Shown: in pieces, positions 1 to 64,000 of the stretch
Layout: every line of letters starts with the position of its first letter
Position numbering within the stretch: the first letter of the stretch is position 1
NCBI GenBank assembly: GCA_027083925.1
Contig: JALWMK010000033.1
Location: 211-64,210, forward strand
Direction: 5' to 3'
Source: Sedimenticola sp.
Lineage (GTDB): Bacteria; Pseudomonadota; Gammaproteobacteria; Chromatiales; Chromatiaceae
Length of the DNA stretch: 64,000 nucleotides
Program-made: the position numbers and the translations under genes
The notes under the pieces: generated by a model
Database searches by the model: none
What the model saw: the letters and a program-made list of their open reading frames with translations, nothing else
Told to the model about the DNA's origin: nothing

Positions 1-16
1 GTGGATGGAGAAGGCG

Positions 17-1426
17 CTATTCTTCTGCTTCCTCGTCACTCAGTCCCTGTGGCGGCACCAGGCCATATTCGTTGATCATGCGCCGCAGCCGGGGGCGGGA
101 TACGCCGAGCACTTCGCAGGCTCTTCCCCTGTGCCAGTTGTTGGCTTCCAAAATTCTGCTGATGTGCTCTTTTTCTACTTCTTTCAGGCTGCGGTCGGTA
201 ACGGGCTTCTCCATTGCGGGCTGCGGGCTGCCGTTGCTCTTGCAGAGGATCTGTTCCGGCAGCAGTTCCCGGGTGAAGGTGTCGCTATGGGAAAGCGCCA
301 CACCTTTCATCAGCACATTTTCCAGTTCGCGGATATTGCCGGGCCACTGATAGGCTTCCATGCAACTGAGCACGTCTTTTGAGATGTGGGTGACATTGCT
401 CTGCAGCTCCTGGTTGATACGCCCGAGGAGGGTTTGTATCAAATCCATCAGATCTTCCTTACGTTCCCGCAGCGGGGGCAGGTGGATGTTGATGACCTGC
501 AGGCGGTAATACAGGTCTTCGCGAAAACTGCCTTCCTGCGTCTTCTGGGCAAGATCAACATTGGTTGCAGTAATGACCCGTGCATCAGAGTGCTGAGCCT
601 GCTTTGCCCCCAGAGGGGTGTATTCCTTGTACTGCAGTACCCGTAACAGCTTGGCCTGCATGGCGGGGGAAAGCTCACCTATTTCATCGAGAAAAATGGT
701 GCCGCCCCGGGCCAGGGAGAATTTTCCTTCCTGGCGACCTACTGCGCCAGTGAAGGCGCCTTTTTCATGGCCGAACATGTCGGACTCGAGCAAGGTTTCC
801 ACCAGAGCGGCGCAATTGATGGCGATAAAGGGGCCTTTTGGGGTTTCGCTGGAGCGATGAACGGCTCTGGCCACCAGTTCCTTGCCTGTGCCGGATTCGC
901 CGGTGATCAGGATGGTGGCAGGGCTTTTCGCCACCAGGCCAATGGTTTTGAAAACTTCTTTCATGGCGTGGCTGCGGCCAACCATGCTTGGGTGCCCGTT
1001 GATGCTTTCCTGGGTAGTGGAAAACAGCAGTTCATCGCTGTCTTTGCTGGCATTTAGCAGCTTGCTGATCGAGGAATCCAGCTCATCGATATCGATAGGT
1101 TTGTGAATGTAGTCATCAGCGCCTTTCTGCATGGCCTCGATGGTGCTGTCCATGTCGTGAAAGGCGGTAATCATGATAATGCATATCTGGGGCCGTTGCT
1201 TCTTGAAATCTGCCAGGCCTTCCAGGCCGGATCTGCCGGGCATGCGGATATCCAGAATGATCAAGTCAGGCTCGTAACTGGCGGCCAGCTCCAGACCTTC
1301 ATCGACGCCGGCGGCCAGCTTTACCTGATGTTCCTGGCTGCTCAGGTGAAGCTGAAGGGTACGGCTGCTGGCGATATCATCATCGACGATAAGAATTTTA
1401 CTCATGATTGTGGCTCGCTGTTGCAC
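17..1426 (-). CDS. sigma-54-dependent response regulator (NtrC/Fis family: receiver + AAA+ activator + HTH)
   Basis: 469-aa ORF. Receiver motifs ILIVDDD and [11 protein letters not shown], Walker [15 protein letters not shown] loop (HEKGAFTGA), C-terminal Fis-type HTH. Its start overlaps the stop of the upstream kinase. Confidence 0.9.
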
Positions 1427-4001
1427 TGTTCTGGGTGGTCGGGTTAATGGGCAGTATTACCGATATGCAGGTGCCAGTGGGAGTGTTGCCGGAAACCAGA
1501 ATGCTGGCCTGATGTTGTTCAAGTATGCGTTTCACTATGGCCAGCCCCAGGCCGGTGCCTTTTGCACGAGTGGTGAAAAATGGCTCGAAAATTCGTTTCC
1601 GGTCCGCTTTGCTGATGCCACAGCCGTTGTCGCAGATATCAATGCGTACATTGGTTCCTTCATGGCCGAGCTCAATCATGGCTTCGATGCTGATCTGGGG
1701 GTTTTCGCTGTCTGCCGTGGCCTGGAAAGCGTTGGCAATCAGGTTGGAGAACAGCTGGCGCAATTTGGTGGCATCGGCATAAATCGTGGGCAGTCCGGAA
1801 TGGTACTGGGTGTGCAAGGTGATTTTCTTCTTGTGTTGGCGGCGCTGGGACATGCCGATGGCCAGGTCGATGACCTTGTCAATGGGAATCCACTCGGGCT
1901 TCAGCGCATCGGGACGGGAATAGGAAAGCATGTCTGAGAGGATCTCTTCCATGTAGCGGATCTGTTCCAGGGAGATCTGGCACAGTTCCCTCGTATCGGC
2001 GCTGGTGGCGGGATCGGCTTTCTTGTCCAGGATCTGCAGGGTCATTTTTACGGAGGAGAGGGGATTGCGCAAGTCATGGGCGATCATGCTGGCCATGCGT
2101 CCCATGGCTGCCATGGTTTCTGCCAGTGCCAGCTCCCGGTTCTGTTTTTCGACTTCTTTTTCCAGGCGTTTCTTTTCGGTGATGTCTTCTTTCACTGCGA
2201 GAATGCTGGTGATATTTCCTTCGCCGTCGCGAATGGCGGATATTGCTGCCGCCTCCCAGAATAATGTGCCGTTTTTGCGCCGGTTGTGAAACTCACCGCG
2301 CCACTCGCCCCCTTTCTGGATAGTCTCCCACAGAGTGCTGTACTCTTCCTTGCTGGTTTCCCCTGATTTCAGCAGGCGTGGATTCTTGCCGATGACCTCC
2401 TCTGAGCGATAACCGGATACCTCAGTGAATTTCGGGTTTACATATTCGATGTTTCCCTGGGGATTGGTGATAACCACCGAGCTTGGACTTTGCTCCACTG
2501 CCTGGTAGAGCTTGAGTAGCTCACTCTCTGTGCGCCGTATGTCGGTAATGTCTTCGCCGATGCCAGTCACGCCGATAACCTCCCCCCTGCTATTGTAGGA
2601 AAGGGTATTATTCCAGGCTATCAGGCGTGGTGCGCCACTACGGGTTTTGACCTGCAGCTCCAGGTGGGAAGGAAACTGCCGGGGAGAGTCCATCAGTCGG
2701 ATGATGCCGGAAACTTTCTCCTTGTCCTGTTTGGCCACCAGTTGCCTGACCCATTCTTTGCCGATGATTTCTTTTCTCTCCCAGCTGGTGATGTCGAGAA
2801 AATGGTTGTTGCAGAATGTCAGCTTTCCTTGCCTGTCGAGGGCAACGGCCGCCAGTTCGATATTTTCCAGGGTGTGCCGAAACCGCTGCTCATAGTCGCG
2901 TTGCGCCTCGGTGATGCGGTGTAAATGGGTGGTGCGCGCCAGAAATCCTGTGCCGACAAACACCAGCAGAAACATGGAAAGATACAGTGTGCCATTGTTT
3001 TTCAGGAATATTGGAAAAGTGGAAGAGATCTGGCTGTATGGAATATGAGAGACAATTTTCCATTGGGGGCTTTGCCCCTGCTCATGACTGATAGCTTCTG
3101 TGGTGGCGGGAAGTGCGGCCAGCGCGATTTTTAATGGATAAATTGTTGTGTAGGTGAAAAAGCCTTCTGGAGTTTCAAATTGACCACTTTCGTTGTTGGA
3201 AATTTCCCGCCACGCAACAGGTTTATCGTTCTGGAAGCGGTTGCCGCTATTGAGCATAAAGCCCCATTCATTTTCGTGTTTGGGGCTGCTCAACCAGTAG
3301 CCGTCGCTATTGAGGAGTTCGATATGGTCAGCAATGCTGGCTGCTGCGCGGGAGAAGTTGTCAATCAGTCGTGCGCCCAGGTAGTTGATCAGAACGATGC
3401 CCTTTTTGTTGCCGCTATGGTTGACAACAGGAGTGGCAAAACGGATCACCGGCTTGAAGGGTTCTTCTATTTTTCCGTTTTCCACGTTCAGGTCAAATCT
3501 CGACAGGTAGATGCCGCCGGGTTTCTGTGTCAGGGCTTCGCGAAAATAGTAGCGGTTAGCTTTGTTCTGCAGCAATGCATAGGGAACAACCTCTACATCT
3601 CCATCGTTGTAGTTGATGCGGACGATTTCCATGCCGCTGTTATCCATGTAGCGAATCTGATCGTACAGCCCCTTGTTTTTGGCGAATACCCGGAACTCTT
3701 CTGCAATACGTTGCTCCCTGGTCCAGGGCAGTGCTTCCGGTAACCCCTGGCTTTCGATATGTTCGGCGAGGAAGCGCAAGTCTTTTGCCACATCGGCAAT
3801 GTCTTCTTGCACCATGCGCCGGGCGAGATCCACGTTCAGGGATTCTGTGGATTCAATGCTGCTGTGTTCGGTGGTATAGAAGGTGTAGTAATGCATGCCG
3901 CCTATAATCAGCAGTACCAGACAGATGGGCAGGAGCAGGCTGATGAAGGTTCTGAGCTGCCCGAGATGGCTTGGTTGTGCTGGAGGCTGAACTATGGGCA
4001 T
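1398..4001 (-). CDS. sensor histidine kinase with ~300-aa periplasmic (Cache-like) domain, two PAS domains, HisKA and HATPase
   Basis: 867-aa ORF. Two hydrophobic segments flank a large extracytoplasmic region. H-box MIAHDLRNPL, N-box NLIANAFQA, G-boxes DNGCGI and GTGLGLAIV. Confidence 0.85.
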   Translation of the reverse strand: MPIVQPPAQPSHLGQLRTFISLLLPICLVLLIIGGMHYYTFYTTEHSSIESTESLNVDLARRMVQEDIADVAKDLRFLAEHIESQGLPEALPWTREQRIAEEFRVFAKNKGLYDQIRYMDNSGMEIVRINYNDGDVEVVPYALLQNKANRYYFREALTQKPGGIYLSRFDLNVENGKIEEPFKPVIRFATPVVNHSGNKKGIVLINYLGARLIDNFSRAAASIADHIELLNSDGYWLSSPKHENEWGFMLNSGNRFQNDKPVAWREISNNESGQFETPEGFFTYTTIYPLKIALAALPATTEAISHEQGQSPQWKIVSHIPYSQISSTFPIFLKNNGTLYLSMFLLVFVGTGFLARTTHLHRITEAQRDYEQRFRHTLENIELAAVALDRQGKLTFCNNHFLDITSWERKEIIGKEWVRQLVAKQDKEKVSGIIRLMDSPRQFPSHLELQVKTRSGAPRLIAWNNTLSYNSRGEVIGVTGIGEDITDIRRTESELLKLYQAVEQSPSSVVITNPQGNIEYVNPKFTEVSGYRSEEVIGKNPRLLKSGETSKEEYSTLWETIQKGGEWRGEFHNRRKNGTLFWEAAAISAIRDGEGNITSILAVKEDITEKKRLEKEVEKQNRELALAETMAAMGRMASMIAHDLRNPLSSVKMTLQILDKKADPATSADTRELCQISLEQIRYMEEILSDMLSYSRPDALKPEWIPIDKVIDLAIGMSQRRQHKKKITLHTQYHSGLPTIYADATKLRQLFSNLIANAFQATADSENPQISIEAMIELGHEGTNVRIDICDNGCGISKADRKRIFEPFFTTRAKGTGLGLAIVKRILEQHQASILVSGNTPTGTCISVILPINPTTQNSATASHNHE

Positions 4002-4333
4002 TGTTGCTCGATGTGCCGCTGCAGTCGGCTCAGGTAGCTGTTCAGTGGTTCATCGGGTTTGCGGGGAAGCAGAAAGGTCAGGCGGGCGGCGATGATATAG
4101 GGCTTGCGGTTTCCGCTTCCGGCTGGTGTCTTTTCGGTCAAAACCTGCTGTATGCGACCCAGGGTTTCTTCAACAGGGTATTCACAGTAGCGTGGCATGG
4201 TGATATTGCGGCTATACCACTGGGCGGCAAAGGAGATACCGATCAGCAGCCCCAGAATTACCAGTATGAGTCTGATTGGGCGGAAGCCACTGTATTGCTC
4301 CTGGTTTTGAGGGGTGTTTTCCGGCATTTTCAA
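3992..4333 (-). CDS. small membrane-anchored hypothetical protein
   Basis: 113-aa ORF with one hydrophobic helix (LILVILGLLIGISFAAQWY). It overlaps both neighbours by 4-10 nt (translational coupling). No recognisable family. Confidence 0.5.
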   Translation of the reverse strand: MKMPENTPQNQEQYSGFRPIRLILVILGLLIGISFAAQWYSRNITMPRYCEYPVEETLGRIQQVLTEKTPAGSGNRKPYIIAARLTFLLPRKPDEPLNSYLSRLQRHIEQQCP

Positions 4334-5733
4334 TGGCTGGGTGTAAGCATCTGTTGCTGATAGCAGTCACAGTTGCCGCTGCGCAAAGAGGCCGCAACGG
4401 TTTGAGCCGTGCGTTGCCCCTGGTAAATACGTTCCCGAACGGAAACCCCATCGATGTAATTTGCGTTCAATTGCAGGCCGGGCATCGTATCCAGGCGGGA
4501 GGAAATCTGCGCCAGCCTGGCGCGATACTGGCCATGATACAGAGGCAACCCCTGATAGTGTCTTTCCACTTTGACATAGTCCGGTTCGCCCTTGATTTTC
4601 ATCAAGGGACGCAGGTTGTCGAGCACCATGCCGGTAAGCTTGTCATCGCTTTGCTGCAGTTGTTCGGGGCGCTGTACCCCGCCAATATAGCAGGTCAGCA
4701 ATGCCTGTTCCGGTGGTGCCCGGTGGGGGAACAGGGTGCTCATCCACAGGTTGCCATTGATGGCCAGCCGGTTGTGCTTTGCCACCAGGAAGCCGGTGCC
4801 GTCCAGTTTGTGCTGGATGTTGCGGCTTTTTATCCCCAGGTGCAACACCCCGACAGGGGCATATTTGATATCAGCGAGCAGTTTCCCCAATCTCTCATCT
4901 GTGGCTTCGAGAAGTTGGCTGCTGATGTCTGCCGGAGTACTTAGCACCAGCTGTGGTACCTGGATATGTGTAGTGCCGCTGCTGCTCGTCCCTTCTGCCC
5001 GCCAGCCGTTGTCCTGCCGACGGATGGTAGTGGCCTTTATCCCGGTACGGATGGTGATGCCGGGGCTGCTGGCGATAGCCTGCACCAATTGCTCCATGCC
5101 GCCGGAAAAGGAAAAGGTGTCGGCACGGTTGGTTTGGCGGCGCCTGATTACCTTGTTGATGAACATGCCCATGGTAAGGCTGCCATAATGCTGTTCCAGT
5201 GCGGTAAGGCGTGGCAGTACGGATTGCGCCTCTGCCAGGTCAGGGTCTGATGCCAGGGTGCCGGATATGAAAGCATCCATGGTGGTGTCCAGAATTTCCT
5301 GCCCCAGGCGGCGGCGGATAAATCCGGATACGGTTTCGCCTGTATGGGAGCCTTTGGGGATGAAAGGTTCCGCCATCAGCCGCAGTTTTGCCGGCAGACT
5401 CCACAGGGGTGAGGCCAGCAATGCAGGCATGAGCATGGGAACCCGGGTGAGGCGATTGTTGTGGATGATGTAGCGGTTGAGGCTGTCATCACGCCGCTGT
5501 TTGTCCTGATCCAGCCCCAGGCGGGAAACCAGCAGGTCAACCTGGGGGCGGAAGTTGACCAGCAGGGCGGCTGCATCCTCGGTAAGATAGCCGGCTTCGC
5601 GGCGGCTGCGGATTTTACCGCCAGGACGCTGTGCGGCTTCCCATACTTCCACAGCAACGCCTTTTTGCGCCAGCCACCAGGCAGTGGAAAGGCCGGAGAT
5701 GCCGCCGCCAACAATGAGTACCTGTGTTTTCAT
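4330..5733 (-). CDS. HemY-type FAD-dependent protoporphyrinogen/coproporphyrinogen oxidase-like protein
   Basis: 467-aa ORF. N-terminal dinucleotide fold VLIVGGGISGLSTAWWL...GGKI. Full-length resemblance to the PPOX/HemY family (…FPHRAPPEQALLTCYIGG…, C-terminal NYIDGVSVRERI). Confidence 0.75.
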   Translation of the reverse strand: MKTQVLIVGGGISGLSTAWWLAQKGVAVEVWEAAQRPGGKIRSRREAGYLTEDAAALLVNFRPQVDLLVSRLGLDQDKQRRDDSLNRYIIHNNRLTRVPMLMPALLASPLWSLPAKLRLMAEPFIPKGSHTGETVSGFIRRRLGQEILDTTMDAFISGTLASDPDLAEAQSVLPRLTALEQHYGSLTMGMFINKVIRRRQTNRADTFSFSGGMEQLVQAIASSPGITIRTGIKATTIRRQDNGWRAEGTSSSGTTHIQVPQLVLSTPADISSQLLEATDERLGKLLADIKYAPVGVLHLGIKSRNIQHKLDGTGFLVAKHNRLAINGNLWMSTLFPHRAPPEQALLTCYIGGVQRPEQLQQSDDKLTGMVLDNLRPLMKIKGEPDYVKVERHYQGLPLYHGQYRARLAQISSRLDTMPGLQLNANYIDGVSVRERIYQGQRTAQTVAASLRSGNCDCYQQQMLTPSH

Positions 5734-5736
5734 CCG

Positions 5737-7764
5737 CTATTTGTTTTTCAGTTCGGCCTTCATTTTATCCAGCAGTTCCCGGTCGAGAAGTCCCAGTCCT
5801 CCATGTTCCGGATCCTGCCTGGCTTCCACATAGTGCTGGATCTCGGAGAAGCGCTTTGCAGCCTGTTCATTTCCCTTCAGCCGGGGCACCTTCTGTTGTG
5901 CAATAGCAAAGGCGCCGAAGTTCAGTTCCTGCATGCCAAAACCCTTCATGCGGCGTACCGCCTTCATCATGGCCCGATTGCGAAAACGGGTCAGATCTTC
6001 CGGGGTGATCAGTTCAATACTTTCACGGCGGGCACCGAATTCTGCTGCTTTCTTGATACCGGCGCGGATGAAATCTGGTGCGGATTCCACCCGGCGCAGG
6101 GCTTCGGCGCTCCAGCTGACGCCAGCGAGATCCGTATGGAAAACCTTTTCCACATCTTCCCGGGTGACGACGATGGCGCTGCGGCGCCTGGCCTCGCGCT
6201 CGGCGGCGGCCTGCATGCCGGGTTTCACAAACATGGCGGCGGCGGGGGAGCGTTTTTCCAGTAGCTCATCCAGTAGTGCTTCGGCACTGTTTTCCCAAGG
6301 GAGCTTGCGTTCGTTACTGTCACCTGCTTCCAGGCGCTGCAACAGCTTGATATTGACTTCCAGGCGGCCCTCGTTGCGCGCCACGTCTTCGGCAACGGTA
6401 GCGATGCCGTCGCGCAGAAAGCCTGGCAGCTCGTTCAGCCAGGCTTTGGCTTCCGTGGTCCAGGCCAGTGCTTTGGCGGTGTTATCCCCGGTACCCGTTT
6501 CCGGGCGCCGCATGGGGAAGTTGTCGCCAAAGCGATTGGCTGCGAGTGTACTCAGATGCCCTGCGGTGACTATGGATTCTCCCAGCGACTGCACATGGGA
6601 TTCGGCGCGCTTGCGTACCATCTTGCGCAGGAATCCCGGCACTTTTTGCAGGCGCTGGCTGGCTTCTTCCGACCACTTTATGGTGCCTGCGCTCTGCCCG
6701 GCAAGGGGCTGGATGATGGCTCGCCCGCTGGGGCGGTGGCCGCACCAGGGGTCGGCGTCCATGATGTCTCCGCCCATGGCCAGCGGGCGCGCCCGGCAGC
6801 CGCCACAGAGCTTCTGGTATTCGCATTTTCCGCATTTGCCCTTCAGCTCCGGATTGCGCAAGCGGTCGAAGGTGGGAGACTGGTCCCAGATTTCCCAGAA
6901 ATCCTGGTTACGGATGCTGCCTTCTTCGTCAGGAATGTACGGGCAGGCAGTAACGGTTCCTTCGGGGGTGATGCGGCAGTAGTGAATGCCCGCCAGGCAG
7001 CCACCCCCCTCGTATCCCTGGGCGCGGGTGAGGGGCGATTCAGAATCGTGTTCGTAGGCTACACGTTTGTAGTGGGGTGCACAGCGGGCGCGGATAATCA
7101 GATCCCGAGTATTTTCCTGGGCTTTCACCAGGTGTTTCAGCACCTGTTCATAGCGTACCGGGCTGATGTCGGACATGGATTCGCCCCGGCCGGTGCAGAC
7201 CAGAAAAAAAATATTCAGTACATGTGCGCCGCTGGCTCGGGCGAAGTCGATCATGGGCTGCACTTCGTGGGCGTTTTTCTCGGTGACGGAAAAATGCACC
7301 TGAAAGGGCAATGCATGCTTGCGGCAGTGATCCATGCCTGCCAGGGTTTTTTCCCAGCTTCCGGGGCAGCCGCGAAAACTGTCGTGGCGATCGGGATCCA
7401 GGGAATCCAGGCTGATTCCCATGCCCAGTGTGCCGGCGGATTTCAGGGTTTGTACCCGGGCTTCGCTGAGCAGCACGCCGTTGGTGCCCACCACGACGGA
7501 AAGCCCCAATCGACTGCCGTGGGTGACCAGGGTTTCCAGATCTCGCCGCAGCAGGGGTTCGCCGCCGGTAAGTACCACCATGGTTTCATTGCTGCGGGAT
7601 GCAATTGCATCCAGCAGATTTTTGACTTCCGCCGTGCTCAGTTCTTCGCTGCTGCCGGTGTCCCGGGTTTCGGCGTCCATGTAGCAATGGGCGCAAGCCA
7701 GGTTACAGCGACGCGTAAGGTTGACGGCGATGAGAAACAGATCGTTATCCATTGCGGGAGTCAT
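5737..7764 (-). CDS. radical SAM/SPASM protein (AhbD/NirJ-like core) with four C-terminal PCP_red-like repeats
   Basis: 675-aa ORF. CX3CX2C motif CNLACAHC, GGEPLL, and a SPASM-type Cys cluster CGKCEYQKLCGGCRARP. The C-terminal ~330 aa contain four W-x2-(E)A...(V/L)P-x-F-(L/I)R repeats. Confidence 0.85.
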   Translation of the reverse strand: MTPAMDNDLFLIAVNLTRRCNLACAHCYMDAETRDTGSSEELSTAEVKNLLDAIASRSNETMVVLTGGEPLLRRDLETLVTHGSRLGLSVVVGTNGVLLSEARVQTLKSAGTLGMGISLDSLDPDRHDSFRGCPGSWEKTLAGMDHCRKHALPFQVHFSVTEKNAHEVQPMIDFARASGAHVLNIFFLVCTGRGESMSDISPVRYEQVLKHLVKAQENTRDLIIRARCAPHYKRVAYEHDSESPLTRAQGYEGGGCLAGIHYCRITPEGTVTACPYIPDEEGSIRNQDFWEIWDQSPTFDRLRNPELKGKCGKCEYQKLCGGCRARPLAMGGDIMDADPWCGHRPSGRAIIQPLAGQSAGTIKWSEEASQRLQKVPGFLRKMVRKRAESHVQSLGESIVTAGHLSTLAANRFGDNFPMRRPETGTGDNTAKALAWTTEAKAWLNELPGFLRDGIATVAEDVARNEGRLEVNIKLLQRLEAGDSNERKLPWENSAEALLDELLEKRSPAAAMFVKPGMQAAAEREARRRSAIVVTREDVEKVFHTDLAGVSWSAEALRRVESAPDFIRAGIKKAAEFGARRESIELITPEDLTRFRNRAMMKAVRRMKGFGMQELNFGAFAIAQQKVPRLKGNEQAAKRFSEIQHYVEARQDPEHGGLGLLDRELLDKMKAELKNK

Positions 7765-9979
7765 CCGGGTTGAGGTGAAAAACGCCCCGCTCCATCCAGA
7801 TGGCCTTCACGGCATTTACCGACGCTTCGCTTACCCTTTGCAGGCCGTTGCGTTTGCTCCAGTCTTCGATTTCCTTGATCAGCATGCCGCGCACCCTATC
7901 CGGTGCTTTATTGATGCGTTCCCTGGCGGCTGTTTCCCAGGGCATGGTTTCCCTGTGTGGTTCTGAACCGGATTGAAACGATTGCAATACCTGCTGCACG
8001 AATGCGGGTTCGATGGTATCCATGTCTTTCCGGGCGGCAATTTCCTGAGCCGCCTTGCGGGTCATGTCGCGGCAGAACCCTGGTGGCACGTTGTTCAGCA
8101 GGGCTTCTGCCTCCCTCTCCCATCGTATTTTTGCAGTGGGGCGGGACTCCCGGCCCGGCGTATCGGATTTTCCGGCTGCGGTGAAGGGACAGCGACTATT
8201 GTTGCTGTCCGGGACGGGTTCTTCTGTGGCTGAGGTGGCAGCCATTTGCCCTTCCATGGCCTTGCGTGCTTCGGCCAGTCCTGCTTCAGCGGTTGTCAGG
8301 CTGATTTCTGTCAGCCCCTGGTTTTTTGCATGGTTTTCGATGTGCTGCCGGGAGCTGTCGCGCATAAAACCCTCGGGTACGCGCATGAGCCGGGCAAGGG
8401 CTGCGGCCTGCCATTGCAGGGGGGGCTGTATTGCATCGGCCTGGAGGCCTGTGCTGTCTTGATTGCCAGGAAGAGTCGCTGCCGCTGTTCCCGGCTGAAA
8501 GCGGGCAACAGGGACGTTCTCGTCAAGAAAGGCCTGGATGTGCGTGGCCTCCACGATCTGACTGCCTGTGGTGCGGGCTTTCTTTTCTGCGCGCATGCTC
8601 AGGTTGCCGCGCAGGCTGAGATCCTTGATGGTGAGCAGTAGCGCGGTGGCTGCTTCGCTCCAGCGCATGATGTTGTGTGCTTCGGGCTTGCGCTTGAGGT
8701 CGCCACGATCATAGGCTTCGACGATTTCTCCCATGGCCTGCTCTGCGTGGCCGGGCATGAGCTGGGCGGTGGCTTCTTCGACGATATTCTCGGTGATGAC
8801 GGTATGGCCTTTTTCCTGGGCGTAGCGCAGGATGGCCATGCGCGCCATGCTGCGCACGAATGAGGGTACCCGTTTCATGCGGGTTTCCGCCTCGTGGGTC
8901 CAGGATGTGCTCACGGCTGCCAGCCTGTCTACCTGGGGTTGGTGCTCGCGCTGGCTGAGCAGTACAGCGCAGGGAGCATCGTTAAGCAGATGCTCGGCGT
9001 TTCCGCCAATGTCCAGTTCCGGGTCAGCGTGGATGCCGGTGGTTCCCAGTACCAGCAGGGAAGGTTCGATCTCGTGCAGGTAGCGGTTGATGACTTCGTG
9101 GGGCTTGCCGTCCAGTAGTATGGTTTCCACTTCCATGCCGTAGTCTTTGGCGATGGACTGCACCACGGACAGATGTCCCTGGTAGATCTTTGCCAGGCCG
9201 GAGTCGATGATTTCCTCGTGGAGCTTTTCCTGCTCCTGAAACTTGAATACCTTGCCTGCTTCTTCCGATAATACCCCGGCAATGCGGTTGAAAGCGACAT
9301 AGTGATAATAGGGGTCGAATGCAGATACCACTTTTATTTCTGCGCCCCAGGTTTTTGCCAGACTCAGGGCGGTGAGCAGGCCGCCGTAGGATTTGGCAGA
9401 GCCATCTACGCCTACTACGATTGGTCCGTCAGCGAGTTGGCGGACGGGGTCTTTGATGGTCAGGGTGTCGATGTTGCTGCGCCGTGATACCCGCTGGCAG
9501 ACCGTGCCCAGACGGCTGCCCTTGACAGCGCCAAGGCCAAGGGCTCCCATGATCAGCAAATCGTAGTTGCCGCTGTTGGCTTCGTTCACCAGTTCGCGGT
9601 AGTTTTTTCCTTCCAGGGAGCGGCGTTGCACCCGTAGTTTTTCTCCGGCGGCGGTTTCCACCTGATCCAGATAGGAGTCGGTGATTATCGACAGTCCCCG
9701 GGTGATCAGATCATCATGTACATCGCGCTGGCGCTCCAGTTCCTGCTCTTCACGAAACTGTGCCGGAAGCCCGCCTTCCATTTGCCGAAACCGTGCATCA
9801 TGGAGCTTTGCGGCGTATACATGAGCCGCTGTAAGCTGCGCCTGGTATTGCCCCGCCAGGGCAATGGCTTCCAGGGTTCCCCGATTGGCATGATCTGAGG
9901 AATCCACAGCCAGCAGGATGGACGAGTAGCCAGGCAGTGCAGGCGTTGTTTCGGGTTTGTCTTGTGCTCGTGCATTCAT
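7745..9979 (-). CDS. tandem universal-stress-protein (USP) domains fused to five PCP_red-like repeats
   Basis: 744-aa ORF. Two USP-like halves (ILLAVDSSDHA...LLIMGALG and IVVGVDGSAKS...LLVLGTTG) are followed by five repeats such as WTHEAETRMKRVPSFVRSMA and WEREAEALLNNVPPGFCRDMT. Confidence 0.8.
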   Translation of the reverse strand: MNARAQDKPETTPALPGYSSILLAVDSSDHANRGTLEAIALAGQYQAQLTAAHVYAAKLHDARFRQMEGGLPAQFREEQELERQRDVHDDLITRGLSIITDSYLDQVETAAGEKLRVQRRSLEGKNYRELVNEANSGNYDLLIMGALGLGAVKGSRLGTVCQRVSRRSNIDTLTIKDPVRQLADGPIVVGVDGSAKSYGGLLTALSLAKTWGAEIKVVSAFDPYYHYVAFNRIAGVLSEEAGKVFKFQEQEKLHEEIIDSGLAKIYQGHLSVVQSIAKDYGMEVETILLDGKPHEVINRYLHEIEPSLLVLGTTGIHADPELDIGGNAEHLLNDAPCAVLLSQREHQPQVDRLAAVSTSWTHEAETRMKRVPSFVRSMARMAILRYAQEKGHTVITENIVEEATAQLMPGHAEQAMGEIVEAYDRGDLKRKPEAHNIMRWSEAATALLLTIKDLSLRGNLSMRAEKKARTTGSQIVEATHIQAFLDENVPVARFQPGTAAATLPGNQDSTGLQADAIQPPLQWQAAALARLMRVPEGFMRDSSRQHIENHAKNQGLTEISLTTAEAGLAEARKAMEGQMAATSATEEPVPDSNNSRCPFTAAGKSDTPGRESRPTAKIRWEREAEALLNNVPPGFCRDMTRKAAQEIAARKDMDTIEPAFVQQVLQSFQSGSEPHRETMPWETAARERINKAPDRVRGMLIKEIEDWSKRNGLQRVSEASVNAVKAIWMERGVFHLNPDDSRNG

Positions 9980-10070
9980 AAGCGGATCTGCCTAAAAAAT
10001 CAGCCGAGATTTGTTGGCATGGCAATTCACGGCTGGTTCGGGTGGGGTGGAGATAATGTGCTTGCTTTAT

Positions 10071-10116
10071 TCACCCGGCATCAACAGGGGCTGGGCAGGA
10101 AGTCAATGCCGGGTGA
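10071..10116 (-). terminator. 11-bp-stem hairpin downstream of the 42-aa ORF (possible terminator/attenuator, no U-tract)
   Basis: TCACCCGGCAT (10071-10081) is the perfect reverse complement of ATGCCGGGTGA (10106-10116). The loop is 24 nt and no T-run follows on the minus strand. Confidence 0.3.
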
Positions 10117-10119
10117 ATA

Positions 10120-10248
10120 TCAATGCAATAACCAGTAACCGACAATGTAACCGATAACCACCAGATTAATGATGCCGCCGATAATAGCCATGCCGTCTAA
10201 AAGGCTGGGCCGCCATTTTTGCCTTGTGGCCACTGTTGCTGACTTCAT
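10120..10248 (-). CDS. 42-aa single-pass membrane ORF (not in supplied track)
   Basis: My own translation: MKSATVATRQKWRPSLLDGMAIIGGIINLVVIGYIVGYWLLH. It starts 7 nt after the cupredoxin stop, has a weak SD, and is followed by the hairpin. Confidence 0.3.
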   Translation of the reverse strand: MKSATVATRQKWRPSLLDGMAIIGGIINLVVIGYIVGYWLLH

Positions 10249-10254
10249 GCCGGC

Positions 10255-10995
10255 TTACTTGAAAGTGAAGTCAACGGTTGCAGTGCCGCCGGTATCCACG
10301 GTCACTTTGGCTTTCTGGTTCTTCAACATGCCATGCCAGGCTTTGATGGTGTATTTACCCGGAGGAACATCTTTGATGGTGAAGCTGCCATCATCCGCAA
10401 CTTTGGCAAAGTACGGGTTTTTGGCAATGAAAACGAATCCGTGCATGAAGTCGTGGGCATCACATTCCACTTTCATGGCGGGTCCCTTCTTGACCTTGAT
10501 TGTGGATTTCACTACGCCGGGCTTGGGCTGACTGATATTTGTCAGGGTTTTTTTCGGCCCCTTGGCATCGCCGCGTATCAGTTCATAGGTGTGAATGTTA
10601 TGCAGGATGGGATCATCGTTTACGGCAGAAAGAACTGCCTTGTTTTTCATCACCTGGAGAAAGGGTTTGAACTCGCAGCCTTTCTGATCAATGGTGGCGT
10701 CGCCTACATCAGTAGGGAAGGGCTTGCCTTCCTTGACCTTCTCCAGATAAACCACAGCATCCATCAGGTGGCCGTTTTCCACCCGTACAAAGTCGATCTC
10801 GCGCACTCCGGTGCCACATACGTCGTTGTCCTTGGAAATGGTATATGTCTTTGGTGGCCGATCCTTGCCTGCAAATTTCACGCTGCCGGTAATGGTTCCG
10901 CCGTTGGAAACGCCGGTCTCCTTGTAGGCTGCCTGACTCGCCAGGGGCAAGGCGCAAAGACCGGCAATGCTGAGGGTAACGAGTGCTTTTTTCAT
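10255..10995 (-). CDS. secreted cupredoxin-like (type-1 copper) protein with CarboxypepD_reg-like beta-sandwich
   Basis: 246-aa ORF with a signal peptide (…LPLASQAAY). Candidate Cu ligands are LHNIH plus C-DA-H-DF-M, the same C-x2-H-x2-M loop spacing as amicyanin CTPHPFM. C-terminal DGSFTIKDVPPGKYTIKAWH. Confidence 0.7.
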   Translation of the reverse strand: MKKALVTLSIAGLCALPLASQAAYKETGVSNGGTITGSVKFAGKDRPPKTYTISKDNDVCGTGVREIDFVRVENGHLMDAVVYLEKVKEGKPFPTDVGDATIDQKGCEFKPFLQVMKNKAVLSAVNDDPILHNIHTYELIRGDAKGPKKTLTNISQPKPGVVKSTIKVKKGPAMKVECDAHDFMHGFVFIAKNPYFAKVADDGSFTIKDVPPGKYTIKAWHGMLKNQKAKVTVDTGGTATVDFTFK

Positions 10996-11018
10996 GGTGC
11001 TGTCTCCTGGGTATGGTT

Positions 11019-13415
11019 TCAGGCTGCCTGTTCAGGGTTGTCCTGTGCAGTCAGCAGTTCTTCTATCATTTCAATATATACGCTGCGTTTGACGCTGTCG
11101 TCGGCCTGCTTGAGGTTTGCCAGCAATATGCTGTTGGCAAGGTCGGTATCGAATTGACGCAGCGCACGGCCAATCAGCCTCGCTTCTTCTCCGGTGCCTA
11201 TGGTAACGCCATCGATAATCTTTTCGACTGCTTTGCGGGTAAATGATTCCTCCTGCAAAGGCTCCAGCAGCCTCGCCAGGCCCTTGGCTGCAGTGACGCG
11301 CACACCCATTTCACTGTCTTCCAGGCATTCCATGAGCCTGCGGGCAATGCTCAGGGCTGGGACATCACGTATAACCATGTGATCCGCCTTGAGCGGATCC
11401 TGACTGTTGAGAGATAGATGCACCAGGGCATCAATAGCCTGGATGCGCAGGGTGAATTCCGGGGCTTTCAGTGTTTCCACCAATGGAACCAGGGCGGCCC
11501 GGTTGCCGATATGGCTCAGTGCTCTGGCGCTGGCAATTTTCTGATCCAGATCGCCAATGGCCAATTGGGTGATCAGGGTGCCGACGGCGTCGGACAAACC
11601 GGCAAGCAGCGGGTTGCGCTGCGCCATGATGCCGATGGACTCTGCTGCTTCCCGGCGTACCGGGGCGGCATCGTCATTGAGCGCCTGGATCAGGGTTTGC
11701 AGTACCTCTGCCTCGTCGATATCTGCAAGCACATGCGCCGCCAGCCGGCGTATATCCTGCTGCGCATCGATTTTGCGGTTGGAGCGCATGCGTCGCATAA
11801 GTTCCTTGTTGTCTTCAACGATTTCCATGTATTCCAAAGTGGCTTCGTCCTGGATATCCTCTACCGGATGCGGGGTGGCAAGCATGGTTTCCACATTTGC
11901 CATGCTGATTGCATCCAGGGTGGACATGGCGGGTGCGACTTCGCCTTCGGCGACGATTTGGGCGGGTGTTTCTGGTAGATCGAGGTCAGTTTCTGCCGGT
12001 GTTGATGCTTCTGGCAGGTTTTCCTCGCTATCGTGCAAATCTTCCGCGCCTTCGATGCTGGTGTCCAGGGTCACTTCCACGGGAGCGGCGGCGGCCGGTG
12101 GCTCCGGAACGGTGATTTCCCCGTTCAATGCACCCATGATCAGATCCAGAGGCCGGGACAATGGCGCCTCTTTGTCATCCGGCTGTAAAATCAGGCCGGT
12201 TTTTTCCAGCTCCATCAAGGCTGCCAGGGCTGCCAGACGCACCACTTGCTGTTCATCCGTAATGGCCTTTTCCAGCGTACCGAGTACTTGTGCATCGATC
12301 TGCCCCAGGCTGCCAATGGCAGTGGCAGCCTCTTTTCGCACCATGGGATGGACGCTGCTGTCGGCTACTATCTCCAGCAGGTGCGTGATGGCGGATATGT
12401 TCCCGTTGGCCCCGAGGAGGGCGCAGGCAGCAGCAGCCGTTTCGGCAGCAGTATCGCGAATGTGATCGAGCACGACTTGAAAATTCGCTGCCGACAGTGG
12501 GTTGTCGGCAACAACCGGCAACAGCATGGAGTACAGGATGGCACGCACCTCAGGGTCGGGGTCAGCCAGCATGTCCTGGAATGCTTCTTCGATGTGCGGT
12601 GTATTGTCACTGTTTTGCGCCAGTCGGGTAACGGCCTTGAGCGATGCCTGGCGTACCTGGTTGTCTGGGTCGCGCAACAGCAGGGTCAGGGCGCTGAGGT
12701 AGGAAATGGCATTTTGTTTGGAAAGGGACAAGGCAGCTTCTGCACGCACGTCGGCGGCGGGATCCGTCAGCGCACGCCCCAAGGCTCTGGTGGCCTCGCT
12801 GGAGGGGGAGCGCGCCAACGCATGGGCTGCCCTGCGCCGGTGAATGGGGGTACTGTCCTGGTTCTGCAGCCGCTCGATGACCCGGGCTTCGCCATTGCTG
12901 GATATCCGGATCAGGGTATTGAGAATATCGGGTTCCATGTCCTGCTGGGTTTCATCACCAATAAGAGCAGCGAGGCGATCAACCGCTTTTTCCGCCTGTA
13001 GTGTTCCCAGCGCGTGAACAGCGGCCTTCTGCACATCCCACCAGGTGTCCCAGTCGTCGTCCCATTCCATGTTTTCCGGGCGCTCCAGGCAGATTTTCAG
13101 CAGGGGATCGATGGTATCGGGGTCTCCGATCTTGCCGAGCGCAACAGCCACCATGGTACACACCTCGCCACTGGGGTCATTCTCCAGGGATTCGATCAAC
13201 GCTGGCACCGCTTTTGGCGAACCAATATTTCCCAATGCCTCTGCGGCATCGATGGCAACGTCCAGATCCTCATCCCTGAGATGCTCAATCAGGGTTTCAA
13301 TGGGTGCCGCATCTCCCAGCAGGCCCAAGGCGCGGGCTGCATAGCAGCGATCTGCTTCATCACCAGTTTGAACAAGCTGGCACAAGGTGTCCACGGTTTC
13401 TCTGTATGTTGTCAT
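11019..13415 (-). CDS. cytoplasmic HEAT-repeat (PBS-lyase-type) protein with acidic central linker
   Basis: 798-aa ORF. Many repeats of the D..VR..AA.ALG..G pattern, no signal peptide, and an acidic, low-complexity middle region. Confidence 0.8.
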   Translation of the reverse strand: MTTYRETVDTLCQLVQTGDEADRCYAARALGLLGDAAPIETLIEHLRDEDLDVAIDAAEALGNIGSPKAVPALIESLENDPSGEVCTMVAVALGKIGDPDTIDPLLKICLERPENMEWDDDWDTWWDVQKAAVHALGTLQAEKAVDRLAALIGDETQQDMEPDILNTLIRISSNGEARVIERLQNQDSTPIHRRRAAHALARSPSSEATRALGRALTDPAADVRAEAALSLSKQNAISYLSALTLLLRDPDNQVRQASLKAVTRLAQNSDNTPHIEEAFQDMLADPDPEVRAILYSMLLPVVADNPLSAANFQVVLDHIRDTAAETAAAACALLGANGNISAITHLLEIVADSSVHPMVRKEAATAIGSLGQIDAQVLGTLEKAITDEQQVVRLAALAALMELEKTGLILQPDDKEAPLSRPLDLIMGALNGEITVPEPPAAAAPVEVTLDTSIEGAEDLHDSEENLPEASTPAETDLDLPETPAQIVAEGEVAPAMSTLDAISMANVETMLATPHPVEDIQDEATLEYMEIVEDNKELMRRMRSNRKIDAQQDIRRLAAHVLADIDEAEVLQTLIQALNDDAAPVRREAAESIGIMAQRNPLLAGLSDAVGTLITQLAIGDLDQKIASARALSHIGNRAALVPLVETLKAPEFTLRIQAIDALVHLSLNSQDPLKADHMVIRDVPALSIARRLMECLEDSEMGVRVTAAKGLARLLEPLQEESFTRKAVEKIIDGVTIGTGEEARLIGRALRQFDTDLANSILLANLKQADDSVKRSVYIEMIEELLTAQDNPEQAA

Positions 13416-13459
13416 GGTTGTGTTCCGAAATTCCTGTGACGGTCTTGGGATATAAATTA

Positions 13460-13475
13460 TGCATTATTCATGCCA
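13460..13475 (-). promoter_or_regulatory. candidate sigma-54 (-24/-12) promoter for the HEAT/cupredoxin operon
   Basis: The minus strand reads TGGCATGAATAATGCA. GG-N10-GC spacing is kept and 10 of 12 specified positions of TGGCACG-N4-TTGCW match. It lies ~45 nt upstream of the ATG at 13415. Confidence 0.45.
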
Positions 13476-13536
13476 TGCAGGAGGCCGATAATGTGCTTGT
13501 TCATGGGGGTGCCGGGTGATATGCCACAGGAGGAGC

Positions 13537-13551
13537 TGAACGCATCGTTCA
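13537..13551. promoter_or_regulatory. perfect palindrome TGAACG-CAT-CGTTCA (candidate enhancer/UAS)
   Basis: Lies between the two divergent sigma-54-like promoters. Related TGAA...TTCA motifs occur at 13630-13640 and 13656-13671. Confidence 0.3.
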
Positions 13552-13799
13552 ATAGCCTGTCGCGATACTTTCTGAATGCATCAATATGTGCAATATCGGG
13601 TGTCGGGTTTGCTTTTGTCAGCGCGAGCCTGAACAACGGAAATGCCAATGAAATTTGAAGAATTTCGTTCAGCTGTTCCACCAGTGTGAATGCTTTGTTC
13701 AAGAATGCAGGGAATATGCTGCTCCTGTAAGTGCTCATGGGGATCGGCATCAGCCCGGCTACGGTGCTTTTCAATGAGTTATTGTCTGCTCCATGCTGT

Positions 13800-13815
13800 T
13801 GGCTTGGTTTTTGCT
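13800..13815 (+). promoter_or_regulatory. candidate sigma-54 (-24/-12) promoter for the cydA-like operon
   Basis: TGGCTTGGTTTTTGCT. GG-N10-GC spacing is kept and 10 of 12 specified consensus positions match. It lies ~60 nt upstream of the ATG at 13875. Confidence 0.45.
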
Positions 13816-13874
13816 AACCATCACTTTGGAGGCGAACCGTAGTCGTTCTTTATATGCCCGTCAGGAGATTCAGC

Positions 13875-14030
13875 ATGGCCGAGTTACCAGAAGAAGAAGT
13901 GAAATCCCCACCATCGGGGGAGCAAAACAATTGGGGAAAAAAGCTGTTTTTCGGCACCTTGATTGCGCTGCTGGCTTTTTTCTACTGGCTGCTGATCTAT
14001 TCCGGCGGCGTAACAGCCAGCCACGGCTAG
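13875..14030 (+). CDS. 51-aa single-pass membrane ORF (not in supplied track)
   Basis: SD AGGAG lies 7 nt upstream. Translation: MAELPEEEVKSPPSGEQNNWGKKLFFGTLIALLAFFYWLLIYSGGVTASHG. Confidence 0.45.
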   Translation: MAELPEEEVKSPPSGEQNNWGKKLFFGTLIALLAFFYWLLIYSGGVTASHG

Positions 14031-14043
14031 CCCGGAGGGAAAA

Positions 14044-14196
14044 ATGGAACAACAGAACAAGACGGGAGTTGCCGGCCAGTTGGCGGCAGTGGTGATTGCC
14101 ATTGCCATCATGCTGGCGTTCTTTTATGGGCTGGATCATCTTGTCATGGGTATGCAGGGATTGCCCTTGAATCTGGATTTGACTCCGGCAGGCTAA
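14044..14196 (+). CDS. 50-aa single-pass membrane ORF (not in supplied track)
   Basis: SD GGAGGG lies upstream. Translation: MEQQNKTGVAGQLAAVVIAIAIMLAFFYGLDHLVMGMQGLPLNLDLTPAG. It ends 5 nt before the cydA-like ATG. Confidence 0.45.
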   Translation: MEQQNKTGVAGQLAAVVIAIAIMLAFFYGLDHLVMGMQGLPLNLDLTPAG

Positions 14197-14201
14197 AACA
14201 A

Positions 14202-16103
14202 ATGAAGCAAACAGAATCTATACATACGATCGGCGGCCGTTTGGCGGCGATGCTGTTTTCGCTACTGGTGTTGCTGCTCTTTGGCATGGCGGCTGTGGCC
14301 CAGGCTGATGCCGGCATGGGTGGTACCCAGGAACGTATTGCGCCAATTGGCGAAGTGCGCCTGGCGGGGCAGCCGCCAGTTGAGGTGTCTGCAGAACCTG
14401 CCGCCATCCAGGAGCAGGAGACGCAGCTCAAGGCGGCGCCCCGGCCTGGCCGTTCCGATTATCCCAATGTCGGTGTCAGCAGCAGGGCCATCGTATGGGT
14501 TCTGGGCCAGATGCATCTGTTCTTTGGCGCGCTGGTACTGGCGGTACCCCTGTTTGTGCTGTTGATCGAACTGGTCGGGGTGTACACCCGTGATGACCGC
14601 TATGACGACATGGCGCATGAGTTCATGAAGATCAGCCTCACGGGTTTTTCCATAACCGCCATCTTTGGTGGGTCGCTGGCCCTGGCGCTGTTCCTGCTCT
14701 ATCCGGATCTGATGGGCTATTTGATGAATGTGTTTGGCGCCCAGTGGCTGGTATATGCGGGACTGTTCTTTTTTGAGAGTTTCTTTTTATACATTTACTA
14801 TTATGGGTGGAATGCGCTCCGTTATGGAAACCTGAAATGGGTGCATCTCACCCTGGGGCTGTTGTTGAATGCATCGGGCCTGACGATTATGGTGCTGGCC
14901 AATTCATGGGCGACTTTCATGATGGCGCCATCGGGAGTGAACGAGGTCGGTGCGGTTGTCGGCAATATCTGGGAGGTGATGAAAGGACCCTTGTGGAATC
15001 CCATCAACCTGCACCGTTTCATCGCAAACATTGCCTTTGGTGGTGCGGTGGTCGGCGCATACGCGGCGTTCAAGTTTCTCAGCGCCAAGGATCCGGTCAA
15101 GCGCGCCCATTATGACTGGATGGGTTATACCTCGAACTTCATCGCGATTCTGTCCTTCCTGCCGTTGCCTTTCGCGGGATATTGGCTGATGGCGGAGATC
15201 TATGCCTACTCGCAGCAGATGGGTATTACCGCCATGGGTGGTATTTTAGCCTGGCTGTTTATCGTGCAGGCGGTGCTTATCGGCACGATTTTGCTGGCGG
15301 GCAATTTCTACCTGTGGTCGGGGATGTCACGCACTGATGGTTCGGAACGCTACAAGGGGCTGATCAAGGTGATTGCCTTGGTGCTGGTGGTGAGCTTCCT
15401 GATCTGGGTAACGCCTCATACGCTGATCCTTTCCGCCTCGGAAATCTCTCTGCTGGGAGGGAGTCATCATCATATTCTCGGTCCTCTGGGCATCATGCCG
15501 GCAAAGAATATTGCGGTGAATCTGATGCTGATCGCAACTTTCCTTTCTTTCCAGCTCTATCGTCGTTCCGACAAGGTGGCCACGGTGCGCTGGGCGCCCA
15601 TGGGGAATGCGTTGATGGTTGCTGTGTATGTAGGTGCCGTGGTGAATATCATTTTCCTCGGCGTTTACTACGGCTACTTTACCAATACCGTGTACAAGGT
15701 GGGTTCTTCCGTTGCTCAGGTGGTTACCACCCTGGTGGTGATCGTTTTCGGGCTGGTTATCGATTCCCTGATGTTCAAGAAAGCCAAGGTTCTGCCGTCT
15801 CATTGGGGGCGCATTCCTGATCGTGCGCAGTATGCGTTGTTTGCGCTGCCTATTGCCTTTACCTGGCTTATGGCGCTGATGGGCTATGTGCGCTCTTCGG
15901 TAAAGACGCACTGGCATGTTTATACCGTAATGAAGGACAACTCGCCGGATAACTTCATTCCCACCATTGGCTATGCAGGAAACATGATCACCCTGGTGAC
16001 GGTGTTGTTCCTGCTGTGCGTACTGTTCATGTTCTGGGTGGCGAACCTGAGCGGCAGTAAACAGCCGAAGCCTGGCGCTGTCGCAGCCGGAGGTGAGGCA
16101 TGA
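14202..16103 (+). CDS. CydA-like membrane protein (cytochrome bd oxidase subunit I superfamily), no CydB partner
   Basis: 633-aa polytopic ORF. Segments align by eye to E. coli CydA: GQMHLFFGALVL (His19 region), GLFFFESFFLYIYYYGW (FFLESTF...FFFGW), LANSWATFMMAP (ANGWMQNP) and NLHRFIANIAFGG (His186 region). There is an extra N-terminal helix. The GRQPW signature is not recognisable (GYVRSSVKTHW). Confidence 0.8.
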   Translation: MKQTESIHTIGGRLAAMLFSLLVLLLFGMAAVAQADAGMGGTQERIAPIGEVRLAGQPPVEVSAEPAAIQEQETQLKAAPRPGRSDYPNVGVSSRAIVWVLGQMHLFFGALVLAVPLFVLLIELVGVYTRDDRYDDMAHEFMKISLTGFSITAIFGGSLALALFLLYPDLMGYLMNVFGAQWLVYAGLFFFESFFLYIYYYGWNALRYGNLKWVHLTLGLLLNASGLTIMVLANSWATFMMAPSGVNEVGAVVGNIWEVMKGPLWNPINLHRFIANIAFGGAVVGAYAAFKFLSAKDPVKRAHYDWMGYTSNFIAILSFLPLPFAGYWLMAEIYAYSQQMGITAMGGILAWLFIVQAVLIGTILLAGNFYLWSGMSRTDGSERYKGLIKVIALVLVVSFLIWVTPHTLILSASEISLLGGSHHHILGPLGIMPAKNIAVNLMLIATFLSFQLYRRSDKVATVRWAPMGNALMVAVYVGAVVNIIFLGVYYGYFTNTVYKVGSSVAQVVTTLVVIVFGLVIDSLMFKKAKVLPSHWGRIPDRAQYALFALPIAFTWLMALMGYVRSSVKTHWHVYTVMKDNSPDNFIPTIGYAGNMITLVTVLFLLCVLFMFWVANLSGSKQPKPGAVAAGGEA

Positions 16104-16933
16104 GCGTACTGTTAAAGACATTGGGCTTCAGCCTGGGACTGACCCTGCTCTTTACCTTGGTAACCTACCTGCTTCCCCAGGTAAAGGGTGAGGCCCCGGT
16201 GGAAAAGGCGGTGGATCTGGGTTCCCTGACCATGGAAAGCTTCATTGCCCTGGGGGACGAAATCTTCCACAACAAGGGTACCTGTACCCTGTGCCACCAG
16301 CCCGCACCCTTGGGACGAGCGCCGGATATTGGGGGAGAAGACATGGTAGCGCTTGCCAACAAGCATCTGGCCGATGAACGTTACCAGGGAGATGCAAAGA
16401 ATGCCGAGGAATATATCCGGGAATCCCTGCTTCATCCTGGCAAATATGTTGTCGCCGGTTGGGGGAAAAAAGGCAGCAACGATACCGAGTCTCCAATGCC
16501 TATGGTGGACAAGCCCCCCATACAGCTTACGCCGATAGAGATCGATGCCGTGATCGCCTGGTTGGAGGCAAAGGATGGTGGCGAGGTTACCGTGACTCTG
16601 CCCACAGCGGAAGCGGCAGCGGAAGTGGCTTCGGCAGCAACTGCCGACGACAGCGGCAAAGCTCCTGTCCTGGCGACAACAGCGGTAGAAGCACTTGCCA
16701 AATACGCCTGTACTTCCTGCCATGCAATGGACAGTAATGACGTCTTGGTTGGCCCGGGGTTGGTGGATATCGGCTCCCGCCTGAGCAAGGAAGAGCTGCG
16801 GCAAAGCATTGTTGAGCCGAATGCGGTGGTGGCTGAGGGCTTCCCGCCTGCCATGCCGCCTGATTTTGCATCCAAGATGACAGTGAGTGAGCTGGAGATG
16901 ATTGTCAACTATCTGGCGGAGAAGAAAGGATGA
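16100..16933 (+). CDS. membrane-anchored dihaem c-type cytochrome
   Basis: 277-aa ORF with an N-terminal hydrophobic anchor and two CXXCH motifs (CTLCH, CTSCH). ATGA overlap with the cydA-like stop. Confidence 0.85.
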   Translation: MSVLLKTLGFSLGLTLLFTLVTYLLPQVKGEAPVEKAVDLGSLTMESFIALGDEIFHNKGTCTLCHQPAPLGRAPDIGGEDMVALANKHLADERYQGDAKNAEEYIRESLLHPGKYVVAGWGKKGSNDTESPMPMVDKPPIQLTPIEIDAVIAWLEAKDGGEVTVTLPTAEAAAEVASAATADDSGKAPVLATTAVEALAKYACTSCHAMDSNDVLVGPGLVDIGSRLSKEELRQSIVEPNAVVAEGFPPAMPPDFASKMTVSELEMIVNYLAEKKG

Positions 16934-19359
16934 AAGGTTTCCGGATTACCGCATTCTGGCAAGCTTTGATTGCCGCTGTACTGGCATGGCTGATTTTCGA
17001 TAACGCCTTTCCTCCGGTGCTGCCGAAGACCCTGATGATCCAGTACATGATCATCACCATTATCGGCATCCTTTTGTATTTTGCCTTTGATGACAAGAAA
17101 TGGTCTGAATTCAAGGCTCCCATCCTGGCCACCCTGCAGGATGATGACAAGGCGTTGTTGCGCGGGTTCTTTCTCATAGCCATTCCCTTGCTGGCGGCCT
17201 ATGTGACCTATGGCGTGGTCAAGCCGTCGCTTGAGGCGCCGGTGGAACTGCGCCAGGTACATCCCGCGCCCCCCTCCGCAGTCAGGGCATACAACAAGAC
17301 CTTTGATCTGGCAACACTGGAGAATCCGGTACGCCATGATATTCTGGATGCCCTGGCGAAGGACAAGGAAGCGGGCTGGAGCAAATACCATGAATCAGTA
17401 GCCGCAGGACGGGATGTCTACTACACAAACTGTTTCTATTGCCACGGTGATCTGCTGGATGGCAAGGGACAATATGCCCATGGCTTCAGCCCCCAGCCGA
17501 TCAATTTTCAGGATCCTACTGTCATCCCGCAATTGCAGGAATCTTTCCTGTTCTGGCGCATTGTTACTGGTGGCCCGGGGCTGCCGGTAGAAGGCACGCC
17601 CTGGAATTCCGCCATGCCCGTATGGCATGAAATGCTGGAAGAGAACGATGTCTGGAATGTGATCAATTTTATCTTTGATTACAACGGGCAAGTGCCGCGC
17701 ATCTGGGACCCCGAAATTTCCAGAACCGTAACCGGCATGAAAGATGAAGTGCTGGCTCGCCGCAAGAACATCATGGGCAAGGAGTTGTACCAATTTCGCT
17801 GTGAGGTCTGCCATGGTGAGAACGGTGTCGGTGATGGCGTAGCGGCAGAGTTCATGTACCCCAAGCCCCGTGATTTCAGTCTGGGTCTGTTTAAGTACAA
17901 AAGCTCTCCGGGCACCCAGTTACCCCGGGATGAGGATCTGTTTAACACGATAAAAACCGGACTGCCCGGCACAGCTATGCCTGGCTGGGGTCTCAAGGGG
18001 CGCGCCCTGCTCACCGACGAGCAGATTCGCAGCCTGATCCCGGTGATCAAGGGCTTTGACATCACTATGGCCTGGCCGCCAGAGGATGCAGATGAGGAAG
18101 CCTTTGATGATGACGGTTTCTATACCAAAACGGATTTCCGGGTGATCACCGGGGTCGAGCCGATAACTGGGCAGATTGCCTATTCCGAAGAATCGGTGGA
18201 AAAAGGCAGGCTGGCGTTCCTAAAGTCCTGTTCCGAATGTCATGGTGATGATGGCAGGGGCAATATTCAGTCCGGGAAAAAGCTGGAGGATGACTGGGGT
18301 AACCGTATCTGGCCACGGAATCTGACCAAGCCCTGGACCTGGCGCGCTACCCAGTCACTGGCCGCCACCGATAAAGAGCGGGATGAGACCATCAAGGCGA
18401 TCTATGCCCGACTGTCCATCGGCATTCCCGGTACGCCCATGCCCGCGCATCGCGCCCTGGAAGAAGGCAACCCGGATCCGGTGCGCCTGGAAGACCGCTG
18501 GCATATCTCCAACTTCGTGTACAGCCTGCGGGAAACTGCAGTTCAGCCCCAGGATGCTCCTGTTGTCAGCAGCAAGAAGCTGGAGGCCGATCTGCCATCG
18601 ACTGTAGATGATGAGCGATGGGCTGAGGCGCCGCCGGTAACCCTGCACCTGGTTCCCAACGTGATCAAGGAGGATCGTTTGTTCACCCCGCTGAACGACG
18701 CAGTTACTGTGCGTGTGTTGTATAACGATGAGGAAATCGCCTTCCTGCTGGAGGTGGATGATCGCACCATGAGTGTGCCGGGAGATAAGTATTTTACTGA
18801 ACTGCAGGACGAGAATCTGGAAATGCACCCGGATGCATTCGCCATACAGTTTCCCCATGAAGATGCCTACACGTCTGCACCCATGGTAAGGAAGCCGCTG
18901 TACCGCCATGGTGATGCCAAGCATAAAACCACCATTTGGTACTGGAATGCGGGCAGCCTGGAACCGAAGAGAGACCCCGTTGCCATGCTGCTGGATGGCA
19001 CAGGCCCGGACAACAAACTCAAACCCCGGGAGAAAGAAGCCAGCCTCAGCGCCACCGGTGAGTGGCAGGGAGGGCGTTGGCAGGTGCTGATGAAACGTCC
19101 CAGATATGCCGCAAATGGTGATGTATTGTTCGATGAAGGGCAGTTTATTCCTGTATCATTTGCCAACTGGGACGGCAGCAACGGGGAGGCTGGAGGCAGA
19201 CATACCCTGACTACCTGGTACTGGCTGATACTGCCGCCGGAAACGAATGTACTGAAAGTGTATGGGGTGCCGGCTGGTATTGGATTTCTGGTGTTTCTTG
19301 CCGGAGTGCTGCTGGTGCGGTCACAGCGTAAGGAACAAATCAACCCAGCCACCAAATAG
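16930..19359 (+). CDS. trihaem c-type cytochrome fused to an EB_dh/DOMON-like (ethylbenzene dehydrogenase gamma-type haem b) domain, with N- and C-terminal membrane anchors
   Basis: 809-aa ORF. Three N-terminal hydrophobic helices and the motifs CFYCH, CEVCH and CSECH. The C-terminal ~200 aa fit the EB_dh pattern (DERWAEAPPVTL...DAFAIQFP...TIWYWNAG...GRWQVLMKRP...VSFANWDG). Terminal helix GIGFLVFLAGVLLV. ATGA overlap with the upstream gene. Confidence 0.75.
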   Translation: MKGFRITAFWQALIAAVLAWLIFDNAFPPVLPKTLMIQYMIITIIGILLYFAFDDKKWSEFKAPILATLQDDDKALLRGFFLIAIPLLAAYVTYGVVKPSLEAPVELRQVHPAPPSAVRAYNKTFDLATLENPVRHDILDALAKDKEAGWSKYHESVAAGRDVYYTNCFYCHGDLLDGKGQYAHGFSPQPINFQDPTVIPQLQESFLFWRIVTGGPGLPVEGTPWNSAMPVWHEMLEENDVWNVINFIFDYNGQVPRIWDPEISRTVTGMKDEVLARRKNIMGKELYQFRCEVCHGENGVGDGVAAEFMYPKPRDFSLGLFKYKSSPGTQLPRDEDLFNTIKTGLPGTAMPGWGLKGRALLTDEQIRSLIPVIKGFDITMAWPPEDADEEAFDDDGFYTKTDFRVITGVEPITGQIAYSEESVEKGRLAFLKSCSECHGDDGRGNIQSGKKLEDDWGNRIWPRNLTKPWTWRATQSLAATDKERDETIKAIYARLSIGIPGTPMPAHRALEEGNPDPVRLEDRWHISNFVYSLRETAVQPQDAPVVSSKKLEADLPSTVDDERWAEAPPVTLHLVPNVIKEDRLFTPLNDAVTVRVLYNDEEIAFLLEVDDRTMSVPGDKYFTELQDENLEMHPDAFAIQFPHEDAYTSAPMVRKPLYRHGDAKHKTTIWYWNAGSLEPKRDPVAMLLDGTGPDNKLKPREKEASLSATGEWQGGRWQVLMKRPRYAANGDVLFDEGQFIPVSFANWDGSNGEAGGRHTLTTWYWLILPPETNVLKVYGVPAGIGFLVFLAGVLLVRSQRKEQINPATK

Positions 19360-19414
19360 GTCGTCCTCAGTGCTTCAAACAGGACGGCTGAGGGCGATAT
19401 ATTTGGTGGCCGGG
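19360..19414. repeat. short copy of a dispersed palindromic element (partner at 51730-51913)
   Basis: GGCTGAGGGCGATATATTTGGTGGCCGGG is identical at 19386-19414 and 51885-51913. GTGCTTCAAACAGGACG (19370-19386) is present inverted at 51746-51762. It starts right after a stop codon. Confidence 0.8.
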
Positions 19415-19437
19415 TAAATAGCTACATCGAGAAACTT

Positions 19438-20034
19438 ATGATTTGCAAAACCGTATTGCTGGTTTTTTGGCTGCTGTGGATGCCCTTGTTGCAGGCTGAC
19501 AGCCAGCTTGGGGAGGATGCGGCAGTACCTGGAATTATCGAGGCGCCCCCCGGGGGCGACTTTCTCCTGCATACCAGCAAGGGGTCTTTTTCCCTGAAGG
19601 ACTATCGGGGCAAGGTGGTGTTGCTGTATTTCGGCTACACCAAATGTCCGGATGTTTGCCCGACCTCTCTTTCCTATTTGGCACAGGCGTTCAATGAGCT
19701 CAATGATGACGAGCTGAAAAAGGTCGTTGGTGTTTTTGTCAGTGTTGACCCCAAAAGGGATACCTTTGAGTTGCTGGATGAATATGTGCAATACTTTCAT
19801 CCCAATTTCATTGGTGTCACCGGCAGTGAAAAAGAGCTTTCTGCTGCTGCAGCGCTGTATGGCGCCCAATACTATGAAGTAGAGCTAGAAGACTCGGCCT
19901 TTGGCTATGCGGTCAATCACTCTGCCGCCACCTACCTGATTGCACCGAACGGGGAGCTGCGCTTTATTTTTCCGCACGCTACATCGCCGATGGTGATCAG
20001 TGAGGCCATTCGTTATGTGATGGATGGGAATTAG
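19438..20034 (+). CDS. SCO1/SenC family copper chaperone (thioredoxin fold)
   Basis: 198-aa ORF with an N-terminal anchor, the CPDVCP (CxxxC) motif and a downstream conserved His (AVNHSAATYLI). Confidence 0.9.
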   Translation: MICKTVLLVFWLLWMPLLQADSQLGEDAAVPGIIEAPPGGDFLLHTSKGSFSLKDYRGKVVLLYFGYTKCPDVCPTSLSYLAQAFNELNDDELKKVVGVFVSVDPKRDTFELLDEYVQYFHPNFIGVTGSEKELSAAAALYGAQYYEVELEDSAFGYAVNHSAATYLIAPNGELRFIFPHATSPMVISEAIRYVMDGN

Positions 20035-20068
20035 TCCCGAGATCTACCCACAACTGATGGGCGCAGAG

Positions 20069-20135
20069 GGCGCAAGCTCTTGATCTTAATTATTTTCCTC
20101 ATTCTGCGTCGGCGCTTGGCGCAAGCTCTTGATCT
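20069..20135. repeat. two direct copies of GGCGCAAGCTCTTGATCT, 49 nt apart
   Basis: Exact 18-mers at 20069-20086 and 20118-20135. A 15/16 match in inverted orientation (GATCAAGCGCTTGCGC) lies at 54519-54534. Confidence 0.8.
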
Positions 20136-20260
20136 CCCATTGAAACATTCTCCCGTTTTCCAGGCGGCATACATCATCCAGGTAACCGTTTTTTCTGAAT
20201 AAATTGGTGCCTTGTCTCCCGGTGGTAGAACGATTTATTCAACACAAAACCTGTGGGCTT

Positions 20261-20274
20261 TTGATTTGGCTCAA
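20261..20274. promoter_or_regulatory. FNR/CRP-family-like box TTGAT-N4-CTCAA
   Basis: TTGATTTGGCTCAA matches 9/10 specified positions of TTGAT-N4-ATCAA. It lies ~166 nt upstream of the first peroxidase ATG. Confidence 0.3.
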
Positions 20275-20439
20275 CAACATTGAGCTAAAGCATGGTTTTG
20301 ACAGGCTTTGATGGAACTTTCTGAAACTGGTCTGTTTCGTGCATGGAGTTAGCCAGGCTGTCGGCTGCTTTTGAGTTTTGGTTGTTGCAACCAAGCCCTT
20401 TACTGTCGGCAAATTAACAATAGACCTGGAGGAAATCCA

Positions 20440-21546
20440 ATGGTTGTAAGAGTCTCAACGGGGCGCGCTTTACTGGCCGCCACACTGGGGGTCGGAATGG
20501 CAGTAACAGCGCAAGCTGCCAGCTATCCGGATATCGGACCCTTACCGCAGTTAAAAGTCGACAAGGCAAAAGCCGAGCTGGGCAAGCGCCTGTTCTTTGA
20601 TGTGCGCTTGTCGGGTGATGCTGGCATCTCCTGTGCCGATTGTCATGTGCCAGAAAAGGCGTATGCCAGCAAGGAGGCACTGTCTCCGGGCTACCCTGGA
20701 AACGGGCATTTTCGCAATGCCTCTTCCTTGGTGAATACGGCCCACAAGAACATCTGGAACTGGGATGGCCGTATCGGCACCAACCTCAATGACATGACCC
20801 GTGAGATGATCACGGAAGACTACATCATGAACATGGACATGCGTATCATGCAGGAGCGCTTGAAGCAGGATCCTCTGTACGTCAAGATGTTCAAGGACGC
20901 AGGTTATGGTGAGCCTTCCAATGGCTCTGTGCGCAAGGCGATTCCCGAATATCTGAAAACCCTCACTTCTACCGGCTCCCCGTTTGACAAGGGCACAATG
21001 TCTGCTTCTGCAAAACGTGGCATGAAATTGTTCAAGGGCAAGGCGGGCTGTATTCAGTGCCACAATGGCCCCTTGCTAAGCGATCTGAAGCCCCACAATA
21101 CTGGTGTTCCGGAGAATTTCGATGTATTCCTGGATCCGATGAATCACCAGGCCTTCATGGCCTTTACCATGTTCCAGGGTGTGCCAGACTACAGGAATCT
21201 GAAGCGAGATCCGGGATACTTCAATGTGACCCTGGAGAAGCAGGACATGGGCAAGTTCATCACCCCATCCCTGCGGGAACTCAAGTACAGTGCTCCGTAC
21301 ATGCACAATGGCATGATCAAAACCCTGTCCGAAGTGGTCGGGTTCTACAATGCTGGTGGAGGGAAGGATCGCAACAAGAGCAAGAAGCTCAAGCCTCTTG
21401 GTCTGAGCGCCAATGAACAGAAAGATCTGGTGGCGTTTCTAGAGGCTCTTTCCGGTGATCCGCTGACCAGCCCCAAATACGTATGGGATCAGCCCTATCC
21501 GGCAGAGTATCCTGTAATCGAAAATTGGACGCAGGTCCGTAACTAA
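20440..21546 (+). CDS. dihaem cytochrome c peroxidase (CCP/MauG family; IdrP-like by context)
   Basis: SD GGAGGA then ATG at 20440 and a signal peptide (…AVTAQAASY). Motifs CADCH and CIQCH, plus the PYMHNG Met-ligand region. The longer track ORF from 20371 lacks a plausible start context. Confidence 0.9.
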   Translation: MVVRVSTGRALLAATLGVGMAVTAQAASYPDIGPLPQLKVDKAKAELGKRLFFDVRLSGDAGISCADCHVPEKAYASKEALSPGYPGNGHFRNASSLVNTAHKNIWNWDGRIGTNLNDMTREMITEDYIMNMDMRIMQERLKQDPLYVKMFKDAGYGEPSNGSVRKAIPEYLKTLTSTGSPFDKGTMSASAKRGMKLFKGKAGCIQCHNGPLLSDLKPHNTGVPENFDVFLDPMNHQAFMAFTMFQGVPDYRNLKRDPGYFNVTLEKQDMGKFITPSLRELKYSAPYMHNGMIKTLSEVVGFYNAGGGKDRNKSKKLKPLGLSANEQKDLVAFLEALSGDPLTSPKYVWDQPYPAEYPVIENWTQVRN

Positions 21547-21561
21547 TTCGAGGAGAATGTC

Positions 21562-22788
21562 ATGAGTATAAAGAAAATCGCTCCTACCCTCGTTGCGGTT
21601 GCCGTTGCGACTGTACTGACAGCCTGTCAGGCGCAGGAGACCAAAACGGGAAGCGCTGTATCCGGAAAATCCATGGCTGCCAAGACCGCGCAATCCGGCC
21701 CGCCGCCGCTGGCTCCCCTGGGTGCGCCGCCGATACCGCCGGACAACAAACAGACGCCTGCCAAGATCGAACTGGGCAAGATACTGTTTTTTGATCCCCG
21801 TCTTGGCGGTGATGCCTCTACCGGCTGTTCCACCTGCCATGAGCCTGACCAGGGTTGGGCGTGGGCGGAAGATTTTTCCCGCGGTTATCCTGGTACGGTT
21901 CACTGGCGCAACAGCCAGACCATCATCAACAGCGCTTATTATGCGCGTAACTTCTGGGCAGGTTCTGTGCCTTCGCTGGAGAAACAAGCGCCTTCCGCCG
22001 CCAAGGGAGGTGTAGCCGGTAACGGTGAAAACGATATCATGGAATCCCGCCTGGCGCTGATTCCCGGATACCGCAAGCGCTTCAAAGAAGTGTTTGGCAC
22101 TGAATGGCCGTTGATCGGCGACGCCTGGAGAGCCATTGCCGCATTCGAGCGCACCCTGGTGCAACGGGATACCCCGCTGGACAAGTACCTGCTGGGCGAC
22201 AAGAACGCCCTGACCGAACAACAGGTGCAGGGCATGGCGTTATTCAACGGCAAGGCAGGCTGTATCCAGTGCCACAATGGCGAACTGGCTTCGGATCAGG
22301 ACTATTACAACATAGGTGTTCCACCGAACAAACGCTGGGAAGAAGATGGTCTGGCTCAGGTTACCTTCCGCTTTGAGCTTTATGCCAAAGGAATGACCGA
22401 AGAAGGGTATCGAACCACCAAGGCCGATCCTGGCTTCTATTTCCGCGGCAAAAACACATGGGACAAAGGCAAGTTCCGTACTCCATCGCTGCGCTATACG
22501 GCATTCACCGCGCCCTATATGCATAACGGGATCTTCTACACTATGGAAGATGTGGTGGATTTCTACAATCGCGGCGGCTTCGATGAAGATGGCCGTACCA
22601 CTGCCTTTGCCGAAAACAAATCCAAATTGATCAAACCCCTTGGTTTGACGGATGAAGAGAAAGAGAATCTGGTAGCGTTCCTGGAAGCCTTCTCTGGTGA
22701 GGAAATGCTGATGGAGAAGCCGGCAATGCCGGAATATGCGCCTCTGTTCACCAGGGCTGAACTGGAAGCTGCACAGGAGGAAAAATAA
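21562..22788 (+). CDS. dihaem cytochrome c peroxidase, lipoprotein-type signal (second CCP; IdrP-like by context)
   Basis: 408-aa ORF with SD AGGAG, a lipobox LTAC, the motifs CSTCH and CIQCH, and PYMHNG. Confidence 0.9.
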   Translation: MSIKKIAPTLVAVAVATVLTACQAQETKTGSAVSGKSMAAKTAQSGPPPLAPLGAPPIPPDNKQTPAKIELGKILFFDPRLGGDASTGCSTCHEPDQGWAWAEDFSRGYPGTVHWRNSQTIINSAYYARNFWAGSVPSLEKQAPSAAKGGVAGNGENDIMESRLALIPGYRKRFKEVFGTEWPLIGDAWRAIAAFERTLVQRDTPLDKYLLGDKNALTEQQVQGMALFNGKAGCIQCHNGELASDQDYYNIGVPPNKRWEEDGLAQVTFRFELYAKGMTEEGYRTTKADPGFYFRGKNTWDKGKFRTPSLRYTAFTAPYMHNGIFYTMEDVVDFYNRGGFDEDGRTTAFAENKSKLIKPLGLTDEEKENLVAFLEAFSGEEMLMEKPAMPEYAPLFTRAELEAAQEEK

Positions 22789-23363
22789 TGAGCGATACAA
22801 AGAAAAAAGATGAAACAGCGGCTGACCATGGTCGATGCATGTTGAATCGCCGGCAGTTTCTGATGTACTCAGGTACTACGGCTGTAGCTGCCAGCACCAT
22901 ATCTATCAGCCTTTTCCCGGGTGAGGCTCAGGCCAAGGCGCGGGTGGTAACTTATCCGCGCATGAAGGTCGCTCGCCTGAGTGAGCTAAAAGATAACCAG
23001 CCAGTGGATTTCAACTATCCTGACGATGGCCCCAACTCCCAATGCTTCGTCGTAAAGATGGACGGCGCCAAGGCTGGTGGTGGTGTTGGTTCCCAGCGTG
23101 ATGTGGTGGCATTCAGCTACCTTTGTACGCACCAGGGTGGTCCGATGAATGGTAAATATCAGGCCGTGGGCGAGCACCGTGTGCTGGGGCAGTGCCCCTT
23201 GCACTTGTCCACCTATGATTTGACCCGCCACGGGATTATCGTGTCCGGGCAGGCTTACCAGAGTATCCCTCAGGTATTACTGGAGGTCGATGGCGATGAT
23301 ATATACGCCGTTGGCATTATGGGGCTGTTGTTCGGCCGTAACGAAAACCTGATGGATACCTAG
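22788..23363 (+). CDS. Rieske [2Fe-2S] small subunit of AioB/IdrB family, Tat-exported
   Basis: 191-aa ORF with the twin-arginine motif NRRQFLMY and the Rieske motifs CTHQGG and CPLH. TAATG overlap with the upstream CCP. Confidence 0.85.
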   Translation: MSDTKKKDETAADHGRCMLNRRQFLMYSGTTAVAASTISISLFPGEAQAKARVVTYPRMKVARLSELKDNQPVDFNYPDDGPNSQCFVVKMDGAKAGGGVGSQRDVVAFSYLCTHQGGPMNGKYQAVGEHRVLGQCPLHLSTYDLTRHGIIVSGQAYQSIPQVLLEVDGDDIYAVGIMGLLFGRNENLMDT

Positions 23364-23377
23364 GGAGGATATATAAG

Positions 23378-26071
23378 ATGTCTATACTCGATTATGTTCC
23401 AGAAGATAAAACCCCATTGCCTCCCAAGAATGCGGAAGTGCTGACGACTTGCTGCGACTACTGCATCGTTGCCTGTGGCTACAAGATCTACCGCTGGCCA
23501 GCGAATGCAAAAGATGGTGGCCCCAAGGCTTCGCAAAATGCCTTTGGTGTGGACTTTCCCGCCGGCCCCATGCAGGCCTGGGTGGCGCCCACACAGCACA
23601 ATGTGGTAATGCATAACGGCAAGCCGCATAAGGTGGTTATCGTTCCTGACAAGGAATCCAGGGTGGTCAACATTGGCGGCGACTCCTCCATTCGCGGCGG
23701 CACCATCGCCGAGAAGTGCTATAACCCCAAGAAACCCACCAGAGATCGTCTCATGTCACCCATGATTCGCATCAATGGTACTTTGCAGCCGGTGCCCTGG
23801 GATACCGCCCTGGATGTGGCCGCAGAGTTGATCAAGCATACGGTCAAGGTTCATGGGGCCAATGCCTACGGGATGAAGATGTTTTCCTATCAGTTCGTGG
23901 AGAACACCTATGCTCTTTCCAAGTTTTCCCGGGGTGGTATCAATACCGCGAACTTTACATTCCATGATACCCCGGCCAATGTGACTTCTACGCCCGGTTT
24001 TCGGGATGCAGGGTTTGATAATTTTGGTCCGGCATACAAAGATTGGGGCGATGCGGAAGTGCTGATGATCTGCGGTACCGACCCGTATGAAACCAAGACC
24101 ATGATCTTCAACCAGTTCATCAAACCGGCCATTGATCAGGGGCAGAAGACCATCTGGCTGAACGTGCGGGAAACCGCCGGTCTGGCCTATGCCAAGAGCA
24201 GGGGAAATGCCCTGTTCATCCAGGTTGATCCCGGTACGGATGTTCCCGTCCTGGGTGCTATCGCCCGGGTCATTCTCGAAAATGGCTGGGAAGACTCCGA
24301 CTGGATCAAAAAGTGGGTCAACAACAAGTGGGAGTCCAGTTCCGGCTTCGGCCAGGGCACCCGTAACACGCCTTGGCAGTGGCGTACCACCTGGGGCAAG
24401 TTCCAGACCAACGGTATTAAAGGCTACAAGGAGTGGAACCTCGCCCAGAAGGAATATGATCCCAAGGAAGCCGCCAGGATCGCCAACATTCCTGTTGAGC
24501 AGATCTATCAGGCAGCAGAGTGGATGGCCAAACCCAAGGCAGATGGCACCCGCCCGAAAACTTCTCTGGGTATCGAGAAGGGTTTCTACTGGGCCAACAA
24601 TACCGGTAATACGAATGCAGTGAGTTCACTGGCTACTATTTGCGGTGCAGGCGGGCGTCCTGGAAAGGTGGTTGGTCGTTTTGGCGGGCATCAACGTGGC
24701 GGCACCGGTGGTGCTGGGTTTCCTCGCAACAAATCCCCACAGAAACGTCCCGGCCGCCGCCGCCAGGCCATGGATTGTGACCGCTATTTCTATTCCGGTT
24801 ACACCCGGTTTGCCCATGTGGTCGGCACCACCTGGATTCAGGCCATGTGCGGATCCCAGGGCTTGAACAACAAGTTCGAGGAACTGGTTACCAACAACCC
24901 CAACCAGGTGCGCTCCTCCAACAAGCAGGCCATTATCGACACGCTGAAGAAGCGCATGGATTCTGGTGGCACGGTGGTGCTCAACCAGGATATTTACCTG
25001 CGTGACCCCATTGGCTCGAAGTTTGCCGACATCGTGCTGCCAGCAGCAACCTGGGGTGAGGAGGACTTTGTACGGGCCAACGGCGAGCGCCGCATCCGCC
25101 TGTATTCCAAGTTCTATGATGCGCCGGGTGATGCCAAGCCGGATTGGTGGATTGTTGCGCAACTGGCGCATCGCATGGGCTTCGATGGCTATGACTGGAA
25201 AAACTCCAATGAAGTCTGCGAAGAGTCTTCCCGTTTCAGCCGCGGTAACCGCAAGGCCTACCACATGATCAAGGTGGCGGCTCACAAGGAGGGCAAGACC
25301 CTGCATGAGAAGCTGCGCGAGATGGGCACTGAAGGTATCCAGGGGCCGACTTTCTACAACTACAAGACTGGTGAGTTGATGGGTAGTGTGCGCTTGCACG
25401 ATACCGAGATGAGGCCGGAAATGATGGAAGCACAAGGTCGCACCCAGGGTGCGAATATGGTCAATAAGAAAATGAGCCATTTCAATTCCCAAACCGGCAA
25501 GATCAACATCCAGAAGCATCCCTGGAGCCTGTTCTCCGATTACTGGGAGTGGATGAGTCCGAAGAAAGACGAGTTGTGGCATACCAACGGCCGCATCAAT
25601 GAAGTCTGGCAATCCGGTTTTGATGATGTGGATCGCCGTGCCTACATCGCCCAACGCTGGCCGGAAAACTGGACGGAGATTCATCCTGACGATGCCGCCG
25701 CGCGGGGTATCGAATCCGGAGACAAGATCCTGCTGTACACTGATCGTGTGCCGGTTTTCCGCCAGACCATCAAGGGTGTGCATGGGTCAGACTTCAACTT
25801 TGCTGAGTTGCTGAAGAATGGCTGGATCGAGCTGAACAAGGCTGCTGTGGAAGCAGTAGCTATTGTCACGCCCCATGTGAAGAAGGGAACCATGTATTCC
25901 TACTTCCTCAATACCAGCCAGCCTTCCAACGTCCTGCAGGGTCGTGTGCCTGACCAGATCAGTGGAAACTACAACTACAAGATGGGGGTTTCCCGAGTCA
26001 AGAAAATCGGGGAATCCAAGTATAAGCATGAGTTTACGCACATGTCTTTTGCACCACGCAATGTAGTATAG
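23378..26071 (+). CDS. molybdopterin (DMSO reductase family) large subunit of AioA/IdrA clade (arsenite-oxidase-like; context favours iodate reductase)
   Basis: 897-aa ORF with a strong SD GGGAGGA. N-terminal C-x2-C-x3-C (CDYCIVAC), as in the AioA [3Fe-4S] site. Collinear by eye with AioA (…VVIVPDKESRVVN…). Confidence 0.85.
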   Translation: MSILDYVPEDKTPLPPKNAEVLTTCCDYCIVACGYKIYRWPANAKDGGPKASQNAFGVDFPAGPMQAWVAPTQHNVVMHNGKPHKVVIVPDKESRVVNIGGDSSIRGGTIAEKCYNPKKPTRDRLMSPMIRINGTLQPVPWDTALDVAAELIKHTVKVHGANAYGMKMFSYQFVENTYALSKFSRGGINTANFTFHDTPANVTSTPGFRDAGFDNFGPAYKDWGDAEVLMICGTDPYETKTMIFNQFIKPAIDQGQKTIWLNVRETAGLAYAKSRGNALFIQVDPGTDVPVLGAIARVILENGWEDSDWIKKWVNNKWESSSGFGQGTRNTPWQWRTTWGKFQTNGIKGYKEWNLAQKEYDPKEAARIANIPVEQIYQAAEWMAKPKADGTRPKTSLGIEKGFYWANNTGNTNAVSSLATICGAGGRPGKVVGRFGGHQRGGTGGAGFPRNKSPQKRPGRRRQAMDCDRYFYSGYTRFAHVVGTTWIQAMCGSQGLNNKFEELVTNNPNQVRSSNKQAIIDTLKKRMDSGGTVVLNQDIYLRDPIGSKFADIVLPAATWGEEDFVRANGERRIRLYSKFYDAPGDAKPDWWIVAQLAHRMGFDGYDWKNSNEVCEESSRFSRGNRKAYHMIKVAAHKEGKTLHEKLREMGTEGIQGPTFYNYKTGELMGSVRLHDTEMRPEMMEAQGRTQGANMVNKKMSHFNSQTGKINIQKHPWSLFSDYWEWMSPKKDELWHTNGRINEVWQSGFDDVDRRAYIAQRWPENWTEIHPDDAAARGIESGDKILLYTDRVPVFRQTIKGVHGSDFNFAELLKNGWIELNKAAVEAVAIVTPHVKKGTMYSYFLNTSQPSNVLQGRVPDQISGNYNYKMGVSRVKKIGESKYKHEFTHMSFAPRNVV

Positions 26072-26093
26072 GTTTCCGTTAACCGGAGACAGA

Positions 26094-26121
26094 GGGGTGG
26101 CCATTGGCCGCCCCTTTTTTT
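26094..26121 (+). terminator. rho-independent terminator
   Basis: GGGGTGGCC-ATT-GGCCGCCCC stem followed by a T7 run, 23 nt after the large-subunit stop. Confidence 0.75.
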
Positions 26122-26229
26122 ACCCTGTTACTGTTCGTCTTAGTAAGGGCCTATAAAAAGGCGTAAATAGTTTCAGTGGGCTGACTGCTGGGGCGGTGCA
26201 TGCTATGGTAAAACCTGATTTTCCTTGCT

Positions 26230-26466
26230 ATGCCGATCATGTTTGATAAGACAGACCTGCTGAAACTGGCCAAAACCCCCATGCCTTTTGGAAAATACAA
26301 GGGACGGTTGCTTATCGATCTTCCAGAGCACTATTTGTTGTGGTTTTCCAAAAAGGGTTTTCCCGAGGGAAAGTTGGGGGAACTCCTGCAGCTTTCCCTG
26401 GAAATCAGGATCAATGGCCTGGAATATCTGGTTGAACCCATGAAGAAGTTTCCCACGGTGCACTGA
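26230..26466 (+). CDS. DUF3820-like small protein
   Basis: 78-aa ORF. MPFGKYKGRLLIDLPEHYLLWF matches my recollection of the DUF3820 family. Confidence 0.65.
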   Translation: MPIMFDKTDLLKLAKTPMPFGKYKGRLLIDLPEHYLLWFSKKGFPEGKLGELLQLSLEIRINGLEYLVEPMKKFPTVH

Positions 26467-26467
26467 G

Positions 26468-27241
26468 TTGCGTGTCGCTGGTTTGTCGTACATGCTTGTC
26501 CCCGGCTTGATACTGGCTGGTTGGTCCTTATGGAAGGACAGCCTGCCTTGTCTTCTAGTGCTGGTGCTCATGTTTCCCGTTCTTGGCCTGATTGCGTTGA
26601 ATATGCTGGAAGTGGCGCTCATGCGGCGGCGCGCCTTGGTGGGGATGTATCTGTGTGACGGCAGCTGGTTGTCCCGGCTGCTGTCCCGGAAAGTGATTCT
26701 GATGCTGTGGCAGGTGGCAAAGGCCACTTTTTTTACCTTTGTCCTGTTTCTTGAAGCCCTGGACTGGCCGGTGTGGCTTTGGTGGGTGCTGCTTGCCGAT
26801 GCTTTTCTCATGTACACTGTTCATGGCTGGCTCCGGGTGTTGCTGCAAACCCAGGTGAAGCCGGGACAAGATGGTGTCATCGCCCGGCGCATACTGGTAA
26901 CAGTCAACACCCTGCTGCTGGCGCTTTTGCTGGCGAGTGGGTTGATGTTTGAAAAGCAAATTGCATACAAGAACATGTCTTTGCAGGAAACCATGTTGCA
27001 TGCGGCGCAGCAGGAACGGCTGGCCTGTGACCTGATGTCGCCGCTGGTGCGGCTGCAGGCTGTGCAGCATGCCCTGACTGCGCGTTTTGTCCATCAGGGG
27101 CTGGAATCCGTTGATCATGCGTGGAGCAGGATAGCGGGCTGGCTGCTGTTTTTTTTCTGGTCTGGTCTTTCCCTTTGGGCATGGAGCCGCATGCTTCTGG
27201 GAACCCTGATCCGAAAACCAGATCTTGCTGCAGCGGGGTAA
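26468..27241 (+). CDS. hypothetical polytopic membrane protein
   Basis: 257-aa ORF with several hydrophobic helices. The start is uncertain (TTG 26468 or ATG 26492). The antisense ORFs are R/Q/P-rich and look spurious. Confidence 0.55.
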   Translation: MRVAGLSYMLVPGLILAGWSLWKDSLPCLLVLVLMFPVLGLIALNMLEVALMRRRALVGMYLCDGSWLSRLLSRKVILMLWQVAKATFFTFVLFLEALDWPVWLWWVLLADAFLMYTVHGWLRVLLQTQVKPGQDGVIARRILVTVNTLLLALLLASGLMFEKQIAYKNMSLQETMLHAAQQERLACDLMSPLVRLQAVQHALTARFVHQGLESVDHAWSRIAGWLLFFFWSGLSLWAWSRMLLGTLIRKPDLAAAG

Positions 27242-28460
27242 TGCTGTGAATCGCGGTAATACATCTTCCACCAAGCTGGTATGGCTTGGCTTCTTTGGCA
27301 TGATCGTGCTGCTGGCTCTGCTCGCCAGTTTTGCCCTGTTGCTCGGAGGCAAGCAGCTGGCCGAAAAGCAGGTGCAGCAGCAGGCAGGGCCGGTTCAGGC
27401 GCTGCTGTATGTGATTCTCAACGGGGAGCGAAGGGTAGTCCCCGAAGCCAGCCGCCTGCAGCTTTCCCTGGACATGCAAGATGCAGTGGATGCCGAGCGA
27501 AAAACACTGCAGCAGCAATTGCAACAACGAATAGATGTTGCCGTGGCGACGGCGTTTGCGCCGGTGCATGGGCATGTTGGTGATTTTGCAGACTGGTATT
27601 ACTCCCTTACCGGTGAATATATGCGTTATGCCCATGCTGTTGGTGGTGATATGGCAGAGTATCTGGAGCAGCGCCTCAAGGAGACGGTTTTTCTGCCTGC
27701 GGCACTGGATGTAAACCTCGATGCCATGCTGGCGGATCTGAATGCCGGGTTGCAGCAAGGGATGCAGCAGTCGGGGGGGAGGCTGGCTGCAAAATTACAG
27801 TCGTTCGTTACGGCCAACTCCCGACCGTCAGGCACGGGGGAGGTTGTTATCGGGGACAGCCTGGATCTGGATCGGTTGTTTTCCTCCAACTTGCAACTCA
27901 GCACGGCAGATGTGAGCCGGCAAGTGTTCGCCACCTTGGCAGCTACAGGGACGGGAGCGGCGCTTGCCAAGGGCATGGGTGCGGTTGTGGTGAAAAAGAC
28001 CGTGGCGGAAATTGCAGCAACCAAGAGCTTTCACGCGGCTTCCGCACTTCTTGTCAAGCTGGCGGCCAAATCCGCAGTCAAGGGTGGCGGAGCGCTGGCG
28101 GGGGCCGGTGCAGGCGCGCTGGTCTGCAGCCCAGCGGGGCCGGCGGCACTGGTTTGTGGTGCAATTGGCGGCCTGGTGGCATGGGTGGCCGTTGACAAGG
28201 CGGTAATCGAGCTGGATGAGGCATTGAACCGAAAGGTGTTCGAGGAAGATATACATGCCGCCATAACGGTTCAGCAGCAGCAGTTGAAAGAATCCCTGCA
28301 GCAGGTATATGCCAAAGTTCTGGATGAAAGTTTTCTGTCGCTGCAAAAGAATGCTCAGGCGCTGGCAGCGTCTGCGGGGGAATTTATTCCGGCGGATCTG
28401 CTTCTCCATCCAGAAGACGAGACAGATTATGGAAAACAAGCTGTTTCCCCAGTGAGGTAA
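27225..28460 (+). CDS. hypothetical membrane protein with coiled-coil and glycine-zipper segments
   Basis: 411-aa ORF with an N-terminal helix and a G/A-rich segment GGGALAGAGAGALVCSPAGPAALVCGAIGG. The start is uncertain (TTG 27225 or GTG 27246). Confidence 0.55.
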   Translation: MLQRGNAVNRGNTSSTKLVWLGFFGMIVLLALLASFALLLGGKQLAEKQVQQQAGPVQALLYVILNGERRVVPEASRLQLSLDMQDAVDAERKTLQQQLQQRIDVAVATAFAPVHGHVGDFADWYYSLTGEYMRYAHAVGGDMAEYLEQRLKETVFLPAALDVNLDAMLADLNAGLQQGMQQSGGRLAAKLQSFVTANSRPSGTGEVVIGDSLDLDRLFSSNLQLSTADVSRQVFATLAATGTGAALAKGMGAVVVKKTVAEIAATKSFHAASALLVKLAAKSAVKGGGALAGAGAGALVCSPAGPAALVCGAIGGLVAWVAVDKAVIELDEALNRKVFEEDIHAAITVQQQQLKESLQQVYAKVLDESFLSLQKNAQALAASAGEFIPADLLLHPEDETDYGKQAVSPVR

Positions 28461-29025
28461 ACTGAAAACGGCTGATGCCTGCATTGTTGACCCTGGCCCG
28501 ATACCAGGCGGCAGCAGGCGCCTGCACGACATAACCCAGCGCGGCGCGTATGACTCCGGCGTGGGCGACAATGAGGATGTTCCGGCCGCCGGATTCTGAG
28601 ACCGCCTGTTCCAGGGCCGTTGCTACACGGGTTCCGAATTGGTACAGGTCTTCTGCATTGCGGGGGCGGTTGTTCACCGGGTCGGTGTAGAAGGCCTGGT
28701 ATTCCCCGGGACGGCTTTGCCTGATACTGTCCGGGCTGTGGCCTTCCCAGTCGCCAAAGCCCACTTCACGAAAATCCCTTTCCAGGGCTAGCGGTAATTC
28801 GTGCCTGTCTGCAAGCGCCCGGGCGAATGCAAGGCAGCGCAGCATGGGCGAAGTTATTATCTGATCCCAATGATTCTGTTCTCCCACGGCCTGCCACATT
28901 TGCCGCCAACCCTTTTCGCTGAGTGGGTCATCAATGCTGGAGCCGCGGTACAGGCTTCCCCCCAGAGGCTCGCCGTGGCGGATGAGATCGATGCGGGTGG
29001 TTTTTACGGAGGCGGTAGTTTGCAT
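28384..29025 (-). CDS. histidine phosphatase family protein (phosphoglycerate mutase/CobC-like)
   Basis: 213-aa ORF. RIDLIRHGEP catalytic motif and a later VAHAGVIRA His motif. Confidence 0.8.
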   Translation of the reverse strand: MQTTASVKTTRIDLIRHGEPLGGSLYRGSSIDDPLSEKGWRQMWQAVGEQNHWDQIITSPMLRCLAFARALADRHELPLALERDFREVGFGDWEGHSPDSIRQSRPGEYQAFYTDPVNNRPRNAEDLYQFGTRVATALEQAVSESGGRNILIVAHAGVIRAALGYVVQAPAAAWYRARVNNAGISRFQFTSLGKQLVFHNLSRLLDGEADPPE

Positions 29026-29040
29026 GGGTGTTGATCGTGC

Positions 29041-29493
29041 TCAGTCAGGTGTTGATGATAGCCACAGCAACAGGCCATAGCGAGTCCCCTTTCCCAGGGC
29101 GATGAACAGGGCTGACTGGAACAGGGGCATGCGCATCCAGCCAGCGGCTGCACACAGGGGGTCGCCGATGATGGGAACCCAGGACAGCAGTAACAGTGGC
29201 GAACCGTGCTTTTCCAGCCAGGCCAGGGCTTTTTTCTGACGCGGCTTGTGCAATCCCGCTTCAGGGAAGCGATAGCGCAGCCAGCGGCCAATGCCCCAGC
29301 TGCTCAGTCCCCCCAGGGTGTTGCCGAGGGTCGCAGTGAGCAACAGCAGTGTGGGACTGTAGCTCTGCTGGTAGTTCAGCCACAGCAGTATCGCTTCGGA
29401 GCCGCCCGGGAGCAGGGTTGCCGCCAGAAAGCTGCTGAAGAACAGTCCCCACAGCCCGCTGTTTTCAATCATGTCTGTCGGGTGCGAGCACAA
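29041..29493 (-). CDS. YqaA/DedA-type small membrane protein
   Basis: 150-aa hydrophobic ORF with the typical GGSEA...L and PIIGDPL motifs. Confidence 0.7.
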   Translation of the reverse strand: MCSHPTDMIENSGLWGLFFSSFLAATLLPGGSEAILLWLNYQQSYSPTLLLLTATLGNTLGGLSSWGIGRWLRYRFPEAGLHKPRQKKALAWLEKHGSPLLLLSWVPIIGDPLCAAAGWMRMPLFQSALFIALGKGTRYGLLLWLSSTPD

Positions 29494-30012
29494 ACAGCAC
29501 CGGGCCAGAGGATTCGATGCGGCTCAGTTGCAGCTTGTCTGTGGCCAGCTTCTGCAGTTGTAGCTCCACTGCGGCGGCTTCGTCCCTGCCGCCGGGATGT
29601 CCCCGGTAGGCGAGTACGCTGATGATGCCTAGCGGGCACAGCAACTCTTTGGCTTGCTGCAGGGCGGGCAGGGTAGTGAGGCTGGTGGTGATGGTGTTTT
29701 TGTCGCCGTGGGGCAGATAGCCCAGATTGAAGACCGCGGCCCGGATTTTTCCTTGGGTGCCGGTGGGTAGTTTGTCCCGCATCTGCTGGTGTCCGTGATG
29801 AAGGAGCTGCACCTGTGCCGCCAACCCCTGTTCCTGCAGCTGTTGTGCGGTGCGCTCCAGTGCCTGCCGCTGAATGTCGAAGACAAAAACCCTGCCTGTG
29901 GGGCCGACCTGCCGGGCAAGAAAGCAGCAATCATGGCCGTTGCCGGCGGTTGCATCAATTGCCAGATTACCGGGTTGAAGGTATTGGTCGAGAATACTGT
30001 GGGCCAGCTGGG

Positions 30013-30022
<10 letters not shown>
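29465..30022 (-). CDS. class I SAM-dependent methyltransferase (putative rRNA methylase family)
   Basis: 185-aa ORF. AIDATAGNGHDCCFLA SAM-binding motif followed by VFVFDIQ. Confidence 0.7.
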
Positions 30023-31651
<1,629 letters not shown>

Positions 31652-31773
31652 TTTGAGGATCCTTTCATTGCCTGATATACAGATTGTAAACGGGAATATG
31701 GGCGGGGTGTAGGGGTATCACAAACTGCTGGTTTTCAGTACCCTGTGAAAACCCGTATTTTTCAGGATTCACC

Positions 31774-32970
31774 ATGCCAGAGTTTCTTTCCACAGCCGCT
31801 GTTTTCCTGTACCGCGTCATGAAGCGTTTTCTTGCCGATGGCGGGCTGGAAAGGACGGGTTCTCTTGCCTATACCACCTTGCTGTCGCTGGTGCCTTTGA
31901 TGACAGTGGTGCTTGCCATCCTGTCAGCATTTCCCATTGCCGAGAAAGTCAGCGACATCGTGCAGGATTTCATTTTCCAGAATTTCATGCCTGCTTCCGG
32001 GGAGGTGGTGCATCAGTATCTGTTGGAATTCAGCAGCAAGGCATCCCGGCTCAGCGGTGTGGGTTTTCTGGCTCTGTTGGTGGTGGCCATCATGCTGATG
32101 GCCACCATTGACAAGACATTCAATGCGATCTGGAAAGTCCGGCGCAAGCGGCGGGCGCTGAGCAAGTTTCTGGTGTATTGGACGGTTCTGTCCATGGGGC
32201 CGGTGCTGGTTGGGGCAAGTGTGCTGGCCACTTCCTACCTGATTTCGCTGCCCATGATTTCCGAGGCCACCGCCAGCGGCATGGGCCGCACTCTGCTCGA
32301 GTGGGTGCCGACGCTGGCTTCCGGAGTGGCGTTTACGCTGCTGTACTGGCTGGTGCCCAATCGGCCTGTCAGGTTTTGGCATGCGATGCTAGGCGGTGCT
32401 GTTGCCGCCGTGCTGTTCGAATTTACCAAACAGGGTTTTGCCTGGTATCTCACCACCTTCCCCACCTATGAAGCCATCTATGGGGCGCTGGCGGCGATCC
32501 CTATCTTTCTCTTGTGGATCTATCTGTCCTGGCTGGTGGTGCTGTTTGGGGCGGAGTTCACTTATGGGCTGGGTGTATATCGGCGGTTGGTGCGCCATGG
32601 GGACGATGCGGCGGCCGAACTGGAGAATATGCTTTGTCTGCTGCTGCAACTTGCATGTGCCCAGAAAAAAGGCACCGCGTTAGCTCTGCGCAAACTGCAG
32701 CACTGCAGCGCAGACGCCGAGCACCTGCTGACGAGGCTGCTGGCGCGCAAGCTTGTGGAGCGCAACGAAAAAGGGCGCTGGTTGCTGGCCAGGGGCAGCC
32801 AGGACATCACCCTGTATGAAGTGTATCTTGCAGCAGATCACCGCTTGCCCGTTGCCTCTGAGCCAGCCTGGCCCAAAGGTTCGGCCTTGGGGGAATTGTA
32901 TCGGCGGGTGGATGCTTCCCTTGCGGAAATACTCAGCCTGCCTCTTGCCTCACTGGATCAGGAAAAATAG
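31774..32970 (+). CDS. YihY/BrkB family inner membrane protein
   Basis: 398-aa polytopic ORF with the N-terminal GSLAYTTLLSLVPLM motif typical of the family. Confidence 0.8.
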   Translation: MPEFLSTAAVFLYRVMKRFLADGGLERTGSLAYTTLLSLVPLMTVVLAILSAFPIAEKVSDIVQDFIFQNFMPASGEVVHQYLLEFSSKASRLSGVGFLALLVVAIMLMATIDKTFNAIWKVRRKRRALSKFLVYWTVLSMGPVLVGASVLATSYLISLPMISEATASGMGRTLLEWVPTLASGVAFTLLYWLVPNRPVRFWHAMLGGAVAAVLFEFTKQGFAWYLTTFPTYEAIYGALAAIPIFLLWIYLSWLVVLFGAEFTYGLGVYRRLVRHGDDAAAELENMLCLLLQLACAQKKGTALALRKLQHCSADAEHLLTRLLARKLVERNEKGRWLLARGSQDITLYEVYLAADHRLPVASEPAWPKGSALGELYRRVDASLAEILSLPLASLDQEK

Positions 32971-32982
32971 CGGGCTGCGTCT

Positions 32983-33939
32983 TCAGGGGTTTCCTGTCGG
33001 TGCTGTGCCTTTGGCGGCCCGTTGCTCCTGCATCTGGCGCACGGTTTCACGCTGCTCTTTCTGTTTCGCTGTAAGCGCAATGGCATCGAGATAGGGCACG
33101 ACGCCCTGGGCGCGTATGATCTCCCGGCCTTTTCTGGAAAGCGCAAAGGAGATAAAACGCTTGATTTCCTTCAACTGTGGGTTGTCACGCGTCATGTAGG
33201 TGACATAGAGGGGCCGGTAAAGCAGGTAATGTCCGGACTTGATGTTTTCGTAATCCGGTGTTTTTCCTTCCAGGGCAAGGAGTTTGACATCACGTTTTCT
33301 GGCGCTGGAAATGCCGGAAATCCCGATGGCGTTGGGGTTTTCCGCTACGGCTTTCTCCAGTGGACCAGACGATGGGTATTCCGCTGATCCCCTGAATTCC
33401 TGATCAGGGTTTCCCCATACAAGTTGCCTGAGGGTGCTGCCTACTCCGGATATTTTTCCCTTGCGAACCAGGAGTTCTACGGGGGCGTTGTTTCCTCCCA
33501 GTTCTTTCCAGTTGCTTATCTTGCCCTCGTACAGATCCTTCACCTGTTTCAGGCTGATGTTGGATGCCGGATTGTCCTTGTGTACCATTACCACAAGGGC
33601 ATCCCAGGCGACCGGGGTCATGCGCACGAAACGTTCTTCTGCGGCGCCTGCAATTTTTGGCCTGCATGCGCCTCCAATATTGACGCTACGATCCTTTACC
33701 CGCCGGATGCCTTTGGTTGCTCCTCCTCCTTCCAGGATAAAGTGCACACCATAGATTTTTTCATATTCAAGGGCCAACTCTTTCATGAAGGCCTTTTTGG
33801 TGATGCCGCAGCCTGCCCAGCGCAAGGTGCGTGAGTCATTGTTGATATTCGGGAGCGGGTCTGTCTGATTTTCAGCGGCTTGAACTCCGGTAATGGTTAA
33901 CAGGAATCCGAGCACAATGATCAGGTTGTTTTTCACCAA
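32983..33939 (-). CDS. periplasmic substrate-binding protein, PstS/PBP-like fold (orphan)
   Basis: 318-aa ORF with a signal peptide and GGGATKGI...GGACRP motifs of the phosphate-binding-protein-like family. No transporter genes are adjacent. Confidence 0.6.
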   Translation of the reverse strand: MVKNNLIIVLGFLLTITGVQAAENQTDPLPNINNDSRTLRWAGCGITKKAFMKELALEYEKIYGVHFILEGGGATKGIRRVKDRSVNIGGACRPKIAGAAEERFVRMTPVAWDALVVMVHKDNPASNISLKQVKDLYEGKISNWKELGGNNAPVELLVRKGKISGVGSTLRQLVWGNPDQEFRGSAEYPSSGPLEKAVAENPNAIGISGISSARKRDVKLLALEGKTPDYENIKSGHYLLYRPLYVTYMTRDNPQLKEIKRFISFALSRKGREIIRAQGVVPYLDAIALTAKQKEQRETVRQMQEQRAAKGTAPTGNP

Positions 33940-34267
33940 ATTTCTCCTGCGATATACTTTTTGTTACGGGCAAGGTAGTAATGGAACGAGCTTGCAATGG
34001 GTGAGATCATGTGGGACATAGGTGCAAAATACCCCGCAGACCCAAGCCGTGATAGATGTACAAGACTATCTGTAACAACGACGGGAAATCAAGGAACGGC
34101 TTCACGTTGTGGTGGCTCACCTGCTGTGCTTGTTCCCGGAGCGGTTACCATTTTCCCGACGCAGTACAGCTAGAGAACTGTTGGTGCCGCCAGGGGTGCC
34201 GGGCCAACAATTCCCGGTGGTTCGCATGCGCGAATTCTATCAGAAATGCCATCAGAGGTTAATAAAA

Positions 34268-34762
34268 ATGATGCGGGCATACAGAAATGTTATTTTCAGC
34301 GGGTTCCTGCTGGCGTGTATCCAGGCAACTGCAGCCTCGGGTGTCGATTTCTCCTATCCGGATCTGGACGGTAAGATGCATAAACTGTCCGATTACCGGG
34401 GGAAATGGGTAGTTGTGAACTACTGGGCGACCTGGTGTCCACCCTGTCTGGAAGAGCTTCCGGAACTTGAGGTTTTCCACAATAGCCACAAAGACAGGGA
34501 TGCGCTAGTGTTGGGGCTGAATATGGAGGATATCGAGCTGGACAAACTGCGCGCCTTCGTACGGGAGCGCTTTCTGTCCTATCCTGTTTTGCGGGCAGGT
34601 AGTTCTCCGGAAGAGGTGCTGGGCGAAATTCCAGGCTTGCCAACCACCTTTCTGGTAACTCCGGATGGGAAAGTCGTTGCCCGTCAAATTGGATATATCG
34701 ATGGCAAATCCATAGAAAGCTTTATTTCACACTACAAGAATGAAGGAGGAGAAGACCCATGA
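34268..34762 (+). CDS. TlpA-family periplasmic thiol:disulfide oxidoreductase
   Basis: Starts at MMRAYRN (34268) with a signal peptide. Active site WATWCPPCLEE. Confidence 0.8.
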   Translation: MMRAYRNVIFSGFLLACIQATAASGVDFSYPDLDGKMHKLSDYRGKWVVVNYWATWCPPCLEELPELEVFHNSHKDRDALVLGLNMEDIELDKLRAFVRERFLSYPVLRAGSSPEEVLGEIPGLPTTFLVTPDGKVVARQIGYIDGKSIESFISHYKNEGGEDP

Positions 34763-35280
34763 AAGCGCTGCTGGCATTGTTGGTGCTGCTGTCTGTTGGG
34801 GTGTCCGCCAGCCCCAGGGATGCGGAACAGTATTTTTTCGATCAATCCTTCGGCGATTTTACCGAAGAGCTGCAGACTGCCCGTGAACAAGGAAAGAAAG
34901 GCATTCTCATCATGTTTGAAATGGATGAATGCCCATTTTGTCACCGCATGAAAACCACTGTGCTCAACCAACCGGAAGTGCAGAACTATTACAAGAAACA
35001 CTTCCTGATCTTCAGTGTGGACATCGAAGGGGGCATAGAGATCACTGACTTCAAGGGCAGGCCCACCACGATGAAGGATTTTGCATTCAAGCAGCTTCGT
35101 GTACGCGCCACCCCGGTGTTCCAGTTTTTTGACCTGCAGGGAGAACCCATAAAGGGCGGACGCTATACTGGCGCGACCAAAGACAGCAAGGAATTCATGC
35201 TGCTGGGAAAATATATCGTAGAGCAGGAATACCTTACCACCAGTTTCACCCGCTACAAGCGGGAGGCCGCCAAGCGCTGA
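34759..35280 (+). CDS. secreted thioredoxin-fold protein (CPFC active site)
   Basis: 173-aa ORF with a signal peptide and the motif FEMDECPFCHRM. ATGA overlap with the upstream gene. Confidence 0.65.
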   Translation: MKALLALLVLLSVGVSASPRDAEQYFFDQSFGDFTEELQTAREQGKKGILIMFEMDECPFCHRMKTTVLNQPEVQNYYKKHFLIFSVDIEGGIEITDFKGRPTTMKDFAFKQLRVRATPVFQFFDLQGEPIKGGRYTGATKDSKEFMLLGKYIVEQEYLTTSFTRYKREAAKR

Positions 35281-35281
35281 G

Positions 35282-36562
35282 ATGGGAAGAGCGCCCATAC
35301 TGTCCGGCCTGCTGCTTGCCGCCAGCGGATTGCTGGCGGAGTCCTTGCCCCAGCCACTGACTTTGCCCCAGGCGCTGAATCTGGCGGATGCGCATCATCC
35401 TGCCATCCGGGAAGCAAGAGCCAGGGAGGCGGGTGCGGGAGCGGCGCTCCTGGCCGAGGAAAGCAGTGATGACCTGCGTATTCTGCTGGAAGGCCGTCTG
35501 CAGTATCTGGAGCCATCGGTACTTTCGAGTTATCAGGAAAACAATGATAGCCGGCTGGGATTGCTGGTGGAAAAACGGCTGTATGATTTTGGCTATACCA
35601 GAGCCAGGCAGGAATCCGCCCGCTCCAGTCTGGAAGCGATCCGCTGGGATGGTTTGAGCAAGAGGCAGCGCCAGCACATCCGGGTGCTGCAAGCCTTTCT
35701 GGGGGTGCTCCTCGTGGATCTGGAATATGTGCGTGACAATGAGGCCCTGGCCATTGCCTATGTACGCCTGAACAATTTGAGGAACCAGCATGAGCTGGGG
35801 AAACTTTCGGATATCGACCTGCTGGAAAATCAAAGCCGGTACGAGGAAGCGTTGAGCCGCCGCACCGCAACCGAAGCGAAACAGCGCAGCATGCGTCTGC
35901 GCCTTGCCCTGGTTTTGAATCGACCGGGTGAGATCCCCAGTGAACTGATTCCCCCGGCCATGCCGGACATGAGCGTGACGTTGCCCACGGCGGAAATACT
36001 CGCCGAAAAGACATTGCAGAATAACGCCGCCCTGCAGTCCCTGCGAAAACGTATTGTGGCGGCGGAACAGATGCTGGTGGCGGCGCAAAAGCGCTATGGT
36101 CCCGTGCTCCGGGGAGAGCTTGGAGCCTATCAATATCACAGGGATACCGGTTCTACCTCACCCTTTCGTGCGGCTTTGGTGCTGGAAATGCCGCTATACA
36201 GCGGCGGTCGTGAGCAAGCGGAAGTGGCCAAGGCGCGGGCGGAGCTGCTGGAATACCGGGCCCTGAAAGGGAAACTGGAGCTCGAATTGCGTCAACAGGT
36301 GCTGGAACTGCGGCTGGAACAGGATATCCTGCGCCGCAAGCTGGACGAATTGCAGCTGCGCGAGGAGTACCGGGATCTCTATCTCGATCGCAGCCGCGCC
36401 CTGTATGACCTGGAACGCACCACGGATCTGGGTGATGCCATGGTGCAGATCTCGGCGGTAAAGCTGGAGATGGCGAAGGCGCAGTATCAGTGGATGATCA
36501 ACCAGGTGCAAATCAGGATGCTCACAGGCGAGCTGCTACAACAGGAGGAGCAGGAAGGATGA
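35282..36562 (+). CDS. TolC-family outer membrane efflux protein
   Basis: 426-aa ORF with a signal peptide, two repeated coiled-coil/beta halves and LTLPQALNLA at the N-terminus. Confidence 0.8.
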   Translation: MGRAPILSGLLLAASGLLAESLPQPLTLPQALNLADAHHPAIREARAREAGAGAALLAEESSDDLRILLEGRLQYLEPSVLSSYQENNDSRLGLLVEKRLYDFGYTRARQESARSSLEAIRWDGLSKRQRQHIRVLQAFLGVLLVDLEYVRDNEALAIAYVRLNNLRNQHELGKLSDIDLLENQSRYEEALSRRTATEAKQRSMRLRLALVLNRPGEIPSELIPPAMPDMSVTLPTAEILAEKTLQNNAALQSLRKRIVAAEQMLVAAQKRYGPVLRGELGAYQYHRDTGSTSPFRAALVLEMPLYSGGREQAEVAKARAELLEYRALKGKLELELRQQVLELRLEQDILRRKLDELQLREEYRDLYLDRSRALYDLERTTDLGDAMVQISAVKLEMAKAQYQWMINQVQIRMLTGELLQQEEQEG

Positions 36563-37284
36563 GATATTTCACATTGTTGTTTCTGCTGTTGGCAATGCCC
36601 TTGGCGGCCGCGGCAGAATACAAGGCGCACCTGGAGCCAGGCAGGCAACTGACTCTGGGCACACTCGTTTCCGGCGTTGTAGGGGAAGTGCGTGTCCAGC
36701 CCGGGCAGACAGTCCGGCAGGGGGAATTGCTGCTGCAACTGGATCAGCGGGAATTTCTGGCGCAACAGCGGCGGGCGCAATCCAGGCTTGCGCGGGCAGA
36801 AAGCCTGCTGGGCGAAGCGCTGCGGGAGGAAAACAGGGCCAGGGAGTTGTATGACAGAACCCTGTTGTCAGATCATGAAATGCAAAAGGCCCAGATCGGA
36901 AGACTGGAAGCCGAAGCAAGAAGGCAGGATGCCGCAGCCGAACTGGTGCAGGCAAAACTGAACCTGGAACGTTCGCGTATCATCGCCCCCGAGGATGGCC
37001 GGATACGGGAGGTGCTCGCGTGGCAAGGCCAGCCATTACAGAATGCCCTGGAGATTCAGCCCTTGCTGGTGCTCGCCACCATGGATTTCCTGAAGCTCAC
37101 CCTGTTGCTGCCAGAAAGATCCCGGATTGACGCCGTCCAGGTATTGATTGGTGATCAATGGCAAAAGGCCGTCAGGTTCGTGCTGACGCCAGTGGTGGGG
37201 GAAGGATCTTCCTGGCGGCTCGAGGCCTGGGTGAAGGGTTCGGCGGCTGAACCAGGAACGGAAGTGAGAGTGCGGCTGGAGTGA
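36559..37284 (+). CDS. short HlyD/periplasmic adaptor-like protein with cleavable signal
   Basis: Starts at MRYFTLLF (ATGA overlap with the TolC stop). Biotinyl-lipoyl-like GVVGEVRVQPGQTVRQGELLLQLD, a coiled coil, then APEDGRI. Confidence 0.7.
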   Translation: MRYFTLLFLLLAMPLAAAAEYKAHLEPGRQLTLGTLVSGVVGEVRVQPGQTVRQGELLLQLDQREFLAQQRRAQSRLARAESLLGEALREENRARELYDRTLLSDHEMQKAQIGRLEAEARRQDAAAELVQAKLNLERSRIIAPEDGRIREVLAWQGQPLQNALEIQPLLVLATMDFLKLTLLLPERSRIDAVQVLIGDQWQKAVRFVLTPVVGEGSSWRLEAWVKGSAAEPGTEVRVRLE

Positions 37285-37550
37285 TCTGTGCGCGCTGCAT
37301 CGTTTCCGGTCGTGTGCAGGGTGTGTGGTTCCGGGAGAGCACCCGTACCCGGGCGCAGCACCTGGGGCTTTCCGGCCGTGTGATCAATCTCCCTGATGGC
37401 ACCGTGGAGGTAATCGTTTGCGGTGAGGATGATGCCGTGGCCCGGTTACAGGCATGGCTCTGGTCGGGGCCGCCCATGTCCCGGGTCGAGGGGGTGGTCT
37501 GCGAGCCACTTCCAGGATATACGCCGCGCCCGGGCTTTCGTACCGGCTGA
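37281..37550 (+). CDS. acylphosphatase
   Basis: 89-aa ORF. Signature GRVQGVWFR and NLPDGTVEV. GTGA overlap with the upstream stop. Confidence 0.85.
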   Translation: MICARCIVSGRVQGVWFRESTRTRAQHLGLSGRVINLPDGTVEVIVCGEDDAVARLQAWLWSGPPMSRVEGVVCEPLPGYTPRPGFRTG

Positions 37551-37556
37551 AAAACG

Positions 37557-38090
37557 TCAGGGTGTTCCTTTCAACTCCGGGGGACGGAAGCGGCTGTCGT
37601 TCCGGCCGAAGCCGGGATGGTCGGGGCGCTGCATGAATGTATTTTCCGCTTCCGGTGGATTGGCGAAGGGTCTGGGCGCCGGGTTGGCGGGCTGCTGGCC
37701 GTACATGGGAGGCTCGGCTGGAGAGGGCTGGCTGTTCCACTTTGGCGTGATGGCGGGCGGTGGCGGGTCATAGGTTGGTGCACTATTTCCTGGCAAGGAA
37801 TCCACCGGATAGCCATAGGGAACCGTGTTGCTTCCGGTAGTATAGGGGAACGCACCATATGCAGAGGGGTATTGATTGTCCCGGGAAGGAAAGGTTTGGT
37901 AAGCACCTGCCTGGGGGCTTCTCCGGCTGGAAGGCGCGAATTGCGGATCGCCCTGGCCGGGAAGTTCCCCGGTCGGCCGATAGGTGCCGGGGATGGGGGG
38001 GTAGGGTTCGGCCCCCTGTGCATGCAGGCTGTACAGCAGAATTCCTGCGGCAATGCTGGAAAAGAGGATTGACTTGCTAAGGGAGCCCAT
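37557..38090 (-). CDS. secreted Pro/Tyr/Gly/Gln-rich low-complexity protein
   Basis: 177-aa ORF with a signal peptide (…LYSLHAQGAEP). The rest is low complexity. An alternative overlapping frame (37571-38209) has no signal peptide. Confidence 0.45.
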   Translation of the reverse strand: MGSLSKSILFSSIAAGILLYSLHAQGAEPYPPIPGTYRPTGELPGQGDPQFAPSSRRSPQAGAYQTFPSRDNQYPSAYGAFPYTTGSNTVPYGYPVDSLPGNSAPTYDPPPPAITPKWNSQPSPAEPPMYGQQPANPAPRPFANPPEAENTFMQRPDHPGFGRNDSRFRPPELKGTP

Positions 38091-38177
38091 AATTTACTGA
38101 CCTTTTTCTCGCCTGAACCCCTATACTCCGGTTGCAACTCATCCTGCCTGAAAACCCACAGATTTGGAAGCGCTTTT

Positions 38178-38894
38178 ATGGAATTGCCAGCACTGGTCAG
38201 CGGCCGCATTTTAAAGCGCTACAAGCGTTTTCTGGCGGATGTGGAGCTTGATGGCGGAGAACTGGTGGTGGCGCATGTGCCCAATACCGGACGCATGACC
38301 GGTTGCTGGGCGTCGGGTGCCGCTGTGCAACTCAGCCACAGTGACAACCCCCGGCGTAAACTCGCCTGGACCCTGGAGCGAGTGGATATGGGAAGCGGTT
38401 GGGTCGGTGTCAATACCCAGCGCACCAATCCGGTGATAGAAGAGGCTTTGCGCCAGGAGCGGATACCGGGGCTGGGGGGTTATGCGAAGATCAGCCGTGA
38501 AGTGACGCCGCCGTTGCAAGGCCGCCGCAGCCGCCTGGATTTTTTTCTGCAGCAAGGGACTGGTGAAGACGCGTGGGTGGAAGTGAAAAACGTAACCCTG
38601 TTGCAGGGAGACTGCCTGTCTTTCCCGGATGCAGTCTCGGCGCGGGGCAGCAGGCATTTGGAGGATCTCGGTGCACTTGTGGGAGATGGCTGCCGGGGCG
38701 TGATTCTGTATGCCCTGAACCGCCCGGAAGGCTGCTGTTTCCGTCCTGCGGATGATGTGGATCCTGAATACGGCTGGCGCCTGCGTAAGGTGGTGGAGCA
38801 GGGTGTGGAGGCAATTGCGTTGCGCTTACGCCATACCGACAGCGGGATCGTCAGCGCAGAAATCGTTCCAGTGGATCTGTCAGTAGCCAGCTGA
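38178..38894 (+). CDS. sfsA: sugar fermentation stimulation protein SfsA
   Basis: 238-aa ORF with the N-terminal RILKRYKRFLADV...AHVPNTGRM signature. Confidence 0.9.
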   Translation: MELPALVSGRILKRYKRFLADVELDGGELVVAHVPNTGRMTGCWASGAAVQLSHSDNPRRKLAWTLERVDMGSGWVGVNTQRTNPVIEEALRQERIPGLGGYAKISREVTPPLQGRRSRLDFFLQQGTGEDAWVEVKNVTLLQGDCLSFPDAVSARGSRHLEDLGALVGDGCRGVILYALNRPEGCCFRPADDVDPEYGWRLRKVVEQGVEAIALRLRHTDSGIVSAEIVPVDLSVAS

Positions 38895-39689
38895 ATCCGC
38901 AATCAGTCCTTTGGGCATGTGCGGAATGTGATGAACCTCTGATTGCAGCTCGCCATTTTTGCCCAGGGTAAGCATGCGCCACCCGGGAGGCAGTGCGTCC
39001 AGGCCGAACTCATCCTGCCGTGGTGAGAACTGAATGCAGGTGGAGGGGGTGGCCAGCAATTGCAAATGCCCAAGCCTGCCTTCCCAGGGCTGATGCACAT
39101 GCCCCCATACAACGCCTTTTACCGCCAGATTGTCCTTGATTCGGGAGAACAGCTCCCGGCTGTTGTCCAGGCCGATATTGTCCAGCCAGCCGCTGCCCAC
39201 AGGTACGGGCTGGTGGTGCAGAAAAACCAGGATATGAGGCGGTGCGTTTTCCAGTGCGCTATCCAGCATATCCAGCTCGCTTCGGGAAAGGTGGCCATGT
39301 TCTTTCCCCGGTACCTGGGAGTTGAGCAGAATCAGGCGCCAGTTTCCCAGGTCTATTTTCCCGCCAGTGGGTATTTGGTGCTTCTCCAGAACATTTTTCA
39401 TGCTCAGCACATGATCATGATTGCCCGGGATGGCGGCGCCAGGGCAATGAGCGCGAGCCAGGGCTTTGGCAAGGGAATGATAGCCTGCCTTCGAGCCATC
39501 ATGCGCCAGGTCGCCAGTGACAACAACCATGTCCGGATTTGTTTCGATGCAGGCACTGGACAGCACCTGTTGCAAGGCATCCAGGGTGTTCAATCCCAGC
39601 AGTGTTCCGGCGGGATCTGCATACAAGTGGCAGTCGCTGACCTGGAGTATATGCAGGTCTGATCCTTGACTTTCGTTGTTCATGGGCAT
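38880..39689 (-). CDS. cpdA: 3',5'-cyclic-nucleotide phosphodiesterase CpdA (metallophosphoesterase)
   Basis: 269-aa ORF. Metallophosphoesterase motifs QVSDCH, TGDLAHDG, GNHD and GHVH. Confidence 0.75.
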   Translation of the reverse strand: MPMNNESQGSDLHILQVSDCHLYADPAGTLLGLNTLDALQQVLSSACIETNPDMVVVTGDLAHDGSKAGYHSLAKALARAHCPGAAIPGNHDHVLSMKNVLEKHQIPTGGKIDLGNWRLILLNSQVPGKEHGHLSRSELDMLDSALENAPPHILVFLHHQPVPVGSGWLDNIGLDNSRELFSRIKDNLAVKGVVWGHVHQPWEGRLGHLQLLATPSTCIQFSPRQDEFGLDALPPGWRMLTLGKNGELQSEVHHIPHMPKGLIADSAGY

Positions 39690-39771
39690 TCAGTTAAGTA
39701 TCGAGAATACCCAGCCTATACCCGAAAATTAACGATTGACACACCCGTGTCCGCAGAATGTGAACCCCTGC

Positions 39772-40287
39772 TCAGAAGCCTTCGGTAGATGTGAACAGGC
39801 CCACACGCAAATCCCTGGCGGTGTAGATTTCCCGGCCGTCCACCTCCAGCTTTCCATCAGCAATGCCCAACACCAGTGTCCGCGCAATAACCCTTTTTAT
39901 ATCAATGGTATACTTGACCATGCCGGCCTTGGGCAGAACCTGCCCGGTGAATTTCACCTCGCCCACGCCCAAAGCGCGGCCATGCCCCGGGTTGCCCAGC
40001 CAGCCGAGATAAAACCCTACCAGTTGCCACATGGCGTCCAGGCCCAGGCAGCCGGGCATCACCGGGTCACCGGGGAAATGGCAGGCGAAGAACCACAGGT
40101 CGGGATGGATATCCAGTTCTGCGGTGATCAATCCTTTCCCATGTTGCCCACCTTCATCGGCAATGTGGGTGATGCGGTCCATCATCAGCATCTTGTCGAT
40201 GGGGAGCTGGGCATTGCCCGATCCAAAGAGTTCGCCGTGGCCGCATTTGATCAGTTCTTCTTTGCTGAAGGAGCTGGCTCGGGTCAT
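39772..40287 (-). CDS. fabA: 3-hydroxydecanoyl-ACP dehydratase/isomerase FabA
   Basis: 171-aa [27 protein letters not shown] active-site region. Confidence 0.9.
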
Positions 40288-41999
40288 GAGTTTGATTCCA
40301 CTTGTTGTTTGATGTGATCGACAATCCCTTCCAGGGGAACCATCGTGTTGTCTTCATCCGTGCGGGCGCGGAATTCCACCTCGTCCCTGTCCAGGCTGCG
40401 CTCACCCACCACAATGCGCATGGGAATACCGATAAGCTCATGGTCGGCGAACATGATGCCGGGGCGCTGATTGCGGTCGTCGAACAGGACTTCAATGCCT
40501 GCCGCCAGGAGTTGCTGATAGAGCCTTTCCGCTGCCTCGCGCACCTTTTCTGATTTCTTCATCTGTATGGGCAGCAGGGACACCTGGAAGGGCGCAATGC
40601 TCAGGGGCCAGATAATGCCCTGGTCATCATGGTGCTGCTCGATGGCGGCGCCAACGACACGGGACACGCCGATGCCATAGCAGCCCATGGTCATGGTCAC
40701 GGCCTTGCCGTTTTCATCCAGCACGGTGGCGTTCAGACCTTCGGAGTATTTCCTGCCCAACTGGAAGATGTGCCCCACTTCGATGCCGCGGGCGATAGTG
40801 AGACTTCCCTTGCCGTCGGGGCTGGGATCGCCTTCCACCACGTTGCGGATGTCCGCCACCCCGGGCAGGGGTACATCCCGCTCCCAGTTGATGCCGAAAT
40901 AGTGCTTGCCGTCGATATTGGCCCCGGCGGAAAAGTCCGCCAGCACCGCCACGGAGCGGTCGGCAATGGCGGGGATGGGCAGGTTCACGGGGCCCAGGGA
41001 GCCAGGCCCCGCGCCCACGGCTTCACGAATTTCCTCTTCCGTGGCGAAGCGCAGGGGTGAGGCCACCTGGGGCAGTTTCTCTGCCTTGATCTCGTTGAGC
41101 TCATGATCGCCGCGCACCAGCAGGGCAATGAGGCCGCTTTCCGCAGCTTCCACCACCAGCGTCTTCAGCATCTGCTCCATGGGCAGGCCGAATTGCTCCA
41201 CCAGTTCGGCAATGGTTCTTGCCTTTGGCGTATCCACCAGCTCCATGTCCGCTGAAGGTGCAGGGCGCTCGTTGACGGCGGGGATGGCCTCGGCCAGCTC
41301 CACGTTGGCGGCGTAGTCACTTTCCGTGGAGAAGGCGATGGCGTCCTCGCCGGCGTCGGCCAGGACGTGGAATTCGTGGGAGGCGCTACCGCCGATGGAG
41401 CCGGTGTCCGCCGCCACGGGACGGAAATCCAGACCGCAGCATTCGAAGATGCGGCCGTAGGTAGTGTGCATCAGATCGTAGGTCTGTTGCAGGGATTCCT
41501 GATCCACATGGAAGGAATAGGCGTCCTTCATGAGAAACTCCCGGGCGCGCATGACGCCAAAGCGCGGGCGGATCTCGTCGCGGAATTTGGTCTGGATCTG
41601 GTAGAAGTTCACCGGCAGCTGGCGGTAGCTCTTGAGCTGGTTGCGCGCCAGGTCGGTGATGATCTCCTCGTGAGTGGGTCCCAGGCAGAATGCCCGGTTG
41701 TGGCGGTCGTGAAAGCGCAGCAACTCCGGGCCGTACTCGTCCCAACGGCCGGATTCCTGCCACAGTTCAGCGGGCTGCACCACGGGCATGGACAGCTCCA
41801 GGGCGCCGGATCTGTCCATCTCCTTGCGCACGATGTGCTCCACCTTGCGTAACACGCGCAATCCCAGGGGCAGCCACACATACAGCCCCGAGGCCAGCTT
41901 GCGCACCAGGCCCGCCCGCAACATCAGGCGATGGCTGGGGATTTCGGCGCCAGCGGGTGTTTCCTTCAGTGTCTGCAGGGGAAACCGGGAGGTGCGCAT
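40284..41999 (-). CDS. proS: proline--tRNA ligase (bacterial type with editing insertion)
   Basis: 571-aa ORF. Class II motif [25 protein letters not shown] and an editing-domain-sized insertion. Confidence 0.95.
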
Positions 42000-42101
42000 G
42001 AGTTGCTCCGTAGCAAAAAACGCTAATTTTATCCTGAAATCGGGTGCAGCAGGTATAATTTACAGTTTACCCCCATAATCGAGTGTAGTTGGTGGCTTGA
42101 A

Positions 42102-43322
42102 ATGTCCAAAAACAACATAAACAAAGTAGTGCTGGCCTATTCCGGTGGCCTGGATACCTCTGTGATCCTCAAGTGGCTGGAAGATGAATATGGCTGCGAA
42201 GTGGTGACTTTTACTGCGGACATTGGCCAGGGCGAAGAAGTGGAGCCGGCCCGGGTCAAAGCCGAAGCCATGGGAGTGAAGGAGATCTACATCGAGGATC
42301 TGCGTGAGGAATTCGCCAGGGACTATGTGTTTCCCATGTTCCGCGCCAATGCCATCTACGAAGGTGAATACCTGCTGGGCACGTCCATCGCCCGGCCTCT
42401 CATTGCAAAACGCCTGGTGGAGATTGCCCGAGCCACTGGCGCGGATGCCATTTCCCACGGCGCCACAGGCAAGGGCAATGACCAGGTGCGTTTCGAACTG
42501 GGAGCCTATGCCCTGATGCCGGACGTGAAGATCATCGCCCCCTGGCGGGAGTGGGATCTGCTGTCCCGGGAAAAGCTCATGAAATATGCCGCCGATCATG
42601 GCATCGATGTGGATTTCGCCAAGGCGGGGAAGAAATCTCCCTATTCCATGGACGCCAACCTCCTGCACATCTCCTATGAAGGCGACATTCTGGAAGACCC
42701 CTGGAATGAGCCGGAAGAGGACATGTGGCGCTGGACGGCTTCACCGGAAAAGGCACCGGATGAGCCTGCCTATGTGGAGTTGAGCTATGAGAAAGGTGAC
42801 ATCGTGGCTATCGATGGCAGAACCCTGTCTCCCGCCGAGGTGATGGAATGCCTGAACAAGGTGGGCGGCGAGAACGGCGTGGGCCGGGACGACATCGTGG
42901 AGAACCGCTTCGTGGGCATGAAGTCCCGGGGCTGTTACGAAACCCCGGCGGGCACCATCATGCTCAAGGCGCACCGGGCCATGGAGTCCCTCACCCTGGA
43001 TCGGGAGGCGGCGCATCTAAAAGACGAACTCATGCCCCGTTACGCCAAGATGGTCTATAACGGTTTCTGGTGGTCTCCCGAGCGGGAAATGCTGCAGGCG
43101 GCCATCGACCAGACCCAGCAGGTGGTCAATGGCATGGTGCGGGTAAAACTGTACAAGGGCAATGTCATCGTCGTCGGGCGCAAGTCCGACAGCAACAGTC
43201 TGTTCGATGAGGCCATCGCCACCTTCGATGACGATCAAGGGGCTTATGATCAGAAGGATGCAGAGGGCTTCATCAAGCTCAATGCCTTGCGGCTGCGGGT
43301 GGCGGCAAGAAGGCAGACATAG
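42102..43322 (+). CDS. argG: argininosuccinate synthase
   Basis: 406-aa [14 protein letters not shown]-loop and [13 protein letters not shown]. Confidence 0.95.
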
Positions 43323-43377
43323 CTTCGGGGCGGGTTTCTGGTTCGAGGCCGTACAGAATAATTCGAGGAGAGAGCAA

Positions 43378-44325
43378 ATGAGAATAGTATTGTTTCTGGC
43401 GACATTACTGGCCAGCCAAATGGTTGTCGCGGAAAAGGCCGCCCCCCTGAAGGCGGATTATGTGGCCAAAGAAGTCGCGGACGGGGTATTTGTCATTCAT
43501 GGCCCCAAAGGCCTTCCTTCGCCGGAAAACCAGGGCTTTATGAACAATCCCGGTTTCGTTGTAACGTCTGCCGGAGTGGTCGTTATCGATCCCGGCAGCA
43601 GCGTCCAGGTTGGAGAAATGGTGCTGGCGCAGGTTCGCAAGCATACGGACAAGCCGGTAGTGGCGGTATTCAACACCCACGTACATGGCGACCACTGGCT
43701 GGGAAATCAGGCGGTTTTCGAGGCATTTCCCAAGGTGAAAATCTACGCCCATCCGAAGATGATGGAGCGGGTGGAACAAGGCGCCGGCATCCAGTGGCTG
43801 GAAGTGATGATGGATTTGACCAAGGGCGCAACGGCAGGCACCCGGGTGGTATCTGCAAATACTGCTGTGGACGATGGCAGGGATATAGAAATGAATGGCG
43901 TCATTTTCCGGGTGCTGCATGACGGAAAATCCCACACTGACAACGACATCATGATTTTGCTGCCGCAGAAAAAAGTTGTTTTTCTCGGCGACAATGCCGG
44001 TTATGGCCGCATGCTGCGCCTGAATGACGGCAGCTTCCTGGGAAATATCCATAACCTCGATCGCGCAGTTGCCAGCGGCGCCACGGTATTTGTGCCCGGA
44101 CATGGTCCCACGGCAGGGCCGGAAGCGGCCACCGAGTACCGGGACTATCTGCAGGCCGTTTATGATGGGGTAAAGGAATTTTTCGAGGAAGACCTCAGTG
44201 ACTTCGAGATCAAGCCAAAGCTGTTGCCCCGACTGGGCAAGTGGCAGGATTGGGTAGATTTCGACAGCCTCGTGGGCAGCCACATCAGCCTCGCCTACCT
44301 GGAAGTGGAAGCGGCAGAATTCTGA
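43378..44325 (+). CDS. secreted MBL-fold metallo-hydrolase
   Basis: Starts at MRIVLFLA (43378) with a signal peptide. HVHGDH metal motif. The track ORF's N-terminal extension overlaps argG and is rejected. Confidence 0.75.
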   Translation: MRIVLFLATLLASQMVVAEKAAPLKADYVAKEVADGVFVIHGPKGLPSPENQGFMNNPGFVVTSAGVVVIDPGSSVQVGEMVLAQVRKHTDKPVVAVFNTHVHGDHWLGNQAVFEAFPKVKIYAHPKMMERVEQGAGIQWLEVMMDLTKGATAGTRVVSANTAVDDGRDIEMNGVIFRVLHDGKSHTDNDIMILLPQKKVVFLGDNAGYGRMLRLNDGSFLGNIHNLDRAVASGATVFVPGHGPTAGPEAATEYRDYLQAVYDGVKEFFEEDLSDFEIKPKLLPRLGKWQDWVDFDSLVGSHISLAYLEVEAAEF

Positions 44326-44825
44326 TGAAGCCCAGGGTTGGCGTCAGTGCTTGCCTGCTGGGGCAGGCGGTGCGCTATGATGGTGCGTCCCTGCCCCAGG
44401 CCTGGATTCAGGATCAGCTGCCCCGATATGCCCAGATCCGGCCCTTCTGCCCGGAGACCGGAGCTGGCCTGGCTGTTCCCCGGCCGGCAGTGCAGCTGGT
44501 GCGTGGCGATGATGCCCGTATTCATGCCCGTGGCGTAGAAGATCCCCGCCTGGACGTGACCGATGCATTGCACCAGTGGGCGGCAACACAGGCAGGGGAA
44601 CTGCAAGTGCTGGATGGCATCATCTTCAAGTCCCGCTCACCCAGTTGCGGGCTGGGAACCACTCCTCTTTTCAATGAAAAAGCTGCTCTTCTGAAAACGA
44701 ATTTTGATGGCATCTTTGCTGCATGGGTGAAAACCAGCTTTCCGGGGCTGGTGCTTTGTGACGATGTGCAGCTGGTGGAAAGGCATGGCCAGGAGCGGTT
44801 TCTTGCGCAATTGCAGAAAAAGTGA
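44325..44825 (+). CDS. DUF523-like protein
   Basis: Starts at MKPRVGVSACLLG (TGATG overlap with the upstream stop). CLLG...RYDG motif as recalled for DUF523. Confidence 0.65.
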   Translation: MKPRVGVSACLLGQAVRYDGASLPQAWIQDQLPRYAQIRPFCPETGAGLAVPRPAVQLVRGDDARIHARGVEDPRLDVTDALHQWAATQAGELQVLDGIIFKSRSPSCGLGTTPLFNEKAALLKTNFDGIFAAWVKTSFPGLVLCDDVQLVERHGQERFLAQLQKK

Positions 44826-44908
44826 TTGAAACGGAATTGCTTGCCCTTGCCAGGCAATGCAACGAAGCGCCCACCGGGGCGGCGCCTGGTTTACTCCCTG
44901 CGGGCCGC

Positions 44909-45673
44909 TCAGGGCGGCGGGTTGCGTTTTTGCCATACCCTGATACTCAGAGGCCAGCTGACTGGCAACAACTGCCCGGGTTGTCCCCACGCAGCGAGAA
45001 TGTCCTCATATAGTTCTTCAACCGGGTCGTTTCCCGTTTCCTGCTGGTATTTCTTCACCGCTGACCAGGTGGACAAATATCCCAAGAGTTTAGACAGGCT
45101 CCATTTTGAATGCATATAGAATACAGGCGCATTGAGTTCTTTGAATGGCAGTTGAACAGCGCTGTAACCATTTTCGACCATTCTCCTTTCAAATGCCCAG
45201 TATTTCGCAAGGATAGATCCATAAAGGTGGCTTACGATCTCATCGATATCATCTGATATTGACAGTAAATTGTAGGTCCAAACAGCCAGAATGCCGTCTT
45301 CTTTCAGCACCCTGTTGGCTTCCACTGAAAATGCCTCTATATCAAACCAGTGAAAGGCTTGGGCAACGGTAATCAAATCGATGGAATATGATGCGAGGCT
45401 GCTGTGTTCTGCTGTGGCAACCTGATAGTGGATATTCTCCTTTTCGGCAGCATTCCTAATTTGTGCTTCGCTTGCATCGGTTGCGATGACTTCGGCGAAG
45501 TGCTCTGCCAACTGCAAAGCAGCTTGCCCGCTACCCGTGGCGCAATCCCATGCTTTTTGGTGATGCACAGAAATTGCCGCCAGGTAGGAAAAGAGTTCTA
45601 CGGGGTAGTTTGGTCGATATCTGCTGTATTCCTTCGAGCTGTCAGAGAAGTAATCTTTGAATTTAGCAGTCAT
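44909..45673 (-). CDS. class I SAM-dependent methyltransferase
   Basis: 254-aa ORF. AWDCATGSGQAA motif I and downstream DLITVAQAFHWF. Confidence 0.8.
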   Translation of the reverse strand: MTAKFKDYFSDSSKEYSRYRPNYPVELFSYLAAISVHHQKAWDCATGSGQAALQLAEHFAEVIATDASEAQIRNAAEKENIHYQVATAEHSSLASYSIDLITVAQAFHWFDIEAFSVEANRVLKEDGILAVWTYNLLSISDDIDEIVSHLYGSILAKYWAFERRMVENGYSAVQLPFKELNAPVFYMHSKWSLSKLLGYLSTWSAVKKYQQETGNDPVEELYEDILAAWGQPGQLLPVSWPLSIRVWQKRNPPP

Positions 45674-45795
45674 TTTCTCAATCCTGATTGTCGCTCAGAA
45701 ACCGTTGACTCATGCGTACGATTTGCACCCTGTGCGGACTCTGGTTTGCTGTAATTCTGTTCGGGTTCCAGTGAAACCTGAACCGGTGGCAGAAT

Positions 45796-45815
45796 CCTGA
45801 ACCCACGGATTCAGG
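45796..45815. repeat. REP-like hairpin CCTGAACCCACGGATTCAGG
   Basis: Self-complementary arms CCTGAA/TTCAGG. Near-identical copies lie at 54405-54424 (inverted), 54546-54564 and 60117-36 (variant). All are intergenic, next to gene ends. Confidence 0.75.
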
Positions 45816-45821
45816 AGAATG

Positions 45822-46808
45822 TCATCCAGACTTGGCCGCAGTTTTTTTCGCTCTCCTGATCAACCAGATTTCCAGCCCCTGGCTATTGAGCTTTATATCA
45901 TCGGCCAGCAGCTGTTCGATGCTGGCTCGGGACAGGCCGGGATGGTGTTGCCGGAGCTGGGACAGGGCATCTTCCATCAACGCCCTGGCTAGCCTCTGCA
46001 TTCTACCTTCTGTGTCGCCGGAGCGTTCTTCTGCGAGGGCAATGTCTGCGTGGCGGTGAATGGAGTCACGTAATTGCTGTTGCCATTTTATCGGTTGCTG
46101 CAACGGGCCAAAATGGGTGAGGCAGACAAGGTTCGGCTGCATGGCCATCATCTTGTCCAGGGATTTCATCCAGGATTCAGGGTTGAATGCTACGGGCGTT
46201 GTTGTGGCCATGAGCCAGGGAACGCCCTGGTAGTCGAGTTCCCGGTAATGCAAGCCAAAGCTGTCGCCGGTATACAGCGATGCGCTTTCATAGTCGAAAA
46301 AGCAGCCATGATGATTGGCGTGACCTGGTGTGTCGATGAACGATAAATGGCGTTTCCCCAATGCAAGCGGTTCCCCATCTTCGAGGACATGGCAGCGGTT
46401 TTCTGCCGCGGGGATCAGGGAGCCAAAGGCGTGCTCAAACGTTTCCCTGCCATACACGGCTATGGCGCCTTGTTGCAGGCGTGATGGATCGATCAGGTGT
46501 GGCAGCCCCCTGGCGTGGGTCGCAAGCGTTGCGTTCTTGCAGTGGCTGAGCAAGGCGCCTGCACCTCCGGCATGATCGAGATGCACATGGGTGGGCAGAA
46601 TCCAGCGCACCTGGTCAGTGGAAAAGCCAAGCTGCTGAATCAGCTGCACCAGTCCTGCAACATTATTGCGGGTGCCCGTGTCGATAAAAGCCAGTTCGCC
46701 ATCATCATGCAGCAGGTAGCAGGCGGTGTGCCGTGGGCGGTTCAGGCCGGTGTCTATGCACCAGCTGTGCGCGTCTGTTACCTCATAAGCCAGCCCGTTG
46801 GTTGCCAT
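45822..46808 (-). CDS. MBL-fold metallo-hydrolase
   Basis: 328-aa ORF. THVHLDHAGG motif. Confidence 0.8.
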   Translation of the reverse strand: MATNGLAYEVTDAHSWCIDTGLNRPRHTACYLLHDDGELAFIDTGTRNNVAGLVQLIQQLGFSTDQVRWILPTHVHLDHAGGAGALLSHCKNATLATHARGLPHLIDPSRLQQGAIAVYGRETFEHAFGSLIPAAENRCHVLEDGEPLALGKRHLSFIDTPGHANHHGCFFDYESASLYTGDSFGLHYRELDYQGVPWLMATTTPVAFNPESWMKSLDKMMAMQPNLVCLTHFGPLQQPIKWQQQLRDSIHRHADIALAEERSGDTEGRMQRLARALMEDALSQLRQHHPGLSRASIEQLLADDIKLNSQGLEIWLIRRAKKTAAKSG

Positions 46809-46819
46809 TGTCGTTTTGC

Positions 46820-48193
46820 TCAGGAATCCTTTTCCTTGTTGTCTATTCCCAGCTTGCTCAACCGATAGCGAAATGAACGGAAGCTGATGCCCAGCCGGCT
46901 GGCGGCGGAGGTCTTGTTCCAGCGGGTTTCCTCCAGCGCCTGCAGCAGGAGGTTGCGTTCGACCCTCGCCAGATAATCTTCCAGGCTTTCACCTGCCAGC
47001 CTTGTTTCTGCCTCAGCGCCAATGGTTTGTGATGCATTGAGAAGGCCGAGGTCTTCGAGGGTGATGATGTCGTTTTCATAAAGTGCAAAAGCCCGCTCCA
47101 GCGTGTTTTCCAGTTCCCGCACATTTCCGGGAAACGGATGGTTTTTTAGTGCTTCCAGCGCATCATTTTGCAACGCAGGTACGGGCTGCTGGTAATTGCT
47201 TGCGATGTTTTTCAGAAGATGTTCAATGAGATCGGGGATATCTTCCGGGCGTTCGCGCAAGGCTGGCATGCCCAGTTCGATGACGTTCAGGCGGTAATAC
47301 AGATCCTGGCGAAATCCACCATCCTGAACGCGTTGCGCAAGATTCTGGTGGGTAGCACTGATGATGCGCACATCCGTGCGCAGTTCTTTGATTGCGCCGA
47401 CCGGGCGTACCAGTTTTTCCTGTATGACGCGCAGCAGTTTTACCTGCATGGAAAGCGGCAGGTCTGCCACTTCATCCAGAAACAGGGTGCCTCCCTCGGC
47501 TTCCTGAAACAGCCCATTCTTGTCCGCGGTCGCCCCGGTGAAAGATCCTTTTTTATGTCCGAAAAGTTCGCTTTCCATCAGCTCGTGGGGTATTGCACCA
47601 CAGTTCACAGCAACAAAGGGTTTGTCATTTCTGGGGCTGAGCTGATGAATAAGCCGGGCGGCCAGTTCCTTGCCGGTGCCGGATTCGCCAGTGATATGCA
47701 CTGGCGCCTGGCTGCGTGAAAGCTTGCCGATCAGGGATCGCACCTGGTTCATGCATGGCGAAGTTCCCCGCAACGGGCATTCTGCTTCGTTTTCTATGGG
47801 TGGGCGGGTGGTGCCATTCTTTGTCTGGTGCAGCTTTAGTGCGGTGTTCACCAGCTTGCGCAATACCGGCAGGTCTACGGGTTTGGACACGAAGTCAAAT
47901 GCGCCTGCTTTCAGCGCCTGGATCGCGGTTTCCATGTTGCCATGGGCGGTGATCATTGCCACTGGCGTGCCTGGATACAGATGGTGTATTTCTCTGACCA
48001 GATCAATGCCATCCCCATCGGGCAGGTGCATGTCGGCCAGACAAAGATGGAACTGTTGATGGGCGAGGGCGGAGCGCGCCCTGGCCAGGTTTTCCACCGT
48101 GACGGTGTCGATATCCATGCGCGCCAGAGTGATCTCCAGCAGTTCGCGGATATCAGGCTCATCGTCAATGATCAGGGCAATGGGGCGGTTCAT
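46820..48193 (-). CDS. pilR: sigma-54-dependent response regulator PilR-like
   Basis: Starts at MNRPIALIIDDEPD (48193). [16 protein letters not shown] and a C-terminal Fis HTH. It follows a PilS-like kinase. Confidence 0.8.
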   Translation of the reverse strand: MNRPIALIIDDEPDIRELLEITLARMDIDTVTVENLARARSALAHQQFHLCLADMHLPDGDGIDLVREIHHLYPGTPVAMITAHGNMETAIQALKAGAFDFVSKPVDLPVLRKLVNTALKLHQTKNGTTRPPIENEAECPLRGTSPCMNQVRSLIGKLSRSQAPVHITGESGTGKELAARLIHQLSPRNDKPFVAVNCGAIPHELMESELFGHKKGSFTGATADKNGLFQEAEGGTLFLDEVADLPLSMQVKLLRVIQEKLVRPVGAIKELRTDVRIISATHQNLAQRVQDGGFRQDLYYRLNVIELGMPALRERPEDIPDLIEHLLKNIASNYQQPVPALQNDALEALKNHPFPGNVRELENTLERAFALYENDIITLEDLGLLNASQTIGAEAETRLAGESLEDYLARVERNLLLQALEETRWNKTSAASRLGISFRSFRYRLSKLGIDNKEKDS

Positions 48194-48206
48194 GTGGAAA
48201 ATCCCT

Positions 48207-49835
48207 TTAGTTGTGGTGTTTGTTGCCAAGGCTGAATTTTAACCTGAAACAGTTGCCGCCGCTGGATACTGGCAGATAACTGATGCGGATGTTGTTTGCG
48301 TCACATAGTTCCTTGACGATATAGAGGCCCAGGCCGGTGCCCTGGTTGCTGGTGGTGAAAAAAGGTTCGAATACCTTGTCTACCACGTCCGAAGGGATGG
48401 GTTTGCCATTGTCTATGACAGCAATATAGCCTTCCTGAATGCCGGAATCCATACCCCCGGTAAGAGAGATGAGCAGGTCTCCGGCCTTGTGTGACTGGTG
48501 CTTGACGGCATTTTCGACCAAGGCGCTGATGATCTGGAATACCTGCTGTGGATCAAATGCCAGTGTTGTGTCCGGCGGTGATACATAGGAGATCATCTGG
48601 TCAGGCTGTAGCTGATGGCTGTTGCCAAGTTCCTTGCATAGCTTGCTCAACCATATATCGAGCCTGATTCTCTCCGGCTTGACTATCCGTTGCCTGGACA
48701 GGGAAAGGATGTTTTCAATGACCTGGTTCAGGCGGGAAGTATTCCCGTTGATGATTTCAGTCATGCGCCGGTCTGTTCCCTGCAGGTGCTGGGATTCCTG
48801 GAGCAGCTGGCTAGCGTGGCCGATGGCGCCAAGGGGGTTGCGGATCTCGTGGGCAATGCTGGCGACCAGCTTGCCCAGCGAAGCCAGCTTCAGCTGCTGG
48901 GCTGCTTCGGCGGCCCTGGATGCATCGTCCAGGAATATCAAGGTGCCGGTTTTTTCATTCTCGCCCAGACGCTGAAATTTGATCAGCAGGTCGCTGCCCT
49001 CCGTATGCGTATGCAAATGGCGTTGTTGAGAATAGGGTTGTTTTTCCCAGTTCTCGAGAGATTGCGCCAGGTCGCTGCTGATCTGGCTCAGGGAGTAGCC
49101 CACAGTGCTGATCGGGCGTCCGAGAAACTGCCACGCCGCATCGTTCAACATTCTGATGCGGCCGCCATTGTCCAGAACCACCACGCCAGTTTGCATATGA
49201 TGTATGACCTGGTCATTCAGTTCGGTAAGGTCTGCAATATCCTTGCCCTGTTGCTTTACCAGCTTTTCACTGAGCTGGGTGCGGGCAGCCAGTTCATGGG
49301 AAAGGAAGGCCAGGGCAAAATAGGAACTGCCGAGCATGACCAGCAGCGTAAAGTTGTTGAACGGCTGTTCGTGGATGACAGACTCCAGATAGGCCCCCAG
49401 AAAAATGGCGCCAGCGGCAATGGCTGCGGAAAGCATGGCGATGCGTGTCGGCATGCCTTGGGCGCCAAAAGCAATGGAGATGCCCAGCAGTATCCCTAGG
49501 CCGGATTCTGCTCCCCCGGAGGTGTACAGCAGGATGCTGATCACAACGCTGTCAACCAGCATGGCGAAAGCGTATTCCAACTGCATAGAATCCAGATCGA
49601 AAAAACTCAGCGCCAGAGACGCGATGGCGAGAACCAGATAAGCCAGGATGGTGATGACATGGAGGGCGGGGGCGGTAGCGCCAAGAAAGGAAGAGCCTGT
49701 ATTTGCCATGCTGAAGACCAGCAGGCCGATGGAAAGTATGACCCGGTAGGTAAAATACAGGCGCATCAAGCGCTTGTTGCGAGCCTGGGACTCGGGCATG
49801 AGAACCAGTCGTTCTGCCAGGCGGTCAGCACGCAT
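48207..49835 (-). CDS. pilS: PilS-like sensor histidine kinase (multi-TM N-terminus, PAS, HisKA/HATPase)
   Basis: Starts at MRADRLAE (TGATG overlap with the PP0621-like stop). About six hydrophobic helices, H-box SIAHEIRNPL, and the motifs DNGKPI and GTGLGLYIV. Confidence 0.8.
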   Translation of the reverse strand: MRADRLAERLVLMPESQARNKRLMRLYFTYRVILSIGLLVFSMANTGSSFLGATAPALHVITILAYLVLAIASLALSFFDLDSMQLEYAFAMLVDSVVISILLYTSGGAESGLGILLGISIAFGAQGMPTRIAMLSAAIAAGAIFLGAYLESVIHEQPFNNFTLLVMLGSSYFALAFLSHELAARTQLSEKLVKQQGKDIADLTELNDQVIHHMQTGVVVLDNGGRIRMLNDAAWQFLGRPISTVGYSLSQISSDLAQSLENWEKQPYSQQRHLHTHTEGSDLLIKFQRLGENEKTGTLIFLDDASRAAEAAQQLKLASLGKLVASIAHEIRNPLGAIGHASQLLQESQHLQGTDRRMTEIINGNTSRLNQVIENILSLSRQRIVKPERIRLDIWLSKLCKELGNSHQLQPDQMISYVSPPDTTLAFDPQQVFQIISALVENAVKHQSHKAGDLLISLTGGMDSGIQEGYIAVIDNGKPIPSDVVDKVFEPFFTTSNQGTGLGLYIVKELCDANNIRISYLPVSSGGNCFRLKFSLGNKHHN

Positions 49836-50044
49836 CAGGGGTTGTCCTTTTGTGCATGCTCCTTGCTGCAATATGACTTGCTATTGTGCTGGACTGCTTC
49901 GTCTTCCGGAATATGCAGGCCACAATATTTGCAGGAAAGCATATTCTTGATTTGTGGCTTGGATGCGGCGGCTCGTCCGCTGCGCAAGGTCCGAAGAACC
50001 CACCAGATGAGGAGCACGGCGATTAACAGAAAGATTATTTTCAT
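49835..50044 (-). CDS. PP0621-family small protein (membrane anchor + Cys-rich tail)
   Basis: 69-aa ORF with an N-terminal helix, then CKYCGLHIPEDEA...YCSKEH. Typical position upstream of a pilS-like gene. Confidence 0.65.
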   Translation of the reverse strand: MKIIFLLIAVLLIWWVLRTLRSGRAAASKPQIKNMLSCKYCGLHIPEDEAVQHNSKSYCSKEHAQKDNP

Positions 50045-50121
50045 GTATAAAAGGATACTAAAAAACCCCGATTCTTTGTGTTACTTTATCACTCTTTCCC
50101 GAGAATTGGAGATATCGCCAG

Positions 50122-51729
50122 ATGCCAGCAACCATTGCCCTTGCCCAAGGTGATTTTCTGGTTGGAGATATCAGGGGCAATGTCCGGCGGGTGCTGGATT
50201 TTGCCGTACAGGCGCGAGATGAGCAGGGAGCGTCCGCGGTGGTATTTCCCGAGCTTTGCCTGTGCGGTTATCCCCCGGAAGACCTGCTGCTGCGCCCGGA
50301 ATTTCTTTCTGCTGTCGAAGATGCACTGACGTCCATACGGCAGCAGATTTCCGGCATTGATCTGGTGCTTGGCTATCCCCGGCGACAGAACGGGAAGCTG
50401 TACAATGCAGCCGGGGTTATTCGTGACAGTGTGCTGGTGGCGGAATACTTCAAGGCGGAGCTGCCCAACTACAGCGTATTTGATGAAAAGCGCTATTTTA
50501 CCCCGGGTGAAAATCCCTGCGTGGTGGATGTTGCGGGGATTCCCGCGGGTTTGACCATCTGCGAAGACATTTGGCTGCCTGAACCCGCCCGCAAGGCCGC
50601 TGCTGCCGGGGCGCAGCTGATACTTAATCTGAATGCCTCGCCATACCAGACCGGGAAAGGCAGGGAGCGGGAGCAGATGGTGTCCCGGCGCGCCCGGGAA
50701 AACGGTCTCCCAGTGATCTATGTGAACCTGGTTGGCGGGCAGGATGAACTGGTTTTCGATGGCGCCTCTTTTGTCGTGGATGCTGCAGGGAAACTTCTTC
50801 AGCGCAGCATTTTTTTTGCACCTTCCGTCGAAGCGATCCCGTTCAGGGAGAGCGGGCAGCCATTGCCGGGAACAGTGACTCCCTGTCCGGATGAAGAAGA
50901 GATGATCTATCGCGCTCTGGTGACGGGAGTTCGTGACTATGTGGGGAAAACCGGCTTCCACGGTGTGGTGCTGGGGCTTTCCGGAGGTATTGACTCGGCA
51001 TTGACCCTGGCCATTGCCGTCGATGCCCTGGGGGCAGGCCAGGTGGAAGTGGTGCTCATGCCGTCCCGCTATACTGCCGATATGAGCAACGAAGATGCTC
51101 TGGAACAAGCGCGCCGCATGGGGGTCAGGCACAGCATCATCCCCATCGAGCCCGCCTTCAATGCCTTCCTGGAAATGCTGCGGGAGGAGTTTTCCGGGCA
51201 GCCCATGGATGTTACCGAAGAGAATATCCAGGCGCGTTGCCGGGGCATTATCCTCATGGCGATCAGTAACAAAAGCGGGCGCATGCTGCTGACCACTGGC
51301 AACAAGAGCGAAATGTCCGTGGGTTATGCAACCTTGTATGGTGACATGGCCGGCGGTTTTGCCCCCCTGAAAGACGTGTTCAAGACCATGGTATACAAGC
51401 TGTCGCGCTGGCGTAACCGGAATGCAGAAGTCATTCCTGAACGAGTCATCGTACGGCCACCGTCTGCGGAATTGCGCCCGGATCAACAGGATACGGACAG
51501 CTTGCCGCCATATGATATTCTGGACGAGATACTGCGGCGTTATGTGGAGCAGGATCAGGGAGTGCAGGAGATTGTGGCAGCTGGCTTTGAAGAGCAGCTG
51601 GTGCAACGCATCACGCGCATGGTGGACAGAAATGAATACAAGCGCCGCCAGGCTCCGCCGGGGGTGAAAGTCACCCGGCGTGCATATGGGCGCGACCGGC
51701 GTTATCCTATCGTCAATGGTTATTATTAG
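50122..51729 (+). CDS. nadE: glutamine-dependent NAD+ synthetase
   Basis: 535-aa ORF. N-terminal CN-hydrolase domain (FPEL...CED) plus a synthetase domain with LGLSGGIDSAL. Confidence 0.95.
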   Translation: MPATIALAQGDFLVGDIRGNVRRVLDFAVQARDEQGASAVVFPELCLCGYPPEDLLLRPEFLSAVEDALTSIRQQISGIDLVLGYPRRQNGKLYNAAGVIRDSVLVAEYFKAELPNYSVFDEKRYFTPGENPCVVDVAGIPAGLTICEDIWLPEPARKAAAAGAQLILNLNASPYQTGKGREREQMVSRRARENGLPVIYVNLVGGQDELVFDGASFVVDAAGKLLQRSIFFAPSVEAIPFRESGQPLPGTVTPCPDEEEMIYRALVTGVRDYVGKTGFHGVVLGLSGGIDSALTLAIAVDALGAGQVEVVLMPSRYTADMSNEDALEQARRMGVRHSIIPIEPAFNAFLEMLREEFSGQPMDVTEENIQARCRGIILMAISNKSGRMLLTTGNKSEMSVGYATLYGDMAGGFAPLKDVFKTMVYKLSRWRNRNAEVIPERVIVRPPSAELRPDQQDTDSLPPYDILDEILRRYVEQDQGVQEIVAAGFEEQLVQRITRMVDRNEYKRRQAPPGVKVTRRAYGRDRRYPIVNGYY

Positions 51730-52298
<569 letters not shown>

Positions 52299-52468
52299 AA
52301 GGGCCTTTAATTCCGGTGCAATTTCCGGGTTGATCGTCATCCAGTGATTTGCAGCCAAACCGTGTTGAATCCGGCAGGCTCCTGGCAGGGGCGCAGGCCA
52401 GGAATGAGCGGTGACACACTTTGCGGGTAATCGTTATTTTATTACGGGAGGAGGCTTCCCCCGTATTC

Positions 52469-53704
52469 TCAGTTGTCTTCCAGAAACCTCTGCCATTGTT
52501 CGATATACAACGCTTCTTCTTCAAGAGCGGGAGGAAACACCAGGCGTACACCGGAAAACAGGTAGCCGGCATCTGGTAATCCGGCGCTACGGATGCTGAT
52601 CCGGCGCAGAGCTGGTTGCGTATGAATACAGCCACCGCGCAGCGCCGGGCGTTGGTCAGCAAATTCCTGTGTGCGCATTTCAGGGTCTACAGGCGCTTCA
52701 TAGTCCTGGTAGGGATGCAGGGGGTTGCTACACCATTCCCACACCCGCCCGCCATTTTGCAATGCACCGATGCGGGCAGCCGCTTCCCAGTGGTACTCAT
52801 GGGGCAGCACCGCGCCGCTGAACCCTTCGATGCGTGCTGCGGCCCAGTTTGCATAGGCCTGGGCCTCGTACCAGGAGATGCCACTGACGGGAAGATCGGG
52901 CAGCAGATCCATGGGGCCGTTCAAGCCCAGGGCGTACCAATTTCCGTTTTGATCCTGCCGCCAGTGCCATGGGCAGGTGATGGAATGGCGTTGCTTCCAG
53001 TCCCCTCCCGGTTTGCTCCAGTAGCAATCCTGGTTGTAGCCGCCGTCTTGCAGAAACGCCAGCCATGCAGCGTTATCTGCAGGTTTGTTGCTGATGCGGA
53101 AATTGCGCATTTCCACCATTTGCATGGGCTGTTCGTTGTCGAACATCACCCCGTCGCGGGCGCCGATGCGGTAGTGCCCCTGGGATACTTCCGTGCTGTC
53201 CGCAACTGGTGGGGATGCCTGCAAGGGCTGCTTGACATGGTATTTCCCCTCCTGGGTCACGGAGCGGGCGTGGCGCACGGACAGCATTTGCTCGTAGATT
53301 CGCCCGTGAACCTGCACCAGGTAATCGACAAGCCAGCCTTTTTTCAGCCAGGGGTGATCCGGCAGCTGTGCGGGGTTGGCCAGACGGGACAGATGTTCAT
53401 CCTGTACTTCCAGCGCCCAGTTGAGCAGGTGCTCCTTGGGAGGGAGCTGTTGTTCCTGCTGTGCACTTCGGGGCAGGGGCCGGGCAAAAAACTGCCGCAC
53501 CCTCTTGCTCAGATCATCCTCTGCGAGGATTTTCTCCCGCAGCCACCATAGTTCCAGGTAGACGCTGCGTCCCAGCAGCCAGCCGATGCCGGGGAGGTCT
53601 GGGTGATATTTCCGGTTGATGTCTTCGGCAGGAAGATCTTCCACCAGTTGGGTAACAAGCTGGTGGATGTTACTGAGGGCGCCCAGACTTTGTGGCTGGA
53701 TCAT
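52469..53704 (-). CDS. EgtB/SUMF1-family (DinB-like + FGE-sulfatase domain) non-haem iron enzyme
   Basis: Starts at MIQPQSLG (ATGA overlap with the phoU stop). The C-terminal half carries FGE-family motifs (NGWYALGL…, WEWC, RGGC). No egtD or other ergothioneine genes are nearby. Confidence 0.65.
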   Translation of the reverse strand: MIQPQSLGALSNIHQLVTQLVEDLPAEDINRKYHPDLPGIGWLLGRSVYLELWWLREKILAEDDLSKRVRQFFARPLPRSAQQEQQLPPKEHLLNWALEVQDEHLSRLANPAQLPDHPWLKKGWLVDYLVQVHGRIYEQMLSVRHARSVTQEGKYHVKQPLQASPPVADSTEVSQGHYRIGARDGVMFDNEQPMQMVEMRNFRISNKPADNAAWLAFLQDGGYNQDCYWSKPGGDWKQRHSITCPWHWRQDQNGNWYALGLNGPMDLLPDLPVSGISWYEAQAYANWAAARIEGFSGAVLPHEYHWEAAARIGALQNGGRVWEWCSNPLHPYQDYEAPVDPEMRTQEFADQRPALRGGCIHTQPALRRISIRSAGLPDAGYLFSGVRLVFPPALEEEALYIEQWQRFLEDN

Positions 53705-54360
53705 CCCAGTTCGGGCGTTTCCGCGGTAACCATGAACACCACCCGCTCGGCGATGTTGGTGATGCGGTCGCCGATGCGCTCCAGGTGGTAGGCGATCCAC
53801 AGCAAGTGGGTGGCATGCATGCTGGTATCCGCTGAACTCATGACGGTCATCATCAGGCTGGAACAGGCTTCTTCGTCCAGTTCATCCACCTGGCTGTCAT
53901 GGGAGGCAACGTGCTCGGCAAGCCCTGCATCGAGGTTTTCATAGGCTTCCATGACTTGCACCAGCATGTTCTGGCATAAATCGCCCATGGTGGCAAGACG
54001 ATCCATGGGGCCGGAAAAATCGCTGGCATCCATGTTCAGGACAATATTGGCGATATCCTTGGCATGATCAGAAATGCGTTCCAGTTCGGTGGAGATCTGC
54101 AGGCTGGCGACAACCTCGCGCAAGTCGCTTGCTTTCGGTTCCAGGGTGGCGAGTATCTGCAGGCATTCTTTCTCGACGATGCGCATGAGAAGGTTTTGCT
54201 GCAAATCTGCGTCGACTACTTTTTGCGCCAGATCTGCGTTTTGGGTTTTCAAGGCTTCCATGGCCTGCTCCACGGCCTGATGCGCATTGTCTGTCATCGT
54301 GAACAGGTTGTTATGGATCTGGGCTTCTGCGCGGGCGAGGAGCCTGTGTGGTGTGGTCAT
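53701..54360 (-). CDS. phoU: PhoU-family phosphate signalling protein
   Basis: 219-aa ORF with two PhoU repeats carrying the E/D..RI.D motifs ELERISDHAKDI and HLERIGDRITNI. Confidence 0.8.
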   Translation of the reverse strand: MTTPHRLLARAEAQIHNNLFTMTDNAHQAVEQAMEALKTQNADLAQKVVDADLQQNLLMRIVEKECLQILATLEPKASDLREVVASLQISTELERISDHAKDIANIVLNMDASDFSGPMDRLATMGDLCQNMLVQVMEAYENLDAGLAEHVASHDSQVDELDEEACSSLMMTVMSSADTSMHATHLLWIAYHLERIGDRITNIAERVVFMVTAETPELG

Positions 54361-54404
54361 GCCGCGTTCCGGTAAAGGTTTGGATACGTTGATTTTATCA
54401 TGAT

Positions 54405-54564
54405 CCTGAGTCCGTGGGTTCAGGGCGGTTGCAGCGCGTATGATATTGATTTCCCGGTGAAATCAAAAAATCCTGGCTTCACCCTCAGGTTAAGCGGGCA
54501 TTTTTTGAACCGCTGGGGGATCAAGCGCTTGCGCTATGCGCCGTTATGAACCCACGGATTCAGG
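54405..54564. repeat. 160-bp MITE-like unit bounded by 18-bp inverted REP hairpins
   Basis: Left end CCTGAGTCCGTGGGTTCA. The reverse complement of the right end is CCTGAATCCGTGGGTTCA (17/18). The interior carries GATCAAGCGCTTGCGC, related to the 20069/20118 repeats. Confidence 0.7.
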
Positions 54565-54582
54565 ATGATGTGCAGATGCCGG

Positions 54583-54945
54583 TCAGGCAAACCTCTTCTG
54601 CAGATAGGCAATGATCTCGCTGGATTCGTACAGCCAGGTAGCGCTGCCGTTTTTCGCTTCGATGCGCAGGCAGGGGACTTGCTGCTTGCCGCCCTGTTGC
54701 TCCAGTTCCTGGCGATATTCGGGATCGTTTTTTGCATCCCGCAATTCGATATTCAATCCCAGTCTGCGAATGGCGCGCCGGGTTTTTACGCAAAAGGGGC
54801 AGGCCGCATACTGGTAGATCGCCATGTTGGCGGTCTGCGCATCCAGTTGCGCCTGTTTCTCCGGGCTGTGTGCGGGTTTCCTGGGCTGGGTGAGCCAGTC
54901 GAAGAACAGAATGATGCGTCCCAGCAGCCAGCGTATGATGTCCAT
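54583..54945 (-). CDS. membrane-anchored glutaredoxin-family protein (CPFC)
   Basis: Starts at MDIIRWLL (TAATG overlap with the bolA stop). N-terminal helix, YAACPFCVKTR active site and a VPCL motif. Confidence 0.75.
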   Translation of the reverse strand: MDIIRWLLGRIILFFDWLTQPRKPAHSPEKQAQLDAQTANMAIYQYAACPFCVKTRRAIRRLGLNIELRDAKNDPEYRQELEQQGGKQQVPCLRIEAKNGSATWLYESSEIIAYLQKRFA

Positions 54946-55259
54946 TATTTTGCCCCTCCGCCCAGGCAGGGCGGTGAGTTGCGGGTATGGCCGTTCCTTT
55001 CCGACCACTCTTCCGGTGTCATGGTGTGCAGGGCCAGGGCATGAATGCCGCTGGCAAGCTCTTCCGCCAGGGCGGCATTGACCAGGCGGTGGCGCTGCAA
55101 CAGGGATTTGCCGCTGAACTGCTCGGAAACCACAGTCACCCTGTAATGTGATTCGGCATCTTCAGGGACATTGTGCATGTGGGTTTCGCTCAGTACTTCC
55201 AAATGCATGGGTGATAGTGCCTGTTGCAACTTGCGTTCAATGGTCTGTTGTCTGTTCAT
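54945..55259 (-). CDS. BolA family protein
   Basis: 104-aa ORF. HYRVTVVSEQFSGKSLLQRHRLVNAAL and IHALALHT signature. Confidence 0.85.
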   Translation of the reverse strand: MNRQQTIERKLQQALSPMHLEVLSETHMHNVPEDAESHYRVTVVSEQFSGKSLLQRHRLVNAALAEELASGIHALALHTMTPEEWSERNGHTRNSPPCLGGGAK

Positions 55260-55355
55260 GGGCGTATGGTGTCCCTGGATGCTCGTGATATCAACGGATA
55301 TTTTGTGTGCCTATATCCCATCCCGGAACAAGTGCACCGGGCCATGGGCAGGCTA

Positions 55356-55670
55356 TTATTTTTGGTCAGGCGCAAAACCGGGAAAAGTGGTGATATTGCT
55401 GCTATCCCCAACATCGAAAATCATGTTCTGTCCGCGTTTTTCCACCTCGTCGATGCGTATCACCGCATGCATGGGCACCAGAATGCGGCTGGTGCCGGAA
55501 AATTCGTCCTTGAGGCGCTCTTCTGCAGGATCGATCACCACGGAAGTGTGCTCATTGAACAGCAAACCGGTGATTTCCACGAAGCCATAAAGCTCTCCCT
55601 GGCTCACCTGTTCTGCATGGAGCTGGTATACCTTGCCCTGGTTGTGGAAGGAAATGCGGAATATGCGCAT
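55356..55670 (-). CDS. DUF1820-like small protein
   Basis: Starts at MRIFRISFHNQGKVY (55670). The longer track ORF's N-terminus overlaps hisI on the opposite strand and looks non-coding. Confidence 0.55.
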   Translation of the reverse strand: MRIFRISFHNQGKVYQLHAEQVSQGELYGFVEITGLLFNEHTSVVIDPAEERLKDEFSGTSRILVPMHAVIRIDEVEKRGQNMIFDVGDSSNITTFPGFAPDQK

Positions 55671-55806
55671 GAAATAAGTGGCCAGATGATGATTCGTCCG
55701 TCGATTATACCAATGTCGGGCCGCTGTCTGTGCTGTAGAATCCAGGAACCAACCATGATTGTGAGCGGCATATGTTTTTTGATAATAAAAAGGGCAGGGC
55801 TGCCGG

Positions 55807-56250
55807 ATGAGTGGCAGCGGATTCTGGAAAAAACTGGAAACGGCCCGCCCCGGTGATTCCGTTCCCTGGCCGCAGGTGCTGGAGCAGATTCCCTGGAATG
55901 CCGATGGTCTGATTCCGGCCATTGCACAGCAATATGATACGAGGGAGGTGCTGATGCTGGCCTGGATGAACCTGGAGGCGCTGGAGGAAACCCTGGAGAG
56001 AGGCAGGGTATGCTACTGGTCACGCTCACGTCAGCAACTATGGCGCAAGGGCGAATCTTCCGGTCAGGTTCAGAAACTCAGGGAAATGCGTTTCGATTGT
56101 GATGGTGACACCCTGCTGCTGCTGGTCGATCAAACCGGCCCCGCCTGCCATACGGGCAGGCGAACCTGCTTCTTTAACCGGCTGCAGGACGGCAAGCTGG
56201 TGGTGGACAAGCCCGTGCTCATCGACCCAAAAACACTTTACGGGAAGTAG
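55807..56250 (+). CDS. hisI: phosphoribosyl-AMP cyclohydrolase (monofunctional HisI)
   Basis: 147-aa ORF. GLIPAIAQ, WSRSRQQLWRKGESSG and DCDGDTLL...GPACHTG motifs. Confidence 0.9.
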   Translation: MSGSGFWKKLETARPGDSVPWPQVLEQIPWNADGLIPAIAQQYDTREVLMLAWMNLEALEETLERGRVCYWSRSRQQLWRKGESSGQVQKLREMRFDCDGDTLLLLVDQTGPACHTGRRTCFFNRLQDGKLVVDKPVLIDPKTLYGK

Positions 56251-56252
56251 CC

Positions 56253-57032
56253 ATGCCTGAGGTAATTCCATTACCGGCTTTTGATGACAATTACATCTGG
56301 CTGCTGAGGCGGGAGGCTGTGGCAACCTGCGCAGTGGTTGATCCTGGTGATGAAGATCCGGTCATTGCATACTGCCGGACCCATGGCTTGCAGTTGTCTG
56401 CCATTCTGATCACCCACAAGCACAGTGACCATACCGGGGGTGTACAGGAGTTGAAGCGGTGCTGGCCTCAGGCGGTGGTATACGGCCCCGCTCACGAATC
56501 GGTAACCGGAGTGGAAAAAAAACTCACAGAGGGAGACGGCATTGTGCTGCAGGATTTGCAGTTTGCATTGCAGGTGCTGGATGTGCCTGGCCATACGGAA
56601 GGGCATGTTGCATACCATGGAGAAAACCTGCTGTTCTGCGGGGACACCCTGTTTGCCGGTGGTTGCGGGCGGGTGTTTGGCGGCAGCTTCGAACAACTGA
56701 GCGATTCCCTGCGGCGGATTGCCGCCCTGCCCCCGTCAACCCAGGTGCATTGCGCCCACGAATACACCCTGGCCAATCTGGGGTTTGCCAAATGGGTGGA
56801 GCCGGAAAATCCGGTATTGCTCAAGCGCATCCAGCAGGATCGGGACAAAAGGGCGCGAGGGCTGCCGACAGTTCCTTCTTCCCTGGCGCTGGAGCTGGCG
56901 ACCAATCCTTTTTTACGCACGGATGAGCCAGCAGTGATAAAAGCCGCAGAAAAATGGGCCGGCAAACCCCTTTGTGGACATCGGCAGGTGTTCAAGGCGT
57001 TGCGCCAATGGAAAGACAGGGATTACGATTGA
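56253..57032 (+). CDS. gloB: hydroxyacylglutathione hydrolase (glyoxalase II)
   Basis: 259-aa ORF. DNYIWLL, THKHSDHTGG and NPFLR motifs. Confidence 0.9.
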   Translation: MPEVIPLPAFDDNYIWLLRREAVATCAVVDPGDEDPVIAYCRTHGLQLSAILITHKHSDHTGGVQELKRCWPQAVVYGPAHESVTGVEKKLTEGDGIVLQDLQFALQVLDVPGHTEGHVAYHGENLLFCGDTLFAGGCGRVFGGSFEQLSDSLRRIAALPPSTQVHCAHEYTLANLGFAKWVEPENPVLLKRIQQDRDKRARGLPTVPSSLALELATNPFLRTDEPAVIKAAEKWAGKPLCGHRQVFKALRQWKDRDYD

Positions 57033-57056
57033 GCAGGTACAATGTTTCCAGACATA

Positions 57057-57227
57057 AGGGCACCTCTATTAATTCATGATCGGCATCTACGCACATGAGG
57101 GCAGCGAGAACAAGGTGAATTGCGCTTGCGCAAGAGAAGCTGCCTTGGGGCATTTGCTGCGATCTTCGTCTTGTTCTCACTGCCCTCATGCACGAATCTG
57201 CTCAAACAGAATGAATAGAGGTGCCCT
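57057..57227. repeat. 171-bp nested palindrome in the convergent intergenic region
   Basis: Outer arms AGGGCACCTCTATT..CAT (57057-57077) / ATGAATAGAGGTGCCCT (57211-57227). Inner 21-bp arms CATGAGGGCAGCGAGAACAAG (57094-57114) / CTTGTTCTCACTGCCCTCATG (57170-57190), 20/21 complementary. Confidence 0.8.
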
Positions 57228-57294
57228 GAATTAAGACGAACAGTAACAAAGCCCCATTCAGAGGCCGCTGAGTGAGGCTTTGCTACTGCTCGTC

Positions 57295-58140
57295 TTAGCA
57301 TGCAGGGGTTTCGCTGATCGCTCCCTTGCCTATGCCCTCAAAAGCCCGCACAAAAAATCTGTCCTGGGGGAATTCATGTTCCAGTATTTCACGGATATGG
57401 CGGGCAATGTTCTCCACGGTAGATTCTGTATCAACCAGGTAACAGCGATCTGCGGGCAGCTCCAGCTCGAATTGTCCCTGTTCCGCTGTGTAGGAAAAAC
57501 GGAAGCAGGTTTGATCATTGTGTGAAGTAATGGCAACCATATCCTCTTCCATACCGATATAGGTGTCCCGGAACTGCGCCGCCCAGCGTTTTTCCTGCAC
57601 AGGATCCGCCTTTCCGTTGCGCAGAATCTGTATTCGTGAGCGGTGGCCGTGGGCAATGCGCTGGCAGTTGCCGCAATGTTGCTTCAGGCCATGGCTGTAT
57701 TGGTAGAATTCGCCCTGGATTGTTTCGGGGGCAAGCCTGAGGGTCATGGATTGGATATTCCCGGGCAGGGTGGGGAACAGCGCATGGTGAATGGCCAGGG
57801 CTACGTTTTCCGTGGTAATTTCGGCTCCTGCAATGAACTGCACTGCTTCCGGCGGCCCCTGATGGCGGATGCGGTTGCCGTTGTCCAGGTGAAATACCAG
57901 GCAGTCGCCGCGGATCTCAAGGCCGGGGGCATCTGCCGGCAGCAGCAGGCGGTGATCGAAGCTGGCGTCGATGAGCGCCTTGAGCTGGTGTTTGACTTCG
58001 GAAAAATCCACCACCATACCCTGTGCGTCCAGGCCGCCCTGCAATTCGATATCCACCTGCCAGCTTTCCCCCACCAGCCCCCGCGCAGAATGCAGGTAGG
58101 AAAAATCAAGAACGGTGAGCTGGTTGACGAACAGGCGCAT
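57295..58140 (-). CDS. two-domain 6-pyruvoyl-tetrahydropterin synthase/QueD-family protein
   Basis: 281-aa ORF. The second half has the PTPS metal/catalytic pattern YSHGL..HCGNCQRIAHGH. The first half is PTPS-like but lacks the His triad. Confidence 0.7.
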   Translation of the reverse strand: MRLFVNQLTVLDFSYLHSARGLVGESWQVDIELQGGLDAQGMVVDFSEVKHQLKALIDASFDHRLLLPADAPGLEIRGDCLVFHLDNGNRIRHQGPPEAVQFIAGAEITTENVALAIHHALFPTLPGNIQSMTLRLAPETIQGEFYQYSHGLKQHCGNCQRIAHGHRSRIQILRNGKADPVQEKRWAAQFRDTYIGMEEDMVAITSHNDQTCFRFSYTAEQGQFELELPADRCYLVDTESTVENIARHIREILEHEFPQDRFFVRAFEGIGKGAISETPAC

Positions 58141-58328
58141 GGGCTTGGTAGTGCGGAATGGGGGTGGTCTGTATTATCCCTGAAGCGGGATGAGGAAGAC
58201 ACTGTTTCGATAACCCGGCCCAATGGCAGGAATACGGCTCCCGCACATCAATGTGCTCGCAGCATAAGCACGTTCCCGTGCAAAAAAGAAGGCACCTGTT
58301 CCGGTTGGAGACCGTGCACGGGTTAATA

Positions 58329-60095
58329 CTAGCTGGCGATTCCGGGATTTCCCTTCACACCAATCAATAGTGGGGTGTTGAGTTTTTTTACCTTCACCGT
58401 ACCCTGTTCTTTCAGGTAGTCGGCAACCACGTCCCAAATCGGGCGGCCCGGCGATTTGGAACCTACGGTAGCCCAGCCGGAAACCATGTATTTCTTCTGG
58501 GCCTCGATTTTGCTGCCGTTGTCCAGGGTCATGTTGGTGATGCGCTTGCCCATGGTCTGTCCGGGTTCACACACATAGTCCAGCCCGCCAAGCCGCACCA
58601 TGTCACCTCCCTGCTGGTAGTAGGGGTCGGGATTGAACAGGTTGTCAGCTACATCTTCCAAAATGGCCTTGATCTCCTCGCCGCTCATTTCCCGGCGATA
58701 GGTTTCCGGGTAGGTGATGCAGGTCTGATCCATGACATGATCCATGGTGATGTCCTGACCGGGCAATACGCTGGTGCCCCAGCGGAAGCCGGGAGACAGG
58801 GAGATCTGGGTGTCGTTGATTTTGTTCAGGGCATCGCAGATGATCTGATCGAAGCTGCCGTTGAAGTTGCCGCGGCGGTACAGGGTCTCTCCGGCCACGG
58901 CCAGCTTCTTCTCCAGCTTGTCTTTGTAGGGCGCGCGCACCTTGTCGATATAGGTCTGCATATCCTTGTCTGCTTCGAGCAGGTTGGAGAATACGGGCAC
59001 CAGACGATAGCGGTAGTCCTTGAGCCTGCCCTTGCGGACATCCAGATCCATAACCGCCAGGAACTTGCCGTTGGAGCCGGCGTTGGTCACCAGGGTTTTG
59101 CCGCCCTTGTTGCTGATCTCCACGGGACGGGGTACGCCATCATGGGTGTGGCCGCCAAAGATAACGTCGATGCCGCTGACGCGGGAGGCCATTTTCAGAT
59201 CCACATCCATACCGTTGTGAGAGATGACCACTACAAGATCCGGCTTTTCGGTTTCTCGTACCTGATTGACCATGCTTTGCATGCGCGCATCCTGGATGCC
59301 GAAGGTCCAGTCAGGAATGAAGCGCTGCGGGTTGGCGATAGGCGTGTAGGGGAAAGCCTGGCCGATTACCGCCACACGCATGCCATTGATGGATTTCATG
59401 GTGTAGGGCTTGAACGCCAGGCCGCTGTCCTCATCGAATCCGGAAAAATCAGGGAAGCGATAATCGAAAAGCGCTTCTTCGTTTACGCTCACGTTCTGGG
59501 CCACAAATTCACCTTTGAAATCACCAATATTGGTGATGATTTCCTTGTCCAGATAGGTGAACTCCCAATGGCCGGTCATGACATCCACGCCAAGGAGGTT
59601 GCAGGCCCCGACCATGTCCTTGCCGCGGGTCCAGTATGCGGTGCCGGAACCCTGCCAGGTATCACCGCCATCGAGCAGAATGCTGTTGCCGTCCCCACGT
59701 TCGGCGCGCAGGCGCTTCACCAGGGTGGCAAGATGGGAAAAGCCGCCAACCTTGCCATATTTCCTTGCCGCATTATCAAAATCCAGGTAGGTAAAGGCGT
59801 GGGATTCGATGCTTCCAGGAGTAATGTCAAAATGCTGCAGAAAATTCTTGCCCACAATATGGGGGGCTTTTCCCCTGGCGGGGCCGATGCCGAGATTGAC
59901 GCTGGGTTCGCGGAAATAAACCGGATTCAGCTGCGCATGGCAATCTGTCATGTGCATCAGGCACAGGTTGCCGAATTTTGGTATTTCGTACAGATCCGAG
60001 GGCTTTTTTGCCGCTGCAAAAGCTGATCCGGGAAGCATGCCGGCAGCGCCTGCCAGTCCCATCAACTGTACAAATTCTCGTCTTGATATGGTCAT
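58329..60095 (-). CDS. soxB: thiosulfohydrolase SoxB (Tat-exported, dimanganese metallophosphoesterase + 5'-nucleotidase C domain)
   Basis: 588-aa ORF. Twin-arginine SRREFVQL, plus HMTDCHAQ, GGDTWQGS and GHTHD motifs. Confidence 0.95.
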   Translation of the reverse strand: MTISRREFVQLMGLAGAAGMLPGSAFAAAKKPSDLYEIPKFGNLCLMHMTDCHAQLNPVYFREPSVNLGIGPARGKAPHIVGKNFLQHFDITPGSIESHAFTYLDFDNAARKYGKVGGFSHLATLVKRLRAERGDGNSILLDGGDTWQGSGTAYWTRGKDMVGACNLLGVDVMTGHWEFTYLDKEIITNIGDFKGEFVAQNVSVNEEALFDYRFPDFSGFDEDSGLAFKPYTMKSINGMRVAVIGQAFPYTPIANPQRFIPDWTFGIQDARMQSMVNQVRETEKPDLVVVISHNGMDVDLKMASRVSGIDVIFGGHTHDGVPRPVEISNKGGKTLVTNAGSNGKFLAVMDLDVRKGRLKDYRYRLVPVFSNLLEADKDMQTYIDKVRAPYKDKLEKKLAVAGETLYRRGNFNGSFDQIICDALNKINDTQISLSPGFRWGTSVLPGQDITMDHVMDQTCITYPETYRREMSGEEIKAILEDVADNLFNPDPYYQQGGDMVRLGGLDYVCEPGQTMGKRITNMTLDNGSKIEAQKKYMVSGWATVGSKSPGRPIWDVVADYLKEQGTVKVKKLNTPLLIGVKGNPGIAS

Positions 60096-60196
60096 CGGGA
60101 ATATCCTGTGAGTGACCCTGAACCTGAGGGTTCAGGAGTAACAGAAAAGTATGCCCTTCTCCACAGGGAAAAGGGCACTGGACGAGCAGAAGAAAA

Positions 60197-60511
60197 TCAG
60201 CGGATCTTGGCGCTTAGGGAGTCGCCATTACCCTGGTTGTCTTTCCACGCAAGCTCAATGGTGTCATCTTTGTTACCGCCTTTGAACTTGAATGCCAGAT
60301 AGGGGTTTTTGGAAACCGCGCCGCCCCACTCACAGTTGATGACTTCCTTGCCATTGTGCTTGCATACCACTTCCTGGATGAAGTTGGCGGGGATCATTTC
60401 GCCGGTTTTCTTGTTCTTGCGCAAACCGGTTTCCATGGGGTGGGTGATCAATGCCTTGACCGTGGTGACGCCATTTTTCGCCTTTGCGCGAATCTTGATG
60501 GTTTTAGCCAT
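60197..60511 (-). CDS. soxZ: sulfur-carrier complex subunit SoxZ
   Basis: Starts at MAKTIKIRAK (SD AGAGG). HPMETGLRK and NPYLAFKF motifs. Directly follows soxY. Confidence 0.9.
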   Translation of the reverse strand: MAKTIKIRAKAKNGVTTVKALITHPMETGLRKNKKTGEMIPANFIQEVVCKHNGKEVINCEWGGAVSKNPYLAFKFKGGNKDDTIELAWKDNQGNGDSLSAKIR

Positions 60512-60533
60512 TTGAATATGCCTCTTGATTTGA

Positions 60534-61004
60534 TCAGCCGCCGCAGCCGCCAATGGTGACTTTTACGCCTTTGCGCGCCGAAAACAGTTTGCCATTTGCC
60601 TTGACCACAGCGATGACATCGCTGGTTTTGCCCATTTTTACGCGGGTGGAGACATCAGGCAATGAGCCTTTGGGGAGATGGAAGACGGCTGCCAGGGGGC
60701 TGGCATTTTTTTCCACCAGCAAGGTGATGGATTCGACGCCATCCATATTGGTGGAAACGGATACGGGCACCACGGCGCCGTTTTCGGCAATATCTGGCGC
60801 CTTGATGGTGATGTCCTTGGACGGCGTGGTGACGGGGTCGCCGACAACTCCGGCAATGGCTTCATCGATGTTTTTCGAGGTGAAGGCGTTCTTGTTCCAG
60901 GCGGCCAGTACGGCGCCCGGGGTGAGCAGGCCGGCAGCTGCGCCGAGGGTTCCTGCTGCCAGCGATCCCTTGAGGAATACGCGGCGTTTTTGATTAAGAC
61001 TCAT
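60534..61004 (-). CDS. soxY: sulfur-carrier protein SoxY (Tat signal, C-terminal GGCGG)
   Basis: 156-aa ORF. RRVFLKG twin-arginine motif and the invariant C-terminal VTIGGCGG. Confidence 0.9.
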   Translation of the reverse strand: MSLNQKRRVFLKGSLAAGTLGAAAGLLTPGAVLAAWNKNAFTSKNIDEAIAGVVGDPVTTPSKDITIKAPDIAENGAVVPVSVSTNMDGVESITLLVEKNASPLAAVFHLPKGSLPDVSTRVKMGKTSDVIAVVKANGKLFSARKGVKVTIGGCGG

Positions 61005-61052
61005 AATAGCTTCTCCAGTATTTTAATGATTGGGTCTTTTGATGTCGGTTGA

Positions 61053-61382
61053 TCAGAAGCGTGGGCCAGCGTTTTTCTGCTCCATGGCTTGTTTGTAGCC
61101 GGCCTCTGCCTGGAATGTTGCAATTTCCAGCAGCTTGAGCGCCTTTTTGTAATCCCCGGCTTCTGCAGCCTTGATGGCGCTGGGCAGATACTTTTTCTTG
61201 GATTTTTTCCAGCGGATATCCCGCCATTCTCCGTCAACGGCGGCTGCTTTCTCGACGGCGGCCTGCGCATTTTTCAGGGCAACCTCATACTGGGCCTTCA
61301 TGCTGGCGGGTTTTTCCGGTGTGGTGGCGTTGCAACCTGTGATCAACAAGGCCAAGCCAAATGCTGTGATTAGTTTTTTCAT
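61053..61382 (-). CDS. small lipoprotein between soxA and soxY (SoxK/SoxAX-binding-protein-like by position)
   Basis: 109-aa ORF with the lipobox LITGC. The SoxK assignment rests only on size and position after soxA. Confidence 0.6.
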   Translation of the reverse strand: MKKLITAFGLALLITGCNATTPEKPASMKAQYEVALKNAQAAVEKAAAVDGEWRDIRWKKSKKKYLPSAIKAAEAGDYKKALKLLEIATFQAEAGYKQAMEQKNAGPRF

Positions 61383-61397
61383 TTGTTCGTCTCCCCG

Positions 61398-62252
61398 TTA
61401 CTCACGGTAACCTGGTGCGTTGATTGCCAGGCCATTTGACATATAGGTGTGAAAGAATTCCAGATTGCGGTATTGCCTGCTTTGCGCCTTGAAAGGACGG
61501 GCGCGAACCTGCTTGTTGCAGCCGCCATAGCGCCGGTGCAGCGTACCCATGCCGTCACCGTTGGCCGCTGCTTTTGACCATTTGGCGCGGAACACCGGGA
61601 AATGTGTGGTTTGTCCCAGCCCGGTGCTCAGCAGCTGGCCGCGAACGCGATGGCCAGGATACTGGATATGGCAATCTGCGCAGGCCAGGTTCAGTTGGCC
61701 ACGCTTGGCGTAGTAGAAGTGCTTGCCTTCTTCATAGGCTTCCAGCGCCTTGGGATCGTCGGGGATAACCACGTTGATTTTCTGGCCCCGGGCCTCATAG
61801 CCGAGGAAAGCGCCCAGATGGGCGATTTTGCCTTTCTTCCAGCCAAAGGGCTTTTCACCATTATCTTTCAGGCATTTGTTGATGTCGCCCTCCAGGGTGA
61901 CCACCTGGCTGCTGGCCTTGTCCCAGTGGGGATACTTCACGCGAACTTTCGATGGATCCTTGCCGAAGCAGCTGGCGAAACTCTTGCCGTTCCTGAACGG
62001 GGTTTCCCAGATTTCACGACCTTTGTCTATATAGTCTTCATAGGGAGGAAATTCCTCCATGGATTCCCATTGCAGGCGCTTGCTGGCATCCAGGGCATAG
62101 GGACCATTGCCAAAGTCGTCCAGCTGGATGCCGGGGAAGCGTTGCTCATAATAGGTCTGGAATTTTTCCAGATCTTCCTTTGGACTGGATAGTGCCTGGG
62201 TTGCAGTTGCCACCAAGCCGGCAGAAAGCAACAGGGTTAGGATTTTCTTCAT
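61398..62252 (-). CDS. soxA: sulfur oxidation c-type cytochrome SoxA (monohaem type)
   Basis: 284-aa ORF with a signal peptide, a single CADCH, and a conserved Cys region (GGCNKQVR) downstream. Confidence 0.9.
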   Translation of the reverse strand: MKKILTLLLSAGLVATATQALSSPKEDLEKFQTYYEQRFPGIQLDDFGNGPYALDASKRLQWESMEEFPPYEDYIDKGREIWETPFRNGKSFASCFGKDPSKVRVKYPHWDKASSQVVTLEGDINKCLKDNGEKPFGWKKGKIAHLGAFLGYEARGQKINVVIPDDPKALEAYEEGKHFYYAKRGQLNLACADCHIQYPGHRVRGQLLSTGLGQTTHFPVFRAKWSKAAANGDGMGTLHRRYGGCNKQVRARPFKAQSRQYRNLEFFHTYMSNGLAINAPGYRE

Positions 62253-62277
62253 GATTTCTGTCCTCTTGCGTCCGCTG

Positions 62278-62637
62278 TTACAGACTGTAGATGTAATCGG
62301 TCACCAGATCGACTTCCTTCTCGGAAAGGATCCTGTGGCGACCCAGGGGTGGCATGATGCTATGGGGGTTGATCGCCGTGGCATCCCAGATCTGGGCGCG
62401 CAGCTTGGCTTTGTCTGGAAAACGGCTTTTCATGGCGACCAGGGGCGGGCCGATGTTGCCTGGCAGGGTGCCGCCTTCGATATGGTGACAGGTCAGGCAG
62501 TTACCTTTTGATCGGTCAAAGGCAATTTTCTTGCCAGCTTCCAAATCGGCTGCGCTGGCCTGGGCGGACAATACCAGCCCGATGCACAGGGCCAGGGCAG
62601 TGGCTGTGGGGCCAAGCCTTTTGGTAAGTTTCGTCAT
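62278..62637 (-). CDS. soxX: sulfur oxidation c-type cytochrome SoxX
   Basis: Starts at MTKLTKRLG (SD GGAGG) with a signal peptide. CLTCHH haem motif. Confidence 0.85.
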   Translation of the reverse strand: MTKLTKRLGPTATALALCIGLVLSAQASAADLEAGKKIAFDRSKGNCLTCHHIEGGTLPGNIGPPLVAMKSRFPDKAKLRAQIWDATAINPHSIMPPLGRHRILSEKEVDLVTDYIYSL

Positions 62638-62930
62638 TACATCCTCCAGGGATAAATTTGGACTCTTGTCACAGTGCACTCTGCTGGTTGCCTGATTTCA
62701 GGCTGAAGCCAAGGAGCCTCCTGTGGGTTGGGTGCAGGCATCTCTGTGCCCGGAGGGCCGGATTGATACCTGGCGTGTCTGCCATATCTTCTTGAATGGA
62801 TAATTACACTGGCATGAAGAAAGTATGCATAGCCCCAAGGGGTAAGGAAATTGGCAGATACAGGAAAATTACTTGGGGTTTTCCCTAATGTGTTTGCTGA
62901 TTTGCATGAACTGGCCCACAGGAATGGAGT

Positions 62931-63560
62931 CTACCCGGTATCTCTGCTGCTATCTTCCAGGGACAACACCATGCGCATCAGATCAGAAAGGCTCTGCGCC
63001 TGCATTTTCTCCATGACCTTGGCACGGTGGGCTTCTACAGTGGACTGGCTCACTGACAGTTCCAGCGCGATGGCCTTGTTGCGCTTGCCTGCCACCACCA
63101 TCTTCATCACCTGCTGTTCTCTGGGGGTTAGCGAGGCCAGCCGGGATTGCACTTCCGCCAGCTTGCTGGCCCGTCCGCGCTGTCTTGCATCGAGATCCAG
63201 GGCGCGATGAACGCTGTCCAGCAAGGCCTGATCATTGAAGGGTTTTTCGATGAAATCCACGGCGCCTGCCTGTACTGCCCGCACTGCCATGGGAACGTCT
63301 CCATGGCCGGTAATGACGATTACCGGAGGGTGAACAGCTTCGGTGGCGAGGCGCGCCTGCAGTTCCAGCCCGCTCATGCCGGGCATGCGCACATCCAGTA
63401 CCAGGCAGCCCGGCGCTTCCGGGTCGAACTGTTTGAGGTAGGTGTTCGCGGAAGGGTAGGCCTGAACCTTCAGGCCCACGGACTCCATCAGCAGGGCCAA
63501 TGCCTGGCGAACCTGGGTATCGTCATCGACAATGAAAACGGTGCTGGCATTAGCGTTCAT
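62931..63560 (-). CDS. FixJ/NarL-family response regulator (receiver + LuxR HTH)
   Basis: 209-aa ORF. FIVDDD, LDVRMPGMSG and LTPREQQVMKMVVAGKRNKAIALELSVSQSTVEAHR. Confidence 0.85.
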   Translation of the reverse strand: MNANASTVFIVDDDTQVRQALALLMESVGLKVQAYPSANTYLKQFDPEAPGCLVLDVRMPGMSGLELQARLATEAVHPPVIVITGHGDVPMAVRAVQAGAVDFIEKPFNDQALLDSVHRALDLDARQRGRASKLAEVQSRLASLTPREQQVMKMVVAGKRNKAIALELSVSQSTVEAHRAKVMEKMQAQSLSDLMRMVLSLEDSSRDTG

Positions 63561-64000
63561 TTGCAGCCTCGTTTACCGGCAGGGTAAAGCGAAAGATCGC
63601 CCCTTCGTGCTCCCTCGCTTCATAGTAAAGATTACCATTGTGAGCGTTGATGATCGCCATGCTGATGGACAGCCCCAGCCCCATGCCATGAGGCTTGCTG
63701 GTGACAAAGGGGTCGAATAGCTTGTCTAGCAGTTCCCGGTCTGCTCCCGGCCCGGTATCTTCAACAGAAGTGGTCACGGCATTGCTGCCGGCACAGCGGG
63801 TTTTCAGGGTAAGAATGCGCTTGCTTTGGCCAGTTTCTGCCATGGCCTCGATGGCGTTGCGGATCAGGTTCAGTATTACCTGGTCGATCTGGATGTGCTG
63901 GGCCTGAACCAAGGGAATATCCACATCCAGATCACGCACCACGCGAATGCCGGCCTTGCGGATTTCCGGCTCCAGCAACATCAGAACTTCTTCAATCAGC
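63550..64000 (-). CDS. histidine kinase, C-terminal HATPase part (FixL-like), truncated by window edge
   Basis: The open frame continues to position 64000. N-box LNLIRNAIEA and the motifs DTGPG and GMGLGLSIS. Overlaps the response regulator start. Confidence 0.8.
   Translation of the reverse strand, partial: LIEEVLMLLEPEIRKAGIRVVRDLDVDIPLVQAQHIQIDQVILNLIRNAIEAMAETGQSKRILTLKTRCAGSNAVTTSVEDTGPGADRELLDKLFDPFVTSKPHGMGLGLSISMAIINAHNGNLYYEAREHEGAIFRFTLPVNEAANER

Follow-up and report, generated by a model that had tools for sequence, protein, structure and literature searches.

The window analysed here, a 64-kb stretch of DNA from Sedimenticola sp. (Gammaproteobacteria, Sedimenticolaceae), contains four closely chained genes on the + strand (20440-26071) which, judged from sequence, very likely constitute an idrP2-idrP1-idrB-idrA operon for an iodate reductase that acts in the periplasm and belongs to the "marine" Idr clade; the host carries Sox genes. 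An earlier note on this DNA had preferred iodate reductase over arsenite oxidase, and this gene set and reading are now supported by tree analysis, active-site residues, orthology and synteny. Its coordinates and junctions for the four genes all agree with our inspection of the open reading frames, and the Sox-type host that it described is reflected in the presence of SoxB (58329-60095) and SoxA (61398-62252) genes in the window. The ecological point that it raised is not new, as both the idr system and its occurrence in Sedimenticola are already known from literature: Sedimenticola thiotaurini is among the idr carriers of Reyes-Umana et al. 2021, and idr has been found alongside sulfur-oxidation genes in OMZ MAGs (PMC13455634, 2026). 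The former list also includes tubeworm symbionts, Moritella dasanensis, Photobacterium proteolyticum, Vibrio sinaloensis and Endozoicomonas OPT23, and four of its organism names are borne by loci in our comparison (L058, L048, L043 and L060).

Table 1. Features of the probable idr operon and of possibly associated genes in the window
Feature	Position	Strand	Remarks
Sigma54-dependent response regulator	17-1426	-	AtoC-like (NCBIfam)
PAS sensor kinase	1398-4001	-	AtoS-like (NCBIfam)
HEAT-repeat protein	11019-13415	-	Pfam HEAT_2, 2.8e-59
Sigma54-like promoter of bd-like module	13800-13815	+	own promoter
Possibly idr-associated module	14202-20034	+	Pfam, NCBIfam
Cytochrome bd subunit-I-like membrane protein	14202-16103	+	Pfam Cyt_bd_oxida_I, 64 bits
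Di-haem cytochrome c	16100-16933	+	module gene
Tri-haem cytochrome c with EB_dh haem-b domain	16930-19359	+	module gene
SCO1/SenC	19438-20034	+	module gene
Palindrome TTGATTTGGCTCAA	20261-20274	+	upstream of idr
Sigma54-type -24/-12 element TGGTCTGTTTCGTGCA	20328-20343	+	about 100 nt 5' of first ATG
Di-haem cytochrome c peroxidase-like, first gene (probable idrP2 orthologue)	20440-21546	+	368 aa
Di-haem cytochrome c peroxidase-like, second gene (probable idrP1 orthologue)	21562-22788	+	408 aa
idrB, Rieske [2Fe-2S] small subunit, predicted Tat-exported	22788-23363	+	191 aa
idrA, Mo-bisPGD catalytic subunit, N-terminal [3Fe-4S] domain	23378-26071	+	897 aa
Intrinsic terminator	26091-26124	+	12-bp GC-rich stem then U7; closes idr operon

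The genes follow the order P-P-B-A, with intergenic gaps of 15 nt and 14 nt that each hold a Shine-Dalgarno sequence, and with overlapping stop and start codons (TAATG, 22786-22790) at the idrP1-idrB junction. A strong terminator closes the operon; folded as RNA, the segment 26072-26130, which contains both this terminator and another short hairpin, has an energy of -31.7 kcal/mol (z -6.2), equalled by none of 200 shuffles. Within 20440-26071 there is neither a cld-like gene nor a gene for a small soluble cytochrome c. Among the idr-seeded genome loci, the P-P-B-A order is kept in every one with enough upstream DNA to be judged, and it is found in Azonexus too. The earlier note had placed P1 before P2; we infer from consecutive DN11 accessions that transcription probably runs idrP2-idrP1-idrB-idrA.

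Both peroxidases match Pfam CCP_MauG (1.5e-33 and 9.9e-39, respectively) and carry two CxxCH motifs, CADCH65 and CIQCH204 in the first, CSTCH89 and CIQCH234 in the second. Di-haem proteins with Sec signals are expected for IdrP, and signals of this kind could be read by eye in both proteins, as a Sec-type signal (…TAQA/AS) in the first and a lipoprotein-type signal with lipobox LTAC22 in the second. The mechanical open reading frame of the first gene begins at TTG 20371, but the ATG at 20440 and its Shine-Dalgarno sequence, GGAGGA, are invariant across nine aligned relatives. Compared with the idr cluster of Azonexus hydrophilus NCP973, the first protein (47% identity) scores 311 bits with the first peroxidase and 251 with the second, and the second protein (56% identity to the second peroxidase) scores 372 bits with the second and 222 with the first. 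Together with IdrB, they are one-to-one orthologues of the Azonexus idr genes, in the same order. The nearest solved structures are the di-haem enzyme 6e1c for the first protein (E 2.5e-28) and the bacterial peroxidases 4aal and 3hq6 for the second (E 4e-42). Reyes-Umana et al. 2021 used synteny with such peroxidases to tell idrA from aioA, and the window has the same combination of Mo and Rieske subunits with two di-haem peroxidases.

The 191-residue IdrB matches the Pfam Rieske family and has a twin-arginine motif (NRRQFL) typical of a Tat signal, as expected for this subunit. Its cluster motif is CTH-x20-CPLH, a spacing of x20 versus the x18 reported for DN11. An alignment with the closest AioB chain in the PDB (8r3a_B) shows that the cysteines which form a disulfide on either side of that chain's cluster ligands are missing from IdrB, and its identity is 54% to Azonexus IdrB versus 39% to NT-26 AioB.

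The 897-residue protein matches the Pfam domains Rieske_3 (3Fe-4S), Molybdopterin and Molydop_binding. Its cysteines C26-x2-C29-x3-C33, followed by Ser104, correspond to the motif CX2CX3CX70S given for IdrA in the DN11 paper, and, as expected of IdrA, Mo-bisPGD domains are present and a signal peptide is absent, as judged by eye. Since it lacks a signal peptide of its own, IdrA is presumably exported together with IdrB. Its identity is 96% to a protein of a Sedimenticola MAG, 64-68% to SAR324 and Roseovarius/Aliiroseovarius-type proteins (same-phylum or same-genus cluster relatives of those tested experimentally), 48% to IdrA of the iodate-respiring isolate Azonexus hydrophilus NCP973 and 30% to NT-26 AioA. 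A neighbour-joining tree with 300 bootstraps, including one isolate-validated IdrA sequence, groups the protein with validated IdrA and apart from AioA: it falls within the marine clade (100%), which joins Azonexus IdrA in a 95% clade, and the AioA core is separate with 100% support.

Canonical arsenite oxidase AioBA is the function that the NCBIfam equivalog models and public annotations would assign to the last two genes, as the earlier note foresaw. Both models score just above their cut-offs, TIGR02693 with 389.8 bits for the large subunit (cut-off 359.05) and TIGR02694 with 119.9 bits for the small one (cut-off 95.65), and all named public homologues examined are labelled "arsenite oxidase", "arsenate reductase (azurin)" or generic molybdopterin oxidoreductase. 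However, a validated IdrA scores 426 on TIGR02693, and the true AioA proteins of NT-26 and Thermus score 1468-1500, so that the cut-off simply lets Idr through. The solved AioBA enzymes of Alcaligenes faecalis (1G8K) and Pseudorhizobium banfieldiae NT-26 (4AAY) are the closest structures (E 5e-77) and share the architecture of a Rieske small subunit and a 3Fe-4S/Mo-bisPGD large subunit, but AioA is shorter (825-845 aa; 825 aa in the PDB for A. faecalis, in line with the length difference given in the earlier note), and the window enzyme presumably works in the opposite catalytic direction. Of the four arsenite-site residues, three are retained, His195, Arg419 and His423 as His196, Arg434 and His438, and Glu203 is replaced by Ser204 (A. 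faecalis numbering, checked on chains 8cgs and 1g8k). The AioA signature IHNRPAYNSE is replaced by FHDTPANVTS, and GGHQEGY by GGHQRGG.

The genomic setting also differs from that of arsenite oxidase. Two peroxidases lie in the operon, which are absent from aio loci according to Reyes-Umana et al. (compare the NT-26 locus), and profile annotation found no AioX, AioS, AioR or other arsenic genes in the flanks of the idr operon, as already remarked in the earlier note. Its statement that arsC is unlinked is likewise borne out: the gene at 31304-31651 encodes a true glutaredoxin-type ArsC (TIGR00014, 158.8 bits), 5 kb from the operon and on the opposite strand. The PstS-like binding protein at 32983-33939, whose score falls short of its own cut-off, is not AioX. 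With 30% identity, a separate clade, an altered site, added peroxidases and no aioXSR set, the arsenite oxidase reading is largely refuted, and we consider it highly improbable; the large subunit neither nests within AioA nor keeps all arsenite-site residues, which is part of the combination on which the earlier note would have abandoned iodate reductase.

The preferred identification as iodate reductase agrees with the clusters of the isolates Pseudomonas sp. SCT, Denitromonas iodatirespirans IR-12, Azoarcus sp. DN11 and Azonexus NCP973, which contain these four genes, transcribed in an identical order where compared (Azonexus), together with the same motifs (CX2CX3CX70S, Tat-Rieske, two CxxCH per peroxidase), GGHQRGG in IdrA, and a sigma54-type promoter with a kinase/sigma54 activator pair. 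Differences are that the window IdrA belongs to a sister clade, that the Rieske motif is CxH-x20-CxxH (x18 in the isolates), that the candidate regulators are separated from the operon by 16 kb instead of adjoining it, and that the cytochrome c or moaA gene downstream of idrA in the isolates is absent. The Azonexus copy is located on a plasmid, beside transposase genes. The window operon is closer to the marine-type idr of Roseovarius azorensis-like roseobacters, SAR324 and alphaproteobacterial OMZ MAGs, with which it shares the 100% clade, the HDTP…S loop signature and GGHQRGG, but its host belongs to the Gammaproteobacteria. The sequences (F/W)HDTP(S/A)(D/N)V(T/S)S and GGHQRGG were found in about 300 members of the marine clade, SAR324 and roseobacter types included; the Sedimenticolaceae branch has Ala-Asn or Ala-Asp in the loop where most other members have Ser-Asp.

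The marine clade could have a different or broader role than dissimilatory iodate respiration, for example by acting mainly on a different halogen oxyanion or oxidant, or in non-respiratory detoxification of iodate or peroxide at low oxygen. Its substrate loop indeed differs from that of the beta-type enzymes of iodate-respiring isolates (WHDKCSATND in Azonexus), to which identity is low, and the aerobic roseobacters tested (R. azorensis, N. marinus and A. sediminilitoris) reduce iodate only under oxygen limitation, without shown growth on iodate (PMC11445184). The frequent linkage to a putative bd-like oxidase module, described below, also hints at a micro-oxic, oxidant-handling context. On the other hand, marine-type clusters of a SAR324 MAG and an alphaproteobacterial MAG convert iodate into iodide in E. 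coli (PMC13455634, which also gives Azonexus hydrophilus NCP973 as an iodate respirer), idr of R. azorensis is induced by 0.1 uM iodate (PMC11445184), and no support was found for any alternative substrate. We regard such a role as unlikely, although less so than arsenite oxidation. In the literature searched, we found no experiment on a gammaproteobacterial member of the marine clade.

Upstream of the iodate reductase operon, the TGG-N9-TGC of the putative sigma54-type element is invariant in a nine-sequence alignment (A3), and the Azonexus cluster has TGGCACAGTGACTGCA at the equivalent site. The window element itself is a weak match, below the threshold of 8/10, and its assignment relies mainly on positional conservation; of 87 idr loci, 29 have a match of at least 8/10 between -92 and -139, versus 2.8% of random segments. 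Of about 21 close relatives, 17 have the palindrome TTGATTTGGCTCAA at -167 to -191 with no more than one mismatch, versus 3.2% of random 400-nt segments; it might serve as an upstream activator site or as a box of the CRP/FNR type. The kinase/sigma54 activator pair at the start of the window is a candidate for idr regulation by association. The response regulator (orthologues 52-60% identical) and the kinase (36-44%) have counterparts next to idr in loci of Vibrio, Photobacterium, Moritella, Motiliproteus and Marinomonas, among others, and in L113-L117 and L126 these come immediately before the bd-like module and idr; in Azonexus and DN11 a kinase/sigma54 regulator pair is located immediately upstream of idr. 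Expression of idr would then probably proceed from a sigma54-type promoter under control of this pair, like that of the validated betaproteobacterial clusters.

Of 54 genome loci seeded on idr, 22 (about 40%; 21 counted by script, and L019 corrected by hand) have the bd-like module immediately 5' of idr, and when loci were seeded on the bd-like gene alone, idr came next in 16 of 39. This linkage is described in no paper of the literature searched. Only the first four CydA helices align with the bd-like protein (residues about 11-226, His and Glu conserved), and the Q-loop region of CydA has no alignment in it; with these properties and the adjacent cytochrome c genes, it is a candidate for the OR-N type of cytochrome bd-like proteins (Murali et al. 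2021), which keep the N-terminal four-helix core for oxygen reduction, have no quinol-binding Q-loop and are encoded in operons with genes for other electron donors. Homologues of the HEAT-repeat protein adjoin idr in Vibrio L042 and in L029, L062, L069 and L078, and adjoin the bd-like module in L088-L099. We tentatively suggest that idr of the marine clade might be part of a larger sigma54-controlled unit with the kinase and activator, the HEAT protein and, in about 40% of lineages, a candidate OR-N bd-like protein with two multihaem cytochromes c and a copper chaperone, in which the bd-like module might supply the membrane step, either as electron entry to IdrAB/IdrP or as an oxidase consuming released oxygen species. 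If true, the module would fill the membrane step absent from published idr models.

Molybdenum-dependent reduction of iodate to iodide, and the requirement of idrA for growth on iodate, are known from other organisms. By homology with these at every step, the twin-arginine signal of IdrB would carry the folded IdrAB heterodimer to the periplasm, where electrons from reduced c-type cytochromes would pass first through IdrB (Rieske [2Fe-2S] cluster) and then through IdrA ([3Fe-4S] cluster) before reaching Mo-bisPGD, at which iodate would be converted to hypoiodous acid. H2O2 is a further product in the Yamazaki model, and its removal would fall to the di-haem peroxidases, of which one is soluble and the other probably anchored to lipid; hypoiodous acid would disproportionate or be chemically reduced to iodide.

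The locus adds another Sedimenticola genome to the published list of predicted iodate reducers, and the core finding in itself changes little. The species-representative genome collection has at least 578 candidate stretches that encode relatives of IdrA. Since the NCBIfam models admit Idr, and homologues are labelled accordingly, arsenic-cycle surveys may over-count and iodine-cycle surveys under-count. The sigma54 two-component pair and the linked bd-like/cytochrome c module are candidates for iodate sensing and for membrane handling of electrons or oxygen species, respectively, and cultured Sedimenticola may offer a direct test bed for sulfur-driven iodate reduction.

The four plus-strand open reading frames that the earlier note had read as an iodate reductase (idr) gene set, rather than as an arsenite oxidase locus, were found where it placed them, as were their junctions: the first two genes are 15 nt apart, the second and third overlap by stop and start in TAATG, and 14 nt separate the third from the fourth, with a Shine-Dalgarno sequence at every junction. 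This four-gene observation is thus confirmed. The first start codon is preceded by GGAGGA, and both the ATG and the Shine-Dalgarno sequence are unchanged across nine aligned relatives. The operon is closed by an intrinsic terminator consisting of a hairpin and U7, and the region around it (26072–26130) has a predicted fold of −31.7 kcal/mol (z = −6.2). The G+C content of the operon (0.53–0.55) is near that of its surroundings, and Rfam and tRNA scans of the window gave no matches, implying that the window contains neither a Moco riboswitch nor a tRNA-flanked island.

Features of the idr operon and its surroundings (coordinates refer to the window)
Feature	Coordinates	Strand
AtoC/AtoS-like sigma54 response regulator and PAS sensor kinase	17–4001	−
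HemY-like, PCP_red, CarboxypepD_reg and HEAT-repeat genes	4330–13415	−
Part of these genes retained in module loci without idr	5737–10995	−
HEAT-repeat protein (798 aa)	11019–13415	−
Conserved sigma54-like promoter of bd-like module	13800–13815	
bd-like module	14202–20034	
Direct repeat GGCGCAAGCTCTTGATCT	20067–20127	
TGG-N9-TGC element	20328–20342	
idr operon	20440–26071	+
Start of first peroxidase gene	20440	+
Start of second peroxidase gene	21562	+
TAATG overlap	22786–22790	+
Intrinsic terminator	26091–26124	+
SoxH-like metallohydrolase	43162–44325	
Methyltransferase, OvoA-like C-terminus	44909–45673	−
EgtB/SenA-like sulfoxide-synthase homologue	52469–53800	−
SoxB and SoxA	58329–62252	−

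Both peroxidases match Pfam CCP_MauG and contain two CxxCH motifs each; the second is probably lipid-anchored, judging from a lipobox (LTAC) read by eye. The 191-residue IdrB matches Pfam Rieske and has an NRRQFL motif, while the 897-residue IdrA matches Rieske_3, Molybdopterin and Molydop_binding. Residues C26-x2-C29-x3-C33 and Ser104 of IdrA form the CX2CX3CX70S motif described for IdrA of Azoarcus DN11. The first and second peroxidases are orthologous to the first and second CCP, respectively, of Azonexus hydrophilus NCP973. In Azoarcus DN11 the accessions of IdrA, IdrB, IdrP1 and IdrP2 run consecutively, which gives the transcription order P2-P1-B-A if DN11 shares the universal order of two peroxidases, IdrB and IdrA (P-P-B-A); from this we infer that the first gene of the operon is idrP2 and the second idrP1.

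As predicted in the earlier note, an automated annotation would call the IdrBA pair arsenite oxidase, since it passes the NCBIfam equivalog cut-offs for both the large (TIGR02693, 389.8 bits; cut-off 359.05) and the small subunit (TIGR02694, 119.9 bits; cut-off 95.65). With TIGR02693, the AioA proteins of NT-26 and Thermus score 1499.5 and 1467.7 bits, as compared to 448.3 bits for a SAR324-type protein (P0311) and 425.6 bits for the validated Azonexus IdrA. This calibration (390–450 bits for Idr versus about 1470–1500 bits for AioA) indicates that the cut-off merely admits Idr proteins. The arsenite-oxidase cut-offs of both models (359 and 96 bits) let Idr through. No Idr-specific NCBIfam model was matched by the window proteins, and the named homologues from protein searches were all labelled arsenite oxidase, arsenate reductase or generic molybdopterin oxidoreductase.

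In a neighbour-joining tree of Idr-type, intermediate and AioA proteins (300 bootstraps), the window IdrA falls within a Sedimenticolaceae group (support 100%), which is nested in a large "marine" clade (100%) together with Vibrio, Moritella, Thiomargarita, roseobacter-type, SAR324 and Zetaproteobacteria proteins. The marine clade, with one fragment cluster, pairs with the Azonexus/Thiothrix clade at 95%; beyond these lie intermediate clades, and the AioA core stands apart at 100%. This grouping supports the reading of the large subunit as IdrA and not AioA. Identity to the window IdrA is 64–68% for SAR324, Roseovarius, Aliiroseovarius, Ruegeria and Thalassovita proteins, 48% for Azonexus IdrA and 30% for the AioA of NT-26 and Thermus. 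Protein searches with the window IdrA and two relatives (P0121 and P0304) returned only marine-clade proteins; the IdrA of isolated iodate respirers (beta-type) is absent from these results because it is less than 50% identical. Clustering at 50% collapsed the entire marine clade into one representative (P0121), the next full-length representatives being about 40% identical. The validated anchor, A. hydrophilus NCP973, one of five isolated iodate respirers listed (PMC13455634), was obtained by tblastn of a plasmid collection. A sequence search of the PDB found no Idr structure; the best matches were AioA of NT-26 and A. faecalis (E ~5e-77), with no Arx or Arr chains among the matches up to E = 1e-10.

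With the numbering fixed on the A. faecalis chains, the arsenite-site residues His195, Glu203, Arg419 and His423 correspond to His196, Ser204, Arg434 and His438 of the window IdrA. The AioA signature IHNRPAYNSE, invariant within the AioA core of the set compared, is replaced throughout the marine clade by (F/W)HDTP(S/A)(D/N)V(T/S)S, and in Azonexus by WHDKCSATND. In addition, GGHQEGY of AioA has become GGHQRGG in the window IdrA and in nearly every Idr-type protein of the marine clade, a Glu-to-Arg change beside the catalytic His, and GGHQCGG in Azonexus. The protein thus neither nests in AioA nor conserves all arsenite-site residues, Glu203 being replaced by Ser204 and the IHNRPAYNSE signature lost. 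The substrate loops of the marine clade and the beta-type differ in sequence; this is the main ground for supposing that the physiological role of the marine clade is not identical to dissimilatory iodate respiration, a reading which we regard as unlikely. The interpretation of the operon as an iodate reductase is supported.

Reyes-Umana et al. (2021), who made an idrA deletion in Denitromonas, defined the clade by peroxidase synteny; their predicted iodate reducers include Sedimenticola thiotaurini, tubeworm endosymbionts, Moritella dasanensis, Photobacterium proteolyticum, Vibrio sinaloensis and Endozoicomonas OPT23. Loci bearing several of these organism names have 69–70% identity to the window IdrA and identical synteny, and a MAG assigned to S. 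thiotaurini has 84% identity to the window IdrA. Three marine alphaproteobacteria reduce iodate, with induction of idr in R. azorensis (Kine et al. 2024; PMC11445184), and E. coli expressing the idr clusters of one SAR324 and one alphaproteobacterial MAG reduced iodate (PMC13455634, 2026). The SAR324, Aliiroseovarius and Roseovarius proteins compared here, which are same-genus or same-phylum relatives of the tested proteins, belong to the marine clade and have its substrate-loop signature.

A genome scan identified at least 578 candidate stretches encoding relatives of the window IdrA. The best match among those listed is from a Sedimenticola sp. MAG (96% identity), with identical flanking genes to either side, followed by other Sedimenticola, Candidatus Thiodiazotropha and tubeworm endosymbionts. 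The host had been assumed to be a Sox-type sulfur oxidiser, and it is indeed a Sox-carrying Sedimenticola: SoxB (884 bits) and SoxA (223 bits) of the Sox thiosulfate-oxidation system are encoded about 32 kb downstream of idr. A SoxH-like metallohydrolase is also encoded. The EgtB/SenA-like homologue, which scores under curated cut-offs, and a separate methyltransferase with weak similarity to the OvoA C-terminus may be involved in thiol- or seleno-histidine biosynthesis. Sedimenticola hydrogenitrophicus SB48 carries the complete P-P-B-A cluster twice on one contig (JANIOA010000008), the copies lying about 7 kb apart. Their IdrA proteins share 82% and 79% identity with the window IdrA; a Crp/Fnr-family regulator comes after the first copy and a MerR regulator between the copies. 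The Azonexus idr cluster, located on a 319-kb plasmid (NZ_CP151407.1), comprises a sensor kinase, a sigma54 regulator, two CCPs, the small and large subunits, a cytochrome c and moaA, and has TnsA-like and IS21 transposase genes on its flanks. On a Thiothrix subterranea plasmid, a 76%-identical idrA is accompanied by genes for a cytochrome c, by moaA and tatA, and by the same pair of kinase and sigma54 regulator.

Alignment of the 400-nt idr upstream region with eight relatives revealed several conserved blocks, including a sigma54-type element with invariant TGG-N9-TGC at −24/−12 spacing. The window copy is a weak match; in Azonexus the equivalent position holds a textbook TGGCACAGTGACTGCA. 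Of 87 idr loci, 29 have a sigma54 match of at least 8/10 between −92 and −139, versus 2.8% of random segments. A palindrome, TTGAT-N4-(A/G)TCAA, near −180 is shared by 17 of about 21 close relatives (background 3.2%). As evidence for an FNR-dependent promoter it was downgraded once the invariant TGG-N9-TGC and the sigma54 regulators had been found; it may be an activator site. A sigma70 promoter scan was uninformative (5 sites versus 9.6 expected) and missed the real terminator. Two copies of a direct repeat, about 40 nt apart in the distal upstream region, are not conserved in the aligned relatives. Orthologues of the AtoC/AtoS-like pair directly adjoin idr in Vibrio, Photobacterium, Moritella, Motiliproteus, Marinomonas and other marine-clade genomes, making the pair a candidate iodate-responsive two-component system. 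In Vibrio, a protein resembling the HEAT-repeat protein is found with the idr-adjacent kinase/regulator pair.

The bd-like module upstream of idr encodes a 633-residue membrane protein resembling cytochrome bd subunit I, two c-type cytochromes and SCO1/SenC. One of the cytochromes is di-haem; the other is tri-haem and fused to a haem-b domain of the EB_dh family (type II DMSO-reductase gamma-like). The operon is preceded by its sigma54-like promoter and by two small membrane ORFs. Only the first four helices of the bd-like protein align with CydA, with His and Glu conserved, a pattern compatible with the OR-N type described by Murali et al. (2021), which lacks the quinol site and is found with alternative electron donors. 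That the module is a dedicated quinol dehydrogenase is made less likely by the work of Murali et al. and by an alignment limited to the O2-site helices. The invariant His residues of the bd-like protein include an SHHH motif (H423); taken with SCO1, this hints at a copper site. The three-gene module directly precedes idr in 22 of 54 idr-seeded genome loci (21 by script, plus S. hydrogenitrophicus, where it precedes the first of the two idr copies), covering Sedimenticolaceae, Motiliproteus, Aestuariirhabdus, Piscirickettsiaceae and Thiotrichaceae. In a metagenome scan seeded on the bd-like gene alone, 16 of the 39 loci that extended far enough had idr downstream of it, so that adjacency is about 40% whichever gene seeds the search; several of these loci have regulator, module and idr in collinear arrangement. 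The module is also found where idr is absent and has its own sigma54-like promoter; the linkage is therefore strong but not obligatory. In the window, the minus-strand genes preceding the module encode a HemY-like protoporphyrinogen oxidase, two proteins with PCP_red repeats (one of the radical-SAM/SPASM type, the other a Usp protein with four such repeats), a protein with a CarboxypepD_reg domain and the HEAT-repeat protein. The Usp-PCP_red, radical-SAM-PCP_red and CarboxypepD_reg neighbours are kept where the module occurs without idr, as in two such loci (L138 and L102), which suggests a dedicated cofactor-maturation set. More distant modules (57–60% identity) in metagenome loci L134–L154 are present as tandem duplicates of all three genes, one pair (L139) having idrA just upstream. 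The module may provide electron entry to the periplasmic enzymes or may act as an oxidase. The literature searched contained no paper naming idrA together with a bd-like oxidase.

The Idr system itself is known, and its occurrence in Sedimenticola and beside sulfur-oxidation genes is already published, idr having been reported alongside dsr, apr, sat and sox genes (PMC13455634). The only potentially new elements are the regulatory and bd-like associations of idr, both of which are correlative.
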